Shown here in pieces: positions 1 to 64,000 of a stretch of 64,000 bases of DNA. Source of the stretch: a phage; sequence record PZ386955.1. The stretch is one strand, 5' to 3'. How positions within the stretch are numbered: the stretch's first letter is position 1; the number at the start of each line of letters is the position of its first letter. The notes under the pieces were generated by a model. That model was not told where the DNA came from and did not search any database. It saw only the letters and a program-made list of their open reading frames with translations. The translations under genes were made by a program, and so were the position numbers.

Positions 1-666
1 ACTTACAGAACGAGTAGGCACAGGTTTACGCGGTCGGCGAAAACGTGGTTTTGGTGAAGATTCAGTCTTACTTTCATTTTTTGAATAATACTCCTCAAAC
101 AGTTTAGTAAATGTTTTTACATCAACTACAAACCGATCTTTCCTATATGGAGAATTCTTATGTGCACCATTAATACCACTGTTTTCATCGAAGAAAGTAA
201 TGTTTTCTTCAGTTGAATACATTAGATAATGATCTGCATTTTTCCAATGTGGTTGTGGACAACGAGGATTACAAACGGAAAGCAGATAATTAATATTTTC
301 TTCCGTAGCCTCAGTATCCAGGAAACACGTATTATGCACAGTCAGTTGTACTTTTTCAGTCATATCTTTTTCTTTATCCTCTTTAGCAAGATATTCAGTA
401 CGAATAATCTCCAGAAAACCTTCAGGTGTTACTTCCATAAATTTATATTCAGGATGAAGCTCCATATATTCAAATCCACAACCATCTAATTGCTGTAGGA
501 AGTTAGGGTAGAAGAACAAATCATTAACACTGTGAATCAGATCATTGATTTCTGCTTCAGTTGTGTAACCAAAACTCTTGTGAATTGCTTCGTTAAGAAT
601 ATGCAGGATACCCATCTCTTCTGCTGCTTTTTTAACTTCCAGTTTATTAGCGTAAAATGCAATCAT
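1..666 (-). CDS. hypothetical protein (partial, C-terminus beyond window edge)
   Basis: Minus-strand ORF from ATG at 664-666 with RBS AGAAGGAGAA; runs without stop to position 1, so absent from ORF track. Confidence 0.5.
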   Translation of the reverse strand, partial: MIAFYANKLEVKKAAEEMGILHILNEAIHKSFGYTTEAEINDLIHSVNDLFFYPNFLQQLDGCGFEYMELHPEYKFMEVTPEGFLEIIRTEYLAKEDKEKDMTEKVQLTVHNTCFLDTEATEENINYLLSVCNPRCPQPHWKNADHYLMYSTEENITFFDENSGINGAHKNSPYRKDRFVVDVKTFTKLFEEYYSKNESKTESSPKPRFRRPRKPVPTRSVS

Positions 667-683
667 TATGTTCTCCTTCTAAA

Positions 684-1118
684 TTAGTTTAAAATTTCTT
701 TTGCAATGGTAGAAGCAAGTTTTCCATCATATTGATTCGGATACTCTGCTTTAAGGTGTTTCATCATATCTGGCATTTTCTTGCCTGTCAAGGCAAATTC
801 TTCAGCAATAGCTCGAAGATCATCTTCAGATAGCATTTCTGGCAAATATTTTTCCAGAGTGGTGATATCACGCATAGCTCGCTCACACTTGCTAATGGAG
901 GCATTAACTTTCTTAAGCGAGTCTAGTTCCTCTTTAGCGTGTGCAATACCAATCTTAACAATGTTAATCATAATATCGTCTTCTGATTTATTCAGATTTG
1001 CCTTTTGAGTACGAGCAAGGTCAAACTCACCAATAATATTAGTTAACAAAGCAAAAGCACCCTTATCGGTTGTACGTGCTAAGATACGATCTGCTTTCAT
1101 TTGTGTCACAATAGACAT
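684..1118 (-). CDS. GatB/YqeY-domain protein
   Basis: 144 aa; by-eye similarity to YqeY family (EYLPEMLSEDDLRAIAEE..TGKKMPDMMK..GKLAS..KEIL). Confidence 0.65.
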   Translation of the reverse strand: MSIVTQMKADRILARTTDKGAFALLTNIIGEFDLARTQKANLNKSEDDIMINIVKIGIAHAKEELDSLKKVNASISKCERAMRDITTLEKYLPEMLSEDDLRAIAEEFALTGKKMPDMMKHLKAEYPNQYDGKLASTIAKEILN

Positions 1119-1130
1119 TCTATTCTCCTC

Positions 1131-1703
1131 TTATTTGCTAATGCTTTGAATCTTATTTACAACACGGTTTATTGCCAGTGAAGCCCTAGGTTCCGCAATA
1201 CCTGTTGCATAGATATAAGGATGACCTTTTGGAGACTCCCTCATACCGAATGAACCTAATTCTAAACCATATTCATCCTCTACGTCAACCCCAATATTAG
1301 TGGGTACTAAATATGTTTTAACTCCATAATAAGTAGAGAAGAAACAGCGCATAGAGTTAGCATACTCTTCAATTGTAGCATCAGGGTAGAACTCAATCAA
1401 CTCCAATTTCAAGAAAATATTAAAATGGGTATCATCTAAATTTTCTTCTGTGCGGTAACATGGTGTTAGTGCCATATACGGATTACCTACTGCAAATTCA
1501 AAACCATCCTTCTCCATTTGCAGGAAAGATTGTTCTGCACTAGCTACATAGTATTTACCGTTAGGATGCCCTAATGGGCGATCCTCTTTATTTTCTGGTA
1601 GTGTGTACGCCAGTATATCAGCATCCACGAGATATGGAACTTCCAACATTTGTGCAAACCGACCATAGTAATCAATAGCTTGAGCTATTACTGCAACATT
1701 CAT
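1131..1703 (-). CDS. hypothetical protein
   Basis: 190 aa ORF, co-oriented and tightly packed with neighbours. Confidence 0.6.
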   Translation of the reverse strand: MNVAVIAQAIDYYGRFAQMLEVPYLVDADILAYTLPENKEDRPLGHPNGKYYVASAEQSFLQMEKDGFEFAVGNPYMALTPCYRTEENLDDTHFNIFLKLELIEFYPDATIEEYANSMRCFFSTYYGVKTYLVPTNIGVDVEDEYGLELGSFGMRESPKGHPYIYATGIAEPRASLAINRVVNKIQSISK

Positions 1704-1951
1704 GATCGACCTCCATTGCGGAATGCACGTTTAGTAATGTTTGACATAGTGATCAAATCTTGAAGCGTCATACCAGGAAAATGCTGTTCAAGAACACCTT
1801 CAACAGCGCCTACAATATCTGATAACTCAATAAGTTGCATCAGCTTGCAATCTTGATCAATAGCATCTTGAAGTTCATAAAGCTCTTCTTGAATCTTAGC
1901 AACAGAACCATATTCCTCTTTGCTAATCTCCTTCAAATGATACCCTGCCAC
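1700..1951 (-). CDS. hypothetical protein
   Basis: 83 aa ORF, GTG start with RBS AAGGGGG; T4 late-promoter-like TATAAATA lies just upstream on minus strand (~1972-1979). Confidence 0.5.
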   Translation of the reverse strand: MAGYHLKEISKEEYGSVAKIQEELYELQDAIDQDCKLMQLIELSDIVGAVEGVLEQHFPGMTLQDLITMSNITKRAFRNGGRS

Positions 1952-1961
1952 TTTAACCCCC

Positions 1962-3698
1962 TTAGTTTACCAGTTTATTTATATCTGGTAAAAGATTTAT
2001 TTCACCTAAAAAATCACCTTCACCTTCCTCTAACCAACTCTCATATGCTTGTGCATGATTATAGTTACCATCAAAAGAATCTGCAACAAATTTTTCTACA
2101 GCTTTTCGAGATGTGCCAGCGCCAAATACACCAAGTTTAATACCATTGATCGGTAAAGTGGTACTTGTGGGTACTTTCTCTGTTGCAACACGGTTGATAT
2201 CTATAATCTCCTGTACGGTTGTGTTCCATTGTAAGCATTTAACACAACGGGTATGCGCTACATACAGTAGGTTTCGCTCTGCCTCTTCCAGTCCTACCCA
2301 TTCACCAGTCTTTTTATCATAGTTGGAAGGAAAATCATTAGCAACAATAACCTGATCCCACTCCAAACCTTTAGACTTGTGTGCTGTAGTAAGTGTGACT
2401 TTTGCTGTAGGAGAATTTCTGTGCGTTCTAAGTGTATGTGCTATGGTGTTCGCCTTACCAGAAACTACGATGTTTAACAAGCGTTTAGCATCTGGATCAG
2501 CCTCTGCACACTCAACAAATTCATCCCAGTCTGCGTAAGGTAATACAGTTTCATGTTTTACTTTCTCAATATCTCCTCTACGAAGAGCATTAACACTATC
2601 TACCATAGAGATAAAATCCCTGGTATCTACGTTAATAATAATTTCTTCCCCATCTGCAATACGATCCATTGCCTCCATAAGCAAGGTTAAATTCTTGCGA
2701 AAGATGATAGTGTAAGGTTTTGTATAGTCTACAACATCTGATTTGTAGCTACCTACTACAGTATCAAAGCCTTTACCAACCAAAGGGTGACGCAAAGGTT
2801 CTTTATCGCTTAAAATCATATTGGCAATGTTTGCCACTTTTGGGCCAAAACGGAAGCAAGCAGTTAATGGAAGCTCTGCCCCATATGTAGATGTTTCCTT
2901 CATCATATTTTGGCTTCCACGGAACTGGTAGATGCTCTGATATTCGTCACCCACCACTACTACTTGTTTTGCAGATTTAGCATTTCGCAGAATAGACAAG
3001 AATGCAGGGTTAACATCCTGGAATTCATCACCAAAAATAATATCATAACCAAGATCAGCACCAGACAATTCAAACAATTTTACATAGGTGTCATGCGTCA
3101 TCAAAGTATCTGTGTTAGGATCGATGCGCTCTCGCCACAATTGTTTTGCATACTTAACTACTTCTGTAATTAGTTTGTGTTCGTTAATACCTTTTCTTTT
3201 AATATCTGCAAGATGTACACTAGGAAAATGTTTACGGCTGATAAAAGGATCATCCGAAAATTCAAACTTACCTACGGTTTGTTTGATCATTAAACCAATC
3301 ATAGCACGAGTTAAAAGTGTTTTCCCTCGTTTATCAATAAGATTATTAATCTTAAATTTCTTTGCTATTTCGCTACCTGTACCTGCAACGTTAACATACT
3401 GTCCTTCTGGTCGTGACAGTTTTGCACGTAAACGATGATCCAGGAATTGATAGCAAATAGAATGCAATGTACGGCATTCTACATTTAGTGGCATCTTACG
3501 TCGTGCTTCTTCTGCCATGCTTTTATTGAAAGCTAAGTAAAGAATGCGATCTTCTGTACTGTTAGCCAGCAAATAAAGTGTTGACGTTTTGCCTGATCCA
3601 GATTTAGCTTGGATAGTTAAAAAGCGATGGTCTGGAAAAGCCTCCTTAATAGCTGTTTGCTCTTCTGTTGGAGTGAAGCTCAACTCTTTCTTAGCCAT
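1962..3698 (-). CDS. UvrD/PcrA-like superfamily I helicase (P-loop ATPase)
   Basis: Walker A AKSGSGKTST, motif II FGDEFQD, TLHS motif; start moved to internal ATG (MAKKEL) with RBS AAGAGAGG. Confidence 0.7.
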   Translation of the reverse strand: MAKKELSFTPTEEQTAIKEAFPDHRFLTIQAKSGSGKTSTLYLLANSTEDRILYLAFNKSMAEEARRKMPLNVECRTLHSICYQFLDHRLRAKLSRPEGQYVNVAGTGSEIAKKFKINNLIDKRGKTLLTRAMIGLMIKQTVGKFEFSDDPFISRKHFPSVHLADIKRKGINEHKLITEVVKYAKQLWRERIDPNTDTLMTHDTYVKLFELSGADLGYDIIFGDEFQDVNPAFLSILRNAKSAKQVVVVGDEYQSIYQFRGSQNMMKETSTYGAELPLTACFRFGPKVANIANMILSDKEPLRHPLVGKGFDTVVGSYKSDVVDYTKPYTIIFRKNLTLLMEAMDRIADGEEIIINVDTRDFISMVDSVNALRRGDIEKVKHETVLPYADWDEFVECAEADPDAKRLLNIVVSGKANTIAHTLRTHRNSPTAKVTLTTAHKSKGLEWDQVIVANDFPSNYDKKTGEWVGLEEAERNLLYVAHTRCVKCLQWNTTVQEIIDINRVATEKVPTSTTLPINGIKLGVFGAGTSRKAVEKFVADSFDGNYNHAQAYESWLEEGEGDFLGEINLLPDINKLVN

Positions 3699-3699
3699 T

Positions 3700-4176
3700 T
3701 CAACCTCTCTTAATTTGTTTAACAAGCATAGGAACAAAATCTCGTTTTAAAATTTGTTCAATAATATGATCAGGTAGCTGTTGGAAATTATAATTAAAAG
3801 CTACTGTCTCACCTTTAGGTGTTTCTACCCGCACATATAACATGTTACGAAGTTTATCCACTTGTGCTGTATATTCTAAACCATGTAATTGATGCATTGC
3901 AAACATCAAATCATCAGTTTCAGTTTGGAATCTATCATTTGCTTGCATTAAAGACAAGGTAAAAGGTAGATTTTCCCTAAGAGCCACCTTCTTAGGAACT
4001 AGTGAAGGAAAATACTCACCAATAACTTCCTGTGTAAGCTGGATACACTCTTTTTCAAGTTGGTTTTGTTCCTTAAGTTCACAAACACTTTTTTGTAAAG
4101 TGTTAACCTCTTTTTGCAAAGCTGCTAGTTGAGCACTTAACTTTCTTTTTTGATTACGACCAAAACGTTTAGACAT
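3700..4176 (-). CDS. hypothetical protein
   Basis: 158 aa ORF, coiled-coil-like N-terminus. Confidence 0.55.
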   Translation of the reverse strand: MSKRFGRNQKRKLSAQLAALQKEVNTLQKSVCELKEQNQLEKECIQLTQEVIGEYFPSLVPKKVALRENLPFTLSLMQANDRFQTETDDLMFAMHQLHGLEYTAQVDKLRNMLYVRVETPKGETVAFNYNFQQLPDHIIEQILKRDFVPMLVKQIKRG

Positions 4177-4184
4177 ATTTCCCC

Positions 4185-4700
4185 CTAGTAAAACCCTTTA
4201 ACAATCTGTATTAACTCGGCACAACGGTTGACCAACTTTTCCTCATACAATACACGTTGTGGCATATGTTGTATAATATACTCCATTTGCTCATGCCATG
4301 TCCACTTTTCTTTTTTGTCCGGGATAACATCACTAGCACGAGAATTATCTTTTAATGTTTGTATAATCCAATTGCTTGGAAAGTGCTCTCCACCTTTCTT
4401 AAATGGTTTATAGTGGCCTAGAGTGAATTGAGAATCCCCTGTTAGAGCACCCAATTTATTTAGATGGATAATCAAACTACGAAACACATAGTATTCATAG
4501 ATGTTATCCACCGTATAGCAAGCATAATATTTCAAGATGCCCTTATCTCGCGGATACTTACCAACATCCAGATTGCACCAGTTGACATTTTCTGGATCAT
4601 AGTGGTGTTCCTTAAGCCATATTTCTCTTTCATCAAAGTCTGGATATATTACCGCTCTGCTTACAGAGTCAACAAGTGGAGATTGAGCATCAAAAAACAT
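4185..4700 (-). CDS. hypothetical protein
   Basis: 171 aa ORF, co-oriented. Confidence 0.55.
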   Translation of the reverse strand: MFFDAQSPLVDSVSRAVIYPDFDEREIWLKEHHYDPENVNWCNLDVGKYPRDKGILKYYACYTVDNIYEYYVFRSLIIHLNKLGALTGDSQFTLGHYKPFKKGGEHFPSNWIIQTLKDNSRASDVIPDKKEKWTWHEQMEYIIQHMPQRVLYEEKLVNRCAELIQIVKGFY

Positions 4701-4721
4701 TATATTTTCCTTATTGGTTTG

Positions 4722-5087
4722 TTAAACGTTTTCTAAATCTTTTAAGGCATTACCCAACGTTAGAACAATAACATCGTTTGCTGCCTCTTCCCCATTGATA
4801 TTGGTGAAATTTGGTGTTACAAAAGTAACCATATAAAACTCGTCCACCTGGAAGATAGCAATAACACCATCCATCTTAACATCTTGACGAAAGGAAAAAC
4901 CAATCATCTTCTCTTGCAAAGGCATATCCCCTTCCTTCATTACCGCTAGGGAGTTTTCAGGAATGTTATATTTATCTGCTCCAATGTAGATGTACGTAAT
5001 GTTATCTTTATCGTGATGATACAGGGTTGCTTTTTCCATATCTAAACCTGACAGATCAAATACGTTAATTTCTTGTGTAGTCTTCAT
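4722..5087 (-). CDS. hypothetical protein
   Basis: Track ORF 4722..5162 trimmed to internal ATG (MKTTQE) preceded by RBS GGGAGGA. Confidence 0.5.
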   Translation of the reverse strand: MKTTQEINVFDLSGLDMEKATLYHHDKDNITYIYIGADKYNIPENSLAVMKEGDMPLQEKMIGFSFRQDVKMDGVIAIFQVDEFYMVTFVTPNFTNINGEEAANDVIVLTLGNALKDLENV

Positions 5088-5451
5088 AAATATCCTCCCA
5101 AATCCAATAATCATCTGTGTAAGTAGGATGCCTTTTATCCCACTCTGTTCTAGCCCAAGCAACCGCTGCTACCAACACATCACCATGACAAGGTTGAGGT
5201 GAGCAGAAGCAAACTAAGTCTTTCCCTTCTAATTCTAACAAATCCTCAAGAGTGATTTTACCACAACGAATTTGTTCCCACAACCACTCTTTATATCTTT
5301 GTATAGTTGACCCTCGTGGTTCATCATCCTTTAACTTAAAAGGATTTGCAAACTTTGAGGCTTTTAACCCCATATGAGGCATAGCTCTGCCAATGTAAAC
5401 TGCACCTTCAGGTATTACTTTACCTAAGTGGTAGAAATTCAATACTCTCAT
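5065..5451 (-). CDS. DUF4326-like protein
   Basis: Motif VYIGR...SKFANPF typical of DUF4326; start placed at internal ATG (MRVLNF), track start is TTG. Confidence 0.55.
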   Translation of the reverse strand: MRVLNFYHLGKVIPEGAVYIGRAMPHMGLKASKFANPFKLKDDEPRGSTIQRYKEWLWEQIRCGKITLEDLLELEGKDLVCFCSPQPCHGDVLVAAVAWARTEWDKRHPTYTDDYWIWEDIYEDYTRN

Positions 5452-5452
5452 A

Positions 5453-5803
5453 TTAACCCAAACACATTTGTGCAATCAAGCCCTGTATAAATTTATTAGC
5501 TTCTTTACTGTCGTAGTCAGTTTCTTCTGGATATCCATCTTCATCGTACACAACTGTACCTTCAATATACCCTGCCTCAATTAAGGCGCGGATCATATCA
5601 AATTGCCAGCATGAGTTACCAAATGGACGTTTACCATTAAAACACTCTTCTTCTCTCCATAACGTAGAGAGTAGTTGTCGGAAATATTCCCGTACAGTGA
5701 CAGTACCAAGATCTGAATCCTCAAACATAACATCCAGGGCATCAGGATTGCTTTTCTCTACATAAGGGATATATTTAACACCATTAATAGTTACATCAAG
5801 CAC
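5453..5803 (-). CDS. hypothetical protein
   Basis: 116 aa ORF, co-oriented. Confidence 0.55.
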   Translation of the reverse strand: MLDVTINGVKYIPYVEKSNPDALDVMFEDSDLGTVTVREYFRQLLSTLWREEECFNGKRPFGNSCWQFDMIRALIEAGYIEGTVVYDEDGYPEETDYDSKEANKFIQGLIAQMCLG

Positions 5804-6166
5804 TTATTTCTCCTTATCATCATATTCTAGGAACATATCTGCACGATATGCTTTACGCTCTTCAAACTTAGCAGGATCTACAACAATAAGCAATACAAGG
5901 TTAACATCTAAATACTTCTTAACAAATAGAAATAAATCTTTTCCACAGTTAAAACCTATACCAGTATAGGCATCCCCATATTGATCTACTGATTTGATCT
6001 TCTTACTAACCGTACACTCTATGCTATTCTTTTCTTCTTGGTATAAGGCTTTCCCACCCCAATATGTAAAGAATTTAGTACCGTCAGCACCAAGTTTAAA
6101 ACCCTCTGTTGCATGTCCCGCAAATGAAAGTAAGCATAACCAAGTGATCATCAGGTACTTTAGCAT
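5804..6166 (-). CDS. putative secreted protein
   Basis: Start at internal ATG gives N-terminal signal-peptide-like MLKYLMITWLCLLSFAGHA. Confidence 0.5.
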   Translation of the reverse strand: MLKYLMITWLCLLSFAGHATEGFKLGADGTKFFTYWGGKALYQEEKNSIECTVSKKIKSVDQYGDAYTGIGFNCGKDLFLFVKKYLDVNLVLLIVVDPAKFEERKAYRADMFLEYDDKEK

Positions 6167-6167
6167 T

Positions 6168-6650
6168 TTAACCACCCAATTGCAAATGTTTAGAAAGAAC
6201 AATATCCCACTGATCACCACAACCGTTATCTATGCGGAACATAATGTACGTATCATCTTCTTCTACGACATATAATACTTCATAGGAATTACAACAGCCT
6301 TCCCAATTTTTAACAGCCTCTGGTGTATCATGTGTAAAAATTTCATTACCATCATATGACCAAAACAAAGGGGTAAGGTTTTCGAAGGTCAGTGAAGTAG
6401 GGTTTACTTCATCTTTAACTGCTTCCTCATATTCTTTATGCGTTTGTACTGCTTTAGTTAGTGTACTCATGTCTATCTCCTTTTCTCCTTCTTGACTATG
6501 GAGGATAGCAAACTCTCTAAACTCCACTTCACGCCACGTTTTTAGGTAGTGCTTTATAATTTTATCAACATCTGCCTGTTCAACATTACTTTTCAAGCAA
6601 TAGTAATCATGGTCTTCGCCCATTCTACCCCATATGCTATACATTGTCAT
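6168..6650 (-). CDS. hypothetical protein
   Basis: 160 aa ORF, co-oriented. Confidence 0.55.
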   Translation of the reverse strand: MTMYSIWGRMGEDHDYYCLKSNVEQADVDKIIKHYLKTWREVEFREFAILHSQEGEKEIDMSTLTKAVQTHKEYEEAVKDEVNPTSLTFENLTPLFWSYDGNEIFTHDTPEAVKNWEGCCNSYEVLYVVEEDDTYIMFRIDNGCGDQWDIVLSKHLQLGG

Positions 6651-6918
6651 CTGATTGATCCTTTACATTGTTCTTGGCATACACAGGAATAACATCATTA
6701 TGATCTTTATTACTTTCATCTGTTAAAGCCCAAAACAACTTACCTGCTGGATGTTTAAAGATGTAAGCAATAGGTTCCTCTTCCTGGGCTTCTTTGCTAC
6801 GGATACCATCCCGCCAGGCAAGCCAAGTGTAGATCATCACTTCTTGACGTTCTTCTTCGTTAGGCCACATATGTGATGGAAAGTTTTTATCAAACCATTG
6901 CTTAAATTCTTCAGTCAT
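6637..6918 (-). CDS. hypothetical protein
   Basis: 93 aa ORF, RBS AAGGAG upstream. Confidence 0.55.
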   Translation of the reverse strand: MTEEFKQWFDKNFPSHMWPNEEERQEVMIYTWLAWRDGIRSKEAQEEEPIAYIFKHPAGKLFWALTDESNKDHNDVIPVYAKNNVKDQSDDNV

Positions 6919-6928
6919 AGTCTACTCC

Positions 6929-7093
6929 TTAGCGTACAAAGTTAACTTCTGCTTCTTTCAGCTTTGACACTTCTACATAACCACCATGATCATCTTTAAT
7001 CCATTCTTTTCCTTTACGGATGATAACAGGATATGTAGAGTGAGTAAGTTTAGGTACAGATCTTTTTGTTTTAGTGATAGAAATGTTTTGCAT
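6929..7093 (-). CDS. hypothetical small protein (54 aa)
   Basis: Not in track (<60 aa); ATG with RBS AAGGAGA, fills gap between neighbours. Confidence 0.4.
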   Translation of the reverse strand: MQNISITKTKRSVPKLTHSTYPVIIRKGKEWIKDDHGGYVEVSKLKEAEVNFVR

Positions 7094-7153
7094 AGTAGTC
7101 TCCTTAGTAAATTTTACATAGAGTCTAGATTATTTAGTAGATAGAGTCAATAA

Positions 7154-7420
7154 CTAATTACTGTTAGATCTGTATTCTGTCTTCCATTCACAATGGTAAA
7201 CTTCAACAGGTTCTAACTTCCAATGTTCAGGAACTAATTCAGGGCAATATCTACAAAAGAGAAATAGATAGATAACTAAGACAGGTATTAAATAGTAAAA
7301 TGGTATACGATCATAACCATACTTACGAGATAACATGTAGACATATAGATAGGGTATAACAATTAATCCTATAACTATAAGTAAGAAGAGAAGTATAAAC
7401 CTTAGTGTAGTAACATCCAT
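7154..7420 (-). CDS. putative membrane protein
   Basis: 88 aa, two hydrophobic segments; 7-bp stem-loop then RBS AGGAGA upstream. Confidence 0.5.
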   Translation of the reverse strand: MDVTTLRFILLFLLIVIGLIVIPYLYVYMLSRKYGYDRIPFYYLIPVLVIYLFLFCRYCPELVPEHWKLEPVEVYHCEWKTEYRSNSN

Positions 7421-7498
7421 AGTATTCTCCTATACAGTAATATACTCTGTTCCTGCCCCTCCATGAGTGACAGGAACAATATCTATAGAGAATACTAA

Positions 7499-7559
7499 CT
7501 CGCTTCGCTCGTCACCTTTCAGGTTTAGGGTAGCATGTTTTTCTGAAAAAGTCAATACT
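7499..7559. repeat. conserved ~60-bp intergenic element, copy A (CTCGCTNTCGCTCG ... TTAGGGTAGCATGTTTTT ... GAAAAGT)
   Basis: Near-identical copy at 35662-35719; both on plus strand although flanking genes are on opposite strands. Confidence 0.5.
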
Positions 7560-7583
7560 CTCCACAAAACTTTACAAAATACT

Positions 7584-7856
7584 TTACATAGGTACAACAG
7601 AGTCTGTTTTGAAGTCGTACATATGATTTACACCTGTGATTTTTGACATAGAGATTGCACGTTTAGCACCTGCAATTACCTGGTCTGTCTTCTTAATCTC
7701 TTCACGGAACTTACGTACAGTTAAAGAGAAGAAACGATGATCCATCCATTGACGATTCACACGATCACGCTTGAAGTGACGGAAATCTTCAATCTGTTTA
7801 TTGCGCAATCGGCGCAGTACATGCAATAGTTGATAGTAAGGGTGTTTATTTTTCAT
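7584..7856 (-). CDS. hypothetical protein
   Basis: 90 aa basic ORF. Confidence 0.5.
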   Translation of the reverse strand: MKNKHPYYQLLHVLRRLRNKQIEDFRHFKRDRVNRQWMDHRFFSLTVRKFREEIKKTDQVIAGAKRAISMSKITGVNHMYDFKTDSVVPM

Positions 7857-7859
7857 AAT

Positions 7860-8288
7860 TTATTCTCCAAATCGAAAATCGTCAATATCATCAAACCATA
7901 CACAATGGCGAGTCCTTTCTTTTTCTGTTGCAGACATTGTTTCAACAGCTTTAGGACTAAGCACAACAGGAATGTAACGAACAGGTCGTTCATAATAGTA
8001 GCCATACTTTTCTGTATTAGCTGCCTCAAAGACTTTACGGCGTTCTTCAAGATCTTCTATGGTGAATCCTACCATATAACCATCATGTTTGCTACCCCAT
8101 CCTTCCTCACTTTCAACAATCGGGATATAAAAGCCGTTACGCGTCCCTGACGCTGGTTTTTCTTGAGCCTGAAGGCAAGCCTCCCATCCTGCTTTAAAGA
8201 CGTTATAGAGCGATTTACGCACGTTATGAGTGCCGCTTTCGCTTGCTGGATAGAGTTCATTAAATTTGTCTTGAATTTGTTGTGTCAT
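7860..8288 (-). CDS. hypothetical protein
   Basis: 142 aa ORF. Confidence 0.55.
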   Translation of the reverse strand: MTQQIQDKFNELYPASESGTHNVRKSLYNVFKAGWEACLQAQEKPASGTRNGFYIPIVESEEGWGSKHDGYMVGFTIEDLEERRKVFEAANTEKYGYYYERPVRYIPVVLSPKAVETMSATEKERTRHCVWFDDIDDFRFGE

Positions 8289-8431
8289 ACTCGCCCCTTA
8301 GTGATTATTTGACCAACTAAACAAATAGCTTGTAGTACAATAAAGAAGTAGCCTAATTTTACACTACCCAATACCCAGAATGCAATGTTTGCAAACAAAC
8401 AAAAAGCAATATTAAGTCTAAAGAATAACAT

Positions 8432-8632
8432 TTAATCCCCTTCATATTTAGGTAAAGGCATATATGCCACAATAGGAGGGTAATCAAAGTGAAAATGATG
8501 GTTCACCACAATAATCTTACCAGACATACTTTTATGCACTTCACAATACCCTTTTTCACCATCTTCCATTACCACCACATACTCACCTAGTGGGATATCG
8601 TATGGATCTTCTACTTTTACCCATTCTGTCAT
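8432..8632 (-). CDS. hypothetical protein
   Basis: 66 aa ORF, RBS GAAGGGGA. Confidence 0.5.
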   Translation of the reverse strand: MTEWVKVEDPYDIPLGEYVVVMEDGEKGYCEVHKSMSGKIIVVNHHFHFDYPPIVAYMPLPKYEGD

Positions 8633-8898
8633 TTTGGAAACACCTCTTGTCCATCTTCATGCATTTGTAGTAAAGTTTCACAGATTTCATACACATCTTG
8701 GTATGTTACAACTGAGAGATCAGAGTCTTGATCTTCGACAAGCATAGCACAAAGAGCTTTAATATCAATACCTTTACAATGTTCCGTAGCTATACGGTAC
8801 ATTTCACCATCCTCCCAAACAATTGGTTGCGGAAGCAAAACGTCTGTACCATCTTCACAAGTTACAATGTAATCTGCAATATTATCACGAATTTTCAT
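8629..8898 (-). CDS. hypothetical protein
   Basis: 89 aa ORF, 4-nt overlap with neighbours. Confidence 0.5.
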   Translation of the reverse strand: MKIRDNIADYIVTCEDGTDVLLPQPIVWEDGEMYRIATEHCKGIDIKALCAMLVEDQDSDLSVVTYQDVYEICETLLQMHEDGQEVFPK

Positions 8899-9152
8899 TG
8901 TACTACCCCCTTAAATCCAGATGTGCTGCCAGTTTTAACTTTTGCTTTAAGATGTTCCAACTCTACCATAGGTGTTGCTACTTGTATAGGATTTTCCTCA
9001 ACCTGATGAATATAATATTCATAATAAGCATACTTACCAATAGAGTGCAGATACTTAATTGCATGTTCAGGCGAATCTGCTTCGACATACCCTAAATCTT
9101 TTGTGGTACGACCTTCGCAATCACCTTCGGTAGTTACATGATAAAGTGTCAT
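8895..9152 (-). CDS. hypothetical protein
   Basis: 85 aa ORF, RBS GAGGAGG. Confidence 0.5.
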   Translation of the reverse strand: MTLYHVTTEGDCEGRTTKDLGYVEADSPEHAIKYLHSIGKYAYYEYYIHQVEENPIQVATPMVELEHLKAKVKTGSTSGFKGVVQ

Positions 9153-9281
9153 AAAACCTCCTCATAGTAGGGTAAAGCCTTAATCAGTTGTTCTGAAGTG
9201 CCATTTTGCACCCACGTAACACCATTGTCAACAGAAACATACCCTTTTTTGTCAATAAATTTACGCAGACAGCCAGTGAAC

Positions 9282-9461
9282 TTATTTTTGTAGATCATTT
9301 CTTCTTTCCTTTTTGATTACAGCCCCATCACTCCCTTGCCAAACTTCCGATCTGAATTCCATCTCAAACCACTCACCACCGCAAAAACGGTTATGTTCAA
9401 CACGTCTATCTTCCTTCATTGCTTCTTTAGCTTCGATAGAAGTTAGTTCGATGTTTTGCAT
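9282..9461 (-). CDS. hypothetical small protein
   Basis: Track ORF 9282..9635 crosses the divergent intergenic region; trimmed to internal ATG (MQNIEL) with RBS AAAGGAGA. Confidence 0.4.
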   Translation of the reverse strand: MQNIELTSIEAKEAMKEDRRVEHNRFCGGEWFEMEFRSEVWQGSDGAVIKKERRNDLQK

Positions 9462-9579
9462 TTGTTTTTCTCCTTTCATTTGGTATGCGCTAATCTTAAC
9501 AAAATAAAAATGTATGTCAATACTTGATTTGAAATTAGTTTCTGGTACTCTGTGGGTATCGTAACAAAAGAGGTTAGAT

Positions 9580-9870
9580 ATGAACATCACACTAGCAACT
9601 AAGAATATTACAGAAACTTTTGATGGTTTTGGCATTATTATTGCTGTTCATGGGCATAACGAAAAATGGTTAGCCTCTTTTGAAGAGGACAAAGAACGCA
9701 ATGTACGTTTGAATGCACCAATCAAAGTTTTACACCAGGTAGGTGAGAATAAGAAACAATGGAGATCATACAAAGAGTGGAACATTACGAACGAGTTAAT
9801 ACACAAACTTGACAAAGTGATAAACATGTTCGACAATGCACCAAGCAGTGCAAAACGTGTTTTACTATAA
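9580..9870 (+). CDS. hypothetical protein
   Basis: 96 aa; first gene of plus block after divergent region. Confidence 0.55.
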   Translation: MNITLATKNITETFDGFGIIIAVHGHNEKWLASFEEDKERNVRLNAPIKVLHQVGENKKQWRSYKEWNITNELIHKLDKVINMFDNAPSSAKRVLL

Positions 9871-9881
9871 AGGAGAGTGAT

Positions 9882-10235
9882 ATGAAAATTGTACACGATG
9901 AAATTCAATTTGAAGAGAGTGATCTTCTTGATCTGGATGTGACACTAAGTAAACTGATCTACAACGCACTTTCTGCATATCGTGCAAAAGTGATAGCCAC
10001 AAACAATGTTAAAATTCCTAGTGGGTTACTTCGTCGGATGTACCCACACGCTAAAGGTGACTATCTACCTTATATGGAAGAACGAGCAGCAGAACACTGG
10101 TTAGAAATTCTTGAAAAAATGGAGTCCTCTTTTAAAGATTCAACTCCACCTGAAGAAGTTAATGAAAAACAACGGCAAGAGCGTTTAGAAGGTCGTATTT
10201 TGTTTGCTAAGTATTTCCATAATTTGTGGAGCTAA
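9882..10235 (+). CDS. hypothetical protein
   Basis: 117 aa, RBS AGGAGAG. Confidence 0.55.
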   Translation: MKIVHDEIQFEESDLLDLDVTLSKLIYNALSAYRAKVIATNNVKIPSGLLRRMYPHAKGDYLPYMEERAAEHWLEILEKMESSFKDSTPPEEVNEKQRQERLEGRILFAKYFHNLWS

Positions 10236-10333
10236 ACATATCTGGTAAAATCACTTATATGTTCTTAGTATACTTGTGTAAAGAAGTTATCTAACAGGTG
10301 TTGAGTGGACTATTAAATTAGGAGGGCTTTAAT

Positions 10334-10672
10334 ATGTTTAGTAAAGAAATGAGAGAAGTAATTGCCACTTTGGTAGTTGATCATGGTGTTGAAGTTGAGC
10401 GTCACGTTTGGAACGATGAACCTCCTTTCTTCGATTTGGCATCACGAGCTAAAAGTCATATGCACCTGCTGGAAGACGGTAATGAGTTTGTTCTCCGTAT
10501 GCGTTATGATCGAGAGTTTCGAATTCCGCTTGACACTGAACCAGATGGTGTAGTAATGTGGTTGGCAGAACATTTCGCATACGATGCACTACATGGAAGA
10601 AGTTTTGGTAATGAGCGTTGGGATGCCATTTGTCGTAAGCATAATATTGAACCAGAGTACGGGAGTATGTAA
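10334..10672 (+). CDS. hypothetical protein
   Basis: 112 aa, RBS AGGAGGG. Confidence 0.55.
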   Translation: MFSKEMREVIATLVVDHGVEVERHVWNDEPPFFDLASRAKSHMHLLEDGNEFVLRMRYDREFRIPLDTEPDGVVMWLAEHFAYDALHGRSFGNERWDAICRKHNIEPEYGSM

Positions 10673-10923
10673 TGTTAAGTATCAAACCTAAAATGATAAC
10701 AGAAGACGAAGCAGACTTTATTTTCAAATGTGGACGTGTATGGAGAGAATTCACAAAAGGAAATGAAGTGGTGGTTGTTGTTGAACACAAGATATCTATC
10801 CAGGATCTGTTTGGACAATATATTGATGTTATTAAATTAGGTATTGACAAGGGTTTAGTTGAGGTGTTAACATTAGATCAAGTTGAAGCAGAGCACCTCG
10901 ATAAAGTGGTGGTTGAATTTTAA
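10672..10923 (+). CDS. hypothetical protein
   Basis: 83 aa, start overlaps upstream stop. Confidence 0.5.
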   Translation: MLSIKPKMITEDEADFIFKCGRVWREFTKGNEVVVVVEHKISIQDLFGQYIDVIKLGIDKGLVEVLTLDQVEAEHLDKVVVEF

Positions 10924-10943
10924 AATACAGACGGGAGAAAGGT

Positions 10944-11117
10944 ATGAGTTTCTTTGTTACAGTATTTATGGCTATCTGGATTGTAGTCTCACTCGTTCTT
11001 TTCCTGGTGGGTTGTCTGGAAGAGATTAAGAAAGCGGTTATTTGCGGTTTCTTTGGCTTTATTATCTCTCCTGCCTGGATGTGGTTCTTCATTATGATTG
11101 GTTTCCTTAAAAGGTAA
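10944..11117 (+). CDS. small membrane protein (57 aa)
   Basis: Not in track; RBS GGGAGAAAGG; hydrophobic throughout. Confidence 0.4.
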   Translation: MSFFVTVFMAIWIVVSLVLFLVGCLEEIKKAVICGFFGFIISPAWMWFFIMIGFLKR

Positions 11118-11131
11118 GTGAGGAATAAAGA

Positions 11132-11569
11132 ATGAGTAAAACAAACGTAATCGCAGATAAAGCAACGGATGTACTTCTGAACATGGTTAACGTCACTATT
11201 CAAACAATGAGTGATGTTGTAGAGTTTGGAAAACAACAAATTCCAGAAGTAATCCATCAATTATTAGTGTGGAAAGCAGTATCCGCAGGTTTATGGCAAC
11301 TTTTTAGTATTTGCTTTATGTTTATTACTTTTATTGCTGTGCGGAACCTCGTAAAAGCAATTAAAGATAAAGAATGCCTGTGGTCACGAGATCGCTATGG
11401 TGAAGTATCTGCTTTACCTATTGTTGGTCTTGTTGTCTGTGCTTTCTTTTTCTTTTTAGGATTTGTTATTTTCTTTTCGAATTTTGATTGGCTAAAAATC
11501 ATTATTGCACCAAAAGTGTATCTGATTGAATTTGCTGCTGATTTAATTCGTTCATCTCAACAAAAATAA
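11132..11569 (+). CDS. putative membrane protein
   Basis: 145 aa with several hydrophobic helices. Confidence 0.55.
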   Translation: MSKTNVIADKATDVLLNMVNVTIQTMSDVVEFGKQQIPEVIHQLLVWKAVSAGLWQLFSICFMFITFIAVRNLVKAIKDKECLWSRDRYGEVSALPIVGLVVCAFFFFLGFVIFFSNFDWLKIIIAPKVYLIEFAADLIRSSQQK

Positions 11570-11580
11570 AAGGGGTTAAA

Positions 11581-13191
11581 ATGAAATACACGATTTATGG
11601 TGATATTGTAAGTGTAAATAAAGATATGGGCGTGGAATCTAACTATCTTCCACCTGGATTCTATACTGTTAGTCGTGATCCCCTTGGCAATTATTTTTTA
11701 AGCCGTGGTAATCTAACAGGTGTACCGGATGTTCTGTATGGTGAAACAGAAAAACGAGCAAATCACGTTATCCGTACATTCCATCGCCGGAGTGCACAAG
11801 GTAAAAATACAGGCTTGCTTCTGACAGGAACTAAGGGTAGTGGTAAAACTATGTTAGCCAAACTCATTAGTCGTGATCTTGTAGAAGAAGGTATTCCAAC
11901 TATTATGGTTACTCAAGCCTACAGTGATGCTAATTTCATTGAACTTATTAGCAAGATCACCGACAAAGCAGTGATTATTTTTGACGAGTTTGATAAAGTA
12001 TATGAGAAGAAACAAGATCAAGAAGCACTTCTCACTTTGTTAGATGGTACTGGCAGTGGTAATAAACTGTTTATTCTAACTAAAAACAGTGGCTTTATCT
12101 CTGAATTCTTTCTAAATCGTCCTAGTCGTGTGTTTTATAATTTTAATTATGATAAAATCTCACTAGAAACTATGATTGACTATTTAGATAAAAACCTGGA
12201 TAACAAAGCACACTTTGATAATTTCCAAAGACTTTGGGATGTAAGTTTAGAGTTGTCCTTTGATGTGATCCAAGGTATAGTAGAAGAACTTAATTTCTAC
12301 CCTGATTTATCCTTTAAAGAATGCATCTCTATGATGGGCGTTTCTTTGGGTGGTGGTAATAAATGGGATACTACAAGTATTAACAATTTTAAACGTGGTA
12401 GCGGTTGTCCACAATGTAAGAGGGAGAGACAAACAATGTCCGACGATCAACATATTGCAGATTTCTTTTCTACAGGGGAATTTAAGGAAGGCACTATCTT
12501 CACCAATACAGGGAAACGTAACAAGCGTGATGCAGTATGGATGGTTGAGTGTCCTGTTTGCTCCCATGATGAATATGTTCAAGCAGGTGTTTGTGATGGT
12601 AAATTTTACTCTGCAGGACATAACCTTAAACAAGGGTATATTCCGTGTCGTTGTGGGAACTATCAGTATACAGAAGACCAGATCACCTATAGGGTAAAAA
12701 AGGAAGTAGAAGGGAAAGGGTATGTCTGGGTAGATTGGATTACCAAACCCTCTTCTATAGGTAAGTTTAAATATCTTTGTCTTGTGCATGGTGAGCAGAT
12801 AGGGAGTGCTCGTAATTTATTAAGCCTCGGTCAAGGTTGTCCACAGTGTGCTGGTCATAATCAACAGCAATTATATATTAATATTGTTAAAGATAATGAT
12901 ATTATAGTTGCTCTTAAGTTTGGTATATCTAAAGATAGCGATAGACGATTAAACGGTCAAAATAGCCGTAATCTGTTTTTTATGGAGCGTATTTGTTTAT
13001 ATGATTTTAGCACAGTGAAACAATGTAGGGCTGCTGAAAGAGCTATAAAGAAAAAATTAAAAACTGGTATTTTAACGGCAAGAGAGTTGAAAGATGGTTA
13101 TACAGAAACAGTAAGTGTTTCTGATTTGGAAAATCTTCAAAAAATTATTACACAATATGGTGGCAAATTAGTATACAGTAAGGAGATGTAA
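11581..13191 (+). CDS. AAA-type P-loop ATPase fused to Zn-ribbon repeats and a GIY-YIG-like (T5orf172-like) C-terminal domain
   Basis: Walker A GTKGSGKT, Walker B IIFDEFD; three Cys motifs (GCPQC, CPVC..C, GCPQC); C-terminus YINIVKD..KFGIS..RRL..GYTE resembles GIY-YIG family (tentative). Confidence 0.6.
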   Translation: MKYTIYGDIVSVNKDMGVESNYLPPGFYTVSRDPLGNYFLSRGNLTGVPDVLYGETEKRANHVIRTFHRRSAQGKNTGLLLTGTKGSGKTMLAKLISRDLVEEGIPTIMVTQAYSDANFIELISKITDKAVIIFDEFDKVYEKKQDQEALLTLLDGTGSGNKLFILTKNSGFISEFFLNRPSRVFYNFNYDKISLETMIDYLDKNLDNKAHFDNFQRLWDVSLELSFDVIQGIVEELNFYPDLSFKECISMMGVSLGGGNKWDTTSINNFKRGSGCPQCKRERQTMSDDQHIADFFSTGEFKEGTIFTNTGKRNKRDAVWMVECPVCSHDEYVQAGVCDGKFYSAGHNLKQGYIPCRCGNYQYTEDQITYRVKKEVEGKGYVWVDWITKPSSIGKFKYLCLVHGEQIGSARNLLSLGQGCPQCAGHNQQQLYINIVKDNDIIVALKFGISKDSDRRLNGQNSRNLFFMERICLYDFSTVKQCRAAERAIKKKLKTGILTARELKDGYTETVSVSDLENLQKIITQYGGKLVYSKEM

Positions 13192-13743
13192 ATGCGGATT
13201 ACTGATAAGTATGTGTTCTTCTTCTCGGCAAAAGATGAATTTAGCAACTGGTATCTATCATCTTTTATTGAACCTTTAGCTCCCAAGTATAATAATTCTA
13301 TTACAAGTTCTGTTGAATTTACTTGTGTGGAACAATATATGATGTGGAGAAAAGCATGTTTGTTTTATGATTACAACATTGCATCTTCTATTTTAACCGG
13401 AGATCTAAGATATACAGGAGAAAAAGAACAGGCATATTATAAGCGACTAGGCAGATTAGTTAAAGATTATGATGAAGATACCTGGGCTTCTTTACGGGAG
13501 AAGATTGTCAAGCGTGGTTTGTATCTTAAATACACACAAAATGAAGATCTCAAAAATAAACTTATAGCTTACGCAGATAAGGAGTTTGTAGAGGCAAGTC
13601 CTTATGATTCTATTTATGGTATCAAAATGGGGATGTGGGATCGGGACGTGGAAAATAAGGATTGTTGGAAAGGACAAAATCTTTTAGGAAAATGGCATAC
13701 AGACCTTGCTGTTTATCTAAAATCACAATCTGATATTTCCTGA
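13192..13743 (+). CDS. NADAR (YbiA-like) domain protein
   Basis: FFFSAKDEFSNWY..VEFTCVEQYMMWRKA..LGRLV..W..GQNLLGKWHTDLA pattern; start overlaps upstream stop (TAAATG). Confidence 0.65.
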   Translation: MRITDKYVFFFSAKDEFSNWYLSSFIEPLAPKYNNSITSSVEFTCVEQYMMWRKACLFYDYNIASSILTGDLRYTGEKEQAYYKRLGRLVKDYDEDTWASLREKIVKRGLYLKYTQNEDLKNKLIAYADKEFVEASPYDSIYGIKMGMWDRDVENKDCWKGQNLLGKWHTDLAVYLKSQSDIS

Positions 13744-13961
13744 TATTTTGAAAATTTTTACTTTTATAAAAAGGGGTGTGGGTTTCATGTACGGAAATCC
13801 ACCCTCTGAATAATATATCCAGAGTAAATATTATTCTGTACTCTGTTAATAAAGTATTTAATTTGTTTGTTGGACTATGGTATCTGATCTTTAAAAGGCA
13901 TACTATCTCTTAACTACTATTTATAACAGAACAGTAAAATCATTTTTATAAAAAGGACAAA

Positions 13962-14165
13962 ATTATTTAAAGTTTTTACAGATTTTTGGATACAAATTTT
14001 GAAAATGAAAAGTTCAAGTTTGGTCAAAATTATTTAAAGTTTTTGTACGTATTTCTATCCAGATTTTGAAAATGAAAACTTCAATTTTTTAAAAATTCCC
14101 CAGTTTATTTAAAGTTTTTTTGCCTTTTTCCGTAGAAAAATCAAAAATGAAAAGTTCAATTTCGT
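13962..14165. repeat. three imperfect ~70-bp direct repeats (iteron-like)
   Basis: ATTTAAAGTTTTT ... TTGAAAATGAAAAGTTCAA repeated at ~13962, ~14029 and ~14105. Confidence 0.6.
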
Positions 14166-14180
14166 GTTTTTATAGGTGTG

Positions 14181-14199
14181 TGTATGATAATCATTCTCA
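14181..14199. promoter_or_regulatory. Fur-box-like motif, copy 1
   Basis: TGATAATCATTCTC resembles Fur consensus GATAATGATAATCATTATC; followed by GAGAATGAGAAT and a TGAGAAtttTTCTCA palindrome. Confidence 0.35.
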
Positions 14200-14505
14200 G
14201 TAAGAGAATGAGAATCGTTAGCAAATGAGAATTTTTCTCATTTAGAGAATAACGCGCAGGGGTGGTGTTTGTCTCGCGCTCCCGTGTCCCCTCGCCATAC
14301 AATAAGAATAGCATAACCAACAACAAAAGCAAGCGATTATTTCTATCTTTACATTTCTTTACAAATTTATTTTAGACGAGCTACCGGCGATCAACCTTCC
14401 AACCAGTAGTGCCCTGGTATGTTAGCCCCGCCTTTACGCCGTGGGGGTGGCGCTTCCTCTTCTGTATGTAAAACAGTATAAGCCCGATCCCTGGGCTTGT
14501 CAAGA

Positions 14506-14772
14506 TTATTTTTTGTTTTCTTGCCAGGATAGGACACCTAACCAAAAATACATGTCGCCCCGCGCCCCTGGCGGGATCTTGCTTTCCCCGCCGCCACTGC
14601 AAGCCCATAGATAACCATTTGCGAACGTATCAAAATGATCTATCTCTTCCACCTTATGATCGCCCAGGTTGAGAACGGTTTCAACCTTTAAGCCCGTTGC
14701 GCTTGCTACCTGGTGCACCGTGCCGCCTTGCCAGCCCAATGAGTGCATAAGGTGTAAAGTAGTATTTGTCAT
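14506..14772 (-). CDS. hypothetical protein in GC-rich island
   Basis: 88 aa minus-strand ORF inside plus-strand region, with its own minus-strand promoter, hairpin GCGCCAACCAGGGCGC and RBS AAAGAAAGGG. Confidence 0.4.
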   Translation of the reverse strand: MTNTTLHLMHSLGWQGGTVHQVASATGLKVETVLNLGDHKVEEIDHFDTFANGYLWACSGGGESKIPPGARGDMYFWLGVLSWQENKK

Positions 14773-14850
14773 GGTATCGCCCTTTCTTTGATGTGCGCCC
14801 TGGTTGGCGCGGTAGAAAGATAATAGCCCTTTCCTTTATAGATAGCAAGC
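14773..14850 (-). promoter_or_regulatory. inverted PeSL-like unit (promoter + stem-loop) for ORF 14506..14772
   Basis: Minus-strand TTGCTA-N17-TATTAT followed by GC hairpin and RBS. Confidence 0.4.
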
Positions 14851-15143
14851 AAAAAAGAAATGAAAAAAGATTAAAAAAGGGGGTTGACGTTCCTCACCTG
14901 GTAGCGTATTATTCATCTTGTCGAGGGGGGCGAGGCACAACGACAATAAACAAAAGGAGGGCGCAATGTAGGACGGGCAAAGGTGAGGATCTCCATAATC
15001 CACCGTCACAATAACATTACTTATAAAAGGTTGATAACGATGATCAAGAAAGAAAACAGCTTGACGGTTGGAACGATTAACGCTATCATTCTAGCCGTTC
15101 CATTTTGGATTGTAGTAGCGGTTATTATCTTTTAAAAATATTC

Positions 15144-15200
15144 TTGACAACGTTTTTTAATCTGATAAGATGTATCACATAGGGCGGCAATAGTGCCGCT
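15144..15200 (+). promoter_or_regulatory. PeSL-type early promoter + 5' stem-loop
   Basis: TTGACA, -10-like hexamer, hairpin GGGCGGCAATAGTGCCGCTC, RBS, ATG at 15224. Confidence 0.6.
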
Positions 15201-15223
15201 CATAACAGAAGAGAGAAATAATC

Positions 15224-15496
15224 ATGGCATCATATAGCGCATCAATGATCGTAGCTGGCATCACTGGTAAACCTATGCGCGGTGGCGGATCTTTCGCTAA
15301 TATTAATATTGATGGGCGTTTATCCCTGGACGCAGCGATCACCGTGGCACGGGAAACATTTAAAAAAGAATGTAATTTCAATAAACAAGATTATCTCGGC
15401 TTCGTTATTGAAAAAACCGCGCGCTTTGTTGATTATAAAAGCCCGAAAATGGTTGATACTACACTAAAAGCGCAAGATGTAGCATTTTTGCTTTAA
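15224..15496 (+). CDS. hypothetical protein
   Basis: 90 aa ORF immediately downstream of PeSL unit. Confidence 0.6.
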   Translation: MASYSASMIVAGITGKPMRGGGSFANINIDGRLSLDAAITVARETFKKECNFNKQDYLGFVIEKTARFVDYKSPKMVDTTLKAQDVAFLL

Positions 15497-15499
15497 GGC

Positions 15500-15559
15500 T
15501 TGACACTGAAAAATAATTTGGTAATATCTACTACATAGGGCGGGAAATGGTTTCCCGCC
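15500..15559 (+). promoter_or_regulatory. PeSL-type early promoter + 5' stem-loop
   Basis: TTGACA-N16-TAATAT then GGGCGGGAAATGGTTTCCCGCC hairpin. Confidence 0.65.
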
Positions 15560-15581
15560 AAATCAAAGAAAGGGTAACACA

Positions 15582-15944
15582 ATGAGCAAGCAAATCAATA
15601 CTATCATGTTAAACCTGGTATCTTTCCGCGATGACGTGAAAAATCTTTCGCGTGATGCAGTAGATGCACGGATCGAAAGCTATCGCTCACAGATCGCAAC
15701 ATTACCGCTAAAACGTGATCAACATGCCGCTAATATGATGCTTAATGCTATGCTTAAAAAGATGATTCAATGTGATCTTACCCTGGCTTATGAATATGCT
15801 GGCGATCTCTTTGTAACATACAATAAGCCCGTTCCAGGTATGAGCACAACCAAAGAATTGCATGCCTTAAATCTGCGACAAGATGCATGGGATAATATGC
15901 GCCGCGTTATGGTATGGGTAGAAAGCGGCAAAATTTACGCATAA
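15582..15944 (+). CDS. hypothetical protein
   Basis: 120 aa ORF after PeSL. Confidence 0.6.
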   Translation: MSKQINTIMLNLVSFRDDVKNLSRDAVDARIESYRSQIATLPLKRDQHAANMMLNAMLKKMIQCDLTLAYEYAGDLFVTYNKPVPGMSTTKELHALNLRQDAWDNMRRVMVWVESGKIYA

Positions 15945-15949
15945 AGGCT

Positions 15950-16012
15950 TTACATTACACGAAAACCTGATAAGCTATCTTAAAGCGGGAATAGTTCCCG
16001 CTTTCATAGGAT
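15950..16012 (+). promoter_or_regulatory. PeSL-type promoter + stem-loop
   Basis: TTTACA ... hairpin AGCGGGAATAGTTCCCGCT. Confidence 0.5.
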
Positions 16013-16020
16013 AAAACTTT

Positions 16021-16167
16021 ATGAAACAATATGTAATGAGTATTCACACCAAAAACGGCGCTACTGTTACGACTCCGGCACGGTTTGCACTTGTAAACCG
16101 TTGCAAGAGACTAAAACGAGAGTTAAAAAATAACCGTGCAACGGGCTTTAAACGCTGGGGAGGATAA
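16021..16167 (+). CDS. hypothetical small protein (48 aa)
   Basis: Not in track (<60 aa); follows PeSL hairpin. Confidence 0.4.
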   Translation: MKQYVMSIHTKNGATVTTPARFALVNRCKRLKRELKNNRATGFKRWGG

Positions 16168-16169
16168 TC

Positions 16170-16442
16170 TTGTTTTTTCTAAAAGTTTTTGATAATGTGA
16201 TCGCTTTTGAACATGCTACAACGTTCAACCTGGCGAGATACGCTATCAGGTTTAAAGATAATGTTTATCCCCGTGCTGGAGGCGGTTACACTATTTTTAA
16301 TCATCGTAACGCTCAATTAACGGATATAACGAATCCAGATCCTGGAGTGTATCGCATAGGCTGGCTACCGTCAAAAGACGCGGCAAGCATGTTTAAGGTG
16401 TGTAAACTACTAACAGAAGAGGCGAACGAACATGGGGCGTGA
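16170..16442 (+). CDS. hypothetical protein
   Basis: 90 aa, TTG start after RBS GGAGG. Confidence 0.45.
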   Translation: MFFLKVFDNVIAFEHATTFNLARYAIRFKDNVYPRAGGGYTIFNHRNAQLTDITNPDPGVYRIGWLPSKDAASMFKVCKLLTEEANEHGA

Positions 16443-16986
16443 ATATGTGATCCAGTCCTGGGTAAAGCATGATGCTGATGATCCGCGCATAATACCAGAT
16501 GACATGATCGATCACATGGTAGGGTATAGCGGGGAGCAGATAGGAAATCGAGCGGCAAAGAGCAACGGTCACACAAAAACGCGATCCGTTCGCCCTGGTT
16601 GGCTGGCAAATGGTAACGCTGACATTGCAAGCGCCGCAGATCCAAGCGATGACGCTAAAAATAATCCCTTATACAGCATTGATCCGGCTTTTAAGGTGTT
16701 AGAAGAGTATCCCGCTAAATTAGCCGCACTAGATAAGGCATACGAAGAAAAGCGCATGGCATGGACGGTATACAACACCGCTAAGATGGTGCTAGATGCA
16801 AAATTGATTAAAGCCCAGGAGAAGATCAATAAACTTGTTACCATAGCGCAAGAGGAAGACCAGGACGACCAGGAGGAAGAGGAAGAAATCATGCCTACCC
16901 TGGAAGAGGAAGAGATCCAGCCATACATGCCGACGGAAGAGGAAAAAAGACAAGCTCTAAAAAATTATGAAAATTGTGTTGTGTAA
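16432..16986 (+). CDS. hypothetical protein with acidic C-terminal tail
   Basis: 184 aa; C-terminus EEDQDDQEEEEEIMPTLEEEEIQ. Confidence 0.55.
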   Translation: MGREYVIQSWVKHDADDPRIIPDDMIDHMVGYSGEQIGNRAAKSNGHTKTRSVRPGWLANGNADIASAADPSDDAKNNPLYSIDPAFKVLEEYPAKLAALDKAYEEKRMAWTVYNTAKMVLDAKLIKAQEKINKLVTIAQEEDQDDQEEEEEIMPTLEEEEIQPYMPTEEEKRQALKNYENCVV

Positions 16987-16988
16987 GG

Positions 16989-17046
16989 CTTGACATATAC
17001 AAACAAGCCCCGTAATATGTACCACATAAAGCGGGGCAACGCCCCA
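16989..17046 (+). promoter_or_regulatory. PeSL-type promoter + stem-loop
   Basis: TTGACA ... TAATAT ... hairpin GCGGGGCAACGCCCC. Confidence 0.55.
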
Positions 17047-17067
17047 TAAGGTGAAATAAAAAATCAC

Positions 17068-17095
17068 TTGACACCTGAAATCAGTAAGCTATAAT
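17068..17095 (+). promoter_or_regulatory. sigma70-like promoter
   Basis: TTGACA-N16-TATAAT, near-consensus. Confidence 0.55.
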
Positions 17096-17132
17096 GCTTA
17101 TATAGATTGAAACATTACTAAGGAATAAAAGC

Positions 17133-17312
17133 ATGGCTATTATTGCAAAGACTGAGATCGTAGGTTTAGATTCTATCATCCTGGCATATGAGGAAGCTAT
17201 AGAAATGTATGTGGTTTCCTATGGTGATTATATCCGTGAATATAAATCTATTGATCTAGCTTTTGAATGCTATATTCGCCAGGTCAATAAAGCCTATGAT
17301 GATTATCGTTAA
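17133..17312 (+). CDS. hypothetical small protein (59 aa)
   Basis: Not in track; RBS AAGGAA after tandem promoters. Confidence 0.4.
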   Translation: MAIIAKTEIVGLDSIILAYEEAIEMYVVSYGDYIREYKSIDLAFECYIRQVNKAYDDYR

Positions 17313-17331
17313 AAGTTTTAGTCTTGTGCTA

Positions 17332-17361
17332 TTGACAACGAACGATAGTACAAGCATAATA
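17332..17361 (+). promoter_or_regulatory. sigma70-like promoter (no clear stem-loop)
   Basis: TTGACA ... CATAAT upstream of 17408. Confidence 0.45.
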
Positions 17362-17407
17362 ACTTTTATCGGGAATACTCCTAACTAATCAAAAGAGATC
17401 AAAGACT

Positions 17408-17773
17408 ATGGCTAAAAATATCAATGTTTCTGCTTATGCTACCCTGGCTAACACTGCTAAAATTGAACTATCCAGCATTGAAGCGGTACATATTAGCGCC
17501 CGTCGCTGGTTTCAAAAGTCTTATGGTAACACTTATTTCTCTTTGATGGTTGACGTTGAGATCGGCGGTAAACTGATTGAAGTCGTTAACGTTCCGTTTC
17601 ACTATGGCTACGGGGATCATTTTGATACCGTCGCCCTGGAAGAATTTAGCAAGGTTATCAACCTGGAAGGTAAAGACTTTTCAAATTATGCTTACCTTTC
17701 CCGTTTTTGCCGTGATAATGGGATCGCTGTATACAGTCATGCAAGCGATGTTAAACGTAAAAAAGATTTATAA
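17408..17773 (+). CDS. hypothetical protein
   Basis: 121 aa ORF. Confidence 0.6.
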   Translation: MAKNINVSAYATLANTAKIELSSIEAVHISARRWFQKSYGNTYFSLMVDVEIGGKLIEVVNVPFHYGYGDHFDTVALEEFSKVINLEGKDFSNYAYLSRFCRDNGIAVYSHASDVKRKKDL

Positions 17774-17779
17774 AAAGCA

Positions 17780-17838
17780 TTGACAGCACGAATAAAAAGC
17801 ATATAATACTTATATCGAGAGCGGGAATAGTTCCCGCC
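17780..17838 (+). promoter_or_regulatory. PeSL-type promoter + stem-loop
   Basis: TTGACA-N16-TATAAT then AGCGGGAATAGTTCCCGCC hairpin. Confidence 0.65.
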
Positions 17839-17862
17839 TCACTGAAAAAAGAGATTAACATC

Positions 17863-18102
17863 ATGGCTAAATCTAAAATGTTCTTAGGTCACAAAAACAA
17901 AACTCATTGGAATGTAAGCCTTTGGATCAACAACGATGAAGGTTTTTATAATCTTGCGCGTGAATTTATCGCAGCTAACACCAATAAGAATGACGCAGCG
18001 CGTGATATGATGTTATTTCTTGAAAGTATGGATCAAGATAAAACGCCAGACGGTTACAAGTTCAGTAAAACTGCGATCCGCGCCGCGATGGTTGGAATGT
18101 AA
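17863..18102 (+). CDS. hypothetical protein
   Basis: 79 aa ORF after PeSL. Confidence 0.6.
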   Translation: MAKSKMFLGHKNKTHWNVSLWINNDEGFYNLAREFIAANTNKNDAARDMMLFLESMDQDKTPDGYKFSKTAIRAAMVGM

Positions 18103-18197
18103 AGGAGACATAAAAATGAAACATCGTTCGACCTATCTCACAAAACGTTTTAGCTTAGATCATAAATTGGGCTATTACGGAAGAAATAGAAAATAAT

Positions 18198-18257
18198 TTG
18201 ACACTGTTTAAAATTCTGGTATAGTTTATCACATAGGGCGGGAAATGGTTTCCCGCC
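18198..18257 (+). promoter_or_regulatory. PeSL-type promoter + stem-loop
   Basis: TTGACA-N16-TATAGT then GGGCGGGAAATGGTTTCCCGCC. Confidence 0.65.
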
Positions 18258-18279
18258 AAATGAAAGAAAGGTTATCATT

Positions 18280-18507
18280 ATGGCTATCGTTATTGTTCGT
18301 GTATCCGGCACGGTTGGAATCTCCCAGGTAGTAGCAGTTATCACCGAGAAGAAAGGGGATGATCTTCACTCTTCCTTGAATAGCTGGGCGGTCGCTAACT
18401 TCGGGCAATGGTCGAGCGTTGAGTACATCGAATCCTACCAGGTGCCAACGATTAGCCTAACCGATCTAAATGTTGATCGCTTGTTGTGCCTGGATGGATT
18501 AAACTAA
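18280..18507 (+). CDS. hypothetical protein
   Basis: 75 aa ORF after PeSL. Confidence 0.6.
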   Translation: MAIVIVRVSGTVGISQVVAVITEKKGDDLHSSLNSWAVANFGQWSSVEYIESYQVPTISLTDLNVDRLLCLDGLN

Positions 18508-18515
18508 AAATAATC

Positions 18516-18573
18516 TTGACAAGATAACTAAAATCAGTAAAATGTAATGCATCGGGCGGCAATAGTGCCGCTC
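18516..18573 (+). promoter_or_regulatory. PeSL-type promoter + stem-loop
   Basis: TTGACA-N16-TAAAAT then GGGCGGCAATAGTGCCGCTC. Confidence 0.65.
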
Positions 18574-18594
18574 ATAGTAAGAGAGATTATCAAG

Positions 18595-18810
18595 ATGGCT
18601 AATATCCGCACACTGTTAAAAAATGCAAGTCAAGTTTTATTTTCAGATGACGAGTATTTCAACAAAGACATTACAGGCGTGAAAAATTTAAAAGACGTGA
18701 AGGATGTTATCGGTATCCGTGGATCTTTACGTAAAGGTGACATATACGGTAACAAGGTGCAATATAAACTGTCAAAAGATTATGATTTTACTTTGACAAT
18801 TATCAACTAA
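18595..18810 (+). CDS. hypothetical protein
   Basis: Track ORF 18547..18810 begins inside the hairpin; trimmed to ATG (MANIRT) after RBS. Confidence 0.55.
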   Translation: MANIRTLLKNASQVLFSDDEYFNKDITGVKNLKDVKDVIGIRGSLRKGDIYGNKVQYKLSKDYDFTLTIIN

Positions 18811-18821
18811 GGGATCACAAA

Positions 18822-18980
18822 ATGAAAACTTGCCAATGTGGTAAAAAGTCTATCTCTGGTTTAAAACGTGGCGTTGCTCTTTGTCAATATCACTATAACG
18901 CTCAAACGTGGGGTAAGCAGTGGGCGGATCAGGTGGAAGAGGCAAAGAAAGAAAATATAAAAGTAGTTGCAAAGAAATAA
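18822..18980 (+). CDS. small Cys-rich (Zn-ribbon-like) protein (52 aa)
   Basis: Not in track; CQCGKK...CQYHY motif. Confidence 0.4.
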   Translation: MKTCQCGKKSISGLKRGVALCQYHYNAQTWGKQWADQVEEAKKENIKVVAKK

Positions 18981-19004
18981 AAATAGAGTAAACTGTATTC
19001 ATCA

Positions 19005-19028
19005 AGGCGGTGGAATAGCCAACCGCCT
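19005..19028 (+). promoter_or_regulatory. 5' stem-loop (PeSL-type hairpin without clear -35)
   Basis: AGGCGGTGGAATAGCCAACCGCCT just upstream of RBS and ATG 19052. Confidence 0.45.
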
Positions 19029-19051
19029 AACAAAGAGAAGAGGAAAACACC

Positions 19052-19222
19052 ATGATCACTTTCGCCACCCGTGAAGCCGCTCGCAACGTTGCACGTAAAG
19101 TTAATGCCGCCAACCTGGGCGCTACGCTTAAAGCCCCGGTAAAAGATGAATCAGGAAAATGGATCTTCCCTGGTCTGCGTCACGCTGATAAGCTGGGAAC
19201 ATTAACGTTAAAAAATAAATAA
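19052..19222 (+). CDS. hypothetical small protein (56 aa)
   Basis: Not in track; RBS GAGAAGAGGAA. Confidence 0.45.
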   Translation: MITFATREAARNVARKVNAANLGATLKAPVKDESGKWIFPGLRHADKLGTLTLKNK

Positions 19223-19228
19223 TATCCG

Positions 19229-19288
19229 CTTGACAGTAGCATGATTTATAAGTAAAGTAACAACAACGGCGGGAAATGGTTTCCCGCC
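19229..19288 (+). promoter_or_regulatory. PeSL-type promoter + stem-loop
   Basis: TTGACA-N17-TAAAGT then GGCGGGAAATGGTTTCCCGCC. Confidence 0.65.
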
Positions 19289-19308
19289 AACAATAAAGAG
19301 ATAAGATT

Positions 19309-19668
19309 ATGAAATCAGTAAAAGCAATCAAAACTTACATTGTATCGGCTATTTCTTTTGAAGGTACTACAACCGAAAAAGAAAAAATCACCGAACTGAT
19401 GCGCCGTTTTAATTCTGAATACTGGTATCCCGATAATCAAAAACGTTACAATTATAACGTGATCAAGGCGATAGCCTCATGGTTACAAGGTTTACCGTCA
19501 GACATTAACATCGCCTTTGATTATAACGAGATTGATCATTTATTAATTGAATGGAAGTACATAAAAGAAACAAGCAAAGAAACAACCGTTACCCGTGAGC
19601 GGGAAAATTATTGGTTATATATTGCAAGCATGATCGTAATCCTGGCAAAACAGCATAACGTGGCGTAA
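19309..19668 (+). CDS. hypothetical protein
   Basis: 119 aa ORF after PeSL. Confidence 0.6.
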   Translation: MKSVKAIKTYIVSAISFEGTTTEKEKITELMRRFNSEYWYPDNQKRYNYNVIKAIASWLQGLPSDINIAFDYNEIDHLLIEWKYIKETSKETTVTRERENYWLYIASMIVILAKQHNVA

Positions 19669-19683
19669 TTAAGAGGAAGAAAC

Positions 19684-19905
19684 ATGAACGCATCACAGCA
19701 GATCGAAAAATTCAACCGCAGCAAGGCGCGTAAAGATTGGAACGAAGAGATCACCAAAAAAGGCGACAAGCGGAACAAAACAAAGAGAGATCGCAGCACA
19801 AAAAGATACTGGAACGAATAACAAAAAAGGGCGCAATAAGCGCCCTTTTAGCTTATATAGAGGCTTGTTACCCATAGGCAATGGTAACGCCAGGATAAGC
19901 CTATA
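19684..19905 (+). CDS. questionable ORF (73 aa) reading through a terminator hairpin
   Basis: ATG after RBS AAGAGGAAGAAAC; frame continues through the 19823-19848 hairpin; not in supplied track. Confidence 0.25.
19823..19848 (+). terminator. rho-independent terminator-like hairpin
   Basis: GGGCGC-AATAA-GCGCCC followed by TTTT. Confidence 0.5.
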
Positions 19906-19939
19906 AACCACGTTAGACAGCTTTACAGGAGCTTTAAAA

Positions 19940-20122
19940 ATGAAATTAGACGAAATAAGCAAGGCACTAGCCCAGGGGCAAAGGTTATGCGCCCGATATC
20001 GTGATCAATATGGCTTCATAACTAGCGGCGTGATCCTGGGGATTGAAGGCAATAAGATTTTTATTGACACGTTGAAAAACGTTGTATATAGTGACAATAT
20101 AATCTCAATAAAACATATATGA
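19940..20122 (+). CDS. hypothetical protein
   Basis: 60 aa ORF, RBS CAGGAG. Confidence 0.5.
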   Translation: MKLDEISKALAQGQRLCARYRDQYGFITSGVILGIEGNKIFIDTLKNVVYSDNIISIKHI

Positions 20123-20130
20123 GGCAAGAA

Positions 20131-20532
20131 ATGAAAAAATTATTGATCGCTGGTTTAATCTCTTTTGGCATGGTTGGAACATCTAGCGCGGCGATATCCT
20201 CCACAGTAGCAGAATTAAGCGCCGTTGATGCAATGGAAAACGTCATGCTTATTAATAATGCGATCCCCGATGAAATCATGGAGGATTCACACATGATCGC
20301 TTATGGTGCTGTTACACAACTAACGGCAAAAATAGATAAATCTATTGTTAATGGCTTAAATGAAGATGTACCATGTGAAATTATTACCAGTGTGCTGACT
20401 ACTCAAAATTTTACGCCGTGGTTAAAAAGTATTCAAAAAGTACACAGTACAGCCGCAGATCGTAGCAATGAAAAACTAGTGTCAGCCCTTGCAACGTATA
20501 CCCTAGCAAAATGCACCGAGATAAAAGATTGA
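20131..20532 (+). CDS. putative secreted protein
   Basis: Start at internal ATG (MKKLLIAGLISFGMVGTSSAA signal-peptide-like) after RBS GAGG. Confidence 0.55.
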   Translation: MKKLLIAGLISFGMVGTSSAAISSTVAELSAVDAMENVMLINNAIPDEIMEDSHMIAYGAVTQLTAKIDKSIVNGLNEDVPCEIITSVLTTQNFTPWLKSIQKVHSTAADRSNEKLVSALATYTLAKCTEIKD

Positions 20533-20579
20533 CAACATAGAAAGCACGTTATAAGATACACACAACAAAGGAGAACTAC

Positions 20580-20882
20580 ATGAACGGCATAGCTAAAACG
20601 TTTTTTCTTTTTTCTGGTGTAAATGATCCATCAATAAAAGTCGATAGTGTAAAAGAAAACAATACTATCACCGCTAAATTGTTTCAAGATGAAACAAATA
20701 ACGTGCTAATCATTAATCTTAAAGAAATAACGAAAGGTTATTATACTATTGCTTACCATGCGATTTATCATGCTGGTACTAGTGAGGAAGTGCAAACAAG
20801 CAACAACGAAAGCGCGGCGCTACCTGGTGATCTGGTACTGGGCGTTATCAGTTTAATTGTCAATGATTTTTTTAAGGAGTAA
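20580..20882 (+). CDS. hypothetical protein
   Basis: 100 aa, RBS AAGGAGAA. Confidence 0.55.
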   Translation: MNGIAKTFFLFSGVNDPSIKVDSVKENNTITAKLFQDETNNVLIINLKEITKGYYTIAYHAIYHAGTSEEVQTSNNESAALPGDLVLGVISLIVNDFFKE

Positions 20883-21140
20883 AACCATGCCCTATTTACA
20901 TTTATTTTTCGGTATCTTATTGACGGGATCTTTTTTCTTCTGTATGCTTGTTTCTATTGTAAACCACGTTTTAAGACATTAAGGAAACAGCATGAAAATT
21001 ATTCCCGTACAATATAGCGTAATAAATCCAGCATACGAGGAAGGAAGGAAAACAAGCATGGCTTTATGTTGTATTGCTACTATAGCCATGTTGTTATACA
21101 TTGTGTTTTAATAGGTTTTATAGTTGTACGCTTTAAAGGC

Positions 21141-21169
21141 TTGACAATTTTTTGTTATGCTTTAAACTA
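21141..21169 (+). promoter_or_regulatory. sigma70-like promoter
   Basis: TTGACA-N17-TAAACT upstream of 21212. Confidence 0.4.
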
Positions 21170-21211
21170 TATCTTGAAAACGGCAAAGGCCGCAAACAAA
21201 AGGGTAAAATT

Positions 21212-21535
21212 ATGAAATCTGTGATCGGTGTTTATTTGGATAACTCTGATTTTTTCTATCATCGCGCTCGTTTCCTTGATGCTATTGATATGATAGAATC
21301 AGGCTTTAAAGAGTATCGCCTTGCACATGATGACCTGGAAGCATTACAGGGCAATAGTGTTTTTACATTGCAAGCTAAAGCACTATGCAAAAGCCGGATC
21401 GACATTGCGAGCAAAAAGATAGAACGCGGCATGTCCTGGTTGCGCACCGCAGAAATCAACATGGGGCAATGGTACGGCGAAAACTTAGAAAATAAACATA
21501 CTTTTGTCAATGTAGAAAATATTGAAGATTATTGA
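21212..21535 (+). CDS. hypothetical protein
   Basis: Track ORF 21152..21535 trimmed to ATG (MKSVIG) after RBS AAGGG. Confidence 0.55.
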   Translation: MKSVIGVYLDNSDFFYHRARFLDAIDMIESGFKEYRLAHDDLEALQGNSVFTLQAKALCKSRIDIASKKIERGMSWLRTAEINMGQWYGENLENKHTFVNVENIEDY

Positions 21536-21598
21536 TTGACAGCACACCTAACAGATAGTATATTGTATCTCATAGAGCGGGGAAATGGTTTCCCCGCC
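21536..21598 (+). promoter_or_regulatory. PeSL-type promoter + stem-loop
   Basis: TTGACA ... TAGTAT then GCGGGGAAATGGTTTCCCCGCC. Confidence 0.65.
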
Positions 21599-21617
21599 TT
21601 AACAGAAGAGATAAGAT

Positions 21618-21902
21618 ATGAAGATCACAAAAGCACTTTCCAACTATGCAGCACGTCGCGGATTATGTTTAACCGTTGAAAATTTAGGGAAAGAAGATTT
21701 TTTGTGCTTTTGGGAGCTTGAGAATGATAATGAGTGGATCTTCTCTTATTCTATCTGCGAAGATCAAAACGGTTGTTTATTAACCTGGCGCGGTAATATC
21801 TATTTACCGGAAGAAATCAAGGAAGAATTACCAGGCACGATCATGACTGAGAAACAGCTTAAGGAAGTGATTAATTTTGTAGGGCAAAACATTAAAAAAT
21901 AA
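21618..21902 (+). CDS. hypothetical protein
   Basis: 94 aa ORF after PeSL. Confidence 0.6.
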   Translation: MKITKALSNYAARRGLCLTVENLGKEDFLCFWELENDNEWIFSYSICEDQNGCLLTWRGNIYLPEEIKEELPGTIMTEKQLKEVINFVGQNIKK

Positions 21903-21903
21903 T

Positions 21904-21963
21904 TTGACACCAGGCAAACAACGTAGTAAAGTTTATCACATAGGGCGGGAAATGGTTTCCCGC
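21904..21963 (+). promoter_or_regulatory. PeSL-type promoter + stem-loop
   Basis: TTGACA-N16-TAAAGT then GGGCGGGAAATGGTTTCCCGC. Confidence 0.65.
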
Positions 21964-21985
21964 TCACAACAAAAGAGAACAAATC

Positions 21986-22156
21986 ATGATCCCGACTATG
22001 TTTTACGTATCGCGCAAAGGTCACAATATTTTTTGGTCTGAAGATTTAAATGAAGCCATGACGTTTGCCCGTGATCGTGTTGCTATCGGTGGCGTTAACA
22101 TTACTGTAACCGATGAAAACGGCATTGAATACTATAACGGCGACGATGAAGAGTAA
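21986..22156 (+). CDS. hypothetical small protein (56 aa)
   Basis: Not in track; follows PeSL and RBS AAAGAGAA. Confidence 0.45.
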   Translation: MIPTMFYVSRKGHNIFWSEDLNEAMTFARDRVAIGGVNITVTDENGIEYYNGDDEE

Positions 22157-22163
22157 TTAATGA

Positions 22164-22184
22164 GGCGGGGGAGTATTCCCCGCC
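22164..22184 (+). promoter_or_regulatory. 5' stem-loop (PeSL-type hairpin)
   Basis: GGCGGGGGAGTATTCCCCGCC just upstream of RBS and ATG 22204. Confidence 0.45.
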
Positions 22185-22203
22185 GTCAATAAAGAGGTAA
22201 ATC

Positions 22204-22473
22204 ATGAAAATATCATTGGACGTTGCAATCAAGGCCATCGAATCCGGTTACACCCTGGTAAAAGATGATAAGGCTAAAATAGTGCATCATGTTAACAAGG
22301 AAACAGGCGAAAGCATGATCACATATAAAGCCGCCTACTTTCTCCAATCAGTAGCAGATCCGCGCGTACAGCGCCAGGTCACGGCGGCTATTGCTAAAAA
22401 ATTATGTGCTTTACAGGGCACAAGTTTTAACGAGATCCCGCCGTGTTTTGACTGGTCGAGCTTGAAAAAATAG
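22204..22473 (+). CDS. hypothetical protein
   Basis: 89 aa ORF. Confidence 0.6.
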   Translation: MKISLDVAIKAIESGYTLVKDDKAKIVHHVNKETGESMITYKAAYFLQSVADPRVQRQVTAAIAKKLCALQGTSFNEIPPCFDWSSLKK

Positions 22474-22474
22474 T

Positions 22475-22531
22475 TTGACAAAAATTATAAATCGGGTAGA
22501 ATGTATTTCGTAGGGCGGCAATAGTGCCGCT
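22475..22531 (+). promoter_or_regulatory. PeSL-type promoter + stem-loop
   Basis: TTGACA-N16-TAGAAT then GGGCGGCAATAGTGCCGCTC. Confidence 0.65.
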
Positions 22532-22553
22532 CGCAACTAAAAGAGAAATCATC

Positions 22554-22748
22554 ATGGCGCTTAAAAAACTAACAAGCAATACTCGTTGGGATGAAATCGA
22601 CGGGGAAGTATACATTTTCGCCCGTAAACCAGGTGATCAAAAATGGTCAAAGGCTTTTACTTGTCACCCTGCAACAATAGATCTAATAAAAAGTAAAGGT
22701 TTACGTGAAGCAGTAGCGAGAAGTTTACTGATTCCTTGTAAAAAATAG
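22554..22748 (+). CDS. hypothetical protein
   Basis: Track ORF 22524..22748 trimmed to ATG (MALKKL) downstream of hairpin. Confidence 0.55.
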   Translation: MALKKLTSNTRWDEIDGEVYIFARKPGDQKWSKAFTCHPATIDLIKSKGLREAVARSLLIPCKK

Positions 22749-22749
22749 T

Positions 22750-22811
22750 TTGACAATATGCGGTTATCTGGTAAAGTGTACCACGTAGGGCGGGGCAATA
22801 AGGCAACGCCC
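22750..22811 (+). promoter_or_regulatory. PeSL-type promoter + stem-loop
   Basis: TTGACA-N16-TAAAGT then GC-rich hairpin GGGCGGGGCAATAAGGCAACGCCC. Confidence 0.55.
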
Positions 22812-22944
22812 ACTAATGAGGGTAAAATCATGTTAGAGAAAATTTTCACGGTTGTAATAGTGGGCCTGGCGTTATCGGTTGGAGTGATTGCAACTATGGC
22901 TAACATGATCCTATCTTCCCACGGTATTGGATAAGGTGAATCAA

Positions 22945-23160
22945 ATGATCACGAATAAGACAGGTAAAACGGAATTTTTACGCGGCTTGCAAATAGGTAA
23001 ACCTGAGATCTGGCATTGCACTAAAAGACCACGTGACGAAATGAAAGATTTCACCGCTACTTTACAACGTGTTAAAATATCTATCACACAGAAAAAAGCC
23101 TTGTTAGTAGTAGAAAATGAGATACCGCAAACCATTATTATTGTCGAGCGTACAGCATGA
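22945..23160 (+). CDS. hypothetical protein
   Basis: Track ORF 22927..23160 trimmed to ATG after RBS AAGGTGA; a possible 34-aa membrane peptide ORF (~22830-22934) precedes it. Confidence 0.5.
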   Translation: MITNKTGKTEFLRGLQIGKPEIWHCTKRPRDEMKDFTATLQRVKISITQKKALLVVENEIPQTIIIVERTA

Positions 23161-23543
23161 AAACTGAAATCATTATTGAAATCATCAACGGTTATAAAGA
23201 AGCCTTTATTTTTGCTGAATCAGCCAGGGATCATGAAGGCTATTTTATTGATAACTTAGACGATTATGATTTTTCAGATCAAGCCCATCAGAGGATCATT
23301 CATGACGTAGCGGCTTATTGTGATGCCAATGATGCTGCTATCTCTGAGGCAATGAGCGACGGCGCTACAGCAAACCAGATCGGGAATGATTTACATTTTA
23401 CCCGTAACGGTCACGGCGTAGGCTTTTGGGATCGCCCTGAAATATACACTACTAACACCGCCAACCGCCTAACAAATGCAGCTAAATTAATGCCATCGGT
23501 GCATGCTTACATTGGTGAAGATAATTTGATTTATATTGAATAA
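23157..23543 (+). CDS. hypothetical protein
   Basis: 128 aa, ATGA overlap with upstream gene. Confidence 0.6.
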   Translation: MKTEIIIEIINGYKEAFIFAESARDHEGYFIDNLDDYDFSDQAHQRIIHDVAAYCDANDAAISEAMSDGATANQIGNDLHFTRNGHGVGFWDRPEIYTTNTANRLTNAAKLMPSVHAYIGEDNLIYIE

Positions 23544-23549
23544 AAAGTA

Positions 23550-23608
23550 TTGACACCGATCCCCAGTATGTTATTATTTACCACGTAGGCGGGAAATGGT
23601 TTCCCGCC
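23550..23608 (+). promoter_or_regulatory. PeSL-type promoter + stem-loop
   Basis: TTGACA ... TATTAT then GGCGGGAAATGGTTTCCCGCC. Confidence 0.65.
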
Positions 23609-23631
23609 AGGTAATCAAAAAGGTAAATACT

Positions 23632-24021
23632 ATGCGCAACCTGGTTTCTGTTTCTAACGTTGAAAAATTCCAATCCTTGCAGGGTATCGTTAACAACGTA
23701 GCGCCTTTTTTAGTCAATGGCTTGATTGCAAAGATGAAAAATAAACATCATGCGGCATGGTCTGCTTACTGCTTTGATAATGATGAAAAAGCGGCTGAAA
23801 TGATGTTAAATATGCTGTTAGACAGTGTAGAATCATCTTTACCGGAAAACATCGCAGAAGAGATCACCTATCGTTATAATATGGCGATCACTTACCAGGA
23901 AGTGGCGCAGTTTAACATGATGGATGAAGATGACCAACAGGATCAGGAAATGTTTTGGGAGTATGCAGATCGTCAATCGGCTTTTGATGAAAAGTTAGCG
24001 ATGTATTATAACGAATATTAA
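23632..24021 (+). CDS. hypothetical acidic protein
   Basis: Track ORF 23596..24021 starts inside hairpin; trimmed to ATG (MRNLVS) after RBS AAAAGG. Confidence 0.55.
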   Translation: MRNLVSVSNVEKFQSLQGIVNNVAPFLVNGLIAKMKNKHHAAWSAYCFDNDEKAAEMMLNMLLDSVESSLPENIAEEITYRYNMAITYQEVAQFNMMDEDDQQDQEMFWEYADRQSAFDEKLAMYYNEY

Positions 24022-24033
24022 TACACGGCAAAA

Positions 24034-24062
24034 GAAAGGGGCGCACTAAGCGCCCTTTTTTG
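24034..24062 (+). terminator. rho-independent terminator
   Basis: GGGGCGC-ACTAA-GCGCCCC followed by TTTTTT. Confidence 0.65.
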
Positions 24063-24408
24063 TATTCTTTTTTCACAATGGAAGCGACACGTAAAGAATA
24101 GGCGTAAAGGTGGCGTAAAACCATCTAAAACCGACTGTAACCGCTTAAACAAGGTAGGAATGATTAATCACCTTACCAGGATGAAAAAGCTGTTATAAAG
24201 CTATCTAGAGCGTTTAAAGCACATAGGAAATAATTTGCTTTTTATCTTGCCTTTTGTCCTACTTTTGATTATTATTATGGAACGGGCGGCACCTGGGAGC
24301 AGGGGAAGATAATCACCGGAAGATCCCGCTATATATTGATAGCTAATATCTATTAAACAACAAAACATCAAAGGAATAAACTATCAAATCTTTACAATCT
24401 TATCTATT

Positions 24409-24437
24409 GACCAATAAATCACAATAGTTTAATATTG
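24409..24437 (+). promoter_or_regulatory. sigma70-like promoter
   Basis: TTGACC-N17-TAATAT upstream of 24484. Confidence 0.4.
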
Positions 24438-24483
24438 TTTTTAGAGGGTAGAATATTCCCCGAACGAAAACAGGAAAAAGAAA

Positions 24484-24720
24484 ATGAAAGAAGTCATGAT
24501 CCTCAAAAAATCACCTATTTTACGTGGCGGTTTTATCGCTTACTCTGATGATCTGTTAATTGCAACAGTTGCAAAAATACTAAAATCAGAAGATGACAGT
24601 AAAAACGGCGTTTATCGTATCTGTTTCACCCGTGGAAAATTACAAGGCAAGATCGCTTATGCCTTTGATTTACAAGATGTAAACGATAAAATATGCGCTG
24701 TTATTGATTATGCAAAATAA
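24484..24720 (+). CDS. hypothetical protein
   Basis: 78 aa ORF, RBS AGGAAAAAG. Confidence 0.55.
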   Translation: MKEVMILKKSPILRGGFIAYSDDLLIATVAKILKSEDDSKNGVYRICFTRGKLQGKIAYAFDLQDVNDKICAVIDYAK

Positions 24721-24732
24721 TTAATTTTCTTA

Positions 24733-24760
24733 TTGACACCGGATCACGCTTACATTATTA
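24733..24760 (+). promoter_or_regulatory. sigma70-like promoter
   Basis: TTGACA ... CATTAT upstream of 24808. Confidence 0.45.
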
Positions 24761-24807
24761 TTTATCACGTAGGGCAAATCATTTTAAACGGTAAACGAGG
24801 AATCACC

Positions 24808-25191
24808 ATGAGCAATATCATCAACCTGGCGGCTACTGTAAACGGTAAAGATTTTAACGGCGCTGTAGATCGTGATCCTATGTGGTGCTTATCAGTGTTT
24901 AAAGGCGATCTGGTTGAAGTTAGAACAACCGAAGGTTATAGCGACGATTATAAATGCGAGATTCATTTACACAACTGGTACACGGGTAAAACTTATGCGC
25001 TGAATCATGCGTTTATCGGGAAAATTGAATATCGCGAGATGATCGACGAGGAAACCGGGCAAGATTTTAGCGAAAACGTTTATATTCGTTCCGAGACATT
25101 AGCCGAACGTTTGATCGAGAAGATGAAAGCAAAAAATAAAATTAATTTAGCTCATTGGATTGATATAACAAACGATCCAGCTTATCAATAA
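24808..25191 (+). CDS. hypothetical protein
   Basis: Track ORF 24733..25191 overlaps promoter; trimmed to ATG (MSNIIN) after RBS ACGAGGAA. Confidence 0.55.
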   Translation: MSNIINLAATVNGKDFNGAVDRDPMWCLSVFKGDLVEVRTTEGYSDDYKCEIHLHNWYTGKTYALNHAFIGKIEYREMIDEETGQDFSENVYIRSETLAERLIEKMKAKNKINLAHWIDITNDPAYQ

Positions 25192-25205
25192 ATAACATTT
25201 CACAC

Positions 25206-25232
25206 CAGGGCGCACAAAGCGCCCTTTCTTTT
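25206..25232 (+). terminator. rho-independent terminator
   Basis: GGGCGC-ACAAA-GCGCCC followed by TTTCTTTT. Confidence 0.6.
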
Positions 25233-25490
25233 ACCTCAATAAAGATGATAGCTTTTACCTATCAAAAACGTTCACCGAAAAAAGTGAATAGATCGCGGTA
25301 TCGAGCTAATCAAGGAGCAGATGAACAACCATACCATGAAGATCATAAGGCGCTTACAACGCGTTTTAGACCGCTTGTTTTTAATTTCTCCATGTAACTA
25401 TCTGGCAAAAACAGCCTTTTTCTTGTCTTTCCTCTTAAATAATAATCATTCTCATTTGTAGCTGATTATTTATGCAATAAACTGAATAAT

Positions 25491-25514
25491 GCAATAATGA
25501 TAATCATTCTTAAC
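25491..25514. promoter_or_regulatory. Fur-box-like motif, copy 2
   Basis: AATAATGATAATCATTCTT, 16 of 19 matches to GATAATGATAATCATTATC; partial copy at 25441-25458. Confidence 0.4.
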
Positions 25515-25885
25515 TTAAGACCATCTAACCTATAAAATAATAAGCTATCTAACTAAATTAAAGCTAATTATCTCACCTTTATTTATAACTTACTGTTACT
25601 ATCTCATTGATAACCTTATATTAAACAACAATAACTAATATAAATCATTACCAAGCTAAAGATAAGCTATCTAACCTTTAAAACTATAACTATAATCTAT
25701 CGAATTGTTGCACAAAGTAACTATTAAATTGTTAGTAACATTACTAAATAATTAATATCCTATCTATTTATGATCTAATCTTTACCTTCCTATCTATTAC
25801 CTAAATAATCATTTCATACAATAACTATAACAAGAAATATAATTCGCAAGCGTATCATTAGCAGCCTATGCCGGACACATAGGCG

Positions 25886-26031
25886 GCTAATAATAACGCA
25901 ACTACACACCCCACATAATAACCATCACCGATAGTTATTATTTGTGCTTATGTAGCTTGCAACAATTGCAAGCGCAACAATATACATGGTATATTGTATC
26001 CCTTACATTGTTGCGGTGCGTTATTATTAGC
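25886..26031. repeat. nested inverted repeats / palindromes in non-coding region
   Basis: Perfect 15-nt arms GCTAATAATAACGCA inverted ~110 bp apart; internal palindromes GCTTGCAA-CAA-TTGCAAGC and ACAATATAC-ATG-GTATATTGT. Confidence 0.6.
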
Positions 26032-26360
26032 TAATGTTTAGAACATTGGCTATAATATAAGCTATCCAATAATAATAAGCTATACAATAATAAACATAGT
26101 GAATAATGACCCCCGATGATCATAATGCGCCACCTTCCAGGGGGCGCTATGTGAACACAAAGAAACCTTTCTTGTCAAGAAAAATATTGCCACTATTGCG
26201 CAAAATTATTTATATCTGAATAGATGATTTTTCATACTATTGCCCCCAATACTATCCCTATTTGTTGCCCTAACTATTGTCATTTGTTGAGCCTACTTTC
26301 TTAAAAGCGCAATAAATCAGAATTATCTTGATTTTTAGGGCGTTTTATAGTATAGAAAAT

Positions 26361-26384
26361 ATGCAAATGATAATCATTATCAGC
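26361..26384. promoter_or_regulatory. Fur-box-like motif, copy 3
   Basis: GCAAATGATAATCATTATC, 17 of 19 matches to Fur consensus. Confidence 0.4.
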
Positions 26385-26548
26385 TATCTTCCACGGGTGG
26401 CACTATTTCACGCAGGATCATTTCATTTGGCAAGGTGTATATAGATGTTTAGACTTGCCAAGCCATTGATTTACTTAGAATTTATCTGTTTTGTTGTGAG
26501 TAGTACCTTTCTTGCTCAGAAAATAATCAAAAGTCTTATAAGTCATTG

Positions 26549-26577
26549 AATGATAATGCAAATGATAATTATTCTCA
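26549..26577. promoter_or_regulatory. Fur-box-like motif, copy 4 (tandem half-sites)
   Basis: GATAATGCAAATGATAATTATTCTC. Confidence 0.35.
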
Positions 26578-26950
26578 TTGATATTTGAGGGGGACGGTCG
26601 GCAGAAATCGGGGGGCGCTGAAAATCGCGTTAAGCACCTCTCGCAAGCGAGCAGTATTTTGCGGCAAGTTATTGATATTATTGACTTTACGCTTATGAAA
26701 AGGGGGTGTGTCGAAATAAATCGGGTATACCGGAAAAATTTTGTGGCATAGATATTTATTTGTCTATATTATGTACAAAGGGGTGTGTTAAAAATAATAG
26801 GTATATATAGAATAATTGATAGGGAATACCTATACTAATTCCTATACTAAATCCTTCATTAATGATGTTTCTATGGTGCTGTTCTTGTAATAGATGAAAA
26901 GACGCTGTATGATGTGTGGCATGAAACGTAAATTTATAAAGGAGTCTGAT

Positions 26951-27310
26951 ATGTGTGTTCCTATTAGCAGTCCACTGCTGTTAGAATTTTACAAAGCATG
27001 GATGGAAGATCATTCCTCAATGCATCGTGAGAATGTTGGTTTGTGTATTTGCCTTATGGATTATCTGGCAACCACTATGTCAAAGAAAAAACCTACGCAA
27101 GAAGATATAGAACATTTCAAGATGGTTCGCAGTAAAACGCTAGAAGAGATGAAATTGCAATTCACGTGTGCTGGGCTATCATCATTCCTGCCCTTTAATG
27201 ATGACCTTCTGTGTTATGAAGATGAAGGTAAGAAACATTCTTGCCATACTAACCCAGGGAGATTGCAGTGGGTGAAAGATCGTATTGCCGATTCATGTAA
27301 GGGTGTGTAG
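26951..27310 (+). CDS. hypothetical protein, paralog family A member 1
   Basis: Trimmed to ATG after RBS AAGGAG; shares LxFY, GLCxCL, FTCAGL..LPFN, CHTN..RLQWVKDRI with three paralogs. Confidence 0.6.
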   Translation: MCVPISSPLLLEFYKAWMEDHSSMHRENVGLCICLMDYLATTMSKKKPTQEDIEHFKMVRSKTLEEMKLQFTCAGLSSFLPFNDDLLCYEDEGKKHSCHTNPGRLQWVKDRIADSCKGV

Positions 27311-27311
27311 A

Positions 27312-27467
27312 ATGTGGGAATTGGTTGGAATAGTTTGGTTAATGATAAAAGCAGGTTTTGTCGGTTTCGGACTTCTTATAATTTTGTGTATGTTCCTTAG
27401 TGCAATACAGGCATTCTTTTATCTGCTAGGTAGAATACTTAAGTTAGGAGGTGATCATGAAAAGTAA
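27312..27467 (+). CDS. small membrane protein (51 aa)
   Basis: Trimmed from track ORF 27285..27467 to ATG (MWELVG); hydrophobic. Confidence 0.4.
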   Translation: MWELVGIVWLMIKAGFVGFGLLIILCMFLSAIQAFFYLLGRILKLGGDHEK

Positions 27468-27825
27468 TATTCCGTTGAGTAGTGCAGCTTTAATACGATT
27501 CTATAAAGCATGGATTGCCAACCATCCGGCAATGAATCGCACAACGAGTGGCTTGTGTGGTTGTCTGGTAGATTATGTAGATGATTTTGTTGGTGAGGTA
27601 ACTAGAGAAGAAGATAAAAGATGGCGTGATCGTTTGTTGGATAGTTTGAAATACGAAATGAGGAAACAATTTACATGTGCAGGACTGGACTACAATCTTC
27701 CGTTCAATGCAGATTGCATGGATTACCTTTCAGAGTGTATAGACTTGGCGTGTCATACCAACACGTTACGTCTTCAATGGGTGAAAGACAGAATCGAAGA
27801 TGCAAATAATGCTTGCATTGAATAG
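27457..27825 (+). CDS. hypothetical protein, paralog family A member 2
   Basis: RBS AGGAGGTG; motifs FYKAW, GLCGCL, FTCAGL..LPFN, CHTN..RLQWVKDRI. Confidence 0.6.
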   Translation: MKSNIPLSSAALIRFYKAWIANHPAMNRTTSGLCGCLVDYVDDFVGEVTREEDKRWRDRLLDSLKYEMRKQFTCAGLDYNLPFNADCMDYLSECIDLACHTNTLRLQWVKDRIEDANNACIE

Positions 27826-27895
27826 AAATGTCTGTACACTGTGTTCCATAAGATATGCAATATCGCGCATAACAAACTACTAATGAGAGGTGTAA

Positions 27896-28354
27896 ATGAA
27901 AACTGTATCTTTGTATCTTGCTAACACGGAGCGTGTACATAATCTTGTAAAAGAATGCGGTGTGAGTGTTCAATTTAACATAGGAAAGCCTTCCGTGGTG
28001 ACAGGCAGTGAGATGTGTGTTATTGATTTCCTCAATGAATATTTTCGTGGAAAACCTATTGCTCGTCACTTCATTCAAGAAATGCGAGATGTACTACAGG
28101 CTTATGAATTCTACCCAGAAATTTGTGAACGCTATGAAACTATTCTTAGTTCTGTAGAAGATCCAGATACTAGTGAAACAGGTGTTTCCCACTTACTGTG
28201 GATGTTGAATGAAATTCAGGATGGGTGTAATGGTATGTCTGAAACCAAACGCCATCGTTGGCTAGGCTATATTCAGGGTGTTATGGTTATGAAAAACCTT
28301 ATTACCGTTGATGATGAACGTAATGCTACACGCCCCGTCTTTAATGGAGCATAA
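27896..28354 (+). CDS. hypothetical protein
   Basis: 152 aa, RBS GAGAGG. Confidence 0.55.
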   Translation: MKTVSLYLANTERVHNLVKECGVSVQFNIGKPSVVTGSEMCVIDFLNEYFRGKPIARHFIQEMRDVLQAYEFYPEICERYETILSSVEDPDTSETGVSHLLWMLNEIQDGCNGMSETKRHRWLGYIQGVMVMKNLITVDDERNATRPVFNGA

Positions 28355-28355
28355 C

Positions 28356-28571
28356 ATGAAAAGCATTCAGGTGTGTATTGAAAATAATTGTGGTTATCTG
28401 GGGTTGACACATGTTGCTTTCCCTCTTATGTTAGATGCTGATATCGCTTACAGCGGAGTTGCTTATGTGTCATTCAAGACAATGAGCCAAGTACCTGGCT
28501 GGAAGTGGGAAGTAGTTGATGTTGTTGAAGGAGAAGATTATGTTTTCCTTCCACACGAATATACTGTTTAA
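28356..28571 (+). CDS. hypothetical protein
   Basis: Trimmed from 28308 to ATG (MKSIQV) after RBS GGAGC. Confidence 0.5.
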   Translation: MKSIQVCIENNCGYLGLTHVAFPLMLDADIAYSGVAYVSFKTMSQVPGWKWEVVDVVEGEDYVFLPHEYTV

Positions 28572-28586
28572 AGAGAGGAAAAGAAG

Positions 28587-28763
28587 ATGGATAAACAAAC
28601 TACTGTGTACTTAGTAACAAAGAATACCCCAGGCTGGAGCCAATGCAGCACTGTACCTTACAAGATCTGTGCAACATTAGAACTAGCACAACGCGCAGAA
28701 GCAGAAGTGGATGCCATGCAATACAGCTATGGTGAAATCATTCCTTTTACTCTTGAACAATAA
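28587..28763 (+). CDS. hypothetical small protein (58 aa)
   Basis: Not in track; RBS AGAGGAAAAGAAG. Confidence 0.45.
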   Translation: MDKQTTVYLVTKNTPGWSQCSTVPYKICATLELAQRAEAEVDAMQYSYGEIIPFTLEQ

Positions 28764-28774
28764 GGATTTGTGTA

Positions 28775-29227
28775 ATGTTTGAAATTGGTAAAGTGTATCG
28801 TTTTAAAAACCCATCTTATATCCGTAAGTTTGCTAACATGTCTGAGTGCAATAGCAGGATTGCTTCTTTTTTAGGTGATTCCTATTTTCGTGTATTAGAT
28901 GTGGATGATTGGTATGGTGTCACTGCTTTGCAATCCTTAGCAGGAGAACAAGAAATTATCGCTCAAAATGAAGGAGACTTTCTTCAGTGTTACACGTTGC
29001 TTGCAAAAAGTGAGTTTGAGTATTTTGTAGAAGTCTTAGAGGAAGCACCAAAAAGTAAACACGAAGAGAAATACCTGCTTGTAGTGGATGGAGTTCCGAT
29101 CATGGAAACCATCTCCCGTGAGGAAGTTGAAAAAGAGGCGAAACGTTACAAGCTGGATCGTACACAGAGTGTAGTTGAAGTCTATTCTCTTGTTGGTGTT
29201 GCAGATATTAGTGTGAACATCGTATAA
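28775..29227 (+). CDS. hypothetical protein
   Basis: 150 aa ORF. Confidence 0.55.
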   Translation: MFEIGKVYRFKNPSYIRKFANMSECNSRIASFLGDSYFRVLDVDDWYGVTALQSLAGEQEIIAQNEGDFLQCYTLLAKSEFEYFVEVLEEAPKSKHEEKYLLVVDGVPIMETISREEVEKEAKRYKLDRTQSVVEVYSLVGVADISVNIV

Positions 29228-29230
29228 TAT

Positions 29231-29443
29231 ATGTGTAATGACAGATACATTCTTCGTGTATCTGATAAGTCTCCTATGTTTGACTGGCGGGGCTGGTGGC
29301 TACTAGCTCCGATGCAAGGTCTGACAGACGTGGAAAAGGAGGCTTATGTGTATACAAAAGAAGAGATAGAAGATAGCCTTTATTTGACAGATAACATTAA
29401 GAATGGTATCTTTGAGTGTAAATTGAAAGGAGAGGAAGAATGA
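29231..29443 (+). CDS. hypothetical protein
   Basis: 70 aa ORF. Confidence 0.5.
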   Translation: MCNDRYILRVSDKSPMFDWRGWWLLAPMQGLTDVEKEAYVYTKEEIEDSLYLTDNIKNGIFECKLKGEEE

Positions 29444-29739
29444 CTATTACAGAAAAACTGCGCTGTATTGCAAAGCAAAGTGGAGAAGGTTTATGGTTTC
29501 CTATTGAGGAAATTATTCAGGACTGTTATGATCAGGCTAAGACTGGCAAATACTCCAAAGCATTTAAACCATCTGTTTTCGGTTTGGATGACTATCCAAA
29601 AAATGAACAAGCAAAGAAACGACAAGTTGATTTGATTGATCTTGCTATGGAAGCACTACGAGAGCATGGGCTTAGTAAGGTGTATGCTTTAAACACCAAA
29701 GAGGGCTTTGTAGATTCAGTGATCGTAGACTGGTATTAA
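29440..29739 (+). CDS. hypothetical protein
   Basis: 99 aa, ATGA overlap, RBS GGAGAGGAAG. Confidence 0.55.
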   Translation: MTITEKLRCIAKQSGEGLWFPIEEIIQDCYDQAKTGKYSKAFKPSVFGLDDYPKNEQAKKRQVDLIDLAMEALREHGLSKVYALNTKEGFVDSVIVDWY

Positions 29740-29748
29740 GGAGAAGTC

Positions 29749-30117
29749 ATGCAAGAGAATAATAAAGTGTGTAACATGAAAAGCAGCCCCTATTTGCTAC
29801 AATTTTATGAATGGTGGTTAGAACAAGAAGATACAAACTTTAGCAAAAAGCACTATGGTCTTTGCACGTGTCTTGTAGACTTCTTATACAATATTGCTTG
29901 GATAAAAGATGTTGAGAATCTAGCAAACCTTCAGTCCTCTGTACGAGAGGAAATGAAGGAACAATTTAAGAAAGCGGGTTTGAACCATTTACATCCGTTT
30001 AATACGGATTTCTCGCACTACTTTACGGAAACAGAGCTAGGCATTGCACACCTTAACAAAGAACGTGTACAATGGGTGATTGATCGTATTCGTGATATGG
30101 AGGAATATAATGGTTAA
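29749..30117 (+). CDS. hypothetical protein, paralog family A member 3
   Basis: RBS AGGAGAAG; motifs LQFYEWW, GLCTCL, AGLNHLHPFN, RVQWVIDRI. Confidence 0.6.
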   Translation: MQENNKVCNMKSSPYLLQFYEWWLEQEDTNFSKKHYGLCTCLVDFLYNIAWIKDVENLANLQSSVREEMKEQFKKAGLNHLHPFNTDFSHYFTETELGIAHLNKERVQWVIDRIRDMEEYNG

Positions 30118-30319
30118 GTTTAAAACTTTCTGTGCAATCTCTGTTTGTCTTATTCTTGCATACGTGTTATTCTCTGGTATCATTCGTTTAGGTGAGTATA
30201 TGGCAAGAGAAGCTCGTGAAAGTGAAGCTAAAAAAGAACAGTGCATCGTGTTAAAGCACCAAAGGGATGCTGAAAAATTTCTTGAACAGGATTGTGGGCG
30301 CTATGTGAATTATAATTAG
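30110..30319 (+). CDS. membrane-anchored protein, paralog family B member 1
   Basis: Trimmed to ATG after RBS GGAGGAA; N-terminal TM segment; C-terminus KEQCIVLKHQRDAEKFLEQDC resembles 35108..35332. Confidence 0.5.
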   Translation: MVKFKTFCAISVCLILAYVLFSGIIRLGEYMAREARESEAKKEQCIVLKHQRDAEKFLEQDCGRYVNYN

Positions 30320-30328
30320 GAGGGAAGT

Positions 30329-30577
30329 ATGTTAGATATTTTTACCTTTGATCGTGTTGGTACACCGATTACCGAAGAAGAACGTACCAAAATTGAACAA
30401 GAATTGGATGCTTTACGTGCGTCTCTTACAGACACAGTCTCACTACAACGTGAAGCTGCACATCTCACAGAGATCACTGGTATTCAGTGGAGCACGGAGT
30501 GGGTTGTAATTACAATTGAAGCGGATATTTGGGGACATGAAGAGACGCTACGTACCGGAGTAGTAACGGTTTGGTGA
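30329..30577 (+). CDS. hypothetical protein
   Basis: 82 aa, RBS TAGGAGGGAAG. Confidence 0.55.
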   Translation: MLDIFTFDRVGTPITEEERTKIEQELDALRASLTDTVSLQREAAHLTEITGIQWSTEWVVITIEADIWGHEETLRTGVVTVW

Positions 30578-30623
30578 TAGATGTTATTCTTTTGTGTTTC
30601 TTGATATATAAATAGGAGGGTTT

Positions 30624-30848
30624 ATGGTAAAACGTCTGGAATGGGATGCGTGTACTGCTCACGCTTGTCACTGTGATATTGTTGAAGATCCTAATGGAGA
30701 GATGGTGTATTATGAGGATTACGAAGCATTGCACAATGCTGTGATTGCTTTACTGGATGATATTAGCTCACGCTATCCAGGACAACAATTCACGTGTCCA
30801 CATATCCAACTATTAGCCGAACTTACGGAGTATCCAAGTGTTCCATAA
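30624..30848 (+). CDS. hypothetical protein
   Basis: 74 aa, RBS AATAGGAGGG. Confidence 0.55.
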   Translation: MVKRLEWDACTAHACHCDIVEDPNGEMVYYEDYEALHNAVIALLDDISSRYPGQQFTCPHIQLLAELTEYPSVP

Positions 30849-30849
30849 T

Positions 30850-31017
30850 ATGGGTGTCCCTGAACAACTGCTCTTTATTGTAGGATTAGTAGGCTTATTG
30901 GCGGCTGGCGCTAAAGCCGCTTCTCACACGCATCACATAATGTTAAGATTTCTATTCCTACTCCCTTCTATCCTCGTACTATTAGTCATACTGATCGATA
31001 ACATTTTTCACAATTAA
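30850..31017 (+). CDS. small membrane protein (55 aa)
   Basis: Not in track; hydrophobic; fills gap between track ORFs. Confidence 0.35.
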   Translation: MGVPEQLLFIVGLVGLLAAGAKAASHTHHIMLRFLFLLPSILVLLVILIDNIFHN

Positions 31018-31026
31018 GGAGAGGTT

Positions 31027-31611
31027 ATGAGTAAAATTATACCAAGCAGTTATGAATTATTACAGTTTTATGTATATTATATAGACTGGGTTAGTAGATT
31101 GAATGTTAAAGACAATGCGATGTTTAGTAAAAACATCTGTTTAACAGAAAGTATCTTCCGTTACTGGCACACAGGTAGAAAGTGTACACACAGTGAAGCT
31201 ATGCGCATTGTAGGAGAATATCTGGAGCAATTGCAAAAAGCAGAACTTCCTGTCCTTCACCCATTCAACGAATCTAAAGAAGAATTAGAACAAGAATGTA
31301 GGGAAGGTAAGTGCCATTTGAATGAAAAACGTATCGAATGGGTGAGGCAACGTTTAGCCGATGCAGGGAATCCTCCTAGTGACTCTGACTATACGTGGTA
31401 TGATGTAGAGGGTTTAGTTCAAGGTTTTGAGGCTTGTGCTATAGGTAATACCAACTTTGCCAAAGTTTTATGCGAGGTTTATGATCTGGCAGATAAAATC
31501 CGAAATCACGGATGGAAACAAGAGCATAAAGAATCATATGAACGCCTTGACAAGATTTTCAAACAGATCTATTCTAACCACAAAGAGATGTTCCAAATGG
31601 AGGATGTGTAA
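31027..31611 (+). CDS. hypothetical protein, paralog family A member 4 (extended C-terminus)
   Basis: RBS AAGGAGAGG; motifs LLQFY, LPVLHPFN, CHLNEKRIEWVRQRL. Confidence 0.55.
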   Translation: MSKIIPSSYELLQFYVYYIDWVSRLNVKDNAMFSKNICLTESIFRYWHTGRKCTHSEAMRIVGEYLEQLQKAELPVLHPFNESKEELEQECREGKCHLNEKRIEWVRQRLADAGNPPSDSDYTWYDVEGLVQGFEACAIGNTNFAKVLCEVYDLADKIRNHGWKQEHKESYERLDKIFKQIYSNHKEMFQMEDV

Positions 31612-32297
31612 TGAAAGAGATTATGTTTGAAGGGCATCGTTACGAAGTTCCAGACAATGCAAATTTCATGGCTCGTGATATCACTGGAGATGTGTTCTGG
31701 TTTGAAGATGAACCTGTGTTTTCTTCGAACAAACACTGGTTTTCACAACAATCTTCCTCGGAAAATATGACTTTTGGCTACGTAGAGCCTAAAGTGCGCT
31801 GCAAAGCAGCTTCTTCTTTGGTAAAAATTTCCCAAGATGATCAAGAAAATACTCCAGATGTTGTTAGTGCACTACTGAAGTACATTGCAGAACTTGAGAA
31901 GAAAATTAAAGAAGCAGAAACTAAGGTGAAAGCACGATCAGCCATCATTGAAGCTATGTCTGAACGTATCTTAGAGCTAGAAGATTTGTGTGGAGAGGCT
32001 TATCAAGTGGTTGGTGCGCTGGCTTGTGAAGCACAAATGTTTGAAACTTCAGAACAAGTTTCACATATGTTAGATAATTTGAGTGAATGTAAAATGATTC
32101 ATGATGATGTATTGCCATTTTGTTGCAATGTTAACAAAACAGAGCAAACACAAGATTCAGAAACAGTTTATGTTCCGCTAATGTGTGTTCCAGATCATCT
32201 AAAAGGTGTATTCTCTTGTAAATGGTCGCTGTTGAGCGTTACTAATTGTGGTGAAAACTATTCTGCCAACATTGAATTGCTAAAACACGTTAAATAA
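31611..32297 (+). CDS. hypothetical protein
   Basis: 228 aa, start overlaps upstream stop. Confidence 0.55.
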   Translation: MKEIMFEGHRYEVPDNANFMARDITGDVFWFEDEPVFSSNKHWFSQQSSSENMTFGYVEPKVRCKAASSLVKISQDDQENTPDVVSALLKYIAELEKKIKEAETKVKARSAIIEAMSERILELEDLCGEAYQVVGALACEAQMFETSEQVSHMLDNLSECKMIHDDVLPFCCNVNKTEQTQDSETVYVPLMCVPDHLKGVFSCKWSLLSVTNCGENYSANIELLKHVK

Positions 32298-32307
32298 GGA
32301 GAGTAAT

Positions 32308-32712
32308 ATGTGGTCTGTTAAAATCAAATATAATGCGCAGTATTATGGTGGAAAGCCTTACGAAGTTGTTATTTGTGACTGTATCTCTAAAGAAGTTGCA
32401 CAGCTTTGTGGCGCTGGTGTTAGTGAAGCTATGAACAAAATGCATAACTCTACTGTGCGTTACTTGGATCAAGATATTCCAGAAGATGTAAATGACTATG
32501 CTTACGAAGTTATTTACAGTGAAGGTAAGAAGCTCTCTATTGAAGATGCACTTAAAGCACTACCTGCTATGTGCAGCCCAACACCAGAAGCAGTTAAAGA
32601 GATTTTACCAGAATCCAACCCCGATGAATATGCTGCTATGGTTGCTTCGGACATGTGGAATCTCTGTCGAGAAACTATGATTAAAAATCTGGTGGAAATG
32701 GCGCATGAGTAA
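32308..32712 (+). CDS. hypothetical protein
   Basis: 134 aa, RBS AAGGAGAG. Confidence 0.55.
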   Translation: MWSVKIKYNAQYYGGKPYEVVICDCISKEVAQLCGAGVSEAMNKMHNSTVRYLDQDIPEDVNDYAYEVIYSEGKKLSIEDALKALPAMCSPTPEAVKEILPESNPDEYAAMVASDMWNLCRETMIKNLVEMAHE

Positions 32713-32923
32713 AACGCACTTTATACATCCGTTTGATCCAAAGAACAAGGCGGTTATACACCGCCGTTGGACTGAAACGCGCATTACAAAATGTCCTGTG
32801 CCAGCAGCACAGGAATATAACAAAACATATAAAGCAGAATTTGTGGAGTACACCTTTGTAAATAACAAAGGGAAGGAGGTTTATGTTCCAGAATACTGCC
32901 TTTGGATAAAATGGGAGGAATAA
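32705..32923 (+). CDS. hypothetical protein
   Basis: 72 aa ORF. Confidence 0.5.
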   Translation: MSKTHFIHPFDPKNKAVIHRRWTETRITKCPVPAAQEYNKTYKAEFVEYTFVNNKGKEVYVPEYCLWIKWEE

Positions 32924-33090
32924 TGCAAACATTTTTTATCGACAAGTTCAATAAAAGTATGAACACGTGGATGGCAACATTCACTATGCAATTTGCGTCA
33001 TTTAAAGAAGCTCAAGAATGGTGCGATCAACACAAGGATTTTGATTTTTACTATCAAGTTAATGCAAATCTTTCTCCAGAGGAGAAATAA
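32923..33090 (+). CDS. hypothetical small protein
   Basis: Trimmed from 32902 to ATG in TAATG overlap after RBS GGGAGGAA. Confidence 0.45.
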   Translation: MQTFFIDKFNKSMNTWMATFTMQFASFKEAQEWCDQHKDFDFYYQVNANLSPEEK

Positions 33091-33091
33091 T

Positions 33092-33436
33092 ATGTTAGCT
33101 GATATTGAAATCCTTATGTACCGACAAGGTATGATCAAAATGTGGCTAGATTCTTTTAGCAACATCTACTGTACAGTGCGATCAGCAGACGAGCGTAAAA
33201 CGCTTATTTTATCTGCTATTGTTGATAAACAACGTTTCTTCAAAGAAATTTTGCAAACAGGCTTCTCCGATGCAGGAGTAGAGATTGCAACGCTTAGTCT
33301 TGGAGTGCTGTCTTACTTGGAATCCGTTGTTTTATATGTCTTCTCTTTAGAAGAACACTTGCAATTTGAAGCATTAAAACTTATCTTAGATGCTGCAATT
33401 GACATAGAACAAAATCGAATTGATTCTTTTGAATAA
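33092..33436 (+). CDS. hypothetical protein
   Basis: Trimmed from 32993 to ATG (MLADIE) after RBS AGAGGAGAAA. Confidence 0.5.
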   Translation: MLADIEILMYRQGMIKMWLDSFSNIYCTVRSADERKTLILSAIVDKQRFFKEILQTGFSDAGVEIATLSLGVLSYLESVVLYVFSLEEHLQFEALKLILDAAIDIEQNRIDSFE

Positions 33437-33452
33437 AAATAAGGAGGAAACT

Positions 33453-33911
33453 ATGCAAGAGGTTAAACATTATCCACATGGTCGTAGTTTTGTAGCTGTA
33501 TGGCATGTTCCTGCTCGTAATGAACTATTTTGCGCATCTTTTCATTACAAAGATGGACAATATTTCACCTATGACGAGACGATGGATGATTTTATCCCAG
33601 AGTGCGATCATGGGTATACACCAATGTTCTTTAAACGTATGAAAGCTCGTTTCTTCGTTACAGATGTTGATGGTGAACCTACTTGGCACATCGAAGAAGA
33701 TTGGCAAGATTCTGTGGATATTAAAGAAGCCCCAGAATGGGCTACATTACTGGTACACGTCAAAACCCCTACTCTTGACGTTATGGCGTGGGTTAATCAT
33801 GATGATACCCATTACCAATACATAAATGGTAGCACAGAGATTTCTGGTGAGATTATTGGTCGTTGGAAGCCTACGAATCAGGTTGCTATTGTCGGGTATA
33901 AGACAGTATAA
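33453..33911 (+). CDS. hypothetical protein
   Basis: Trimmed from 33420 (TTG) to ATG (MQEVKH) after RBS AAGGAGGAAA. Confidence 0.55.
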   Translation: MQEVKHYPHGRSFVAVWHVPARNELFCASFHYKDGQYFTYDETMDDFIPECDHGYTPMFFKRMKARFFVTDVDGEPTWHIEEDWQDSVDIKEAPEWATLLVHVKTPTLDVMAWVNHDDTHYQYINGSTEISGEIIGRWKPTNQVAIVGYKTV

Positions 33912-33912
33912 T

Positions 33913-34107
33913 ATGAAAAATAGTGTAGATTGGGATGATTTATCCGATTTTGAAAAATGGTTCTTAGGTAGTGGTTGTTATGCAGACGGGGATCTCGAAA
34001 GAGATCCTTCTGGAAACTACACTATGCCATTAACCCAAGGTTTTTATGAGTGCTGGTGCGCAGCACAAAACAACGTACTGAATAAGGAGACAACACAATG
34101 CAATTAA
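33913..34107 (+). CDS. hypothetical small protein
   Basis: Track ORF 33826..34107 overlaps upstream gene; trimmed to ATG (MKNSVD). Confidence 0.45.
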   Translation: MKNSVDWDDLSDFEKWFLGSGCYADGDLERDPSGNYTMPLTQGFYECWCAAQNNVLNKETTQCN

Positions 34108-34337
34108 ACATCGGACAACCAATTTTTGATGCAGATACTGGTCAATATGCAGTGATTGTTGCTCGTATGAGCGGTGATGACCTTATTGTTTCAGAACTAC
34201 TCGGATCAGATCCGCAACTCCGCGTAGTATGTGACCTATATCTTCGAGACGAAAGTGATCGCATTGCACTGAAAGAAGATGGTATGCTCTACTACACCTG
34301 GACTAGAGATCCTGGGGTAACGGAGGTAGAGGTATAA
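34098..34337 (+). CDS. hypothetical protein
   Basis: 79 aa, RBS AAGGAGA. Confidence 0.55.
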   Translation: MQLNIGQPIFDADTGQYAVIVARMSGDDLIVSELLGSDPQLRVVCDLYLRDESDRIALKEDGMLYYTWTRDPGVTEVEV

Positions 34338-34636
34338 TGGTAAGGAATAGGGGTTTACATAAAAGAAGACACCTTACTTACTGGCATCGTAAAGTACATG
34401 AACCTGTATCAAAGAAAGAATGGCAATATCTGCCTTATGGGAAGGAGCGAAGAAAGTATCTGTTAGCTCATTTAAGGGTACATGGTTCTCTTCCTGTTAA
34501 CAGTAAGTGGCAATTGCAAACAGCTTATGACGAAGATATGAAATATCTGTTAAAGAGAGGCATTATTTGCCTTGTTAAGATAGGGCGATGGAAATCTCGT
34601 CAATCTTATATCGTACTTAAACAGGAGAAACCATGA
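34337..34636 (+). CDS. hypothetical basic protein
   Basis: 99 aa, Lys/Arg-rich. Confidence 0.5.
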   Translation: MVRNRGLHKRRHLTYWHRKVHEPVSKKEWQYLPYGKERRKYLLAHLRVHGSLPVNSKWQLQTAYDEDMKYLLKRGIICLVKIGRWKSRQSYIVLKQEKP

Positions 34637-34884
34637 ATATCAAAGATGTTGTAGCATATGTAGAAGATGAAGTTAAAAACCATACAAGTTTACTGAAAGT
34701 AATGGTTGTGGTTAAAAATGGCATTGGACAAGTAAACGTACAACATGTCTTATCTGATACTGTATATAATGTGTTTGAATGTAAAGACACACCTCATGGA
34801 GTACGTGTGGTGTATATTGATAACAATTTCAAAGAGTGTGTGAGACATACCTTAGAAAATGAGCTAAGGATCACAATCTTATGA
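34633..34884 (+). CDS. hypothetical protein
   Basis: 83 aa, ATGA overlap. Confidence 0.5.
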   Translation: MNIKDVVAYVEDEVKNHTSLLKVMVVVKNGIGQVNVQHVLSDTVYNVFECKDTPHGVRVVYIDNNFKECVRHTLENELRITIL

Positions 34885-35054
34885 GTTATTATGTTGTACC
34901 CTATGCCAATAAGTGGAGAGTAAGAGAAACTTGTTTTCTATTCTCCTGGTGGGCTACGTTCGGAGATGGTTGTGGAAATGATACAGGGAAGCCTGTAGAG
35001 TACGACACAAAAGAAGAATGTGAACAGTGGATAAAATTAACACAAAGATGTTGA
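34881..35054 (+). CDS. hypothetical small protein (57 aa)
   Basis: Not in track; ATGA-coupled to upstream gene. Confidence 0.4.
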   Translation: MSYYVVPYANKWRVRETCFLFSWWATFGDGCGNDTGKPVEYDTKEECEQWIKLTQRC

Positions 35055-35080
35055 CACGATCTTAACTTCTTGTTAGTATC
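35051..35080 (+). promoter_or_regulatory. sigma70-like promoter with short inverted repeat
   Basis: TTGACA-N17-TAGTAT then TTAGTA...TACTAA, upstream of 35108. Confidence 0.5.
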
Positions 35081-35107
35081 AATGTGTACTAACGATAAGG
35101 AGGGTTT

Positions 35108-35332
35108 ATGAAGTCTGTAAACAAGTTGCAACAATTTTTGTTATCAACAGCAATCTTTTTGCTTTTGTTAATTGGTATTCTGTATGGTGCATCTAACTTA
35201 TACAATCTACATAATGATGTAGAACAGAATAAAGAGAAGTGCATCATTCTAAAACACAAGAAACAAGCAGAAGATTTCTTAAAGAATAAGTGTTACAACT
35301 ACATTGATTATGAGGAGACAAACAATGATTAA
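35108..35332 (+). CDS. membrane-anchored protein, paralog family B member 2
   Basis: RBS AAGGAGGG; TM segment; C-terminus KEKCIILKHKKQAEDFLKNKC. Confidence 0.55.
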   Translation: MKSVNKLQQFLLSTAIFLLLLIGILYGASNLYNLHNDVEQNKEKCIILKHKKQAEDFLKNKCYNYIDYEETNND

Positions 35333-35567
35333 AGAATTAGGTATGCGAGTATACAGTGAGTGGACTCCAAGCAATGGCCCAGGAGTTGTTGCAGCTAAAT
35401 GTATCAATGGTCGTATTGAGTACCTGGAAGGGTATGAAGATAATGAAGAGTTAGTAGATTATGCTAAATCTTTTATTGAAGATGATACAGACTTTATTGT
35501 ATTATATGATACAGGAGAGTTAGAGTATGGATATGATGGAGATGGGGATATCTTTGAACTTCAATAA
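35325..35567 (+). CDS. hypothetical acidic protein
   Basis: Trimmed from 35304 to ATG after RBS GAGGAG. Confidence 0.5.
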   Translation: MIKELGMRVYSEWTPSNGPGVVAAKCINGRIEYLEGYEDNEELVDYAKSFIEDDTDFIVLYDTGELEYGYDGDGDIFELQ

Positions 35568-35661
35568 GAGTAGTAAGTAAGGTATAAAGAGTATATAGTT
35601 AGTTATAGAGTTAGTAACATTACATATACTCTTTCCATGTATAACATGGAATATTCTCTAC

Positions 35662-35719
35662 CTCGCTATCGCTCGGTATATAAGATTAGGGTAGCATGTT
35701 TTTTACGAAAAGTAAAACT
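35662..35719. repeat. conserved ~60-bp intergenic element, copy B
   Basis: CTCGCTATCGCTCGG ... TTAGGGTAGCATGTTTTT ... GAAAAGTAAAACT; matches 7499-7559. Confidence 0.5.
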
Positions 35720-35774
35720 GTTTATACCGATTGATAGCAGGTTTTTAATAGATTCTATCTATGAGGAGTAGAAA

Positions 35775-35993
35775 GTGTACAAATTATATAAAGGAAAAGA
35801 TAAGTTTACGGGTAATACATCTGGTTTCTATGTAACACCACGTGGTGTTGCTGTGTTCGATTGGATCTCTGGTACGCCAGATCGTGAAATGATCTCTCTT
35901 GTAAAACTGTCAGAACAAGATTATACTTACGGTGACATTACAACATTCTATTCTCGTGCAGAAAATCCAAAACTGATTGCGGAGTGGGAATAA
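35775..35993 (+). CDS. hypothetical protein
   Basis: 72 aa, GTG start after RBS GAGGAG. Confidence 0.5.
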   Translation: MYKLYKGKDKFTGNTSGFYVTPRGVAVFDWISGTPDREMISLVKLSEQDYTYGDITTFYSRAENPKLIAEWE

Positions 35994-36256
35994 TGGTTAC
36001 ACGATATGATTTAGAGGTGTACAGCCAAGGTGCTGCTGGTCAATGTGATATTGTACCAGATCCAGAAGGGGATTATGTTCTTCTTGCTGATTACAATAAG
36101 CTAGAAGAAAGACTTCTGGCTGTGTATGCTAAAGAGAACAAAACAATCTGTCCTTATTGCAGTGGAATGGGTTGGGTTGTTGCAGATGTTGGACAAATGT
36201 ATGAATGTGTACCTTGTAAAACCACAGGATTTATTGAAAAGGATACTAACAAATGA
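35993..36256 (+). CDS. hypothetical Cys-containing protein
   Basis: Trimmed from 35984 to ATG in TAATG overlap; CPYCSG...CVPC motif. Confidence 0.5.
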   Translation: MVTRYDLEVYSQGAAGQCDIVPDPEGDYVLLADYNKLEERLLAVYAKENKTICPYCSGMGWVVADVGQMYECVPCKTTGFIEKDTNK

Positions 36257-36501
36257 CTGTAGCAGATAAAATGAGAGAACTGGCAGAAAACGCAGAACTT
36301 AACAAAGCAAAGGAGAGTCTACAAAGTATCTACTCGTATATTGAGAGAGCAGCTAAAGATGGAGACAGAGAAGTTGCTATCTACACGCTTTATCCAACTT
36401 TTGTAAAAGTTAACTTGGATGCTGAAGGTTTTTCAACTTTTATTGATACAGAAACATCTCATTACGATGAAAACTTTACTCGAATAGTTATTCGATGGTA
36501 A
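36253..36501 (+). CDS. hypothetical protein
   Basis: 82 aa, ATGA overlap. Confidence 0.5.
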   Translation: MTVADKMRELAENAELNKAKESLQSIYSYIERAAKDGDREVAIYTLYPTFVKVNLDAEGFSTFIDTETSHYDENFTRIVIRW

Positions 36502-36606
36502 ATTTCTGACATTTATGCGCCCTGGCTACCTGGGCGTAATAAATTCAGCTTATATTTGATCCGCGCCTTCGGCGCTTAGGCAAAGCCACGCCACATAGGA
36601 GAGTTT

Positions 36607-37017
36607 ATGTTCAAATGGTTAAAAGAGTTTCTAACATCTTTGGCAGAACCTAAGCAAGATGTTATTAAAAGCTCTATCACAGGAAAACCGCTTGTTATAG
36701 TTACAGGCGGCTTTGGTCATGGGTTTTCTCTTAAACAAACAGACATAGGTTTACAGGGATGTTTGATTAGTTTTAGAATCACTCAATTAGGAGATAATAG
36801 ACAAACAATCTTAGACCTTTTCAATGGGGAGTTTGATGATTATTTATCTAAGAGTGGTAAAGAACGTCTGATCGAACATATAAAACACCGCTATGAGCAT
36901 GGTGGTTACTACTTAGATACAAAACGTAATGCACAAGGTGATCTTGACATAGTTCGTATAGCGTGGGATAATGAATTTAAAACTAAACTTGGTAAACTTC
37001 TGGAGGAGTTATGGTAA
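36607..37017 (+). CDS. hypothetical protein
   Basis: 136 aa, RBS AGGAGAG; GC hairpin GCGCCTTCGGCGC upstream. Confidence 0.55.
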   Translation: MFKWLKEFLTSLAEPKQDVIKSSITGKPLVIVTGGFGHGFSLKQTDIGLQGCLISFRITQLGDNRQTILDLFNGEFDDYLSKSGKERLIEHIKHRYEHGGYYLDTKRNAQGDLDIVRIAWDNEFKTKLGKLLEELW

Positions 37018-37193
37018 ATATTAAAACAGGTGATATTGTACGTCTTGCCAGTGAAGAAATGTTAATGACTGTAATGGTATCTACCTATGATACTTGCGAA
37101 GTGGTATGGTTTGATGTTAATGAACAACTACAGAAAGCTACATTTGATAAACGTATGCTTCGTAAAGTTGAAGAAGTGAAGGAGGAAGAATAA
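37011..37193 (+). CDS. hypothetical protein
   Basis: 60 aa, RBS GGAGGAG. Confidence 0.45.
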   Translation: MVNIKTGDIVRLASEEMLMTVMVSTYDTCEVVWFDVNEQLQKATFDKRMLRKVEEVKEEE

Positions 37194-37194
37194 T

Positions 37195-37407
37195 ATGACA
37201 ATGTTGCTTCGTATGTTTGTGTTTCTTATGTTCTGGATTATCGTTGGTAACGGTATTGTGTTTTTGATTTTTCCTGAAGTAATGACAGGTAATGAAAATA
37301 AGGCAGTGCCTTACATTATGCTTATCGGTTACGGTATTGGTACACTTGGATTACTGTTTGCTGACTGGTTAGTCAATACTTTGTTCTCTAAGTACAGGAA
37401 CAACTAA
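37195..37407 (+). CDS. small membrane protein
   Basis: 70 aa, two hydrophobic helices. Confidence 0.5.
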   Translation: MTMLLRMFVFLMFWIIVGNGIVFLIFPEVMTGNENKAVPYIMLIGYGIGTLGLLFADWLVNTLFSKYRNN

Positions 37408-37408
37408 T

Positions 37409-37681
37409 ATGTCGGAAAAATTACCTAATGTTTTCTTTTGTTTTGTAGATTGTGTTACACAAGAAATTATAGTTGATGAAGAAGGTATGTTTACTTATTT
37501 TGCATCTGAAGAAGAGGCAAAACTATCAGCTATGAAATGTATAAGCCAATTGTCAGTACCTGCTGTCAACAGGTTCGGTATTGCACAGGTGTATAAAACA
37601 GTAACAGAGTTTACACCAGATCGAAAACTAACTTTTCTTAACGTTCACTTTGTTTGTAAGTTTAGTGAACTACGACATTAA
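37409..37681 (+). CDS. hypothetical protein
   Basis: 90 aa ORF. Confidence 0.5.
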   Translation: MSEKLPNVFFCFVDCVTQEIIVDEEGMFTYFASEEEAKLSAMKCISQLSVPAVNRFGIAQVYKTVTEFTPDRKLTFLNVHFVCKFSELRH

Positions 37682-37694
37682 AGCAGGAGTAAAA

Positions 37695-38294
37695 ATGAAA
37701 GAATATTGGAGTGGTGAGAAGGGCTTACTAAAGCCAGGAATGCTTTTGCGAGTAAAGAATATGTTGATCACACAAGATTACATAATGCCTAACCCTGGAG
37801 CATTAGTAGAATTCCTTACTGCGCGAGATCAACCTGGGGTTGGTGAAATGTGGATTGTAACGTGGATATCTCTCGATGGTAAATTGCGCGTTGCTCCTAT
37901 TGACCCAAAACACCTAGAATCTCCTTACGCCAGTATTGATCCTCGGATCATAGATTTGGCTAGAGTTTATAAAGCTCGGACTGGTGTAGAATTAAATGTG
38001 GAAATTTTAAATCAATGTATTGACTTCTTACCGGAAAAAGTGCATAATGCACAACAAGAAGGTAACGGTTTAGAAGTTGTTCTTCTTAATGATGGGATGT
38101 TCTCTGGTTTGGCATCCGTAGATTTTCCAATAACATTAAGATTGTTACCTGGAGAATATGTACTGGATGAAGATACTATTGCTATATCCTCTAAAATTTT
38201 AGAACTCATTCCAGGTGCAAGGTGTGTTGGTGATACATCTTCCTTGCTGTTTACTCTGAATGAAGAAGCCATTATAGTTAAAAAGGAGAAGTAA
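37695..38294 (+). CDS. hypothetical protein
   Basis: Trimmed from 37650 to ATG (MKEYWS) after RBS AGCAGGAG. Confidence 0.55.
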   Translation: MKEYWSGEKGLLKPGMLLRVKNMLITQDYIMPNPGALVEFLTARDQPGVGEMWIVTWISLDGKLRVAPIDPKHLESPYASIDPRIIDLARVYKARTGVELNVEILNQCIDFLPEKVHNAQQEGNGLEVVLLNDGMFSGLASVDFPITLRLLPGEYVLDEDTIAISSKILELIPGARCVGDTSSLLFTLNEEAIIVKKEK

Positions 38295-38449
38295 ATGATG
38301 ACGTTTATTGTTGGTGTTGTTGTTGGTTATTTTGGTCACAAGTACCAAGATGTTATCATCGCTAAAGTTGACGAAGTAATCGAAAAATTTAAACACTAAT
38401 TTTTAAAAGGCTGTACTGCTGTGCAGCCTATCTTTCAAAGGAGAGTAAA

Positions 38450-38623
38450 ATGTTCAAAGATACCAATTATAAATGTGTACATTGTGGTAAATCTTTTGGT
38501 GATCACAAAGCTAAAACATTCAATTGTCCACGAAAAGGGCGAGGTAGCTTTAAAGGTTTTAATCCATCCCACGTTTATTCTCCCAACTACGAGAAACCAG
38601 AAGAAGAAAAATTTGTAATCTGA
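38450..38623 (+). CDS. small Zn-ribbon-like protein (57 aa)
   Basis: RBS AAAGGAGAG; CVHCGK...NCPRKG; preferred over overlapping track ORF 38421..38618, which lacks an RBS. Confidence 0.45.
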   Translation: MFKDTNYKCVHCGKSFGDHKAKTFNCPRKGRGSFKGFNPSHVYSPNYEKPEEEKFVI

Positions 38624-38632
38624 GGAGGCAAT

Positions 38633-38920
38633 ATGGAACTAGTGCAAGAAGTTTATGAAAAACTGAAAGAAGAGAATCTTGATTGGCCTGAACATGCTCT
38701 TATTGTCGTCAAAGATACTAATGGTGAAATAAAATTCTCAAGTGTAAGTGAAGATGATGTTGTTTTAAGTCCTACAGGATATTATATGAGAGGTGTTACG
38801 TGTCTATTCAACACCAAAGTGTATCCTGAAATTAAACTTAGTTACGGTGAACCTGATCATCCAGAAATCGTTACACGTAATGAATATGAAAATTATTATT
38901 TTGCTCGTGAAAGCAAATAA
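38633..38920 (+). CDS. hypothetical protein
   Basis: 95 aa, RBS GAGGAGG. Confidence 0.55.
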   Translation: MELVQEVYEKLKEENLDWPEHALIVVKDTNGEIKFSSVSEDDVVLSPTGYYMRGVTCLFNTKVYPEIKLSYGEPDHPEIVTRNEYENYYFARESK

Positions 38921-38928
38921 GGAAAACT

Positions 38929-39252
38929 ATGCAAAAAATAAACACTGGTTCTCGTCCTAAACAGAAGCAAACAAAAGCAAGGGTATCTTATGTTGACAAC
39001 TCTTGTTATAATTTCAAAAATGTTAAAGAAGTTATCATTGATGAAAAAGAAGGTTTGATTCACATTTCATCTGAACGTTTGAAAGGTAGTGTTACTCTTC
39101 GTGAGAATGTATCTATACCTATGAAAGTTGTGGCTACACTCTGTGTTGATAAACCAGATGTTGTTAACTACTATGTGTTCCGTGATAGTTGTATTTCATT
39201 ACATAATAAGATTTTTAAATCTTCGCACGTTAAAACAAAACACATTGTATAA
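38929..39252 (+). CDS. hypothetical protein
   Basis: 107 aa, RBS AAGGAAA. Confidence 0.55.
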   Translation: MQKINTGSRPKQKQTKARVSYVDNSCYNFKNVKEVIIDEKEGLIHISSERLKGSVTLRENVSIPMKVVATLCVDKPDVVNYYVFRDSCISLHNKIFKSSHVKTKHIV

Positions 39253-39258
39253 CACATA

Positions 39259-39280
39259 AACCCGCTTCGGCGGGTTTTCT
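39259..39280 (+). terminator. rho-independent terminator
   Basis: AAACCCGC-TTCG-GCGGGTTT followed by TCTTGT. Confidence 0.6.
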
Positions 39281-39326
39281 TGTATGTGTGTTTTTATTTG
39301 TCTTAGCATAAACAATAGGAGGTATT

Positions 39327-39548
39327 ATGTCTGTAGTTGTAGAAGGTAGTATTGGCTTCTTAGTAGATAACCCTCACCCTTTCGTGGTTAAGGTTCATAT
39401 TCAAGAAAAGGTAAGCAACAATACGTGGTTGTGCTTGTTAGATAGTAAGATACACTCTTATACAGAGGTTTATCTTCATACTTGGCAAATTGGTACGATA
39501 ACAGCAGAGGATGAATTGATAATTGAATTATATGAACGAGATCTATAG
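39327..39548 (+). CDS. hypothetical protein
   Basis: 73 aa, RBS ATAGGAGG. Confidence 0.55.
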   Translation: MSVVVEGSIGFLVDNPHPFVVKVHIQEKVSNNTWLCLLDSKIHSYTEVYLHTWQIGTITAEDELIIELYERDL

Positions 39549-39625
39549 ATGACTTTACTAGAGAGTATCGTAGTGTTAATCATCTTTATCATTGTTGTCA
39601 TAGGATATTTTACAGAAGACTAAAA

Positions 39626-39655
39626 TAAAGCCCCTAGAAGCGATTCTAGGGGCTT
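39626..39655. terminator. bidirectional rho-independent terminator at convergence of plus and minus blocks
   Basis: AAAGCCCCTAGAAGCGATTCTAGGGGCTTTT with A/T runs on both sides. Confidence 0.6.
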
Positions 39656-39723
39656 TTGTTTGCATTAGATAGGGAAACGTATTACTAAAATAAAAAGTGC
39701 GTTAGAATGCGTTACAGGAGGTT

Positions 39724-39981
39724 TTAGGAATGCATAAAATCTTCTTCAGGGCAGGTTGAGAGATAAGAGATGCACGTTGGGACAACAACAACATTATCTT
39801 TAAGGTTTGCAACCAAGCCTTTTGTAATTCCAGCCACTGCCCCGTTAATATCTGCTTGACGGATACCAAAACCTTGTTGTGCGGATAGATAACAAAATCC
39901 CTCACCTTTCTGTTGATTATTATTGAAGTAATAAACGTAGTGCATCATAAAATGGTCTTTAACGATTTGTTCTGTGGTCAT
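39724..39981 (-). CDS. hypothetical protein
   Basis: 85 aa, RBS AGGAGAA; last gene of minus block. Confidence 0.5.
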   Translation of the reverse strand: MTTEQIVKDHFMMHYVYYFNNNQQKGEGFCYLSAQQGFGIRQADINGAVAGITKGLVANLKDNVVVVPTCISYLSTCPEEDFMHS

Positions 39982-39997
39982 AATATTCTCCTATAAG

Positions 39998-40020
39998 AAA
40001 AAGGGGCTTTCGCCCCTTGG
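39998..40020 (-). terminator. rho-independent terminator after sirtuin gene
   Basis: Minus strand GGGGCGAAAGCCCC followed by TTTTTCTT. Confidence 0.6.
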
Positions 40021-40025
40021 TCAAG

Positions 40026-40838
40026 TTACTTAGTCAAATGATCTTCTATCATTTTTATGAAAGCAGGATTGCTAAAAGCATCTGCTGCCTTTTCTCTATA
40101 AACAAAGACTCCTCTATCTTCGTAAAGAAGAGTTTCTTCGTAATTAATTCCTGGGTTAACAACAATCATTTTTGTACCCATAGTAAGTGCAGGGAATAAT
40201 TCCCAATTAAAATTGATAACTTGGTTTGAACATCCTACTACAACAACCAAATCTTGCATGGTCAAAGTATCAAACAAGTGAGCCATATCTGCATACAAAG
40301 GTGCAGCCTCACCAAAAAATACAACATTAGGCTTCACCCAGTTATAATCATCTATGTTTATACTATTGTAACCAATGTCTACCAGTGTTTTGTAATCTCC
40401 AGGGTGCATACGGTAAACTACTTCAGGAAGATACCCGTGCACGTGAATAACAGAATCCCTGTCCACACCTGCTCGCTCTAGTAGATCATCAACGTTTGTT
40501 GTCAAGTTTACTACTTGGTTAGGATATTCCTTAAACCACTTTGCTATTTGAATATGTGCAGCATTAGGTTGTACATCTTTAAGCTCAACACGTCTTTTGT
40601 TATAAAATTCGTGTGTTTTGGCATACAAGTCCATACCGTTCTCGTCTACACCACCGACCACTGGAAGATCTGGAGATGTTCTCACACGATAACCTGCTTG
40701 GAAAGCTCCAATATCGCAGACCTCTTCTAAATCATATTCTTCCCACAAGGCACGACCACTATCTGTGTCTGTTCGGAATGTTCGAATCCCACTGTCTGCA
40801 CTTAAACCTGCGCCACTAACAAAAATTACTCTTCGCAT
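40026..40838 (-). CDS. Sir2-family (CobB-like) NAD-dependent protein deacylase homolog lacking the Zn-binding cysteines
   Basis: GAGLSADSGIRTFR, QPNAAH, TTNVDDLLERAG, HVHG, VVFFGE match sirtuin catalytic motifs; no CxxC...CxxC module. Confidence 0.75.
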   Translation of the reverse strand: MRRVIFVSGAGLSADSGIRTFRTDTDSGRALWEEYDLEEVCDIGAFQAGYRVRTSPDLPVVGGVDENGMDLYAKTHEFYNKRRVELKDVQPNAAHIQIAKWFKEYPNQVVNLTTNVDDLLERAGVDRDSVIHVHGYLPEVVYRMHPGDYKTLVDIGYNSINIDDYNWVKPNVVFFGEAAPLYADMAHLFDTLTMQDLVVVVGCSNQVINFNWELFPALTMGTKMIVVNPGINYEETLLYEDRGVFVYREKAADAFSNPAFIKMIEDHLTK

Positions 40839-41380
40839 TCAATATCCTCTTCGTAATCATCATCCCAAGAAGATGCGTCGTAACGCTCTTCCTCTTCGAA
40901 ATCCCAATTAATTTCTACTCCAAAATCTAAAAACAATTTAACAATGTTTTCTGTAGAGTAGTATTTATCATAAGCGTCAGCTAGTTCCCAATACTTGTCA
41001 CTCAATTTTTTATATTTAGGATCATTATAGTCATAATCTACTTTATAACCATAATCATACATCTCTTGTTCAGCTTTAAGCATAGCTTCTGGTGTAAGAA
41101 GATTAGGGAACGGACGATTTCTTTCTTTTAACTTAGAAACAATCCAGTTTGCAACATTTGCCACTTCACCATCTTGATTATCACCTAAACAACTTGCATA
41201 ATCTCCATCTTGGTAAGTGCCTAAATCCCCACAGACTTCATGTACAATAGATGAATACGATCCACACGTTTCACAATCTGAAAAAGTGTCTACTGTTGTA
41301 ATATCAATAGATAAAACTGGTAAAGCCATAGCTTCTTTCACACAAGCCTCCTCATATAATAACATATCATCAAAACCCAT
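40826..41380 (-). CDS. acidic Cys-containing hypothetical protein, translationally coupled to sirtuin gene
   Basis: Trimmed from track TTG start to ATG (MGFDDM) after RBS GGAGGA; overlaps sirtuin start by 13 nt; poly-acidic C-terminus. Confidence 0.55.
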   Translation of the reverse strand: MGFDDMLLYEEACVKEAMALPVLSIDITTVDTFSDCETCGSYSSIVHEVCGDLGTYQDGDYASCLGDNQDGEVANVANWIVSKLKERNRPFPNLLTPEAMLKAEQEMYDYGYKVDYDYNDPKYKKLSDKYWELADAYDKYYSTENIVKLFLDFGVEINWDFEEEERYDASSWDDDYEEDIECEE

Positions 41381-41397
41381 ATATCCTCCACACAAAT

Positions 41398-41463
41398 AAA
41401 GCCCCTGATTGGGGCTTTGGTTAAGTTTTACAGATTATACCAGACTTTTAAGGTACTTGTCAA
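41398..41463 (-). promoter_or_regulatory. promoter + stem-loop (PeSL-type) driving acidic-protein/sirtuin operon; hairpin also acts as upstream terminator
   Basis: Minus strand TTGACA-N18-TATAAT overlapping stop of upstream gene, then AAAGCCCC-AATCA-GGGGCTTT and RBS. Confidence 0.55.
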
Positions 41464-42043
41464 GGGCTTCTTGATCACCTTGACAAACATAGCAACGGAA
41501 GTCTTGAGCAGAAGGTTCTTTGTCCTCGTCCCAATCCCAATAAACAGTACCTTTATAACGTGAGCCTGGGAACTCGAAATATGCTGTATGAGTAATATGA
41601 TGTGGGCCACCCCAAAACTGTGTAAAAGTAAATTGAGGATACGCTGCTTTAACTGTATTTTCAAACCAAGTTTTACGATCTAATGCTTCGTTTATAAAAT
41701 AAGCATGGCGTTCCATTTCATCCCAGTTTTTCCAAACGCATTTTTCATCCAGAGAAAAAACAAAATCTTCACTGTTGAATTCATCTGTATCTTCCAAAAT
41801 ATCATAATCATGTGCACTAGGTATCCACCATCCAGCTTCTAATAGTGCTTTCACGGGTACAAAACCTTTTTCAGCATATTGATCAAATTCTTTTACTCTA
41901 CGTACAGTGCAGTATTCATCTTCACCACCAATGTCCAGTAGACAAGCACCTTTGCGTCTTGCTGCAAGACCATGTGTATCAAAAACTACAACACTACCTT
42001 CACCGTCTTCACGATCTACTTGATATGCAACTTTTTGAGTCAT
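41435..42043 (-). CDS. hypothetical protein
   Basis: 202 aa ORF. Confidence 0.55.
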   Translation of the reverse strand: MTQKVAYQVDREDGEGSVVVFDTHGLAARRKGACLLDIGGEDEYCTVRRVKEFDQYAEKGFVPVKALLEAGWWIPSAHDYDILEDTDEFNSEDFVFSLDEKCVWKNWDEMERHAYFINEALDRKTWFENTVKAAYPQFTFTQFWGGPHHITHTAYFEFPGSRYKGTVYWDWDEDKEPSAQDFRCYVCQGDQEALDKYLKSLV

Positions 42044-42044
42044 A

Positions 42045-42167
42045 TTACCCCCAATGTATATGGGAAATTAACCAAAAGATAAATTCCCAAAAACACCAAC
42101 CAAGAAAAGTTAATGGAATTATAAAAGCTATCAGAGCAGTCTTCCAGCCTTTCCACAATGTTTCCAT
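42045..42167 (-). CDS. small membrane peptide (40 aa)
   Basis: Not in track; ATGA-coupled to dcm stop, RBS GGAGGAA; hydrophobic. Confidence 0.3.
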   Translation of the reverse strand: METLWKGWKTALIAFIIPLTFLGWCFWEFIFWLISHIHWG

Positions 42168-43156
42168 CATTCCTCCATACACTTAAGAATATGTGCAATG
42201 ACAGGTATAGTCCAACCATTACCTAACATCTTATATGCTTGTGTGTTACTACTCACTTTAAAGTAATCATCTGGAACACCTTGTAAGCGGCAACACTCTT
42301 TAACAGTTAACTTTCTATAATGCACGCCTTCACTCAATTTTTCAAAGGCATCCAGATATCTTCCAGGTGGAATGTAAGCTAATAGTACGTCTTTCGGCAC
42401 AGTCGTGAGGCAACGAGTTTTTTCACTGTCCTGAACTTCCAAGCAATGTACCAAACGATCAGTTTTAGATGTACTACGTTTGCCATTTTCATTAATTCTA
42501 CGCCCATATATTGCTGCTGGATAAAAAACCAGTTGTCTGCGACTCTTTTCAAAATACTGTTCTATATTACCACCTTTGGCATAATTTGCGTCTATGCAAT
42601 AAGCCTTATCTCTGTCTACAATACTGTCATCTTCAATGATATCTTGCAACACTTCATTGGTAATATCCCAAGGTTTTATTTCCCAATTGCACCAGTATAA
42701 ACGTTGTCTATTCTGTGCAGTGAAATCTGCGGAGTTAATGAATACGGGATTAACACCTAAGTAACTTGTGATCACATTTTCCCACTCCACCTTCATCTTA
42801 ACGTTTTCAAGCATGAACTTAACATTAGGGTTAAACTTTTTAATATGTTCAAGAATTTCAACATATTCAAAGAACAGTTTAGATCGCGGATCTTGAAAGT
42901 TCAAACCCTTACCAGAAGAAGAGAAGCCTTGGCACGGGCTACCACCTAACAAAAGATCAATTTCTCCCCACGGGATATTCCATTCTCTCCATTTTGTAAC
43001 ATCACCTAATTGAACAATATCTGGAAAATTGGCTTGGCTTTCAGCTATGGCAAATTTGTCCAACTCTGAAGCATAATACTTATCTACTTCAATACCTGCA
43101 CTTTTTAGTGCAAGCATTCCTCCTGACATACCATCAAAAAGACTTAAAACTTTCAT
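42167..43156 (-). CDS. DNA (cytosine-5)-methyltransferase
   Basis: Motif I LFDGMSGG, motif IV GGSPCQGFS, ENV motif MLENVKM. Confidence 0.8.
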   Translation of the reverse strand: MKVLSLFDGMSGGMLALKSAGIEVDKYYASELDKFAIAESQANFPDIVQLGDVTKWREWNIPWGEIDLLLGGSPCQGFSSSGKGLNFQDPRSKLFFEYVEILEHIKKFNPNVKFMLENVKMKVEWENVITSYLGVNPVFINSADFTAQNRQRLYWCNWEIKPWDITNEVLQDIIEDDSIVDRDKAYCIDANYAKGGNIEQYFEKSRRQLVFYPAAIYGRRINENGKRSTSKTDRLVHCLEVQDSEKTRCLTTVPKDVLLAYIPPGRYLDAFEKLSEGVHYRKLTVKECCRLQGVPDDYFKVSSNTQAYKMLGNGWTIPVIAHILKCMEE

Positions 43157-43569
43157 TATTGCTTCTTCTCCTTAACACTAGCTGGTAATTCTGCCTTAAG
43201 ACAGAAGTTTAAACGGTAAGCCTCATTTTCATTTAAAAGTACAGATTCGCACGATAACCAAAACAAGAGATCCTCAATACTAGGACTGTGAAGCCAACAG
43301 TGCAGAAGAGAATGTTGTTCTATATCAATGTAATTTAGCAACAAGCCTTGTAAGGCATAGCTAGTTCCTGTCGTTTTTGCTTTTTCAAGGATGATATTGT
43401 GTTTACTAACAACCTTCTTTCTAAGACCAAACCATTTACTAACAACAACAGTCTCTTCTTGCAGTTGTTTTCTTATTTTCTCACATTCTTTAACTACAAT
43501 CTGCATCTTATCCACTGCTGATTGAAGTTGTTCTTTTGTTGGGTTTACAAAATAGTCACTATAGTACAT
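43156..43569 (-). CDS. hypothetical protein
   Basis: 137 aa, coupled upstream of dcm. Confidence 0.55.
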   Translation of the reverse strand: MYYSDYFVNPTKEQLQSAVDKMQIVVKECEKIRKQLQEETVVVSKWFGLRKKVVSKHNIILEKAKTTGTSYALQGLLLNYIDIEQHSLLHCWLHSPSIEDLLFWLSCESVLLNENEAYRLNFCLKAELPASVKEKKQ

Positions 43570-43620
43570 GCTAATCTCCTCTTCTGTTTTTCTGTAGTTT
43601 ATTCGAAAAAACTAGTGTTG

Positions 43621-43648
43621 TCAACAAAAAACCCGCCGAAGCGGGTTT
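43621..43648 (-). terminator. rho-independent terminator
   Basis: Minus strand AAACCCGC-TTCG-GCGGGTTT followed by TTTTTT. Confidence 0.6.
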
Positions 43649-43651
43649 ATA

Positions 43652-43909
43652 TTATTCTACAGGAACTTCTTCACCAAGAGAAACTTCTAAACGGAATGCT
43701 TTACTTTCAATACATTCACTACCTTTTAGAAAATCAAATTGCACTATAGACTGACTTAATAGAATAGATAGAATCACATCGCAATCTTCACTAGGAGCTA
43801 GATGTTTGTATTCTTCCTTCAAGGTAACATCATAAAAACATAAATCCCCTACTCCTAGTTCATCCCATCCTTCCCACGCATCTACAAAGTTAAACTCTAA
43901 ACCTTTCAT
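43652..43909 (-). CDS. hypothetical protein
   Basis: 85 aa ORF. Confidence 0.5.
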   Translation of the reverse strand: MKGLEFNFVDAWEGWDELGVGDLCFYDVTLKEEYKHLAPSEDCDVILSILLSQSIVQFDFLKGSECIESKAFRLEVSLGEEVPVE

Positions 43910-44430
43910 ACAACCTCCTCGTAATTGTTATTGTGTTTTACTGTCTCAACATACAATAAAGATTCCATCTGTAATACATTACCAGAAATAATAAACCCAT
44001 AAGCCATTTCAGATGTGTCTATATCATATGCCCCGTCTTCCGGTTTAGCAAAGTGTAAAACTATTTCATCTGGGTTTTCTTCATCCCATAGTTTAGAAAT
44101 TTTCCGAACCAGAATGTTAGCTAAAATAGTTGACATTCGGGATAAAGCTGTATCCTCATATCTTTTAAAACCTAGCCAATAGAGGTTAAGAATTTCTACT
44201 TCTTCTTGTGTTAAGTTTTTGTCTAAAGTAATCAGATCTGTAGAGCACGGCGTTTTTGTTGAACCTACGGTTACAAAACCTGGAGTGTTATGAAAAACAA
44301 TCTTAACTTTATCACGTATAAAGTTTAAACCTTGTGCCTCAACTATATATTGTATTGTAGGTACAATATCGTTTGTTACATCAATAAAACTATCTTTAAT
44401 GACGCTTATATTATTTCTGGACAAGACCAT
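43906..44430 (-). CDS. hypothetical protein
   Basis: 174 aa ORF. Confidence 0.55.
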   Translation of the reverse strand: MVLSRNNISVIKDSFIDVTNDIVPTIQYIVEAQGLNFIRDKVKIVFHNTPGFVTVGSTKTPCSTDLITLDKNLTQEEVEILNLYWLGFKRYEDTALSRMSTILANILVRKISKLWDEENPDEIVLHFAKPEDGAYDIDTSEMAYGFIISGNVLQMESLLYVETVKHNNNYEEVV

Positions 44431-44989
44431 TCTCCTCTAAGATAGGCTTAATAAATTCGAAAATTTGTTTTTTACTTTTACCTCGAATATTAAAACAAGG
44501 AACATTAAACTTTTTAGCCAACATCCAAGCTGTTCTTGTACCACCTAAAGGATCTCCATTTTTATCTGTATTTGCACAAGCTAAAAGAAAACAAGATGGT
44601 TTTGGATTCTCAAGATCTCTGCCAAGAACTTGGTGGATATTTCTTTGATGTAATTTTTTAGCACCTTGAGATAATCTGTCCCAAGCTGGATGCAATTCTT
44701 TTGCATATTGCAAGGTTAGAGCATAGTTTACACTATCTGGTCTGTCAAGAACAATAACCTCTCCCTCTATCTCATTACCTTTAAACGAAGGCCAAGGAAT
44801 GTATATTTCTTTCTTTGTATTGTTTCCACTATCATACACCCCGCATTCAAATGCGGAATCTGCACCTTCTGCTTTACCAGATCGTAAAATGAACCATGTA
44901 GATAACCATTTTGCAACAGCTACCATAGTGTCCCATTCTTCGTCTGTAATATCTCTGCTACCAACACCTGTGTAGAATAAATCGCTCAT
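44411..44989 (-). CDS. DprA/Smf-like (SLOG-type Rossmann) protein
   Basis: Trimmed to ATG (MSDLFY) after RBS AGGAGAA; motif GVGSRD...SGKAEGADSAFECG resembles DprA/SLOG nucleotide-binding fold. Confidence 0.5.
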   Translation of the reverse strand: MSDLFYTGVGSRDITDEEWDTMVAVAKWLSTWFILRSGKAEGADSAFECGVYDSGNNTKKEIYIPWPSFKGNEIEGEVIVLDRPDSVNYALTLQYAKELHPAWDRLSQGAKKLHQRNIHQVLGRDLENPKPSCFLLACANTDKNGDPLGGTRTAWMLAKKFNVPCFNIRGKSKKQIFEFIKPILEENGLVQK

Positions 44990-44999
44990 GGTTTTCTCC

Positions 45000-45320
45000 T
45001 TAACAAGTAATATTGGGAATAATACTGGGAGTAACAATTGGAGTAATAGGGTACGTAAACCAAGGGCTTCCAATTTCCCAAGGACTATAAGGTGTACGAG
45101 GATCAAATGGAGGCGTTACTTGAGGCTTTTTCCAAATCTCCGCTAGTTGTTTCTTCCATTTATCCCTTGCTGTATCGTTATCTTCATCCAACTGTTCGTC
45201 ATTATCTTTTATTTCTGATTTTGGAAATAAAAGCTCTTTGACTAACTCAACGTCTTCCGTTTCAATAGTAGTTTCTTTCGTAATATTCCCTACCGTCTCT
45301 TTAATTGTGACTTTATACAT
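45000..45320 (-). CDS. hypothetical protein
   Basis: 106 aa, Pro-rich C-terminus. Confidence 0.5.
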   Translation of the reverse strand: MYKVTIKETVGNITKETTIETEDVELVKELLFPKSEIKDNDEQLDEDNDTARDKWKKQLAEIWKKPQVTPPFDPRTPYSPWEIGSPWFTYPITPIVTPSIIPNITC

Positions 45321-46066
45321 TAGTCCTCCTCTAAAGTAGAATAAAATTGTAACGTATTTGAATCATCAAAATATGCAAAGGTTAAATTACCATTGAAGCA
45401 AGATCCTGTGTCCATATATACCCTATTACTGCTAATTACAGGTTTAGGAACATAAGAATGCCCGTGAAATACATAATCTACTCCTGAAACTCTAGGAAGA
45501 AGAATCCCTTCAAGGGCGCAATCTATCATATCACGATCCCACATTAAAGATTCTGTGAATCGAGATACTTGCTCTTTATTCATATTCAAACAAAATGGCA
45601 AAACTTCTGTCACTGGTAAATGTTCCAAAACTGAAGGATACCCACCGTGAATAAAGCCTAGTTTCATATCACGATAATTGACAACAAGTACAACAGGTAA
45701 ATCTTCTAGCATCAAAGCAAGAGCAGTTGCACCCTCTTCTCCACACTCGTCTAGAACTGTATGGCCTCCGTTCTGAAACCAACATTCGTAATATCGTCTA
45801 TCACCTTCTAGCAACCCTTTAATCATCATATCTTCATGATTTCCACGAATACCATAACGATTTAGCTTTCTGGTGAATTCAACAACACAACGAAAATTCT
45901 GCTTGCCGCGATCTGTAAGATCTCCTAAAGATACAACAACATCTTGATCTCGGATACCTAAAGTATTAACACCTTTCTGGTACAAATCAAAGCAACCATG
46001 TAAATCACCAATAATAAACAAGTCTTGATCATCTTTTACACTAATTTCTTGATATACTAGCATCAA
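45320..46066 (-). CDS. PPP-family Ser/Thr protein phosphatase (calcineurin-like metallophosphoesterase)
   Basis: GDLHGC, GDLTDRG, GNHE metallophosphatase motifs. Confidence 0.8.
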   Translation of the reverse strand: MMLVYQEISVKDDQDLFIIGDLHGCFDLYQKGVNTLGIRDQDVVVSLGDLTDRGKQNFRCVVEFTRKLNRYGIRGNHEDMMIKGLLEGDRRYYECWFQNGGHTVLDECGEEGATALALMLEDLPVVLVVNYRDMKLGFIHGGYPSVLEHLPVTEVLPFCLNMNKEQVSRFTESLMWDRDMIDCALEGILLPRVSGVDYVFHGHSYVPKPVISSNRVYMDTGSCFNGNLTFAYFDDSNTLQFYSTLEED

Positions 46067-46389
46067 CTCTCCTCAAAATCCATAAGTATAAAGATATTAA
46101 CTTTACCTTCTATATTATGTTCTACAACAAGATCTGCAAATTCTTTGTAGGCTTTTTCTTCTATTTGTTCAATGTGAGACGCTACATCTTTGTATATAGC
46201 GTCACCATCTACTTTAACAAGGAGGAATAGAGATCTTACTTCAATCTCTTTATTTTTACGGGGTAGAAAATCGACGGCTTCTTGTATACGCCAGCCGAGA
46301 TACCCTGGAGTCCTTTGAATATCCTCCAAATGACTTTCTAAGATTTCCCTTCCTTTGTCTATTAAAGCCTGTTCTGTCGTTATTTTCAT
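46063..46389 (-). CDS. hypothetical protein
   Basis: 108 aa ORF. Confidence 0.55.
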   Translation of the reverse strand: MKITTEQALIDKGREILESHLEDIQRTPGYLGWRIQEAVDFLPRKNKEIEVRSLFLLVKVDGDAIYKDVASHIEQIEEKAYKEFADLVVEHNIEGKVNIFILMDFEES

Positions 46390-46399
46390 CCCCTTCTCC

Positions 46400-46972
46400 T
46401 TAATGTGTTAATGAAACTGCGTAACTAAACACAGGTTCAGATATTACATCGGCTACAGTAATAAAAACGTCTTCGTCTTGAGTTGTTTCTACACGACATA
46501 CAGTTACACCATTCACCACGAATTCAACGCAATGTGGAATATCTTCACAAACGAAGGTAGTGTAAGTAACACCCAAAGCATCATACAAAGATTTAACAGT
46601 GTTTGCAAGTGCCGCAGTTTCTTCTTTTTCTGAGACAATGAATGCTGTAACAACAAGATTGTTTGCATAGTTTAGACTGTCCTCTATAGCCAATGATTTA
46701 CAAGGTAGTAATGCAAAATATTTACCTGGTTTAATCAGACCTGCTTCCCATTGATTCAAAATTGCTTGGGATGGTTTAGTAATATAAAACAGATTTTCAC
46801 TTGGGTTATCAATATTACTTCTGGCGATACAACGTGAAGGATTATTAATATCAAACACATGATCAAAATCTACACAAACTGGTAAACTGAAAGGTGTGAA
46901 TTTTTTACCTAATAATCCTACTGCTGACAATATGTTTGCTGTGCTTATCTTCCCGTTAAAAGCTAAACGCAT
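46400..46972 (-). CDS. hypothetical protein
   Basis: 190 aa ORF. Confidence 0.55.
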   Translation of the reverse strand: MRLAFNGKISTANILSAVGLLGKKFTPFSLPVCVDFDHVFDINNPSRCIARSNIDNPSENLFYITKPSQAILNQWEAGLIKPGKYFALLPCKSLAIEDSLNYANNLVVTAFIVSEKEETAALANTVKSLYDALGVTYTTFVCEDIPHCVEFVVNGVTVCRVETTQDEDVFITVADVISEPVFSYAVSLTH

Positions 46973-46983
46973 ATTTAACTCCT

Positions 46984-47187
46984 TTAACTAGCAACCGTAA
47001 CTTCCGAACTTTCTTCTTTCGTACTGTCTACGATATGCCTGGTGGCAATATACGAGACTTGCCAGTTACCATCTGGTGTAGTCTCAATAAGTACCCTATC
47101 TACTTCGAGAAAATGCAAAAATTCAACCATCGCTCGCTTCGATAGGAATTGTTTTTTAACAGTCTCCTCAAAAGATTGAACTGCCAT
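46984..47187 (-). CDS. hypothetical protein
   Basis: 67 aa ORF. Confidence 0.5.
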   Translation of the reverse strand: MAVQSFEETVKKQFLSKRAMVEFLHFLEVDRVLIETTPDGNWQVSYIATRHIVDSTKEESSEVTVAS

Positions 47188-47196
47188 GTTTCCTCC

Positions 47197-47859
47197 TTAT
47201 TTAATATTCAATTTTGCACAAAGACGTTGTACCGCTTTGGCATCGAACAAACTCCCACGAATAGTTCTCTTTCCTGATTCATTCAGATGCTTTGCAATCG
47301 TCATATATGGCGTTTTACAAGCTCTGTATGCAACTAAAGAATCTTTTAAAGAAAGCGCAAACTCTTTTGAGCGTTTTGCTTCTTCCGTTTTCGTATAATC
47401 TGTTCTTTTGTATTTAGGGTTTGCTGCACCAAGAAGCGTTCCCTTCGCTTTTGCTACTTTAAGGCTCTTCTTAACACGATCAGATATTGCACGAGCCTCT
47501 TCTTCTGCCAGAACTGCTAAAATATTTATTATCATATTTTCAGCGGAGGGCATAGTTGCTATTCGTACATTAATCATCTCTAACAAGGTTGCAACAGAAG
47601 CTGTGTTACGTCCAAGACGGTCAACCTTAGCAACAACAAGTGTAGCACCTGTTTCTTTGCAAAGATTAACAGCTTTCACAAGCTCTCTACGTTGCTTCCA
47701 ATCGCCTTTACCCGAATAAAACTCTGCAAAGCTACCTACAATAGTATAATTTTCTTGTGAATCCAGGAAGCGTTGGATATCTGCTTCCTGTGATTCTATA
47801 CCATACTGGTTGCCTTGTTGTTTCTTCTTAGAAAGTCGATGATATAGTACAAACTTCAT
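47197..47859 (-). CDS. serine recombinase (resolvase/invertase family)
   Basis: N-terminal YHRLSKKKQQ..GIESQ catalytic-Ser region, VVAKVDRLGRN, C-terminal HTH-like tail. Confidence 0.7.
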   Translation of the reverse strand: MKFVLYHRLSKKKQQGNQYGIESQEADIQRFLDSQENYTIVGSFAEFYSGKGDWKQRRELVKAVNLCKETGATLVVAKVDRLGRNTASVATLLEMINVRIATMPSAENMIINILAVLAEEEARAISDRVKKSLKVAKAKGTLLGAANPKYKRTDYTKTEEAKRSKEFALSLKDSLVAYRACKTPYMTIAKHLNESGKRTIRGSLFDAKAVQRLCAKLNIK

Positions 47860-47916
47860 AATACCCTCCTGTTCTGTTACAGGAAGTATGCACTACCTTA
47901 ATGTTAAAGTCAACAG

Positions 47917-48120
47917 TTAAGTAGTGGTAATATCATCTTCTTGAATACCAGGGTCAACTTCTGCAAAGATAGCCTCTACAGGAATTTCTTCACCTGCTAT
48001 TCTAGAAAGAAGCACTGAACCAATAGCTTTTGCGTGTTCTTCAGATTCCGCATAAACATTAGTTCCTGTGTCTTTTTTCTTAGTTTCGTTAAAATATACC
48101 AGATAGTAATTGTATGCCAT
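47917..48120 (-). CDS. hypothetical protein
   Basis: 67 aa ORF. Confidence 0.5.
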   Translation of the reverse strand: MAYNYYLVYFNETKKKDTGTNVYAESEEHAKAIGSVLLSRIAGEEIPVEAIFAEVDPGIQEDDITTT

Positions 48121-48371
48121 TATTCATCCCAATCGCCGTTACGAGCACTTTCAAGAACCTTGACAACTTCTGCATACTCTACAGCTAAACCAGCACATAC
48201 TTCAGCTTGTTTTGCAATTGCTTGTTTAAAGAACATAGCGATTGCAACACTCTGTGTTGTATGAATGTTATCTGCTTTAGTTGATACATGAAGATCAAAA
48301 TCTTCTTCATCAAAGGTGAGTTCCATAGTAACAATAAATTTCTCGGTCATAAAAATGCTCCTCTTAAACAA
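48120..48371 (-). CDS. hypothetical protein
   Basis: 83 aa ORF. Confidence 0.5.
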   Translation of the reverse strand: MFKRSIFMTEKFIVTMELTFDEEDFDLHVSTKADNIHTTQSVAIAMFFKQAIAKQAEVCAGLAVEYAEVVKVLESARNGDWDE

Positions 48372-48873
48372 AATAGAAAGGTTGAGTTAAACCCAGCCTG
48401 TTTTTTGGGTCGTAGACGTACCAAGCATATGCTGTCTTATCAGTACCACCTGCAACAAAAGATGGTCGTTCAGAAAGAACAATCAAATTTGTTGGTGGAT
48501 TCTGTTTATGGAATTCCCTTCGTTTAATAGACTCTAGGAACCCAAGACGCAACAAGTATATGCAAACGTCTGCTTCTTTTAAGCTCTTTTGCAAGAACTC
48601 AAGTGCAAGTTTGAATGGGGGATTTGTGATTATAATATCCGGCTTAGTATGCCATTCGTGGTTAAAATAATCTTTCCCTTCTTCTAACTCACAATATTCT
48701 GATCCTTCTGGAAAATGTTGATAAATTGCAGCAGCAGCGCCTTTACACGGTTCTGCAAAAATAAAACCTTCTTCTTTAAGGTTATTAAAATCTATTACAC
48801 TAAATAATGCATTTATACATTTTTGTGGAGTAGGATAGTAATCAGTTGGTGGACGATCATACTTATTTACCAC
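48364..48873 (-). CDS. DNA N6-adenine methyltransferase (phage Dam-like)
   Basis: NPPF catalytic motif (IIITNPPFKLA), small single-domain size. Confidence 0.65.
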   Translation of the reverse strand: MVNKYDRPPTDYYPTPQKCINALFSVIDFNNLKEEGFIFAEPCKGAAAAIYQHFPEGSEYCELEEGKDYFNHEWHTKPDIIITNPPFKLALEFLQKSLKEADVCIYLLRLGFLESIKRREFHKQNPPTNLIVLSERPSFVAGGTDKTAYAWYVYDPKNRLGLTQPFYFV

Positions 48874-49291
48874 TACTTAAAATCTCCTCTTTTGTGATTT
48901 CAGGGTCTTCTTCAAAAACCATAATATCTCTTAAGAACGTTAATTCTTCCATAGATACTGGTATTGTATCTTCTTCTGTTTTTCGTTTACATAAATCGTC
49001 AAGAAAGTTTTTAAAGTTTTCTGACAAATCGTAAAATTTCAACAGTTGATAATCACAGGAGGAGATCCTATCTAGTTCTAACATTCTTTCTAAGATATTT
49101 TCTGTGTTGCCATACAGCACACGAACTTCTCCGAAAGGGTTGACTGAATATTGTGAAGTTCTGAACCATCCCTTTTTAGATACAGTGTAACGCTGTTCTG
49201 CTAAACTTTCAATAAAATTTTTAGCTCTTTTACAGTTTTGTTCTAAAGAGTAGTAGGCTTTTTCTACAAAGGTTACAGGTACTGGTAACAT
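48863..49291 (-). CDS. hypothetical protein
   Basis: 142 aa ORF. Confidence 0.55.
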   Translation of the reverse strand: MLPVPVTFVEKAYYSLEQNCKRAKNFIESLAEQRYTVSKKGWFRTSQYSVNPFGEVRVLYGNTENILERMLELDRISSCDYQLLKFYDLSENFKNFLDDLCKRKTEEDTIPVSMEELTFLRDIMVFEEDPEITKEEILSSGK

Positions 49292-49331
49292 ATCTCCTCC
49301 TAATAACCCCCTTGCTGGGGTTTATACTAGA

Positions 49332-49985
49332 TTAATTATCAGAGGACACTTTATCAAGTTTTTCAGAGACTGTCAATACTTTTTCTTGTGATTCTTTCAT
49401 TTCTGCTAAAATACTTTCAGCTTCATCACTATCAGGATCACCAGTCAACAGCATACTAATCAGTTGCTCCTTGCTGAAGTTCAGAATATCTTCCGCTGTT
49501 AACTCCAGTTGTTCTTCGATCTCTTCGATAAAAGTTTCACCGCCTGAAAAAGCATCTCGTAGTTTTGCAACTTCCATCGCTTCTTCTGGAGTTGCCCCAG
49601 CGTCTAAAGCTGCTAAAGCAAAATCTGCCCCACTACCAACAGCATAGTAGTCTTCAGTTAAAGGATATGCTCGCGTTGGATTATTACCCTCGTGCATATA
49701 AATTTTACCGTCTGGGTGAACAACCAATGCCACAAACTCTTCATCTTCTTTGTCAGGATCTGACTGGATCACCAAACCTGGGATTGTCTCTTGTGCTGCT
49801 TGGCATTGTAAATTTTGTTCGAACCAAGAAAAGAAAGTCAGGATAGAAGATAGACGTCCTGCACCACCAACGAGGTAGTCCCCAATTTTACGCACTTTCT
49901 TGAAATTTAAAGTGTCTACACGACTACCTACTGTTACCTTACCGTCAGACAGAATTTTGTTACGTGTTGCAATAATTGTTGTCAT
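49332..49985 (-). CDS. HslV/proteasome-beta-like N-terminal-nucleophile peptidase with acidic C-terminal extension
   Basis: N-terminus MTTIIATRN (Thr nucleophile), FKKVRKIG, VGSGADFALAA resemble HslV. Confidence 0.65.
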   Translation of the reverse strand: MTTIIATRNKILSDGKVTVGSRVDTLNFKKVRKIGDYLVGGAGRLSSILTFFSWFEQNLQCQAAQETIPGLVIQSDPDKEDEEFVALVVHPDGKIYMHEGNNPTRAYPLTEDYYAVGSGADFALAALDAGATPEEAMEVAKLRDAFSGGETFIEEIEEQLELTAEDILNFSKEQLISMLLTGDPDSDEAESILAEMKESQEKVLTVSEKLDKVSSDN

Positions 49986-50476
49986 TATACTTCCTCCTGT
50001 AGTGTTTTAAGGACTGCTTTACCACCGCTTACATATTTACGGAGGTAGTCAATAGCTCTTAGTGTTTCTTTATCCACAAGAATTTTATTAGTTCTTGTTA
50101 GTGGATGATTTAGTAAATCACTGCAATTTCTTACTAACATAGATTTCTTGTGAAAAATACTACTAAGAAAAAGAAGTTTAGAATCTTCTTCATCAATCAG
50201 GAGTAACTCTGAATTAGACCCAGCTACATTTATTATACACTCAAACAAGCCTTCTTGACTATCAGATAATTCCTGGTAATATTTAGTTAGCCAATCCTCT
50301 CCTTTCAACCAACTAAAAAACATCTGAACTTTTTGCAAAGTTGTCATGTTCTCTAAACGAAGAGATATTTCTTTTTCAATCTTGTCAATATAAATCTGTC
50401 TAAACTCATTCGGCTTAACTAAGCCAGCTTGATAGCATTCATCAATACCATTGCGATCAATCTCAATTAGCGTCAT
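49985..50476 (-). CDS. hypothetical protein (coupled upstream of HslV-like gene)
   Basis: 163 aa, ATGA overlap. Confidence 0.55.
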   Translation of the reverse strand: MTLIEIDRNGIDECYQAGLVKPNEFRQIYIDKIEKEISLRLENMTTLQKVQMFFSWLKGEDWLTKYYQELSDSQEGLFECIINVAGSNSELLLIDEEDSKLLFLSSIFHKKSMLVRNCSDLLNHPLTRTNKILVDKETLRAIDYLRKYVSGGKAVLKTLQEEV

Positions 50477-50512
50477 TTAACCTCCATAACAGGCATCCTT
50501 GCCTTGTAATTA

Positions 50513-51265
50513 TTAATATACTTCCGTGATGAACTGAGACAAACGGGAACGTTGGTTATCAGCAGTTGTCATTTCAACATAACCAATAAAATCCACAATA
50601 GCTTCCCTTTCTCCTTCTTCATTAATAGGAACAACACGATCTAACAAATCACCTAAACCGTTAGCTCTTCGTTTAATTGCATATGTTTGATTAACATCAC
50701 CCATAATGACAATACGTGTATTAAGACCTGCTCGCTCAAGGAGAAGTTTTATTGTATTTGGTGACATAAGTTGAACTTCATCAATAAGAATAATGCTGTT
50801 ATCCCACGTAGCACCTAGTGCATAGTTTGGAATATTAAGTTCAATTTTGCCACTTGCAATATCGTTTTCCAATTTATTTGCAGTCATAAACTGTTGGAAA
50901 ATTCTTTTAGTTGATTCGTAGTGTGCTGCTAGTTTATCAGTCTTATCTCCAGATAAGAAACCAATTTGATCATCACCTACTTCTGTCGGGTTTTTAAGGA
51001 AAATCAACTTTCTGAAATCACCAGCTTTAAGCATTTGCAATGCTTTCCACAATGCTGTTGTCGTTTTTCCTGTTCCTGCTGGGGCATTAACAATGGTTAA
51101 ATCATTCCAAACCATGCTTCTTACAATAGCTTCTTGATTCCCAACAGGGGTAAATTCATCAAGACGGTAATCATCATTTCCTACTGCTTTAGCCGCATAA
51201 CGACTGGCACGTTTGTCATCATTGGCTGCTGATTGACGACGAGCCTTTGCGGTTTTGTTTCCCAT
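50513..51265 (-). CDS. phoH: PhoH-like ATPase
   Basis: Walker A NAPAGTGKTT and PhoH-like core. Confidence 0.8.
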   Translation of the reverse strand: MGNKTAKARRQSAANDDKRASRYAAKAVGNDDYRLDEFTPVGNQEAIVRSMVWNDLTIVNAPAGTGKTTTALWKALQMLKAGDFRKLIFLKNPTEVGDDQIGFLSGDKTDKLAAHYESTKRIFQQFMTANKLENDIASGKIELNIPNYALGATWDNSIILIDEVQLMSPNTIKLLLERAGLNTRIVIMGDVNQTYAIKRRANGLGDLLDRVVPINEEGEREAIVDFIGYVEMTTADNQRSRLSQFITEVY

Positions 51266-51280
51266 GTTTGCACTCCTTAT

Positions 51281-51303
51281 AAAAGGGGCTTTCGCCCCTT
51301 TGT
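51281..51303 (-). terminator. rho-independent terminator after lysozyme gene
   Basis: Minus strand GGGGCGAAAGCCCC followed by TTTTAT. Confidence 0.6.
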
Positions 51304-51804
51304 TTAGTTATAAGCGTCTAATGTTCCAGTTTTAAGTACCTGAATTACACGCTCTGCGCGATTAGGCGTTTGGCGATACCATTTACTTTTACGTAAATTT
51401 ATAGAGGCTTGAGTATAATATGAATTACTCACTAAAGTCAAGCTATTTTTGAAAGATTCTGCACCTTTCAATCCCATTTGAAATACCATATTGATAATAG
51501 CCATTTTACGATTAGGACTTACTTTATCGTAAATAGGAGATAATATGGTGCTTGAATGGATCTGTTGTATCGCTTTCTTTACGTCACTCTCAAAGATTTT
51601 TCTAGCTTCCGCTTCAGTAATAACCCCATTGGTTTTTCTACCTACTAAGTTATCAAGAATGCGTATAGCTTCTGCTTTATCTTTGCGTTTTGTCAGAAGG
51701 TGTCCAATACCAACTGTCCAATACCCTTCGGTATCAGGATACACAGTTAGCTTTAGTCCTTCATCAAAACGTAACATATCAAACACATCAACTACTTTAG
51801 CCAT
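51304..51804 (-). CDS. e: T4-type lysozyme (endolysin, glycoside hydrolase family 24)
   Basis: MLRFDEGLKLTVYPDTEGYWTVGIGHLL closely matches T4 lysozyme N-terminus with catalytic Glu/Asp/Thr. Confidence 0.9.
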   Translation of the reverse strand: MAKVVDVFDMLRFDEGLKLTVYPDTEGYWTVGIGHLLTKRKDKAEAIRILDNLVGRKTNGVITEAEARKIFESDVKKAIQQIHSSTILSPIYDKVSPNRKMAIINMVFQMGLKGAESFKNSLTLVSNSYYTQASINLRKSKWYRQTPNRAERVIQVLKTGTLDAYN

Positions 51805-51816
51805 GTTTTCCTTATA

Positions 51817-51960
51817 TTAGTCGCCCTCCCCATGATCTAGCTCTTGAAACAGTAGGTGTTCAGGAGACATTTCACGTTTAGGCTTCGTCTTTTTAGTTTG
51901 GGACTTAAGCTCTGTTGCCAAAGCACGAGAAAAGATCTTACGTTTCTGTTTACCTTTCAT
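51817..51960 (-). CDS. small basic protein (47 aa)
   Basis: Not in track; fills gap between lysozyme and glutaredoxin; Lys/Arg-rich. Confidence 0.3.
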   Translation of the reverse strand: MKGKQKRKIFSRALATELKSQTKKTKPKREMSPEHLLFQELDHGEGD

Positions 51961-51964
51961 ATTG

Positions 51965-52231
51965 TTACTCCGCAATCTGAGCCATGAATTCACGTAGTTC
52001 GGAAAAACCTCCTACGTGGGTTAGATGTTCACCATCTTCCACAAAAATTTGAGGAAAGGTACGTGGCAGAACACCTGTTTTCTCTAAAACCAGATTCTGA
52101 ATCTGATCTAAAGAATAGTCTTCATCTAAGGTAAGATATTTAAAATCCTGTTCACGCTGTTCCAGTAGAATCTTAGCGTTAGTGCAGAAAGGACAATTTG
52201 GTTTACCGTAGATAATAAAATTCATTTTCAC
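51965..52231 (-). CDS. glutaredoxin (NrdC/NrdH-like)
   Basis: CPFC active site in YGKPNCPFCTNAK, ~88 aa. Confidence 0.8.
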   Translation of the reverse strand: MKMNFIIYGKPNCPFCTNAKILLEQREQDFKYLTLDEDYSLDQIQNLVLEKTGVLPRTFPQIFVEDGEHLTHVGGFSELREFMAQIAE

Positions 52232-53058
52232 TCCTTGTTTAAAAGTATAGTTAAAGTTTTTACAATACCGCTATCAACACTTCGCGGATTTAAAGTAGGA
52301 TCTGTTTTTAAATAAGATGTTGCTGGTCTGACTGCTTTGGAATTATAGGTTGAAGCAGATACAGGATTAACTGTAACAGACAAATCTATAACAAGAAATA
52401 TCTTTCGTGCAAAATCGTACCAAGAAATATAATCTGCACCTGCATAGTGTACAATTTTACTATTTACACCATCTTTTACAAGTTTAAAAATTGTTTCTGC
52501 AAGATCAGGTGCATAAGTAGGACACGACAAATGATCACATACTACATTAAATTCTTTTTGACCACCATTGTAGCGTTCCAACATAGTTTTCAAAAAGTTA
52601 TGTCCAAATTCACTATAAACAGAAGCTGTTCTGATAATAAGTGCTGTAGGACAAACTGCTTGTACTAAAGTTTCACCTAATTGTTTACTGTAACCGTAGG
52701 TGTTCAAGGGGTTTGTTTTACTCTCTTCTGTGCCAGCAACATGTCCATCAAAAACATAGTCTGTTGAAATATGTACAAACTGTATCAGTAAATCATTACA
52801 TGCTTTGGCAATGTTTGTTGCACCGTATGCATTAACATTTATACAGGTGTTAACATCTTCTTCAGCTTTATCTACTGCCGTGTAAGCCGCACAATTCACA
52901 ACAACATCAGGCACATGCTGTACAAGACTATTCATAACATCTTTAAAGTTGGTAATGTCTACATCACTTGCTTCAATCAAAATAACATCTTCGGGCGCAA
53001 CTTTTGCCAAAGACTGTCCTAATTGACCTTTTGAACCAAAGACTAAAAATTTTGTCAA
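52228..53058 (-). CDS. rmlD: dTDP-4-dehydrorhamnose reductase
   Basis: N-terminal Rossmann LVFGSKGQLGQSL, RmlD-like length and pathway context. Confidence 0.75.
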   Translation of the reverse strand: MTKFLVFGSKGQLGQSLAKVAPEDVILIEASDVDITNFKDVMNSLVQHVPDVVVNCAAYTAVDKAEEDVNTCINVNAYGATNIAKACNDLLIQFVHISTDYVFDGHVAGTEESKTNPLNTYGYSKQLGETLVQAVCPTALIIRTASVYSEFGHNFLKTMLERYNGGQKEFNVVCDHLSCPTYAPDLAETIFKLVKDGVNSKIVHYAGADYISWYDFARKIFLVIDLSVTVNPVSASTYNSKAVRPATSYLKTDPTLNPRSVDSGIVKTLTILLNKE

Positions 53059-53609
53059 AATATGATCTCCTTTAGTGTTTTGGCTTCCTGATCTTTTTGT
53101 GACAAGATAGGTTTAAAATTAATATCATTAAAGATTAAATCAAAACCCCAATCTATATTGATATCTGGATCATTCCACGCAAGACTACACTCTGAAGTCG
53201 GATCGTAATATTCTGTACATTTGTATTCAAAATCAGCAATATCACTAATCACAACAAAGCCATGAGCGAAACCAGGAGGAATCCAAAATTGTGTTTTATT
53301 CTTTTCAGATAAGAGAACACCTACCCATTCTCCAAATGTTGGACTACCAACCCTAATATCTACAGCAACATCATAAACTTCACCACGAACACAACGTACT
53401 AACTTCCCTTGTGGGTTTTTCTTTTGAAAATGAAGCCCACGTAGAACTCCTCGGATAGAACGTGAATGGTTATCTTGGACAAAGTTTTGTTTACCTATGT
53501 ATTGATCATATAAAGCCTGATTAAAACTTTCTAAGAAAAAGCCACGTTCATCTCCGTAAACGTCAGGTTGAATGATCAACAAATCTTCGATTTTTGTTGC
53601 TTGAATCAT
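53055..53609 (-). CDS. rmlC: dTDP-4-dehydrorhamnose 3,5-epimerase
   Basis: DERGFFLESF and RGLHFQ motifs, ~184 aa cupin. Confidence 0.8.
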   Translation of the reverse strand: MIQATKIEDLLIIQPDVYGDERGFFLESFNQALYDQYIGKQNFVQDNHSRSIRGVLRGLHFQKKNPQGKLVRCVRGEVYDVAVDIRVGSPTFGEWVGVLLSEKNKTQFWIPPGFAHGFVVISDIADFEYKCTEYYDPTSECSLAWNDPDINIDWGFDLIFNDINFKPILSQKDQEAKTLKEIIF

Positions 53610-53621
53610 TTAATTCCCCCT

Positions 53622-54491
53622 TTATTTTAATTTAAGTAAATACTTACCGTAGTCTGTTTTACTTAAAACCTCTCCAGAACTTTTTACAGAGTCTAAAGTA
53701 ATCCATTCATTTTTAAAAGCAATCTCTTCCAGGCAAGCAACCTTCATACCTTGTTGCTTTTCTATTGCATGAACAAATTGAGATGCTTCCATAAGACTTT
53801 CATGTGTTCCTGTATCCAGCCAAGTGAAACCTCTTCCTAGCTTACAGACACGTAAAGCCTTTTCTTTCCAGTACATCTCATTTATATCTGTGATCTCTAA
53901 CTCCCCTCTAGCAGAAGGCTTAACGCTTTTAGCTTTCTGTATAACAGAATTATCGTAAAAGTACAAGCCTGTAATTGCATAGTTGCTTTTTGGTGCTTTT
54001 GGTTTTTCTTCAATACTTACCACTGTACCTTCAGAATCAAACTCAACAACACCAAATCTTTCAGGATCATTTACGTGATACCCAAAAATATTAGCTCCAC
54101 CATTCTTTTCAATATGTTCTTTAGCAGAATCTAAAATGCTACCAAAACTCTGACCAAAGAATAAATTATCACCTAGCACAAGTGCTACAGAATCTTCACC
54201 AATAAAGTTCTCACCAATAATAAACGCTTCTGCTAAACCTTTTGGGCTATCCTGTATTGCATACTGTAGGGAAATACCAAAAGAAGAACCGTCACCTAGA
54301 AGATTTACAAAATTAATTTGATCTTCTGGTGTTGTAATTATTAGTATTTCCCTAATTCCAGAAAGCATTAGGACAGAGAGTGGATAATAAATCATAGGTT
54401 TATCGTAAATTGGTAATAGTTGTTTACTAACCCCTTTAGTAACTGGGTAAAGTCTTGTTCCACTACCACCTGCTAAGATAATACCTTTCAT
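53622..54491 (-). CDS. rmlA: glucose-1-phosphate thymidylyltransferase
   Basis: [36 protein letters not shown] matches RmlA N-terminus. Confidence 0.9.
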
Positions 54492-54499
54492 ACTCCTCC

Positions 54500-55489
54500 T
54501 TAAACTTTATTTTCCCACCACTCTTTGTTATCTACATACCAATCAATGGTTGAATAAAGTTTTTCTTCAAATGTGCCTTTAGCTTTCCACCCTAATTCCT
54601 TTTCAATCTTATAAGGATTCACTTCATATCTTAGATCATGCCCAGGCCTATCTGTAACCATCTCAATGAGGCTACAAGCATCTGTTTCAGATGGATATAC
54701 CGCATCCATATAATCACAAATCATATAGATTACATCAATATTAGTTCTAGGGTTTCTGCTCCCAATATTATATGTCTCTCCAGATTTGCCTTTAGTTACT
54801 ACTAGGTGTAATGCTTCTGCGTGATCGTCAACGTATAGCCAGTCTCTTACTTGAAGACCATTACCATAAACAGGGATTGGTTTATTCATTAAGATATTTG
54901 TTATCGTCTTAGGTATTAGTTTTTCTGGATGATGATATGCTCCAAAATTATTTGAACAATTTGTTATAACTGTCGGAATACCATAAGTACGATGCCACGC
55001 TCTTACCAAATGATCGCTTGCAGCTTTAGATGCAGCATATGGACTACTTGGTTTATAAGGATTCTGTTCTGTAAACGGATAATCCCCTTCTTCCAGATCA
55101 CCATACACTTCATCTGTTGAAATATGATGGAACATTTTAAGATTTGATTTATCTCCCATTAAACGAACAGCTTCTAGAAGATTAAATGTCCCAACAATAT
55201 TTGAATTTATAAAAACACTCGGTGATGCTATTGAATTATCTACGTGACTTTCTGCTGCAAGATGCATTATATAATCTGGATTAACATCTGCCACAATCTT
55301 AGCAGTTAACTGAGCATTTGTCAAGTCAACACGACAAAACTTTACATTAGGTGTTTCTGATAAATTTCTAGGGTCTGAAGCGTAACCCCATTTATCTATA
55401 ACGTAAATATCATTCTTAGTGTTTTTAGCCAGGAAACGAACTACCGCACTTCCAATAAAGCCTAAACCACCTGTTACTAAGTATTTCAT
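54500..55489 (-). CDS. rmlB: dTDP-glucose 4,6-dehydratase
   Basis: [12 protein letters not shown] Rossmann, [15 protein letters not shown] catalytic YxxxK signature. Confidence 0.9.
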
Positions 55490-55683
55490 TTAGTCTCCTT
55501 CCAATTATTCCCTTCAGTAAAAATAATACCTTCATAAAACAACCATCTGGAACCTTTTTCAACAGGAACAGGAATCTCTTCTTCAGTAAAGTTATAAACC
55601 TCTCTAGCATCTTCTAAAAGTGATGCAAATGTTTTTGGACTTACTGTTACGCGAGGAGCATTGATCAGTTGATCTAGCATCAT
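55486..55683 (-). CDS. hypothetical protein
   Basis: Trimmed from 55776 to internal ATG after RBS AAGGAGGA, avoiding overlap with upstream gene. Confidence 0.45.
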   Translation of the reverse strand: MMLDQLINAPRVTVSPKTFASLLEDAREVYNFTEEEIPVPVEKGSRWLFYEGIIFTEGNNWKETK

Positions 55684-55696
55684 TCTACTATCCTCC

Positions 55697-56023
55697 TTAC
55701 CAAACGTGTTGAGAAATAATAGTTTCCGTTTCAATGTTATATTTTTCAAGAAGTTGTGCATAGGCTTCTTTTGCATTCTTATTTAGTTGCTCAAGATCTA
55801 CAGCTACACTTCCTTCGCCACCTTCTAAATAAATCCCATATATGCAATAAGATGCATCAGCGTCATAGAAAGGTGAGATACGGCTTAAATCAAGACCTTC
55901 TTGTAAGAACCAATTAAAATCTCCATCAAATTCTTCTTCAATTCTAGGATCTTCTCCTACAGCCTCTTCCCATTTATTAAAAGGTGCACCCTGTAACATA
56001 CGCCATTCAGTGGCAACTCCCAT
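55697..56023 (-). CDS. hypothetical acidic protein
   Basis: 108 aa ORF. Confidence 0.55.
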   Translation of the reverse strand: MGVATEWRMLQGAPFNKWEEAVGEDPRIEEEFDGDFNWFLQEGLDLSRISPFYDADASYCIYGIYLEGGEGSVAVDLEQLNKNAKEAYAQLLEKYNIETETIISQHVW

Positions 56024-56159
56024 TATCTTCCTCCTCTTCTTTTTCTTCCGTGTGAACGAAGCCTAAACCGTTACAATTCCAACACGGAATAAATTGTTCC
56101 ATACTAACAATAAAATTCCCAGTACCACCGCAGATAGGACAAATACTTACATCGTCCAT
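56007..56159 (-). CDS. small Zn-ribbon protein (50 aa)
   Basis: Not in track; RBS GAGGAG; CPICGG...CWNC. Confidence 0.4.
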   Translation of the reverse strand: MDDVSICPICGGTGNFIVSMEQFIPCWNCNGLGFVHTEEKEEEEDNGSCH

Positions 56160-56161
56160 TA

Positions 56162-56368
56162 TTAAAGCTCCTCAATCTTTTCTAACATCTGTTTTAACTC
56201 ATTCTCTGTTAATAGAATTTCTGTGATACCATCATAAGTTTCTACCATCAGAGTAAAACATTTCTCTCCATCTGAACATACAAAAGCACCACCTTCATCT
56301 TCTGTTAAGTCAGAATTAATATCTACATCAACAAAATCAATCATCTTTTTCTCCTTTGATAATTTCAA
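56162..56368 (-). CDS. hypothetical protein
   Basis: 68 aa ORF. Confidence 0.5.
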   Translation of the reverse strand: MKLSKEKKMIDFVDVDINSDLTEDEGGAFVCSDGEKCFTLMVETYDGITEILLTENELKQMLEKIEEL

Positions 56369-56555
56369 ACTTGGCTACACCATTAACTATAATATGACCG
56401 CAAGACATAACTCCTAGCCAATGATCACCATTCTTTTTTAAACGTTTGCCGTAAACATCACAGAAACCATTCTGTAATTCGGAAGCCTCATAAGAGGCTC
56501 CCTTTTCGAAAACGTCTTTGAAGTCAGAAATTAATCCAACACAAAGTAGTTTCAT
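56337..56555 (-). CDS. hypothetical protein
   Basis: 72 aa ORF. Confidence 0.5.
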   Translation of the reverse strand: MKLLCVGLISDFKDVFEKGASYEASELQNGFCDVYGKRLKKNGDHWLGVMSCGHIIVNGVAKFEIIKGEKDD

Positions 56556-57640
56556 TAAAAGTCTAACTCCTCGTCATCACTTACATCTTTATTTGCTGAA
56601 TTTAGTTTGTAAGCTGTAATTTGGATCTCCTGTGCTGCTGCTTGAATTTGATCTGGATTTAACCAAACATCCATCCAAGGCAGTGGACTTTTCTTCGGTG
56701 CACGGAATTTGTGTTTCATTTTCAGTCTGCGATAGATAGGCGCAGCATTGAAGTAAACCCAAAGTTTGAACAGCTCTGCGTTACCACCAACGATAATCCT
56801 TCCTTCACTAAACAGATAGTCACACCAATCTTCCTCTTGTCCAACTACCGTGTCAAGAATTTCTGTCAGAACGTCGATATTATCTTCGTATACTTTTCTC
56901 CAGACAGGATCTTTCAGCAGTGCATCAATAATAGCATAATCCATTTTAACGTGCAATAGTTCATCCAACATAATTTTTTGAATGAGTTTAGCTGCACCTA
57001 CAAACAGTTGCTGCTCTGCTAAGGCAAATGTTGCAGCAAAAGATGATATGAATTGAATGCCTTCCAGACCGATAAGTGCAATCATTCCTTTCAGAATCAG
57101 TAGACGAAGGTTATCATCCTTCTCAATCAGACCTAGAGCATATTTATGCCCTGCCTCTGCCAGATCACTCATTATCTCTTCAACTATACCCATCCTCTGG
57201 AAGATTCTTTCGTTCTCCATAATCTGATCGATAACTTCATTTGGATTAGGGATACACTGACGAATAATTTCAGAATATGTCAAAGCGTGTAAAACTTCCA
57301 TTTCTGATTGCTTCATCATCATTGCACATGCTTCGTTGTTGCTTAAAAATGGTGCAAACAAAGTGATGATTGATTTAGCAAGTGAATCATTTTCCCACTG
57401 GAAAGATAGGTTTTTGATCATAACATCATAGTTGCTTTTAGAACAAGCTACGAAATCTTTTCGTGTCTGATCTAAGTTTACTTCGTTTTCATCCCAGTCT
57501 TGCTGTTTTTGTAGTTTGTACAGACGATGCATTTCTGGGTATGTTACATTAATAGAATCAAAAATACCTAACTGTTCTCCCAAAAACACAGGGTAGAAAC
57601 CTTCTTTGTAAGTGTCGTTGTATAAGTTAATTGCTGCCAT
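56555..57640 (-). CDS. nrdB: ribonucleotide reductase class Ia beta subunit
   Basis: 361 aa; Fe-ligand/tyrosyl-radical region SEMEVLHALTYSEIIR; adjacent to nrdA. Confidence 0.85.
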   Translation of the reverse strand: MAAINLYNDTYKEGFYPVFLGEQLGIFDSINVTYPEMHRLYKLQKQQDWDENEVNLDQTRKDFVACSKSNYDVMIKNLSFQWENDSLAKSIITLFAPFLSNNEACAMMMKQSEMEVLHALTYSEIIRQCIPNPNEVIDQIMENERIFQRMGIVEEIMSDLAEAGHKYALGLIEKDDNLRLLILKGMIALIGLEGIQFISSFAATFALAEQQLFVGAAKLIQKIMLDELLHVKMDYAIIDALLKDPVWRKVYEDNIDVLTEILDTVVGQEEDWCDYLFSEGRIIVGGNAELFKLWVYFNAAPIYRRLKMKHKFRAPKKSPLPWMDVWLNPDQIQAAAQEIQITAYKLNSANKDVSDDEELDF

Positions 57641-57962
57641 TTAAATCCTCCACAATATCGTACATTGCTTTTATTGTATCAATGTGTTCTCTCTCCATAC
57701 CATGCTCTATGTAAGCCTTCTCTAATGCGTCCCATACACTCTTTGTGAGTAGCACAGTAACCTCTCCCTCATACCTTGCCCTGGTTAAAGCATACCAGGT
57801 AGCTATGGGATCATTGGAAGCCCATATTTCAACACTGGAAAATTGAAAACCTGCAATATAATGACAACACCAATCGAATGTAAAATCTTTACTATCTACC
57901 AGTGTATAATTTCCCCAGCGTCTTTGTGGTGTTGCCCCAGGTAATACAACTAATGTAGGCAT
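57627..57962 (-). CDS. hypothetical protein between nrdA and nrdB
   Basis: Trimmed to ATG (MPTLVV) after RBS AAGGAGG. Confidence 0.5.
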   Translation of the reverse strand: MPTLVVLPGATPQRRWGNYTLVDSKDFTFDWCCHYIAGFQFSSVEIWASNDPIATWYALTRARYEGEVTVLLTKSVWDALEKAYIEHGMEREHIDTIKAMYDIVEDLNGSN

Positions 57963-57975
57963 ATTCCTCCTTAAG

Positions 57976-57995
57976 AAAGGGGGACAAAGCCCCCT
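57976..57995 (-). terminator. terminator-like hairpin after nrdA
   Basis: Minus strand GGGGGCTTTGTCCCCC followed by TTTCTT. Confidence 0.5.
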
Positions 57996-58002
57996 AGTTT
58001 CA

Positions 58003-60264
58003 TTACATCTTACAAGCCTCACAACCGGATTCTTCATCCTCTTGAGCGAGTGAGGTTGCCGATTTTGTTCTGCTATTTAGATAGTACAAAGATTTACCAC
58101 CAAGTTTTGCAAACTGAAGAATATATTGCATTTCTGATTTAATGGATAAACGACCACCTTCCATCTTAGAATAGTCAATCCACTTATCACATGATGCACC
58201 TTGATCTAAGAATTTAGTCAACAGTCCATATGCTTCAGCCATATCTTTATCTGGTGTATCCCAAGCCGATTGGTAAATATCTTTTAGTTTATCGTAGTCT
58301 GGCACAATAAACAGAACATTACCCTTTTGGCTTTGTTTATAAACTATAGTATCACGTACAGGATACACAGAGTTAGTCGTATTACTTACAAGACTACTGG
58401 ACTCATTTGGAGCAATAGCTGCTAATACGCTATTTCGGATACCACCTTGTGCAATGATATCTTGTCGTAAACCTTCCCAATCCATTTTAAGTTTAAAATT
58501 GCCAATATCGTCTACAGCTTTAGCGTAGGTGTCAATAGGCAACCATCCTTCAGGCCATTTGGTTTTATGCATCCATTCTGCATTACCTTTCTCTTTTGCC
58601 AAACGAAGAGAAGCTCTTGCTAACCAATAATAATGTCTTTCTGCTAATTCGTGAATTAGTTTTTTGCCGTAAGGATCTGAATAAGTAACAAAATTACTTG
58701 CCAGATAATGTGCAAGGTTTGTAATACCTACGCCGATAGACCTACGTGCTTTAGCAGTGATTTCGTTATGTTTAAACGGATACTGCATTGTTTCAATAAC
58801 ATTATCAATAGTCAGAACGGTATAATATGCAACATCTTCATATTCTTCTGGTGTAACACGACCAGCTACAATAGAAGACAGGAAGCATAATGCCAATTCT
58901 TGATCTTCTGTATTCTCACCTGTGAAAAGATCAGTCATATTGTGAAATGCTTTCGTAGGTAAGAAAATTTCTTGGCACAAGTTTGACTGGTAAATAACAT
59001 CCTTAAACGGAGTATGCTTATTAGCATTATCCGCAAAGAACATATAAATACGTCCTGTCTCTGCTCTTTGTGTAATAATTTCTGCCAGAAGATCTCGTGC
59101 TTTTACAAACTTCTTCTTAATTCGTTTGCGACTAACTTTTTCATATACTTCTTCAAACTCTTCCTCGCTTTTATAAAGCGCCTCATAGAGTTCTGGTGCT
59201 TCGTCATAACTGACTAGCATCCAATCTTTACCTTTTGCTGCACGGCGCAGGAAAGCATTGTTTACTACGATAGAGTAATCAAGTTTATCTACTCGTTTTT
59301 CACTAACAGTAGTTGGGTTTTTCAAACGTACCAGATCTTCAAAATCAGGTTCTAGTATTGTAAACGTTACCGTTGCACTTCCACCACGACTGGCTTGTTT
59401 TGATGCTCCAACACTTGTTTCCATCCATTTCAGATATGGTAAAAGACCACCGTGAACGATACGGTTGTTCTTAACACCTTGTCCTGTAGCACGGGTTTGG
59501 AGGTTAACACCAATACCTGCATTATTCAATGTATATTCATGAGCAAGATAGTTAGCAATTGCTAAAGATTCTGCTGTATCATCTGCTCTAAACAGACAAC
59601 AAGAAGCACTACCTTTAATCTTAGTACGCAAAGTTGTTAAATAAGGCGATGGTAAATTAATCTTAAGATCACTTACGTAGGTATATAGACGTTTAATGTC
59701 TTCTACTCTGCGATCTTTTGGTTGAATTTCCATTACCTTCATTGCTACACCAATGAATAAAAACTGTGGTGATTCAAAAACAACATCATTGATCGCATCT
59801 TTCACAAGATACTTATCAACCATCTGGCGCAGTACGGAATAACCATAAGTTAAGTTTTTATCGTGATTGACAATTTTACCAATCTCAATAATTTCTTCTT
59901 CTGTATAATCCATTTTTCCCCAATAGCCTTTACTTACAGACATATTGTAGAAATCCAGGAGGGAGGGGATATTGTGATATCCCCCATGAGCCTGTTTATA
60001 AATCATACCAAGAAGTAACCGACCTGCCATATCACTATATGCCTGATCTTTCTTATCAATACATGCTGCTATCATAGCTTTATGTAAATCACGAGTAGGC
60101 ACACCGTCGTAACAACGTTTAACAGCTTCGAGTTCAATTTCAGACCAATTTAATTTACCAGCAGCAAACTCTGACCATTTACGAAGTTTTTCTGGATTAA
60201 ATTCTTCTTTCTTGCCGTTTGTTTTTGTTACATAACGGATAGATTTGCTTAGATACTGAGTCAC
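58003..60264 (-). CDS. nrdA: ribonucleotide reductase class Ia alpha subunit
   Basis: 753 aa; ATP-cone N-terminus, catalytic core (PSPYLTTLRT, SNLCQEI) and C-terminal Cys pair GCEACKM. Confidence 0.9.
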   Translation of the reverse strand: MTQYLSKSIRYVTKTNGKKEEFNPEKLRKWSEFAAGKLNWSEIELEAVKRCYDGVPTRDLHKAMIAACIDKKDQAYSDMAGRLLLGMIYKQAHGGYHNIPSLLDFYNMSVSKGYWGKMDYTEEEIIEIGKIVNHDKNLTYGYSVLRQMVDKYLVKDAINDVVFESPQFLFIGVAMKVMEIQPKDRRVEDIKRLYTYVSDLKINLPSPYLTTLRTKIKGSASCCLFRADDTAESLAIANYLAHEYTLNNAGIGVNLQTRATGQGVKNNRIVHGGLLPYLKWMETSVGASKQASRGGSATVTFTILEPDFEDLVRLKNPTTVSEKRVDKLDYSIVVNNAFLRRAAKGKDWMLVSYDEAPELYEALYKSEEEFEEVYEKVSRKRIKKKFVKARDLLAEIITQRAETGRIYMFFADNANKHTPFKDVIYQSNLCQEIFLPTKAFHNMTDLFTGENTEDQELALCFLSSIVAGRVTPEEYEDVAYYTVLTIDNVIETMQYPFKHNEITAKARRSIGVGITNLAHYLASNFVTYSDPYGKKLIHELAERHYYWLARASLRLAKEKGNAEWMHKTKWPEGWLPIDTYAKAVDDIGNFKLKMDWEGLRQDIIAQGGIRNSVLAAIAPNESSSLVSNTTNSVYPVRDTIVYKQSQKGNVLFIVPDYDKLKDIYQSAWDTPDKDMAEAYGLLTKFLDQGASCDKWIDYSKMEGGRLSIKSEMQYILQFAKLGGKSLYYLNSRTKSATSLAQEDEESGCEACKM

Positions 60265-60275
60265 TTCCTCTCCTA

Positions 60276-60536
60276 TTAATTATGCATATTTAGAACATCT
60301 ACATCATAACCGCCACGCATCTCATTATATAAGCCATTTGCGTATAGAAAACCTTCAAAATGATCTATACCTTCAAAACCTTTTGCCTTTGCTTTGCGGT
60401 CTGCTTCTTGTCTTTTTGGGGATAATCTTTTAGATGTATCAAGGATAACTGTTACATTGCAACCTAATGTTTCATCAAAATAGACTTCAATTTCACAGCC
60501 TTCATATTTATTACTTTCTGTCATTTGGCCTCTCAA
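60276..60536 (-). CDS. hypothetical protein
   Basis: 86 aa ORF. Confidence 0.5.
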   Translation of the reverse strand: MRGQMTESNKYEGCEIEVYFDETLGCNVTVILDTSKRLSPKRQEADRKAKAKGFEGIDHFEGFLYANGLYNEMRGGYDVDVLNMHN

Positions 60537-60947
60537 TTAGAATTCAGAATCATCATCTCGTGATGGATCATGTTCATTTCCGAAGTCTTCCATTTTGATA
60601 TGAGAGCTACCCCAACCTGTAAAATCTTCTTCTCCAAAGTGCAAAATATCTACACCTTGATAGATTCGCTTATATTTATAGTCTTGTCGAACTGGGAAAG
60701 TATACAATGTAGTATTTGCAAACACCACACGTCGATTGTTGTTACTACGAATATTAACACCACGTTCTACTGTATAATGTCCATCGGTAGACATACCAAG
60801 CATTACTAATGCTGCTCGCAATGTAGTGTTATGATACTCATGAGGAATTTTTCCTCCGTGCTTTTTAGCCATTTCTTTCCAGATCGGTGTAGCCTTAATG
60901 GTAGACATACTTACGGTCGCCCAAATGGTTGTATTAATTAGTGACAT
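60537..60947 (-). CDS. hypothetical protein
   Basis: 136 aa, RBS GAAGGAGAA. Confidence 0.55.
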   Translation of the reverse strand: MSLINTTIWATVSMSTIKATPIWKEMAKKHGGKIPHEYHNTTLRAALVMLGMSTDGHYTVERGVNIRSNNNRRVVFANTTLYTFPVRQDYKYKRIYQGVDILHFGEEDFTGWGSSHIKMEDFGNEHDPSRDDDSEF

Positions 60948-60969
60948 AAATTCTCCTTCTCTCTTTTAA

Positions 60970-61027
60970 GGAGAGCATAGCTCTCCTAACGTTAGCCTAT
61001 ACTACACGAATCTCAATTAAAAGTCAA
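60970..61027 (-). promoter_or_regulatory. PeSL-type promoter + stem-loop on minus strand
   Basis: Minus strand TTGACT-N17-TAGTAT then GGAGAGC-TAT-GCTCTCC hairpin and RBS. Confidence 0.55.
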
Positions 61028-61044
61028 CTATAATTTTAAGTTGA

Positions 61045-62016
61045 TCACCATTTTGTATGGTTAGTCAAAAGTTGACGATGTTGAATCCAACCACAGAAGT
61101 TTCCACTCCACAAACGATGTTTACGATCCATATGTGTAATACCTTCCTCCCAAGAAGAAGGGAACGGAGGCATATTAATACCATCTTTCTGTTGTTTTAA
61201 TCCTGACAGATCCATTTCTTTCATTGGCGTTGCCTGGTGTTCAAACGGAGATGCATGTACTTTTTGTCCAGACAGCAAACGAGAATAGATATCCAATGCT
61301 TTATCTTTAGTATCATTCAATTTACGATAACTTACCTGAGCGCAACAAGAAGCTGAAATAGCTTTTGCTTCCTCTTCTGTCAACATTTTCTCGTTGGAGA
61401 AGGTTTCACCCAAGAAATAACGGATCATACCAGTTTCTGGATCTCGATCACGATTAACGTAAGGTGTATGCCATTCCCCTGGGAAAAGAAGATATGATTC
61501 AGAAGATTCATACAGTTTTTTAATTTCTTTAGCAAGAGCCTCAATAGTAGGATCTGCATCAGCATCTACGCGCAACCACAAGAAGTTTTCTAGCTCTGTA
61601 GTGGTTACTACAGTCTTCATACGTTGGAATGGTTCTAGTAGGCGGTTTGCAACCTGTTTATGATAACCAGCAAGGGCAAACTCTTCTGCAAAACGTGCAG
61701 CACTTAGCGCAGCTAAGTCCCACCATTCTTTTGCAGTGTAACCTGCATCAATCAGGGCATCGTGATCTGTGCCTTTATCTTGCATACCTGGTTGGTTAGC
61801 ACCAAAACGATAAGGACGTGCTGGAGATTGCCGTACCATTTCAATTAGAGTTTTAACAGGAATAGCTCGACTTGATGCGGCATTACGAGAAAACAAACGA
61901 TGCGTCATCAATTCAGAGTGAATGATTCGGGGATATTCAAGTTCAAAGGTAACAATATCCTTACCTTCAGATGTTTGAGAGTGTGCAATAATTTTTGCTG
62001 AAATAGAATTTGTCAT
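61045..62016 (-). CDS. thyX: flavin-dependent thymidylate synthase (ThyX-like)
   Basis: ThyX-type motif THRLFSRNAASSR (RHR-x7-S-x-R with first R replaced by T); 323 aa, longer than usual. Confidence 0.7.
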   Translation of the reverse strand: MTNSISAKIIAHSQTSEGKDIVTFELEYPRIIHSELMTHRLFSRNAASSRAIPVKTLIEMVRQSPARPYRFGANQPGMQDKGTDHDALIDAGYTAKEWWDLAALSAARFAEEFALAGYHKQVANRLLEPFQRMKTVVTTTELENFLWLRVDADADPTIEALAKEIKKLYESSESYLLFPGEWHTPYVNRDRDPETGMIRYFLGETFSNEKMLTEEEAKAISASCCAQVSYRKLNDTKDKALDIYSRLLSGQKVHASPFEHQATPMKEMDLSGLKQQKDGINMPPFPSSWEEGITHMDRKHRLWSGNFCGWIQHRQLLTNHTKW

Positions 62017-62025
62017 TATTTCTCC

Positions 62026-62616
62026 TTAAGGTAGTAAAATACTTTCAATTTCTTCCCACTGATTATCTAAACCAGTGATAATTACATTAGGAAGTTTCTT
62101 TAACTCTTCCAAGTATGGATCTTCGTAAATAGTGTTGAAATATATTTTCAACGTTTCATCTGGAAATAGGACAAGATTTTCAGCCCTATCGTCAATAGTT
62201 ACGTCGCAAGGTAATAAGTATTTTTCTTTTGTTGCGAAAAAGCCATTACCAGATGTTCTACTAAAGTCCACTTTATCTAAAGATCGTGTTACGTGTCTAT
62301 ATTTAGAACTAAGGTGTCCACCCTTAGTGTGGCTTGCTATAGATATATTAGCTCCATTTGCAATTATACGATGAACAACATCTGTACTATTAGGTACTAC
62401 TCCCATAGTATCATATAGATGTTGGTTATCCCAAAAAGAGTAAGGATCTACACCAAATTGCTTTTTAAAATCGGGAAAATATTTCGTAATATCATAATGC
62501 ACAGTCTTATGTGCCTTATCAAATTTGATATTAGATCTACTTACCGCATTTAACCAATTTAACCATTCTATATCCGCAGGAGCTATTACTAAATCCCAAT
62601 CACATACTAGACGCAT
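62026..62616 (-). CDS. hypothetical protein, possibly HAD-like nucleotidase (weak)
   Basis: Trimmed to ATG (MRLVCDWDLV) after RBS AGGAGA; DxD near N-terminus and TIDDR near C-terminus; assignment tentative. Confidence 0.4.
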   Translation of the reverse strand: MRLVCDWDLVIAPADIEWLNWLNAVSRSNIKFDKAHKTVHYDITKYFPDFKKQFGVDPYSFWDNQHLYDTMGVVPNSTDVVHRIIANGANISIASHTKGGHLSSKYRHVTRSLDKVDFSRTSGNGFFATKEKYLLPCDVTIDDRAENLVLFPDETLKIYFNTIYEDPYLEELKKLPNVIITGLDNQWEEIESILLP

Positions 62617-63163
62617 TATTTCTCCTGTTATAACATTTTCTACACATCGTTTCGTAAATGTCTTCTCCCCCAATAACAATCTGTTCTTTAGAGTCGATAA
62701 GTCTAGCATTGAAAATAGCTTTTCTTCCACATTTACAAATGCTTTTCAATTCCGTAATTGAATCTGCTATGGCTAATAACCGTTCAGAACCTTCAAACAA
62801 TTCTGTAGCAAAATCTGTTTTAAGTCCATAGCAGAATACAGGAATATCGTAATTATCTACCACATCTCCAAGAATGTCAACCATATCTTTAGTTAGGAAT
62901 TGTGATTCATCCACAAATACTGCATCTACTGGATTTTCTTTAAGCTGTGTATAAATTTCCAGCATATCTTCTTTCGTTTTAACTGGTTTTGCTTCCTCTT
63001 TAATACCTATCCTAGAAGCAATAGCACAACCAGATCTGGTATCTAAAGCCGAAGTTAAAAGAAGAACTTTCATATTTCTTTCTTTATAGTTCCAAGCTGT
63101 TTGTAAAAGATGTGTGCTTTTACCACTGTTCATTGGACTATATCGGAAATAAAGTTTAGCCAT
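62600..63163 (-). CDS. tk: thymidine kinase
   Basis: P-loop YSPMNSGKST, VDESQF, CxCG...C Zn-finger; strong by-eye match to T4 Tk. Confidence 0.9.
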   Translation of the reverse strand: MAKLYFRYSPMNSGKSTHLLQTAWNYKERNMKVLLLTSALDTRSGCAIASRIGIKEEAKPVKTKEDMLEIYTQLKENPVDAVFVDESQFLTKDMVDILGDVVDNYDIPVFCYGLKTDFATELFEGSERLLAIADSITELKSICKCGRKAIFNARLIDSKEQIVIGGEDIYETMCRKCYNRRNNASSM

Positions 63164-63176
63164 ATTTTCTCCTCTA

Positions 63177-63225
63177 ACGCTCCCATTTGTGGGAGCGATA
63201 ATACTTTATTATTTCTCTTCGTCAA
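63177..63225 (-). promoter_or_regulatory. promoter + stem-loop upstream of tk
   Basis: Minus strand TTGACG-N16-TATTAT inside 3' end of upstream gene, then CGCTCCCA-CAAA-TGGGAGCG and RBS. Confidence 0.5.
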
Positions 63226-63784
63226 GAAGAATTTTTACTATTTGTTTTCTTCGCTTACTTACTGTACTTTCTGGTGAAATTCCGCGCTTCGTTAGCCAAT
63301 TTTTATCCTTTTTAGACTGGCATAAAGCTATCGCTTCTTTCTCCGCTTTTGCTTCCCTGAATGTCATATCGTGCTTGTCAGCATAAGCCAGGATAGCGTT
63401 ACACTGCTTACAAACTACACGCAGGTCGTCTTCTGTTACATACAATAGGCGTAAAACAAAACTTGGGATATCTTCATAACAGGTTAATGTACCTGCTGCA
63501 TTAATATGGTCTACTTGAAAGTCTTTCATACCTCCTGTATGTCCACACAATTCACATTTACAATTCCAAACCTGTTTCGGTTTGCCTGTTTTCTTATCTA
63601 AAACTACATTGCCATCTTTATCCAACCTATCGGCTTTAAATCGTACAGATTGGATCTTTTTTATCTTATTCGGGTGTCTCACCCATGCTTTCCTTAAGCA
63701 ACCCCTTAAATATGTATAAAAGGCTGCTTGAGTTTTCCAAGGTGTTCCATCTCCCCAAATAACTTTAGGTTCTTTATTTTCCAA
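63209..63784 (-). CDS. HNH endonuclease-like protein
   Basis: CKCELCGH...QVDHINAAG...CKQCN pattern typical of HNH nucleases. Confidence 0.55.
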   Translation of the reverse strand: MENKEPKVIWGDGTPWKTQAAFYTYLRGCLRKAWVRHPNKIKKIQSVRFKADRLDKDGNVVLDKKTGKPKQVWNCKCELCGHTGGMKDFQVDHINAAGTLTCYEDIPSFVLRLLYVTEDDLRVVCKQCNAILAYADKHDMTFREAKAEKEAIALCQSKKDKNWLTKRGISPESTVSKRRKQIVKILLDEEK

Positions 63785-63968
63785 TAGTGCTCACCTTTTT
63801 AGCTACATAATCTCCAGGTGGAATGTTATATTTAAAGAAAAGCATACGGTCTAAACCAGCCTTACACATATTTTCTGGGATTGTGATTGTATATAGGAGT
63901 TTATCTCCGCGTTTATTGTATATTTTATATACTTCACCCTCTCCGTATTGTTTACCGTGAGAAGCCAT
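63774..63968 (-). CDS. hypothetical protein
   Basis: 64 aa, RBS GAAGGAGAG. Confidence 0.5.
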   Translation of the reverse strand: MASHGKQYGEGEVYKIYNKRGDKLLYTITIPENMCKAGLDRMLFFKYNIPPGDYVAKKVSTIGK

Positions 63969-64000
63969 CTACACTCTCCTTCAATTGTTCAATAGCATCT

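Follow-up and report, generated by a model that had tools for sequence, protein, structure and literature searches.

A short intergenic element of phi92-like coliphages as the probable core of a promoter-plus-leader cassette with a mini-hairpin box

A short intergenic element that occurs twice in the window, the 64-kb stretch of phage DNA analysed here (record PZ386955.1, 64,000 nucleotides), is probably the core of a ~110-nt promoter-plus-leader cassette acting on the minus strand of the window. Each copy has the form of a sigma70-type promoter with the extended -10 TGCTACCCT, whose activity is predicted from sequence, and is followed by a short box. The regions around the two copies (3 kb around copy A and 1 kb around copy B) share ~98% identity with Justusliebigvirus phages, including phi92, W22, VEcB and others, and by sequence the window belongs to a phi92-like coliphage of Justusliebigvirus, subfamily Stephanstirmvirinae. 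Its genes run leftward at 1-10 kb, rightward at 10-39 kb and leftward again at 40-64 kb. The GC skew tracks the gene direction and changes only at the switches of transcription direction. The features of the two copies and their neighbours are as follows.

7584..7856 and 7154..7420, minus strand: ORFs on either side of copy A
7550..7555, minus strand: -35 hexamer TTGACT of copy A, from sequence and 38 homologues
7525..7535, minus strand: extended -10 block TGCTACCCTAA of copy A, with TG at 7535-7534 and the hexamer TACCCT at 7532-7527
7519..7521, minus strand: expected transcription start of copy A, ~7520 (G), 7 nt after the -10, predicted from sigma70 geometry
7514..7524, minus strand: inverted repeat IR1 of copy A, ACCT-GAA-AGGT, spanning the expected start
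7499..7511, minus strand: box of copy A, CGAGC-GAA-GCGAG, with outer pairs GTGA/TTA that lengthen the stem
7448..7478, minus strand: second, larger leader hairpin of copy A, TGTTCCTG...CAGGAACA, from the minimum-free-energy fold
7430-7427, minus strand: ribosome-binding site GGAG downstream of copy A
7420..7154, minus strand: ORF downstream of copy A (88 aa, hydrophobic), at the position of phi92 gp208
35304..35567 (phi92 gp023) and 35775..35993 (gp024), plus strand: ORFs on either side of copy B
35711..35716, minus strand: -35 hexamer TTTACT of copy B, from sequence and profile
35686..35696, minus strand: extended -10 block TGCTACCCTAA of copy B, with the hexamer at 35693-35688
35680..35682, minus strand: expected transcription start of copy B, ~35681 (A), predicted from promoter geometry
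35662..35675, minus strand: box of copy B, CGAGC-GATA-GCGAG, with outer pairs TAC/GTA
35633..35651, no single strand: second hairpin of copy B, TTCCATG-TATAA-CATGGAA, which on the minus strand is the second leader hairpin

The two copies lie where the preliminary description had placed them, at 7499-7559 (A) and 35662-35719 (B). The exact 18-mer TTAGGGTAGCATGTTTTT that they share (7525-7542 and 35686-35703, plus strand) occurs only these two times in the window, and a search allowing up to three mismatches added no further match (shuffle mean 0.12). The GC-rich block is also common to both; on the plus strand it reads CTCGCTTCGCTCG at 7499-7511 in A and CTCGCTATCGCTCG at 35662-35675 in B, and the actual difference is a 1-nt indel, not the T/A substitution reported at first. 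Similarly, the third block is shared, but its two forms, GAAAAAGTCAATACT and GAAAAGTAAAACT, differ by an indel. The TTTTT/AAAAA hairpin exists as an inverted repeat in A and B, with a stem devoid of G+C; because copy C and several homologues lack it, this repeat is not a defining part of the element.

The flanking ORFs have the directions given earlier, minus at A and plus at B. The two copies thus relate oppositely to their neighbour genes, so that an ordinary gene promoter at both sites is impossible, and to this extent the earlier argument against a simple promoter holds. The strand on which it was based does not: the preliminary description took the plus strand as the functional one, whereas it is the minus strand that carries a near-consensus sigma70 promoter, TTGACT-17-TGcTACCCT, and A would be a promoter in the sense direction. 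A plus-strand reading was rejected, as it gives no acceptable promoter spacing and leaves the box pyrimidine-rich, with C.T mismatches and a worse fold.

Read on the minus strand, copy A consists of TTGACT - 17 bp - TG-C-TACCCT and copy B of TTTACT - 17 bp - TG-C-TACCCT. The third copy, C, reads TTGACA - 17 - TGCTACCCT ... CGAGC-GCA-GCGAG. The block TGCTACCCTAA in A corresponds, on the opposite strand, to the core of the shared 18-mer. The family comprises 38 distinct versions, related by descent, from phages, viral contigs, metagenomes and assembled genomes. Both TACCCTAA and the box arms CGAGC/GCGAG are identical in 38/38 versions, a constancy that is partly by construction because the patterns used for collection fixed both, while spacer, linker and loop vary. 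The TG, which was unforced, is present in all 38, and the next base is C in 35, G in two and A in one. The -35 is TTGACT in 28 versions, TTTACT in seven and TTGACA in three, and the spacer to the -10 measures 17 bp in 35/38 and 18 bp in 3/38; its sequence varies, and an A-run stands close to the 3' end. Thus, a -35 close to TTGACA at 16-18 bp from the -10 is found in A, B and C and throughout the 38 versions. True members are set apart from chance matches by four unforced marks: a -35 at the right distance, the TG, a C ahead of GAGCG and homology in the sequence downstream.

The hexamer TACCCT is itself a poor -10, matching TATAAT at 3/6 positions, which are the three key ones (T-12, A-11 and T-7). 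Sigma70-like matches are also frequent by chance, with 212 in 153 kb in our own scan, and the counts from promoter tools equalled the shuffled expectation. A loose scan for TTGAC...box was discarded, since chance matches stood among the matches listed and it was informative only at one locus (L123). The C residues at -13 and -8 are of a kind favoured by sigma-S. Compared to extended -10 (TGn) sigma70 promoters, of which 11 have been predicted in the related phage rV5 (PMC3606486), the cassette shares the -35, the 17-18 bp spacer, the TG at -15/-14 and T-12/A-11/T-7, but differs by CCC at -10 to -8 and the following AA in every collected copy.

The box, CGAGC-G(N)NA-GCGAG, lies ~8-25 nt into the predicted transcript and is preceded in A and B by 12-15 variable nt; among the 38 versions the linker from the -10 to the box ranges from 9 to 16 nt. 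In copy A it is a GCGAAGC mini-hairpin with tandem G.A flanks and a C-G closure, and the corresponding cores are GCGATAGC in B and GCGCAGC in C. The loops of the 38 versions are GAA (17), GATA (14), GCA (three), GAAA (two), GTAA (one) and GAAT (one). Loops specific to each paralogue (GAA in A, GATA in B, GCA in C) were considered and refuted by GATA in three A-position copies (L166, L228 and L233). ViennaRNA folded the same small hairpin in every leader: the outer pairs enclose a 2x2 G.A/A.G internal loop, which is followed by a GC/CG stem ending in a loop of 3-4 nt.

Covariation at the bases on either side of the box fits a hairpin. Among 24 distinct hairpin variants, 12 have C-G and nine have A-U as the pair next to the box, and 23 form the third outer pair. 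Overall, pairing reaches 88.9% of cells in these variants, compared to 77.4% in column shuffles and 29-50% in slid registers, and none of 500 shuffles matched the observed pairing or the covariation score. Moreover, the promoter-sense strand alone has G.A and G.U pairs, and its complement gives a poorer fold. The folding energies in RNA are -3.5, -7.9 (copy B) and -5.8 kcal/mol, with z-scores of -1.1, -3.7 (copy B) and -0.3, and the z-scores in DNA range from -0.07 to -1.5; nearest-neighbour energies thus leave the hairpins undistinguished, and thermodynamic support is weak in both the RNA and the DNA parameter sets. Standard energy models thus give ordinary values, and we assume that they lack terms for the mini-hairpin motif.

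Beyond the outer box stem, an RNAalifold consensus on seven leaders retained almost no structure. The second hairpin is found in each sequence individually and is not alignable, and its 5' arm, TTCCTG/TTCATG, is conserved in A, B and the island copies. Read as plus-strand sequence, the second hairpin of copy B forms a weak terminator-like site that follows gp023. No Rfam family matched the window at the gathering score, and relaxed thresholds around A and B gave noise only. Upstream of the box, repeats of the IR1 type occur with differing sequence in most of 21 distinct linkers (AAACAT/ATGTTT in the B copy of phAPEC8, and AACC/GGTT, AAAC/GTTT or ACCC/GGGT elsewhere), with a mean best stem of 3.19 against 2.15 after shuffling (0/2000). 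The 5' arm of IR1 (about -5 to -2) precedes the expected start and therefore cannot be part of an RNA made from this promoter. This position is the best argument for a component acting at the DNA level, at which it hints.

An unfiltered search with a profile of 38 homologues covered the window and two further stretches (L003 and L004), which together make up a phi92-type whole genome, and it returned exactly three copies per genome. Two matches lie on the minus strand of the window, at 7555-7495 (E 1e-16) and 35716-35658 (E 4e-14); the third lies outside the window (E 2e-11), and the next-best match has an E of 2.1. This third copy, C, answers the earlier suggestion to look for more copies in the genome, as do the homologues in relatives and islands described below. 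The copies are 28-60 kb apart in mixed orientation, and all 56 Justusliebigvirus records carry them at the same loci.

The three placements differ. Copy A is in the sense direction, 100 nt upstream of the 88-aa ORF with its GGAG ribosome-binding site, and from this arrangement its predicted promoter would drive a small membrane-protein gene. Copy C occupies the divergent gap between gp106A and gp107 and is in the sense direction toward gp107, the first gene of a block that encodes PRPP synthetase, NAMPT and tRNAs. Its predicted start is on the plus strand of phi92 near 47.93 kb, and the three sites correspond to phi92 positions of about 8.0, 47.9 and 129.8 kb. By contrast, copy B is antisense; it lies between gp023 and gp024, points against gp023 and converges with a promoter-like site on the plus strand at 35051. 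A conserved minus-strand small ORF was searched for downstream of copy B and was not found, and the antisense side has no obvious product or terminator. Two genes annotated as ‘potential transcription regulator’, gp026 and gp027, lie 0.6-1 kb from copy B. Overall, a downstream gene in the same orientation is present at A, at C, at their counterparts and in the islands, and absent at B and at its counterparts in phAPEC8, phiWec179 and ZCKP1.

The cassette extends to other genera, which are represented here by partial genomes. BLAST matched it in Phapecoctavirus (phAPEC8, phiWec179 and ZCKP1), in the Klebsiella phages FKP3, KP13-16 and KP13-26, and in Citrobacter phage Tr1. Over ~95 nt, the B copy of phAPEC8 and copy A share 79% DNA identity. 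In phAPEC8, phiWec179 and ZCKP1, all local genes run opposite to the best-matching copy, and the phAPEC8-type copy adjoins a homologue of gp024 (37% protein identity), with an unrelated gene on its other side; these antisense copies are counterparts of B. The copies of FKP3, KP13 and Tr1 run with the local genes. In Tr1, the A-position cassette is followed by an 89-aa homologue of the 88-aa ORF of the window, and in FKP3 the gene after the cassette is decayed. In a phAPEC8-like viral contig (L030), a copy with a GCA loop lies two ORFs from a homologue of gp106A (41% identity, E 1e-32) and points with its downstream ORFs; its context identifies it as a Phapecoctavirus counterpart of C.

Homologous flanking genes were thus found at all three positions in other genera. 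Thus, all three places, the antisense one included, have kept the cassette in genera with flanking proteins diverged to ~40% identity, and the cassette retains ~79% identity in DNA. The original view of the element as a conserved, non-coding functional one was also correct. The preliminary description also held that further copies placed only in the sense direction, like promoters, would count against its reading; this is largely the case, since copy C, the A-position copies in other phages (supported by the homologous downstream gene in Tr1) and those of the islands all lie in the sense direction, but the antisense copy B is itself conserved.

The full cassette with leader hairpins also occurs in DNA that is otherwise dissimilar to phi92: in viral and metagenome contigs (L021/L252), in a 505-kb contig from a Scandinavium (Enterobacteriaceae) genome bin (L169) and in a 243-kb bacterial contig (L173). 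A tyrosine integrase gene is immediately upstream of the cassette in L021 and L169, and the L173 stretch ends ~0.6 kb upstream. The cassette lies on the integrase strand and is followed by 0.7-1.5 kb without sizeable ORFs, then by two or three small ORFs; all three island copies are in the sense direction. The next gene encodes a homologue of endonuclease VII, confirmed by Pfam in L021 and weak, below the cut-off, in L169; in L173 ORF size and order suggest the same gene. The last gene in L021 encodes a DUF5906 primase-like protein of 409 aa, and L173 has a 411-aa ORF at the matching position; the part of L169 covered here ends before this point. From this gene content, the island looks like an integrative, self-replicating element of the satellite type. 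Neither the phage nor the island cassette has similarity in 5,426 complete E. coli genomes, and a host origin of the cassette was rejected on this ground.

Among known systems, the cassette most invites comparison with the promoter-early stem-loop (PeSL) cassettes described in T4-type phages (Arbiol et al. 2010, PMC2839356; Comeau et al. 2014, PMC4122927). Both are short, repeated intergenic cassettes with a strong sigma70-like promoter, an AT-rich upstream region and an adjacent stem-loop, and by sequence and fold the promoter and stem-loop form one conserved intergenic unit here as well. Both often stand beside small variable ORFs, with several sequence classes coexisting within one genome. 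A further feature of PeSLs is recombination between copies that creates indels or mini-circles. However, the present cassette belongs to Stephanstirmvirinae and has three distant copies, one of them conserved in antisense, where PeSLs form many clustered copies in hyperplastic regions flanking ORFans. Its -10 is the fixed non-consensus TACCCT, and downstream of the start it has a mini-hairpin of fixed sequence in place of the variable G-run/C-run terminator of PeSLs.

Antisense promoters inside phage operons are exemplified by lambda OOP and P22 sar. Copy B resembles these in pointing against an upstream early gene pair, but no short terminated RNA can be defined for it, and the same promoter type would drive ordinary genes at A and C. 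The lambda nut site consists of boxA and a boxB hairpin. The cassette is similar in having a small purine-loop hairpin early in predicted early transcripts, but its stem and loop are unlike boxB, no N-like protein was identified, and reading the leaders by eye revealed no boxA-like sequence.

The mini-hairpin DNA motif of Hirao, GCGNAGC or GCGNNAGC, is characterised by extraordinary thermal and nuclease stability of the folded single strand. It is reported at phage priming sites and at N4 early promoters and is described as far more stable in DNA, its RNA versions being reported as much less stable (2026 review, PMC13037366). The box agrees with GCG-N-AGC or GCG-NN-AGC in 37/38 versions, the exception being GCGAATGC in Tr1, but differs in that the motif stands within tandem G.A and C-G pairs in the transcribed leader of a host-type promoter. 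A hairpin promoter of the N4 type, a DNA hairpin read by a phage-encoded virion RNA polymerase, does not fit, given that the annotation of the phi92 stretches listed includes no RNA polymerase and that the longest ORF of the window encodes 753 aa.

This likeness is one reason to consider a transcription-primed replication origin or single-strand initiation signal, on the models of T4 oriF/oriG, G4-type primase sites and RSF1010 ssiA. The promoter would open the DNA and an R-loop would form; IR1, the GCG(N)NAGC mini-hairpin and the larger hairpin would fold in the displaced purine-rich strand, where they would keep the loop stable or attract a primase or a helicase loader. We consider this unlikely. 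It would explain the fit of the loops to the Hirao G-N(N)-A rule and the inclusion in IR1 of bases upstream of the start; the first ~30 transcribed nt are 57-78% purine, copy B would require no downstream gene, and the islands that carry the cassette also encode a primase-like protein. However, the skew scan of the window gave no inflection at copy B, A is directly followed by a ribosome-binding site and a gene, and an AT-rich unwinding stretch, which together with the predicted promoter is a feature of the oriF/oriG type, is clear only downstream of C. Furthermore, the folding energies in DNA are unremarkable, the wobble pairs of the G.U type in the outer stem suit RNA somewhat better, and no origin has been mapped in this phage group. 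The invariance of ten box positions and of the 11-nt -10 block could instead reflect a double-stranded operator, in which a phage repressor or activator binds the box and/or the -10 block over the promoter and no hairpin forms; the two potential regulator genes near B might then supply the protein. This is quite unlikely, as the arms GAGCG/GCGAG are mirror repeats and not inverted repeats, the centre of the box is 3 or 4 nt long, its distance from the -10 is not constant, and the flanking bases covary as base pairs.

The PeSL-like architecture also raises the possibility that the cassette serves mainly as homology for shuffling the genes that it flanks, with regulation secondary. The unrelated genes that adjoin B in phi92-like phages and phAPEC8, the decayed gene in FKP3 and the sharing of the cassette by otherwise unrelated islands are all in line with this, but three copies at such distances and in mixed orientation, with positions stable across genera, make it very unlikely. 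No recombination between copies A, B and C was seen, and recombination at A is not supported: of the indels seen in the 3-kb region around it, the one that was located, a deletion in VEcB, is >1 kb from the cassette. The other functions suggested at the outset, a bidirectional terminator, a mobile mini-element or a nuclease target, are highly improbable. A weak terminator-like hairpin does adjoin B, at 35633-35651, and the T-run/A-run repeat is present in A and B, but terminator scans found no such site, that is, no G+C-rich stem with a T-run, inside 7499-7559 or 35662-35719, and the repeat lacks a G+C stem and is missing from C. As for mobility, the flanks contain neither terminal inverted repeats nor the target-site duplications that had been proposed as a check, the same loci are occupied in every Justusliebigvirus record and in other genera, and the E. 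coli genomes and Rfam gave no match. Nothing was found in support of a nuclease target.

The promoter-plus-leader reading builds on the motif, its spacing and conservation, the covariation and the placements described above, and the following steps are a proposal from sequence. Host RNA polymerase with sigma70 would bind the -35 (TTGACT/TTTACT) and, across a spacer of 17-18 bp, the extended -10 (TG-C-TACCCT), and would initiate ~7 nt downstream of the -10, near 7520 in A and near 35681 in B. The first 25 nt of the transcript would then carry the box, which may fold into a small hairpin with a GC/CG stem, a loop closed by G...A, tandem G.A, C-G and one to three covarying outer pairs, followed by the second, larger hairpin. 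Transcription from A may drive the small membrane-protein gene, and that from C may drive gp107, a gene of nucleotide/NAD salvage, with the tRNA block. Copy B, which has no downstream gene, would fire against the early genes gp023 and gp022 and give rise to an antisense or convergent transcript. Since neither the -10 block nor the box arms change although the sequence between them drifts, we infer that the three starts form one separately controlled class, marked by these two elements and read by a factor. What the box does, why the CCC of the -10 never varies and what the antisense copy is for are the parts of the proposal that we can only infer; promoter activity, start sites, the action of the hairpin in RNA and the existence of a factor are predictions from the same sequences.

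A more specific version is speculative and, taken as a whole, doubtful. The -10 block and the mini-hairpin might be the cis target of a Stephanstirmvirinae factor that times the three starts; the islands, which place a ~130-nt cassette before a replication operon, might be satellites that sense infection by a helper phage, and B might act as an antisense shut-off of the early gene pair. In a variant, the cassette might be a transcription-primed origin, with the mini-hairpin on the displaced strand, used by phage and island alike. If the link with the islands is functional, it points to satellites of a large group of virulent coliphages and to the signal to which they listen.

We found no description of this cassette in the literature. 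The promoter reading as such is ordinary. Four features are each unusual: the -10, which is fixed yet non-consensus, the mini-hairpin motif, the conservation of an antisense copy and the presence of the cassette in integrase-primase islands as well. The phi92-like and phAPEC8-like phages are common candidates for therapy, and the timing of their gene expression is unstudied; the cassette offers three precisely predicted starts and a short, fixed signal that can be mutated. It thereby opens the questions of whether a second promoter class exists beside the ordinary early promoters, what reads it, and whether an early module is silenced in antisense.

Our sigma70 scan also detected ~13 near-consensus plus-strand promoters at 15.1-24.8 kb, each with a GC-rich hairpin such as GGGCGGGAAAtggTTTCCCGCC at the same distance, 8-10 nt after its -10. 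As every one of these early promoters has such a hairpin, a promoter plus a leader hairpin appears to be a general design of the early region. Compared to these 15-25 kb cassettes, A, B and C would form a second, rare and distinct class, marked by a fixed unusual -10 and a hairpin of fixed sequence. The GC-hairpin cassettes at 15-25 kb fit the clustered feature of PeSLs better than A, B and C do.

The whole cassette of about 130 nt, in which a σ70-type promoter with the -10 hexamer TACCCT is followed by the small hairpin box, is present in sense orientation in three integrase-primase islands:

L021, 3413-8575: island on a contig of 22.8 kb that was classified as viral
L169, 3194-7138: island on a large bacterial contig
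L173, 3060-7400: island on a large bacterial contig

The integrase lies directly upstream of the cassette in L021 and L169, and the island cassette precedes a long ORF-free leader, followed by a replication-type operon. Except for the cassette, these islands have nothing in common with the phi92-like phages, and they may represent satellites.

The box is also found outside this cassette, including behind a canonical promoter in an uncultured phage of 32% G+C, which is unrelated apart from its NAMPT gene:

L123, 6278-6390, minus strand: canonical promoter with two tandem boxes

The promoter reads TTGACT-17-TAATAT and is followed by the boxes CGAGCGTAGCGAG and CGAGCGACAGCGAG, 30 nt apart; their position behind TAATAT indicates that the box can exist without the TACCCT -10 hexamer. 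With longer complementary flanks, TGTCAT(T/C)CCGAGCG-NA-GCGAGG(A/G)ATC, the box forms a dispersed repeat in bacterial genome contigs (L196, L204, L210, L213, L200, L202, L221, L188 and others), the carriers being Bacteroidales, Acidobacteria, Alphaproteobacteria and other bacteria. This dispersal across bacteria indicates that the mini-hairpin with tandem G.A pairs is a widely reused module. The joint occurrence of TACCCTAA and the box in those contigs is probably due to chance.

At copy A, a short inverted repeat of variable sequence (window 7514-7524) spans the expected transcription start, with its 5' arm upstream of the expected +1, and most homologues have an equivalent inverted repeat at the same position. 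The locus also contains an ORF with a good ribosome-binding site:

7154-7420, minus strand: hydrophobic ORF of 88 residues

This ORF has no annotation in the near-identical phage W22 and is annotated in a shorter form, as gp208, in phi92; Citrobacter phage Tr1 has kept a homologue. At copy C, upstream of gp107, a second promoter-like site was found about 190 nt downstream of the cassette:

L003 (part of the phi92 genome), 12112-12140, phi92 ~48.11 kb: TTGACT-17-TAGAGT

A very AT-rich stretch lies in front of this site, which is kept in the Phapecoctavirus counterpart (L030, ~1513-1485).

A σ70 scan revealed about 13 near-consensus promoters on the plus strand at window 15100-24800:

15144, 15500, 16990, 17780, 18198, 18516, 19230, plus strand: starts of the first seven early σ70 promoters
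21536, 21904, 22475, 22750, 23550, 24733, plus strand: starts of the other six

A conserved GC-rich hairpin, such as GGGCGGGAAAtggTTTCCCGCC or GGGCGGCAatagTGCCGCTC, comes 8-10 nt past the -10 of each promoter. These early promoter/hairpin cassettes form a family resembling PeSL, the promoter-early stem-loop cassettes of T4-type phages, although the phage that hosts them is not T4-like.

The rightward and leftward gene blocks converge at a perfect hairpin that has a 13-bp stem, carries T-runs on both strands and looks like a bidirectional terminator:

39627-39656: perfect hairpin

The 1.7 kb at window 25200-26900 are low in G+C (0.33) and almost devoid of ORFs. Within them, several AATGATAATCATTATC-like repeats (at 25438, 25496, 26366 and 26560) resemble the Fur box of E. 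coli, and further short repeat families are present too.

Follow-up and report, generated by a model that had tools for sequence, protein, structure and literature searches.

An in-frame 764-bp deletion between direct repeats joins an AAA ATPase gene to a CapR/T5orf172 endonuclease gene upstream of a NADAR gene in a phi92-like phage

The counter-defence role of phage NADAR proteins is already published. NADAR^Bas60 (Bas60/61/62) neutralises DarT1 and gave several logs of rescue for three phages sensitive to DarTG1; this anti-DarT1 activity was shown by ectopic expression and not by deleting the gene in its own phage, and in the published phylogeny the protein groups with the non-YbiA-like NADARs (Johannesman, Carlson & LeRoux, PMC11257639). 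All the NADAR subtypes tested in vitro, E. coli YbiA included, hydrolyse guanosine-ADPr (PMC11125620). The active site has been assigned to E88/K95 in the E. coli C7 NADAR and a second acidic site to E125/D130 in the P. nicotianae NADAR (PMC11543638). In-frame deletions have also been described in T5orf172/CapR homing-endonuclease genes, for example in the gp174* allele of ICP1 (Barth et al., PMC10448857).

Here we analysed a 64,000-nt stretch of phage DNA (record PZ386955.1; hereafter the window), whose source is a phi92/PHB05-like E. coli myovirus (Justusliebigvirus). It carries a 536-aa ORF in which an ATPase and a nuclease are fused, followed by a NADAR gene.

Organization of the locus and of its relatives

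The two ORFs that a sequence-only reading had placed at 11581-13191 (536 aa) and 13192-13743 (183 aa) were recovered at the same coordinates (Table 1). The overlap it had described between the stop of the first and the start of the second was not seen, as the TAA at 13189-13191 directly abuts the ATG at 13192. Each of the two small membrane proteins that it had noticed upstream contains a pair of strongly hydrophobic segments (in the 145-aa protein at about residues 49-77 and 89-126) and matches a conserved phage family. The gene for the 57-aa protein is a conserved neighbour lying outside the chimera.

Table 1. Features of the ATPase-endonuclease-NADAR locus in the window
Feature	Position	Strand	Evidence
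57-aa small membrane protein, phrog_22950	10944..11117	+	phrog_22950, E = 6.9e-40; kept in all close relatives
145-aa membrane protein, phrog_3054	11132..11569	+	phrog_3054, E = 1.4e-44; upstream neighbour, conserved
536-aa chimeric ORF	11581..13191	+	ORF call
ATPase-derived part (parent residues 1-263)	11581..12370	+	PHB05 alignment; phrog_2376; AF2 model of parent
Walker A GTKGSGKT (residues 83-90)	11827..11850	+	sequence
Walker B VIIFDE (residues 131-136)	11971..11988	+	sequence
CapR zinc-finger repeat 2 remnant (fusion residues 258-281 = parent 112-135)	12352..12423	+	AF2 model of parent; family alignment
Deletion junction, one copy of GTGGTAATAAATGGGATA encoding (G)GNKWD	12353..12370	+	BLAST split against relatives
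Zn-rich beta domain (fusion 285-361; CPVC, CRC) and CapR-like repeat 3 (365-421; C..H...CPQC)	12433..12843	+	Pfam CapR; invariant Cys/His columns; parent model
T5orf172/GIY-YIG-type nuclease domain, intact (fusion residues 430-533)	12868..13179	+	family-invariant Y432, G448, R456, E509 present
Shine-Dalgarno AAGGAG for the NADAR gene, within the 3' end of the chimeric ORF	13180..13185	+	sequence read
NADAR gene, 183 aa	13192..13743	+	ORF call; Pfam NADAR; orthologue of phi92 gp223 / Bas61 bas61_0107

In every relative examined, the region of the 536-aa ORF is occupied by two genes, an AAA ATPase gene (375 aa, phrog_2376) and a CapR/T5orf172 gene (325-486 aa), separated by a 74-bp spacer with an intrinsic terminator. 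PHB05, which is 98.9% identical, has the order ATPase gene (375 aa), 74-bp spacer, endonuclease gene (390 aa) and NADAR gene, and the arrangement in Bas61, arall and Paula is identical to it. The spacers of PHB05, Bas61 and arall all contain the terminator, AAAACCCGC-TTCG-GCGGGTTTT, which the window lacks. In the intact arrangement this predicted terminator stands between the ATPase gene and the endonuclease-NADAR pair; in the window, the NADAR gene would now be transcribed without an intervening terminator and, with this upstream element deleted, its expression may be altered.

The ATPase-NADAR linkage is not conserved beyond the close E. coli relatives. Klebsiella phage phi1_175008 has the ATPase gene with neither an endonuclease nor a NADAR gene beside it, and NADAR genes lacking an adjacent ATPase or endonuclease were seen in other relatives. 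Together with the terminator between the genes in the intact loci, this speaks against the earlier suggestion that the ATPase-nuclease acts as a partner of NADAR.

A 764-bp deletion between two copies of an 18-nt sequence

BLAST alignment against the relatives broke the window into two segments that overlap by 18 nt (12353-12370), with a 764-bp gap between them in the relatives. In PHB05 the ATPase gene and the endonuclease gene each contain one copy of the 18-nt sequence GTGGTAATAAATGGGATA; the copies are 764 bp apart, and exactly these 764 bp are missing from the window. Up to the junction, window positions 10300-12370 are 99.3% identical to positions 1501-3571 of the PHB05 locus. As both copies of the 18-mer encode G-N-K-W-D in frame, the product is necessarily an in-frame chimera, in which ATPase residues 1-263 are joined to endonuclease residues 112-390. 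Residues 1-302 of the protein match one family (phrog_2376) and residues 258-535 a separate one (phrog_681). It differs from PHB05 by no amino acid in the ATPase part and by two in the endonuclease part, which indicates that the deletion is recent.

The sequence GTGGTAATAAATGGGATA is the longest word common to the two parental genes, and none of 2000 codon shuffles reached 18 nt (maximum 16). We considered whether this identity goes back to a deep relationship of the ATPase linker with the CapR repeat and rejected this, because the orthologous ATPases differ in their residues at this place and because PHB05 alone, of the relatives fetched, carries the 18-mer in both genes (Bas61 and arall: ATPase gene only; Paula: endonuclease gene only). 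We also rejected an ancestral fusion that was interrupted by an insertion in the relatives, since the C-terminal domain of the ATPase and the N-terminus of the endonuclease are each conserved in distant homologues.

An alignment combining the fusion with both parental families mixed the ATPase C-terminal domain with endonuclease columns; therefore, the intact parents were modelled instead of the chimera. Placed on the two models, the breakpoint lies in a linker predicted at low confidence (ATPase) and within CapR repeat 2 (endonuclease). The deletion has removed the C-terminal beta domain of the ATPase, the intrinsic terminator in the spacer, the start codon of the endonuclease gene with its ribosome-binding site, and CapR repeat 1 with the first two-thirds of repeat 2 (1.6 CapR repeats).

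On the ATPase side, the Walker A and B motifs described by the sequence-only reading were confirmed, and Pfam AAA (PF00004) scored 37.8 bits (cutoff 21.2), so that motifs and profile both identify a classical AAA ATPase. According to the AF2 model of the 375-aa parent (pLDDT 89), from which the domain boundaries were taken, the retained part comprises the beta domain at the N-terminus, followed by the alpha/beta core of the AAA module and the helical lid. The C-terminal beta domain of the parent (264-375) is absent from the chimera and encoded nowhere else in the window; the protein is consequently not a full-length member of phrog_2376, matching profile positions 1-304 of 363 (1-357 for PHB05). 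Foldseek matches of the ATPase (Bcs1, Rpt, FtsH-AAA and NSF) covered the AAA module alone, about 250 columns, and its profile matched p97/Cdc48 at about 1e-11. Some relatives are labelled 'FtsH-like protease' or 'Zn metalloprotease'; these labels are unsupported, as the Pfam scan detected no protease domain (Peptidase M41 or other) in the window protein or in the intact parent.

On the endonuclease side, three Cys-x2-Cys motifs had been proposed, and we located them at residues 276, 324 and 420, with an additional CRC at 356. Pfam CapR scored 67.3 bits (cutoff 24.2). CapR repeat 2 keeps its CPQC knuckle and has lost its helix, two strands and first Cys/His ligands. The Zn-rich beta domain and CapR-like repeat 3, presumably DNA-binding modules of the endonuclease, are retained intact; the AF2 model of the parent has linkers at residues 68-70 and 136-138. 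The proposed C-terminal T5orf172/GIY-YIG-type domain stood as regards its fold (beta-beta-alpha-beta-alpha), with the conserved Tyr, Arg and Glu in place, but its Pfam T5orf172 score of 18.9 bits falls slightly short of the cutoff (20). For intact relatives the score is 20.6-22.1 bits, and 25 of the 29 members of the endonuclease family match T5orf172 at E <0.01. When the endonuclease-family profile was compared with PDB sequences, ribosomal protein bL31 was the sole match, a weak zinc-ribbon similarity (E = 0.28).

With repeats, ribosome-binding site and start codon lost, a remnant is left in the window in place of an intact CapR homing-endonuclease gene. Among related genomes this gene is polymorphic for presence at one site: it follows the ATPase gene in Justusliebigvirus and phAPEC8 and is absent in Klebsiella phage phi1_175008. 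The length of its product across the relatives is set by the number of CapR repeats. Such length variation and patchy presence point to a mobile or unstable, putative homing-endonuclease gene.

The fusion was found in this genome alone. Among 56 matching phage records (50,697 phage records searched), none had a contiguous junction. No protein in 5.8 billion protein clusters covered more than 59% of the 536-aa query, the exact 536-aa sequence was not found in a 15-billion-sequence collection, and the 33-nt junction sequence had no matches in IMG/VR. Across these phage records, protein clusters, exact-sequence look-up and IMG/VR, no AAA + CapR + T5orf172 architecture recurred in independent genomes. 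What had been read as a distinctive ATPase/Zn-ribbon/GIY-YIG combination is thus a singleton in-frame deletion product of a truncated conserved ATPase and a truncated free-standing endonuclease, and does not represent a protein family.

A singleton whose flanks hardly differ from the intact genes of PHB05 and whose breakpoints are direct repeats could also be an assembly or consensus artefact, or an assembled minority variant, the real phage having two intact genes. We consider this unlikely. An 18-nt repeat would be shorter than the usual k-mers or overlaps of assemblers, so that an assembly collapse is not expected; a clean, in-frame junction like this one is what a real repeat-mediated deletion would give; and deletions are documented in homing-endonuclease genes of this kind (PMC10448857).

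The NADAR gene

The clear NADAR gene noted downstream was firmly supported: Pfam NADAR (PF08719) matched the 183-aa protein over residues 13-168 with 125.8 bits (cutoff 35.1; E = 2.5e-36). The protein is identical to that of Bas61 at 181 of 183 positions (99%), with two conservative substitutions relative to Bas61, A99T and S178A, and its exact sequence occurs in at least 10 other contigs. On alignment with the solved NADAR 8BAU, E47...K54 and E134/D139 correspond to catalytic-site residues (provided that the numbering of the PDB chain is offset by 2 residues), and the active-site Glu/Lys pair and the second acidic site are both conserved. The gene is an orphan, flanked by the endonuclease remnant upstream and by non-coding repeats downstream. 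Scanning of upstream neighbours revealed no ART/DarT domain, and the locus does not have the make-up of a DarT-NADAR or DarTG1 operon. Searches for tRNA genes and Rfam families 3' of the NADAR gene were both negative.

Alternatively, the protein could act mainly as a YbiA-like N-glycosidase on intermediates of the riboflavin pathway or on other nucleotide metabolites, and not against DarT. It exceeds the cutoff of TIGR02464 (NCBIfam, riboflavin biosynthesis intermediates N-glycosidase; 110.5 bits, cutoff 73.7), its E134, which aligns to E125 of 8BAU, places a Glu at the position that defines the YbiA subfamily, and several relatives are annotated as YbiA-like N-glycosidase or GTP cyclohydrolase II. 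However, the 99%-identical NADAR^Bas60 was the protein that neutralised DarT1 and rescued the DarTG1-sensitive phages (PMC11257639), and guanosine-ADPr was hydrolysed by every subtype tested (PMC11125620), which makes a mainly metabolic role quite improbable. The earlier idea of a NADAR counter-defence function is in agreement with these findings. Judged by its sequence, the window NADAR belongs to the NADAR^Bas60 type and is predicted to be an orphan guanine-ADP-ribosyl-DNA glycohydrolase that would counter DarT1.

Origin of the chimera and comparison with known systems

We propose that the locus was an ordinary ATPase, CapR-T5orf172 endonuclease and NADAR stretch, that the 764-bp repeat-mediated deletion made the chimera, and that NADAR is an independent anti-DarT1 factor; this account is very probably correct. 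The starting point would have been a three-gene stretch in which an AAA ATPase gene and a free-standing CapR/T5orf172 homing-endonuclease gene preceded NADAR. The loss of 764 bp between the copies of GTGGTAATAAATGGGATA, in the linker after the ATPase lid and in the second CapR repeat of the endonuclease, may have occurred by replication slippage or by microhomology-mediated or single-strand-annealing repair. The resulting chimera would be a degraded allele of a selfish endonuclease combined with a crippled or dispensable ATPase, rather than a new functional enzyme, although either half may retain some activity. NADAR, independently of the other two genes, would strip ADP-ribose from guanine in DarT1-modified DNA and so allow replication in DarTG1 hosts.

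It is also conceivable, though very unlikely, that the deletion allele was selected, either because the loss of the terminator and of the endonuclease gene's start brought NADAR under stronger or earlier transcription from the ATPase promoter or because tethering to the AAA module created a new ATP-dependent nuclease. In the first case, protection against DarT1 would be better; in the second, a GIY-YIG nuclease with a reduced DNA-binding array would sit on an oligomeric AAA module. Both the AAA module and the nuclease domain are complete in the chimera and lie in a single uninterrupted frame, and in the window this frame runs directly up to the NADAR gene, no terminator intervening, but the idea that the chimera is a genuine, selected ATP-driven GIY-YIG nuclease with Zn ribbons, working with NADAR in a counter-defence or DNA-repair operon, is hardly credible and already largely refuted, as the architecture occurs nowhere else in the databases searched, the two genes are separate in all relatives and divided by a terminator, a CapR zinc finger is broken at the junction and a conserved ATPase domain lost, related phages show NADAR without the ATPase and the ATPase without NADAR, and PADLOC matched the chimera to no defence model.

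We regard the locus as a natural example of homing-endonuclease decay in which a repeat-mediated deletion extends into a neighbouring core gene. It also cautions that a striking multi-domain 'fusion' seen in a single genome needs comparison with close relatives before being called a new system. If the phage is viable, the allele suggests that, under the conditions of isolation, it can do without the C-terminal domain of the conserved phi92 gp221-type AAA ATPase or without the entire protein. With its NADAR gene, the window joins the known carriers of an anti-DarTG1 factor that has been characterised before.

Among known systems, the AAA ATPase of Stephanstirmvirinae (phi92 gp221 / PHB05 gp214; phrog_2376) is identical between PHB05 and the chimera over residues 1-263. 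The parent continues into a family-conserved C-terminal beta domain (264-375), whereas the chimera has endonuclease sequence there. The endonuclease parent, phi92 gp222 / PHB05 gp215 (phrog_681), is built as 'beads on a string', with CapR zinc-finger repeats followed by a C-terminal GIY-YIG-type nuclease, as in the chimera. The T5orf172 homing-endonuclease genes of ICP1, gp174* in particular, share with the window a repeat-mediated in-frame deletion as the mode of decay (PMC10448857). In gp174* both repeats lie within the endonuclease gene, while in the window the second recombining repeat lies in the neighbouring ATPase gene; as a result, the endonuclease remnant is fused to a gene of the host phage, and the ATPase gene is truncated too. 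NADAR^Bas60, in the same 90% cluster as phi92 gp223, has a NADAR domain with the conserved E...K pair, like the window protein. The Bas61 gene lies directly downstream of the endonuclease gene, a position matching that in the window, but keeps the upstream terminator that the window has lost. T4 AdfN (gp30.3), with which counteraction of DarTG1 by a phage NADAR was first shown, belongs to the same superfamily and shares the proposed chemistry, the removal of ADP-ribose from guanine in DNA; it falls into a different NADAR clade, and the T4-type phage NADARs have a His where the window NADAR has a Glu (PMC11543638).

The large ORF as a deletion chimera

We observed that the sequence-only reading had placed the two ORFs exactly (see table), and that its description of the 536-aa protein was accurate: Walker A (GTKGSGKT, residue 83) and Walker B (VIIFDE, residue 131) motifs and three CxxC motifs are present, with one CxC besides. 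In Pfam searches this protein scored 37.8 bits for AAA, 67.3 bits for CapR zinc-finger repeats and a borderline 18.9 bits (cutoff 20) for T5orf172. Against PHROG, residues 1–302 matched phrog_2376, 'ATPase' (profile positions 1–304 of 363), and residues 258–535 matched phrog_681, 'endonuclease' (276–547 of 576), which are unrelated families. The small membrane proteins proposed upstream were also supported, both ORFs being hydrophobic and members of conserved phage families. The stop codon (13189–13191), thought to overlap the NADAR start codon, touches it without overlap, and the NADAR gene has its own ribosome-binding site, AAGGAG.

The window comes from an E. coli myovirus of the phi92/PHB05 type (Justusliebigvirus, Stephanstirmvirinae). 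Records of 'Campylobacter phages' (host Campylobacter jejuni; 5–19 by query) also closely match this lineage, perhaps because they are mislabelled or contaminated, or because the lineage is unexpectedly widespread. In relatives (the 40 closest records listed) the 4-kb region round the locus spans 4.4–5.0 kb. PHB05, 98.9% identical, has a 375-aa ATPase gene, a 74-bp spacer, a 390-aa endonuclease gene and then NADAR, and the same organisation is seen in Bas61, arall and Paula. Pairwise BLAST aligned 10300–12370 with PHB05 locus positions 1501–3571, and 12353–14220 with 4318–6184; the alignments overlap by 18 nt, GTGGTAATAAATGGGATA. PHB05 carries one copy of this 18-mer in the ATPase gene and one in the endonuclease gene, 764 bp apart, and the window holds a single copy. 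As both PHB05 copies encode G-N-K-W-D in frame, loss of one copy with the intervening DNA causes no frameshift. Such a deletion, presumably by slippage or annealing-type repair, joins ATPase residues 1–263 to endonuclease residues 112–390. Compared with PHB05, the retained ATPase part has no amino-acid differences and the retained endonuclease part has two, which indicates that the deletion is very recent. Elsewhere in the window, identity to the best database match reaches only ~98%, so the phage is a distinct isolate, not derived from any deposited genome. We concluded that the proposed new ATPase–nuclease fusion partnering NADAR resolves to a recent, unique 764-bp deletion chimera of two genes.

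The ATPase–endonuclease fusion is not a family. A 200-nt junction probe matched 56 phage records, none with both halves contiguous, and the 33-nt junction string had no match in IMG/VR. Among 5.8 billion protein clusters there was no full-length match to the chimera; only partial-coverage proteins were returned, namely ATPases of 374–379 aa (~50% of the chimera) and endonucleases of 325–468 aa (~52–59%). The exact chimera was not found in a 15-billion-sequence collection, in which at least 10 contigs carry the exact NADAR sequence.

The 18-mer is the longest word common to both parental genes, a length attained by none of 2000 codon-shuffled pairs (maximum 16). The most plausible reading is that it arose by chance in one sublineage and there created a deletion hotspot. 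It occurs in both genes of PHB05 (locus positions 3554 and 4318), in the ATPase gene only of Bas61 (3554) and arall (3407), and in the endonuclease gene only of Paula (4167); this polymorphism limits predisposition to the deletion to some sublineages. Descent of the word from homology between the two genes is not favoured, because, of the relatives compared, PHB05 alone carries it in both, and the linker of orthologous ATPases has other residues (GGEAKWD, GNNAKWK and so on).

Parental proteins and the deleted DNA

Features of the locus and of the intact parental proteins (models predicted; ATPase by AlphaFold)
Feature	Position	Strand	Remark
Large ORF	11581–13191	+	536 aa
NADAR ORF	13192–13743	+	183 aa
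88-aa ORF	14506–14772	−	'hypothetical protein' in relatives
Endonuclease gene, PHB05 locus	3984–5156		
Endonuclease gene, Bas61 locus	3984–4961		
Endonuclease gene, arall locus	3837–5030		
Endonuclease gene, another relative's locus (L004)	1992–3452		
ATPase N-terminal beta domain	residues 1–45		model
ATPase AAA core	residues 56–190		model
ATPase helical lid	residues 195–252		model
ATPase linker			model; lower confidence, between lid and C-terminal domain
ATPase C-terminal beta-rich domain	residues 262–363		model
CapR repeat 1	endonuclease residues 1–67		model
CapR repeat 2	endonuclease residues 71–135		model
Zn-rich beta domain	endonuclease residues 139–215		model
CapR-like repeat 3	endonuclease residues 219–275		model
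C-terminal nuclease domain	endonuclease residues 284–387		model

The ATPase is a classical-clade AAA protein. Foldseek returned Bcs1, proteasomal Rpt, the FtsH AAA module, NSF and Cdc48 (E ~1e-8, ~250 columns), and the family profile matched p97/Cdc48/NSF/Rix7/Msp1 at ~1e-11 over the P-loop core only. Pfam found no protease domain in the chimera or the intact parent, so the labels 'FtsH-like protease' and 'Zn metalloprotease' in relatives are over-annotations. Conservation is at least 99% across 55 records, and distant homologues are present in many large myoviruses. In tblastn with the intact ATPase as query, most Justusliebigvirus genomes matched at two places, which points to an AAA ATPase paralogue at another locus; no second copy was found within the window. 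In the ATPase model (pLDDT 89) the junction lies within the linker, so the AAA module is kept whole and the C-terminal domain is gone; all invariant columns of the family are at residue 240 or earlier.

The endonuclease model (pLDDT 84.6) has a string-of-beads layout. The junction at residue 112 falls inside CapR repeat 2, which by this model loses a helix, two strands and the first zinc ligands. Also removed were the endonuclease's own ribosome-binding site and start codon, and a predicted intrinsic terminator (AAAACCCGC-TTCG-GCGGGTTTT, then a T-rich tract), which is independently annotated in Paula and kept in PHB05, Bas61 and arall. Neither lost protein segment is encoded anywhere else within the window.

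Near-identical phages differ in the length of the endonuclease (325–486 aa), CapR repeats having been gained or lost while the nuclease domain stays nearly invariant. RepA_N + T5orf172 proteins (Odn-like, possibly anti-satellite) have been described in phages Inny and Muut (Barth et al., PMC10448857), which figure among the close relatives.

NADAR and its surroundings

The NADAR assignment was borne out by Pfam (125.8 bits; cutoff 35.1). The protein is identical to that of Bas61 at 181 of 183 residues and shares a 90% cluster with phi92 gp223 and a JohannJBalmer protein; aligned to the solved NADAR 8BAU, it matches the conserved Glu...Lys pair and the second acidic site. NADAR homologues were found in 717 phage records. 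They stand in other gene contexts in Klebsiella phages FBKp34 and KPP-1, and in phAPEC8 two small genes separate endonuclease and NADAR; the ATPase–endonuclease–NADAR adjacency is therefore local synteny and no functional module.

Directly downstream lies a ~0.75-kb non-coding stretch, kept in relatives, with no tRNA or Rfam match. It holds three tandem-like AT-rich copies (13942–14162; unit ~70–79 nt, 71–73% identity to the first), which could be a promoter/regulatory array or an origin-like element. A locally GC-richer patch (14381–14772, in a 37% GC genome) contains the 88-aa minus-strand ORF, for which the Paula entry cites phi92 gp224. Terminator-like hairpins flank this patch, as does a near-consensus promoter (TTGACA-17-TATACT, 14503–14475).

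For the NADAR protein, PADLOC also returned the candidate-defence model PDC-M42C (E = 1.8e-34), and NCBIfam gave a weak match to 'DS32_2 NADAR family anti-phage protein' (26 bits against a cutoff of 240), which indicates that NADAR domains serve both defence and counter-defence.

The counter-defence role hypothesized for NADAR is supported, yet already published. Johannesman, Carlson and LeRoux (PMC11257639) expressed ectopically the NADAR common to Bas60, Bas61 and Bas62: three DarTG1-sensitive phages replicated several logs better, and DarT1 was neutralised without phage present; DarTG2 was not countered. Every NADAR subtype tested by Cihlova et al. hydrolyses guanosine-ADPr (PMC11125620). 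Fixation of the deletion in the stock, residual activity of the chimera or altered NADAR expression would none of them imply a new kind of system.

Follow-up and report, generated by a model that had tools for sequence, protein, structure and literature searches.

Three direct repeats in a conserved non-coding module of phi92-like and related myophages: a candidate replication-origin element

Phages related to phi92, phAPEC8, rV5, PVP-SE1 and CR3 rank with the myoviruses of enterobacteria that are most frequently isolated and used in therapy, and their origin and early DNA transactions are unmapped. The DNA analysed here is a 64,000-nt stretch of one phage record (PZ386955.1; hereafter, the window), whose region under study is 96-98% identical to phi92-like Escherichia coli myophages (Justusliebigvirus, Stephanstirmvirinae). 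It contains a gene-poor gap of approximately 1.5 kb (13744-15223), which is bordered on the left by a NADAR/YbiA-like gene (13192-13743; Pfam NADAR) and on the right by a long series of small plus-strand genes from 15224 onward. Three direct repeats lie in this gap. Some GenBank records label the place "repeat_region" without comment on the repeats, and a literature search found no paper discussing them. A preliminary description, made from the letters alone, took them for sites of a dimeric protein that form either an origin-type iteron array or an operator cluster. In this study, we asked what the repeats are and which function suits them best. The repeats prove to be real and deeply conserved, and our searches turned up no earlier description of them. 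As an element, the array belongs to a known kind, the repeat-bearing, AT-rich cis-acting site.

Comparison of the units with each other placed repeat unit 1 at 13962-14028, unit 2 at 14029-14103 and unit 3 at 14104-14170. The repeats start at about 13962-13964, 14029-14031 and 14104-14106, with start-to-start spacings of 67 and 75 bp, and the three ~70-bp direct repeats first described are therefore borne out as units of 67-75 bp. Over 79 nt, unit 2 is 73% and unit 3 is 71% identical to unit 1. Unit 2 has an extra TTTTTTAAAAATTCCCC tail, which is kept in other Stephanstirmvirinae. Each unit is headed by a 15-nt box A, TTATTTAAAGTTTTT, in which a semi-palindromic TTTAAA core is followed by a T-tract (plus strand; 13963-13977, 14030-14044, and 14105-14119). 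Box A is exact in all three units; at two or fewer mismatches it has five matches in the window, versus a shuffle mean of 1.8. Box B, TTGAAAATGAAAAGTTCAA, follows on the same strand (13999-14017, 14066-14084, and 14141-14159). Its three copies carry 0, 1 and 2 mismatches, and three matches were reached in none of 100 shuffles. The gap between the boxes is 21 nt, not about 25 nt as first stated. Neither box was found elsewhere in the window or in outra, the closest relative (complete genome, 145,482 bp), where box A and the unit are confined to the array locus.

The inverted repeat TTGAA...TTCAA, which had been reported inside each unit, carries no weight as evidence. Its left arm is broken in the third copy of box B (TCAAA), it is absent in other genera, and a 5-nt inverted repeat with a spacer of 3-15 nt occurs in 91% of shuffled 67-nt units. 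Such a chance-level, lineage-specific dyad, not intact in all units, does not make the architecture of a site for a dimeric protein. In Tr1, KP2025, L152 and Phapecoctavirus, the box B position reads AAAAnnnAAAATnTAAAGTTT, with no inverted repeat there. The AAAAnnnAAAATnTAAAGTTT form looks like the ancestral one, and it resembles a degenerate second box A core 44 bp downstream. Mini-ORFs starting from the ATG of box B were considered and rejected, as this ATG is missing in other genera.

In composition, the array stands apart from its surroundings. It is the 200 bp of lowest GC content in the 64-kb window (20.0%) and the second-lowest-GC window across the whole outra genome. It contains 19 A/T tracts of 4 nt or more, whereas other windows of that size average 3.8; a test for helical phasing of these tracts (10-11 bp) found none. 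Sequence variation was compared among eight Justusliebigvirus genomes. Only 3 of 208 array positions vary, all of them outside the boxes, compared with 27 of 214 in the left spacer and 10 of 81 in the Fur-like zone on the right. In all eight genomes, each of the two boxes has exactly three copies. Within this genus, array variability is nine-fold below that of the adjacent spacer, which indicates that the array is under strong purifying selection.

The comparison was then widened with a 296-nt query taken from directly right of the array. It matched 248 phage records in Stephanstirmvirinae and Vequintavirinae, with hosts that include Escherichia, Klebsiella, Salmonella, Cronobacter, Pectobacterium, Erwinia, and Serratia. 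For IMG/VR, a scan with box A, an AT-rich 15-mer, matched unrelated contigs by chance, and a scan with the core motif worked instead. No homologues were found in E. coli genomes or in plasmids, and bacterial genome contigs gave chance-level matches in unrelated taxa only. The ~1.5-kb non-coding module is present in about 250 phage records, and its order is the same in every genus read: TGATATTT repeats, a spacer, three direct repeats of ~65-80 bp, one to five Fur-box-like palindromes (AATGAGAATCATTCTCATT), a GAAT(A/G)(A/G)C..GCA motif with a GC-rich segment, two CTTTACA repeats, a very conserved core of ~100 nt, and a leftward promoter. In rV5, the array, the palindromes and the GC segment are kept and the core is lost. 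The preliminary description would have been undone by repeats that are absent or scrambled in relatives; they are conserved instead. Three clear units were seen in Justusliebigvirus, Tr1, KP2025, the L152-like phages, the Kashira group, Seunavirus, Certrevirus, Mydovirus, and Henunavirus. Phapecoctavirus has a degenerate middle unit, and rV5 has two clear units and one degenerate unit.

Two features of this comparison bear on function. One is the span of the array. The distance from the first to the third box is 141-145 bp in 14 of 16 genomes, and it stays constant despite shifting offsets of the middle unit (66/75, 75/67, and 78/63). Two relatives have the outer boxes only, and their span is still 142-143 bp. 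A span of ~142 bp that is held with the middle unit moved or lost points to a constraint of DNA geometry. The other is the sequence of the box. Stephanstirmvirinae have TTATTTAAAG; most Vequintavirinae have (G)GT(A/T)CTCGATCG, often with a second GATC ~21 bp further on; Henunavirus has ACT(C/T)GA(A/G)(A/G)GG; and two metagenomic relatives have GGTCGTAGGA. A T-tract follows every box type, and the cores are short palindromes (TTTAAA, CGATCG). These four box types track the lineage of the phage, not the host: E. coli phage 4MG has CTCGATCG, whereas the phi92-like phages of the same host have TTATTTAAAG. Since the boxes differ among phages of one host, the most likely explanation is that a partner encoded by the phage co-evolves with the repeats, as initiators do with iterons. 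The neighbouring Fur-like palindromes are constant across hosts and would therefore suit a conserved host protein, such as Fur.

The rest of the module was examined for signals that could act on the array. At the left edge, two TGATATTT direct repeats (13731-13748, plus strand) overlap the end of the NADAR/YbiA-like gene. At the corresponding place, (C)TGATATTTG occurs two or three times in Tr1, KP2025, 4MG, CR3, phiTE, BIS47, and rV5. An identity of upstream repeats in phiTE and CR3 with pseudo-ToxI was rejected, because the pseudo-ToxI of phiTE lies at 106.7 kb, between genes 202 and 203 (PMC3475682). A leftward intrinsic terminator is predicted on the minus strand at 13765-13806, where GGGUGGAUUUC..GAAACCCACACCCC is followed by UUUUUAU (fold z = -2.3). 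In Tr1, its hairpin is kept with compensatory changes and a U-run; KP2025 is less clear, and consensus scans did not pick up a leftward terminator in CR3 and 4MG. On the other side of the array, the palindromes TATGATAATCATTCTCAGT and AATGAGAATTTTTCTCATT and further half-sites occupy 14183-14242 and have counterparts in all genera examined. Relatives have four or five such palindromes, and the window is short of ~50 bp of them. The best Fur-like boxes of the relatives are within two or three mismatches of the 19-bp Fur consensus GATAATGATAATCATTATC. The window palindromes at 14183-14242 and 25438-26579 resemble this consensus, which the three repeats themselves do not match. Next come the conserved GAAT(A/G)(A/G)CnnGCA motif and the GC-rich segment (14247-14304), which would give G-clusters (GGGG, GGG) in a leftward RNA; such G-clusters in the predicted leftward RNA are found in all genera. 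The non-coding gap, the adjoining Fur-like motif and the GC-rich island had thus all been described correctly. A rightward Fur-controlled promoter before the GC segment (TTGAAT-18-CAGAAT) was rejected, as position 2 of its -10 element is not conserved.

Two sigma70-type promoters are predicted 140-500 nt upstream of the array, both leftward. P1 (14475-14503, minus strand) is a strong candidate, with TTGACA-17-TATACT matching the consensus at 11 of 12 positions and an A-rich upstream element. This promoter mirrors the cassette of the rightward early promoters, and its hexamers are kept in KP2025, Tr1, CR3 and 4MG despite differing flanks. P2 (14305-14332, minus strand; TTGCTT-16-TATTCT) is weak in the window, at 7 of 12. 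Its equivalents reach 9 of 12 in CR3 (TTGCAA-17-TATATT) and in 4MG (TTGATC-16-TATTAT with TG). A third leftward promoter lies directly beside the array in 4MG, and the CR3 region has six promoter-like sites versus 1.4 expected. No credible plus-strand promoter facing the array was found. Between P2 and P1 are two CTTTACA direct repeats 10 bp apart (14347-14363), kept in all genera, and the highly conserved core with the invariant CCGGCGAT (14369-14470). Together, P1, P2 and the terminator predict an early leftward non-coding transcript of ~540-700 nt that runs to 13765 and crosses the G-clusters, the palindromes and the array.

The gap has a single annotated ORF, a small one on the minus strand that corresponds to gp224 of phi92 (14506-14772, 88 aa). 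It has a conserved N-terminal helix-turn-helix-like motif, LMxxLGWQGGTVHQVAxATGL, and gave no match in Pfam or NCBIfam. The ORF adjoins the module in many genera, not in all. The neighbouring genes that are possible candidates for an initiator differ between the subfamilies. Stephanstirmvirinae encode, 2 kb upstream, an AAA+ ATPase whose similarity to Hda, DnaC and clamp-loader proteins is weak. Vequintavirinae encode an unannotated, fast-evolving protein of ~275 aa directly upstream, which has no homologue in the phi92-like genome. A recognisable initiator gene conserved beside the array in both subfamilies was looked for and not found. Searches for other signals were also negative: there is no DnaA consensus site in 13744-15223, no IHF consensus in the array, no match to Rfam 15 in the array or core at E values up to 1, and no tRNA in the window by ARAGORN. 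Within the units, no sigma70-like promoter was detected on the plus strand and only a weak 9/12 match on the minus strand.

How do these features compare with known origins? The primary origin of T7 consists of the tandem promoters phi1.1A/B and an AT-rich region, and oriF and oriG of T4 consist of a promoter and a downstream unwinding element at which an R-loop provides the primer. The module is similar in having tandem promoters (two; three in 4MG) aimed at an AT-rich segment a few hundred bp downstream, with matches of 11/12 for P1 and 7-9/12 for P2, and in having an element that is unique in the genome and an RNA that is G-rich ahead of the AT-rich part. It differs in that its predicted promoters are of the host sigma70 type, its AT-rich part is made of three ~70-bp repeats with lineage-specific boxes, and Fur-like palindromes lie in between. 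Iteron origins, such as lambda ori and those of the plasmids pSC101, P1 and R6K, typically have repeats of 17-22 bp. They resemble the array in having direct repeats in a large AT-rich non-coding region, semi-palindromic boxes beside A/T tracts and a sequence that co-varies with lineage. Unlike them, the array has units of 67-75 bp with 15-nt boxes, no two-turn register (67 and 75 bp are not multiples of one helical phase), no recognisable Rep gene adjacent in both subfamilies and no DnaA or IHF sites. The origin of the PLE satellite, with its RepA_N iterons, is a further example of the iteron class (PMC7145576). The E. coli oriC is another point of reference, in that its DNA-unwinding element is made of three AT-rich 13-mers. 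Here too, three AT-rich repeats form the segment of lowest stability, and the Vequintavirinae boxes, with paired GATC ~21 bp apart, are reminiscent of origins controlled by Dam and SeqA. The array repeats differ in being five times longer and 67-75 bp apart; the version in the window is without GATC, and DnaA boxes are missing.

On this basis, we tentatively propose that the repeats are a cis-acting DNA element and may form the unwinding and initiator-binding part of a transcription-activated replication origin. This reading is possible, somewhat short of probable, and it is the best supported because the array is unique, of lowest GC content, dense in A/T tracts and under purifying selection, has about three copies and a fixed span in two subfamilies, and combines a box that tracks lineage with conserved inward promoters. 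Early in infection, host RNA polymerase would start at P1 (14503 to 14475) and P2 (14332 to 14305). It would pass the GC-rich segment, yielding RNA with G-clusters, and then the Fur-box-like palindromes. Transcription would next enter the 200-bp array, the most easily melted DNA of the region, and end at the terminator near 13765. The array may be opened by this transcription through negative supercoiling, an R-loop primer, or both. For such a primer or R-loop, the G-clusters would be indirect evidence only. A phage-encoded protein would recognise the lineage-specific box A that heads each unit over the fixed span of ~142 bp; once bound, it would organise the DNA and recruit the phage primase-helicase and polymerase. 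Protein binding at the array, melting there, RNA priming, and the start of replication there are the steps that we infer.

Several observations stand against an origin. The units are about three times the typical iteron length, DnaA and IHF sites are lacking, and no recognisable adjacent initiator is conserved in both subfamilies. The A/T tracts are unphased, P2 is weak in the window, and the cumulative GC-skew minimum is 5.3 kb left of the array, between the minus-strand cluster of replication genes and the plus-strand early genes. GC skew was rejected as an indicator of the origin, as it tracks the direction of transcription; the authors of the rV5 paper, who tried skew analysis for the origin without success, found the same (PMC3606486). 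For the preliminary description, the outcome is mixed. Its structural argument was wrong, and its functional guess, an origin-type array, is the best-supported hypothesis; the origin part holds up as the leading reading, and the textbook iteron part fails on unit length (67-75 versus 17-22 bp). If the array is an origin, it would offer a handle for phage engineering, including replicon-based vectors, and for explaining incompatibility or interference among co-infecting relatives, and it would establish a type in which long repeat units occur together with tandem host promoters and Fur-like sites. The array is a precise, testable candidate of 200 bp whose copy number, span and lineage-specific boxes are defined.

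Other explanations have to be weighed against the origin. As a source of the repeats, neutral tandem duplication in junk DNA or chance in AT-rich sequence is in keeping with an AT-rich, low-complexity sequence and with an inverted repeat at chance level. It does not account for the threefold exact 15-mers, the shuffle result for box B or the retention of copy number and span in two subfamilies, and it is effectively refuted by the conservation and the low variability. A function without any role in replication deserves more attention. Here the array would be a platform on which a phage regulator or nucleoid-type protein binds in order to control or insulate transcription; it might silence or roadblock the leftward transcripts from P1/P2, for instance, or keep the upstream operon apart from the early block. 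The lineage-specific repeated boxes and their fixed span point to a phage protein with sequence specificity or to an ordered nucleoprotein complex; the array lies between converging transcription units, a plus-strand operon that ends at 13743 and the leftward P1/P2; Fur-like palindromes of operator type adjoin it; and gp224, a small helix-turn-helix-like protein, is encoded within the module. However, the recognition region of gp224 is near-identical among phages with different boxes, and several genera with the array lack the gene. The box has no further occurrence in the genome, which argues against a general regulatory motif, and a maximally AT-rich array of three units and ~200 bp exceeds known operators in elaborateness. 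No credible sigma70 promoter overlaps the units, and the classical operator cluster considered earlier is therefore not indicated; the lambda OR/OL operators differ in the same way, as the array has no palindromic sites overlapping a promoter. We consider such a platform unlikely, though somewhat less so than the two readings that follow. The repeats could also act as RNA, as three AU-rich modules in the 3' half of the leftward non-coding transcript of ~540-700 nt, possibly sequestering a host nuclease or RNA-binding protein as a sponge or decoy. The predicted promoters and terminator delimit a unit of this kind, and phages of the group do use repetitive non-coding RNA against host defence, as with the pseudo-ToxI of phiTE at another locus (PMC3475682). 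Against an RNA function, neither the single units nor the array as a whole, on either strand, has a folding energy that sets it apart from shuffles (z from -1.2 to +1.0), the box cores are semi-palindromic as DNA, the ~142-bp span kept even without the middle unit is a constraint on DNA geometry, and the terminator is clear only in the window and Tr1. The units of 67-75 nt are also unlike the ~36-nt RNA repeats of ToxI and pseudo-ToxI. An RNA function appears rather improbable.

The position of the array in the genome raises a further alternative, a boundary or genome-entry element similar to the injection stop signal of T5. In T5, this region is conserved and untranslated, with many direct and inverted repeats, among them repeats of 66 bp, and with boxes for the host protein DnaA (Davison, bioRxiv 10.1101/866236). 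For the close relative BME3, a direct terminal repeat (DTR) of 342 bp was reported from PhageTerm (PMC12210895). The DTR-L annotated in BME3 maps to 26363-26704 of the window with 97.4% identity; this genome end comes from a single PhageTerm report on a record with a muddled assembly. With the DTR mapped there, the array is ~12.6 kb, or 8.6% of the genome, from this reported physical end, compared with 7.9% for the first-step transfer of T5 (10.1101/866236). The DTR segment sits in a second AT-rich non-coding region (25200-26890) with Fur-like boxes, and its left edge coincides with a canonical Fur-like box, GCAAATGATAATCATTATC. Genome-wide, Fur-like boxes are confined to this region and the array module, and the AAAGGGGTGTG motif is common to both. 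Depending on the annotation, the interval between array and end contains ~25-35 small plus-strand ORFs with repeated sigma70 cassettes. CR3 has a similar layout, in which the module is followed by 11.7 kb of small genes and a second non-coding region with five or six Fur-like boxes. The array, together with the Fur-like boxes, would then form the inner boundary of a ~12.6-kb terminal block made up of small early genes and would pause or regulate DNA entry, or separate the block from the rest, through a bound host or phage protein. The resemblance to T5 includes more than 1 kb of untranslated DNA, dense direct repeats (~66 bp in T5), palindromes, boxes for host proteins, a place ~8% from the end at the inner edge of small early genes, and a partner repeat region nearer the end with the same boxes. 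The shared Fur-like boxes and AAAGGGGTGTG motif and the 8.6% position also fit such a boundary element, and they count against the origin. The differences are also considerable. The terminal repeat is 342 bp and not about 10 kb, the array lies outside it, and the boxes are Fur-like rather than DnaA boxes. The phages are myoviruses, for which two-step injection has never been reported, the early genes read toward the end, and lineage-specific boxes suggest a phage protein, which would be absent before the first phage genes are expressed. A boundary element is therefore doubtful in our estimation. A more specific version, in which the array, the Fur-like palindromes and the boxes at the end form a myovirus genome-entry checkpoint as the counterpart of the T5 injection stop, is less likely still, as is its corollary that ~8.6% of the genome (~25-35 small takeover genes) would enter or be expressed before a repeat-bound protein, possibly with host Fur, holds back or licenses the rest. 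If a T5-like boundary element were correct, staged genome delivery would extend to contractile-tailed phages.

Record starts near the array were also considered as a sign of termini and rejected, since they seem to occur at about the chance rate; the record of phi1_175008, which starts beside the array, is circular and was opened arbitrarily. A host-factor screen paper on an rV5-like phage makes no mention of fur, ihf, fis or dam.

Apart from the array, the module yields Fur-like sites at the genome terminus and a covarying structured element without an Rfam family. The latter lies in the conserved core, where RNAalifold on the GC segment and core gave weak covariation overall and only two hairpins, H1 (14399-14421) and H2 (14425-14448), held on inspection. 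There is also an alternative hairpin, H2' (14437-14452), with a T/C-rich run after it on the plus strand. H1 has alternative Watson-Crick pairs at five pair positions, and H2 occurs as GCCCC/GGGGT, GCCAA/TTGGT, GCCAT/ATGGT, and GCCAG/CTGG.

A non-coding core of approximately 100 nt (window 14369-14470) is highly conserved and includes the invariant CCGGCGAT. In the sequence comparison, its identity exceeded 80% as far as Cronobacter and Pectobacterium phages, and a 37-nt piece was still present in Aeromonas phages. Compensatory changes back two hairpins in the core, and one alternative, terminator-like hairpin was also identified. Since the core had no match in Rfam, it is a candidate for a new structured element, either RNA or ssDNA.

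The small minus-strand open reading frame (ORF) at window 14506-14772 encodes a phi92 gp224-like protein with a conserved N-terminal helix-turn-helix-like motif (LMxxLGWQGGTVHQVAxATGL). This ORF accompanies the module, the non-coding region of about 1.5 kb around the repeat array, in many genera, but not in all. Instead of the lineage-specific array, its product may bind the core or the CTTTACA repeats, two conserved copies of which lie between the GC-rich segment and the core. The leftward sigma70 promoter P1, next to the array, is a copy, in inverted orientation, of an early-promoter cassette of about 60-90 bp, which consists of an A-rich upstream element, TTGACA, and an extended -10 element. 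The cassette is found ahead of many small plus-strand genes (window 15133-15223, 18190-18244, 18505-18586, 21934-21978, 22466-22553, and 22741-22800). At window 11581-13191, one ORF of 536 aa combines a phi92 gp221-like AAA+ ATPase with the downstream gp222-like endonuclease, whose domains are CapR and T5orf172. The two are separate genes in alia, phi92, outra, and others; the 536-aa ORF is apparently a deletion fusion in which the C-terminal part of the ATPase was lost.

Only two places in the genome, its large non-coding regions, carry Fur-box-like palindromes (window 14183-14242, 25438-25510, 26363-26381, and 26545-26579). Cronobacter phage CR3 likewise has a pair of regions with such boxes, separated by about 12-13 kb. 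Close relatives carry 2 to 5 Fur-like boxes from the array to the GC-rich segment. Compared with most Justusliebigvirus relatives, window 14166-14246 lacks about 50 bp, equivalent to two or three boxes, from the interval that separates the array from the GC-rich segment.

The second non-coding region (1.7 kb, window 25200-26890) includes the stretch that is lowest in GC in the entire genome of a relative, and it also contains ATAAGCTATC-type repeats. Within it, window 26363-26704 corresponds to the 342-bp segment that has been reported to be phage BME3's direct terminal repeat. The canonical box GCAAATGATAATCATTATC is located exactly at the left edge of this segment, and two matches to the IHF consensus (26459 and 26665) lie inside it. 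The motif AAAGGGGTGTG occurs in three copies, a number reached in only 3 of 100 shuffles. Two copies (window 26700-26710 and 26777-26787) are located at the right-hand boundary of the terminal-repeat segment or close to it; the third (13770-13780) lies at the left boundary of the module that bears the repeats and belongs to the leftward terminator.

Certrevirus phages have an additional pair of direct repeats of about 40 nt (acgtaccatatatgttacataacgggg...) upstream of the three-unit array (L130 1486-1586 in phiTE and L131 1490-1570 in CR3). Their identification as the published pseudo-ToxI locus, a repetitive non-coding RNA locus of phiTE, was rejected; they are not that locus.

Records named "Campylobacter phage" (A150, A145, C3, and A110a) share about 88% identity with the repeat-bearing segment of this E. 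coli phage, and up to 98.6% (A150) with its GC-rich segment. The modules of Acinetobacter phage ABPH49 and Serratia phage Kashira are nearly identical. The host labels of the Campylobacter and Acinetobacter phage records look doubtful (GenBank MG065639, MG065645, MG065656, MG065689, and MH533020).
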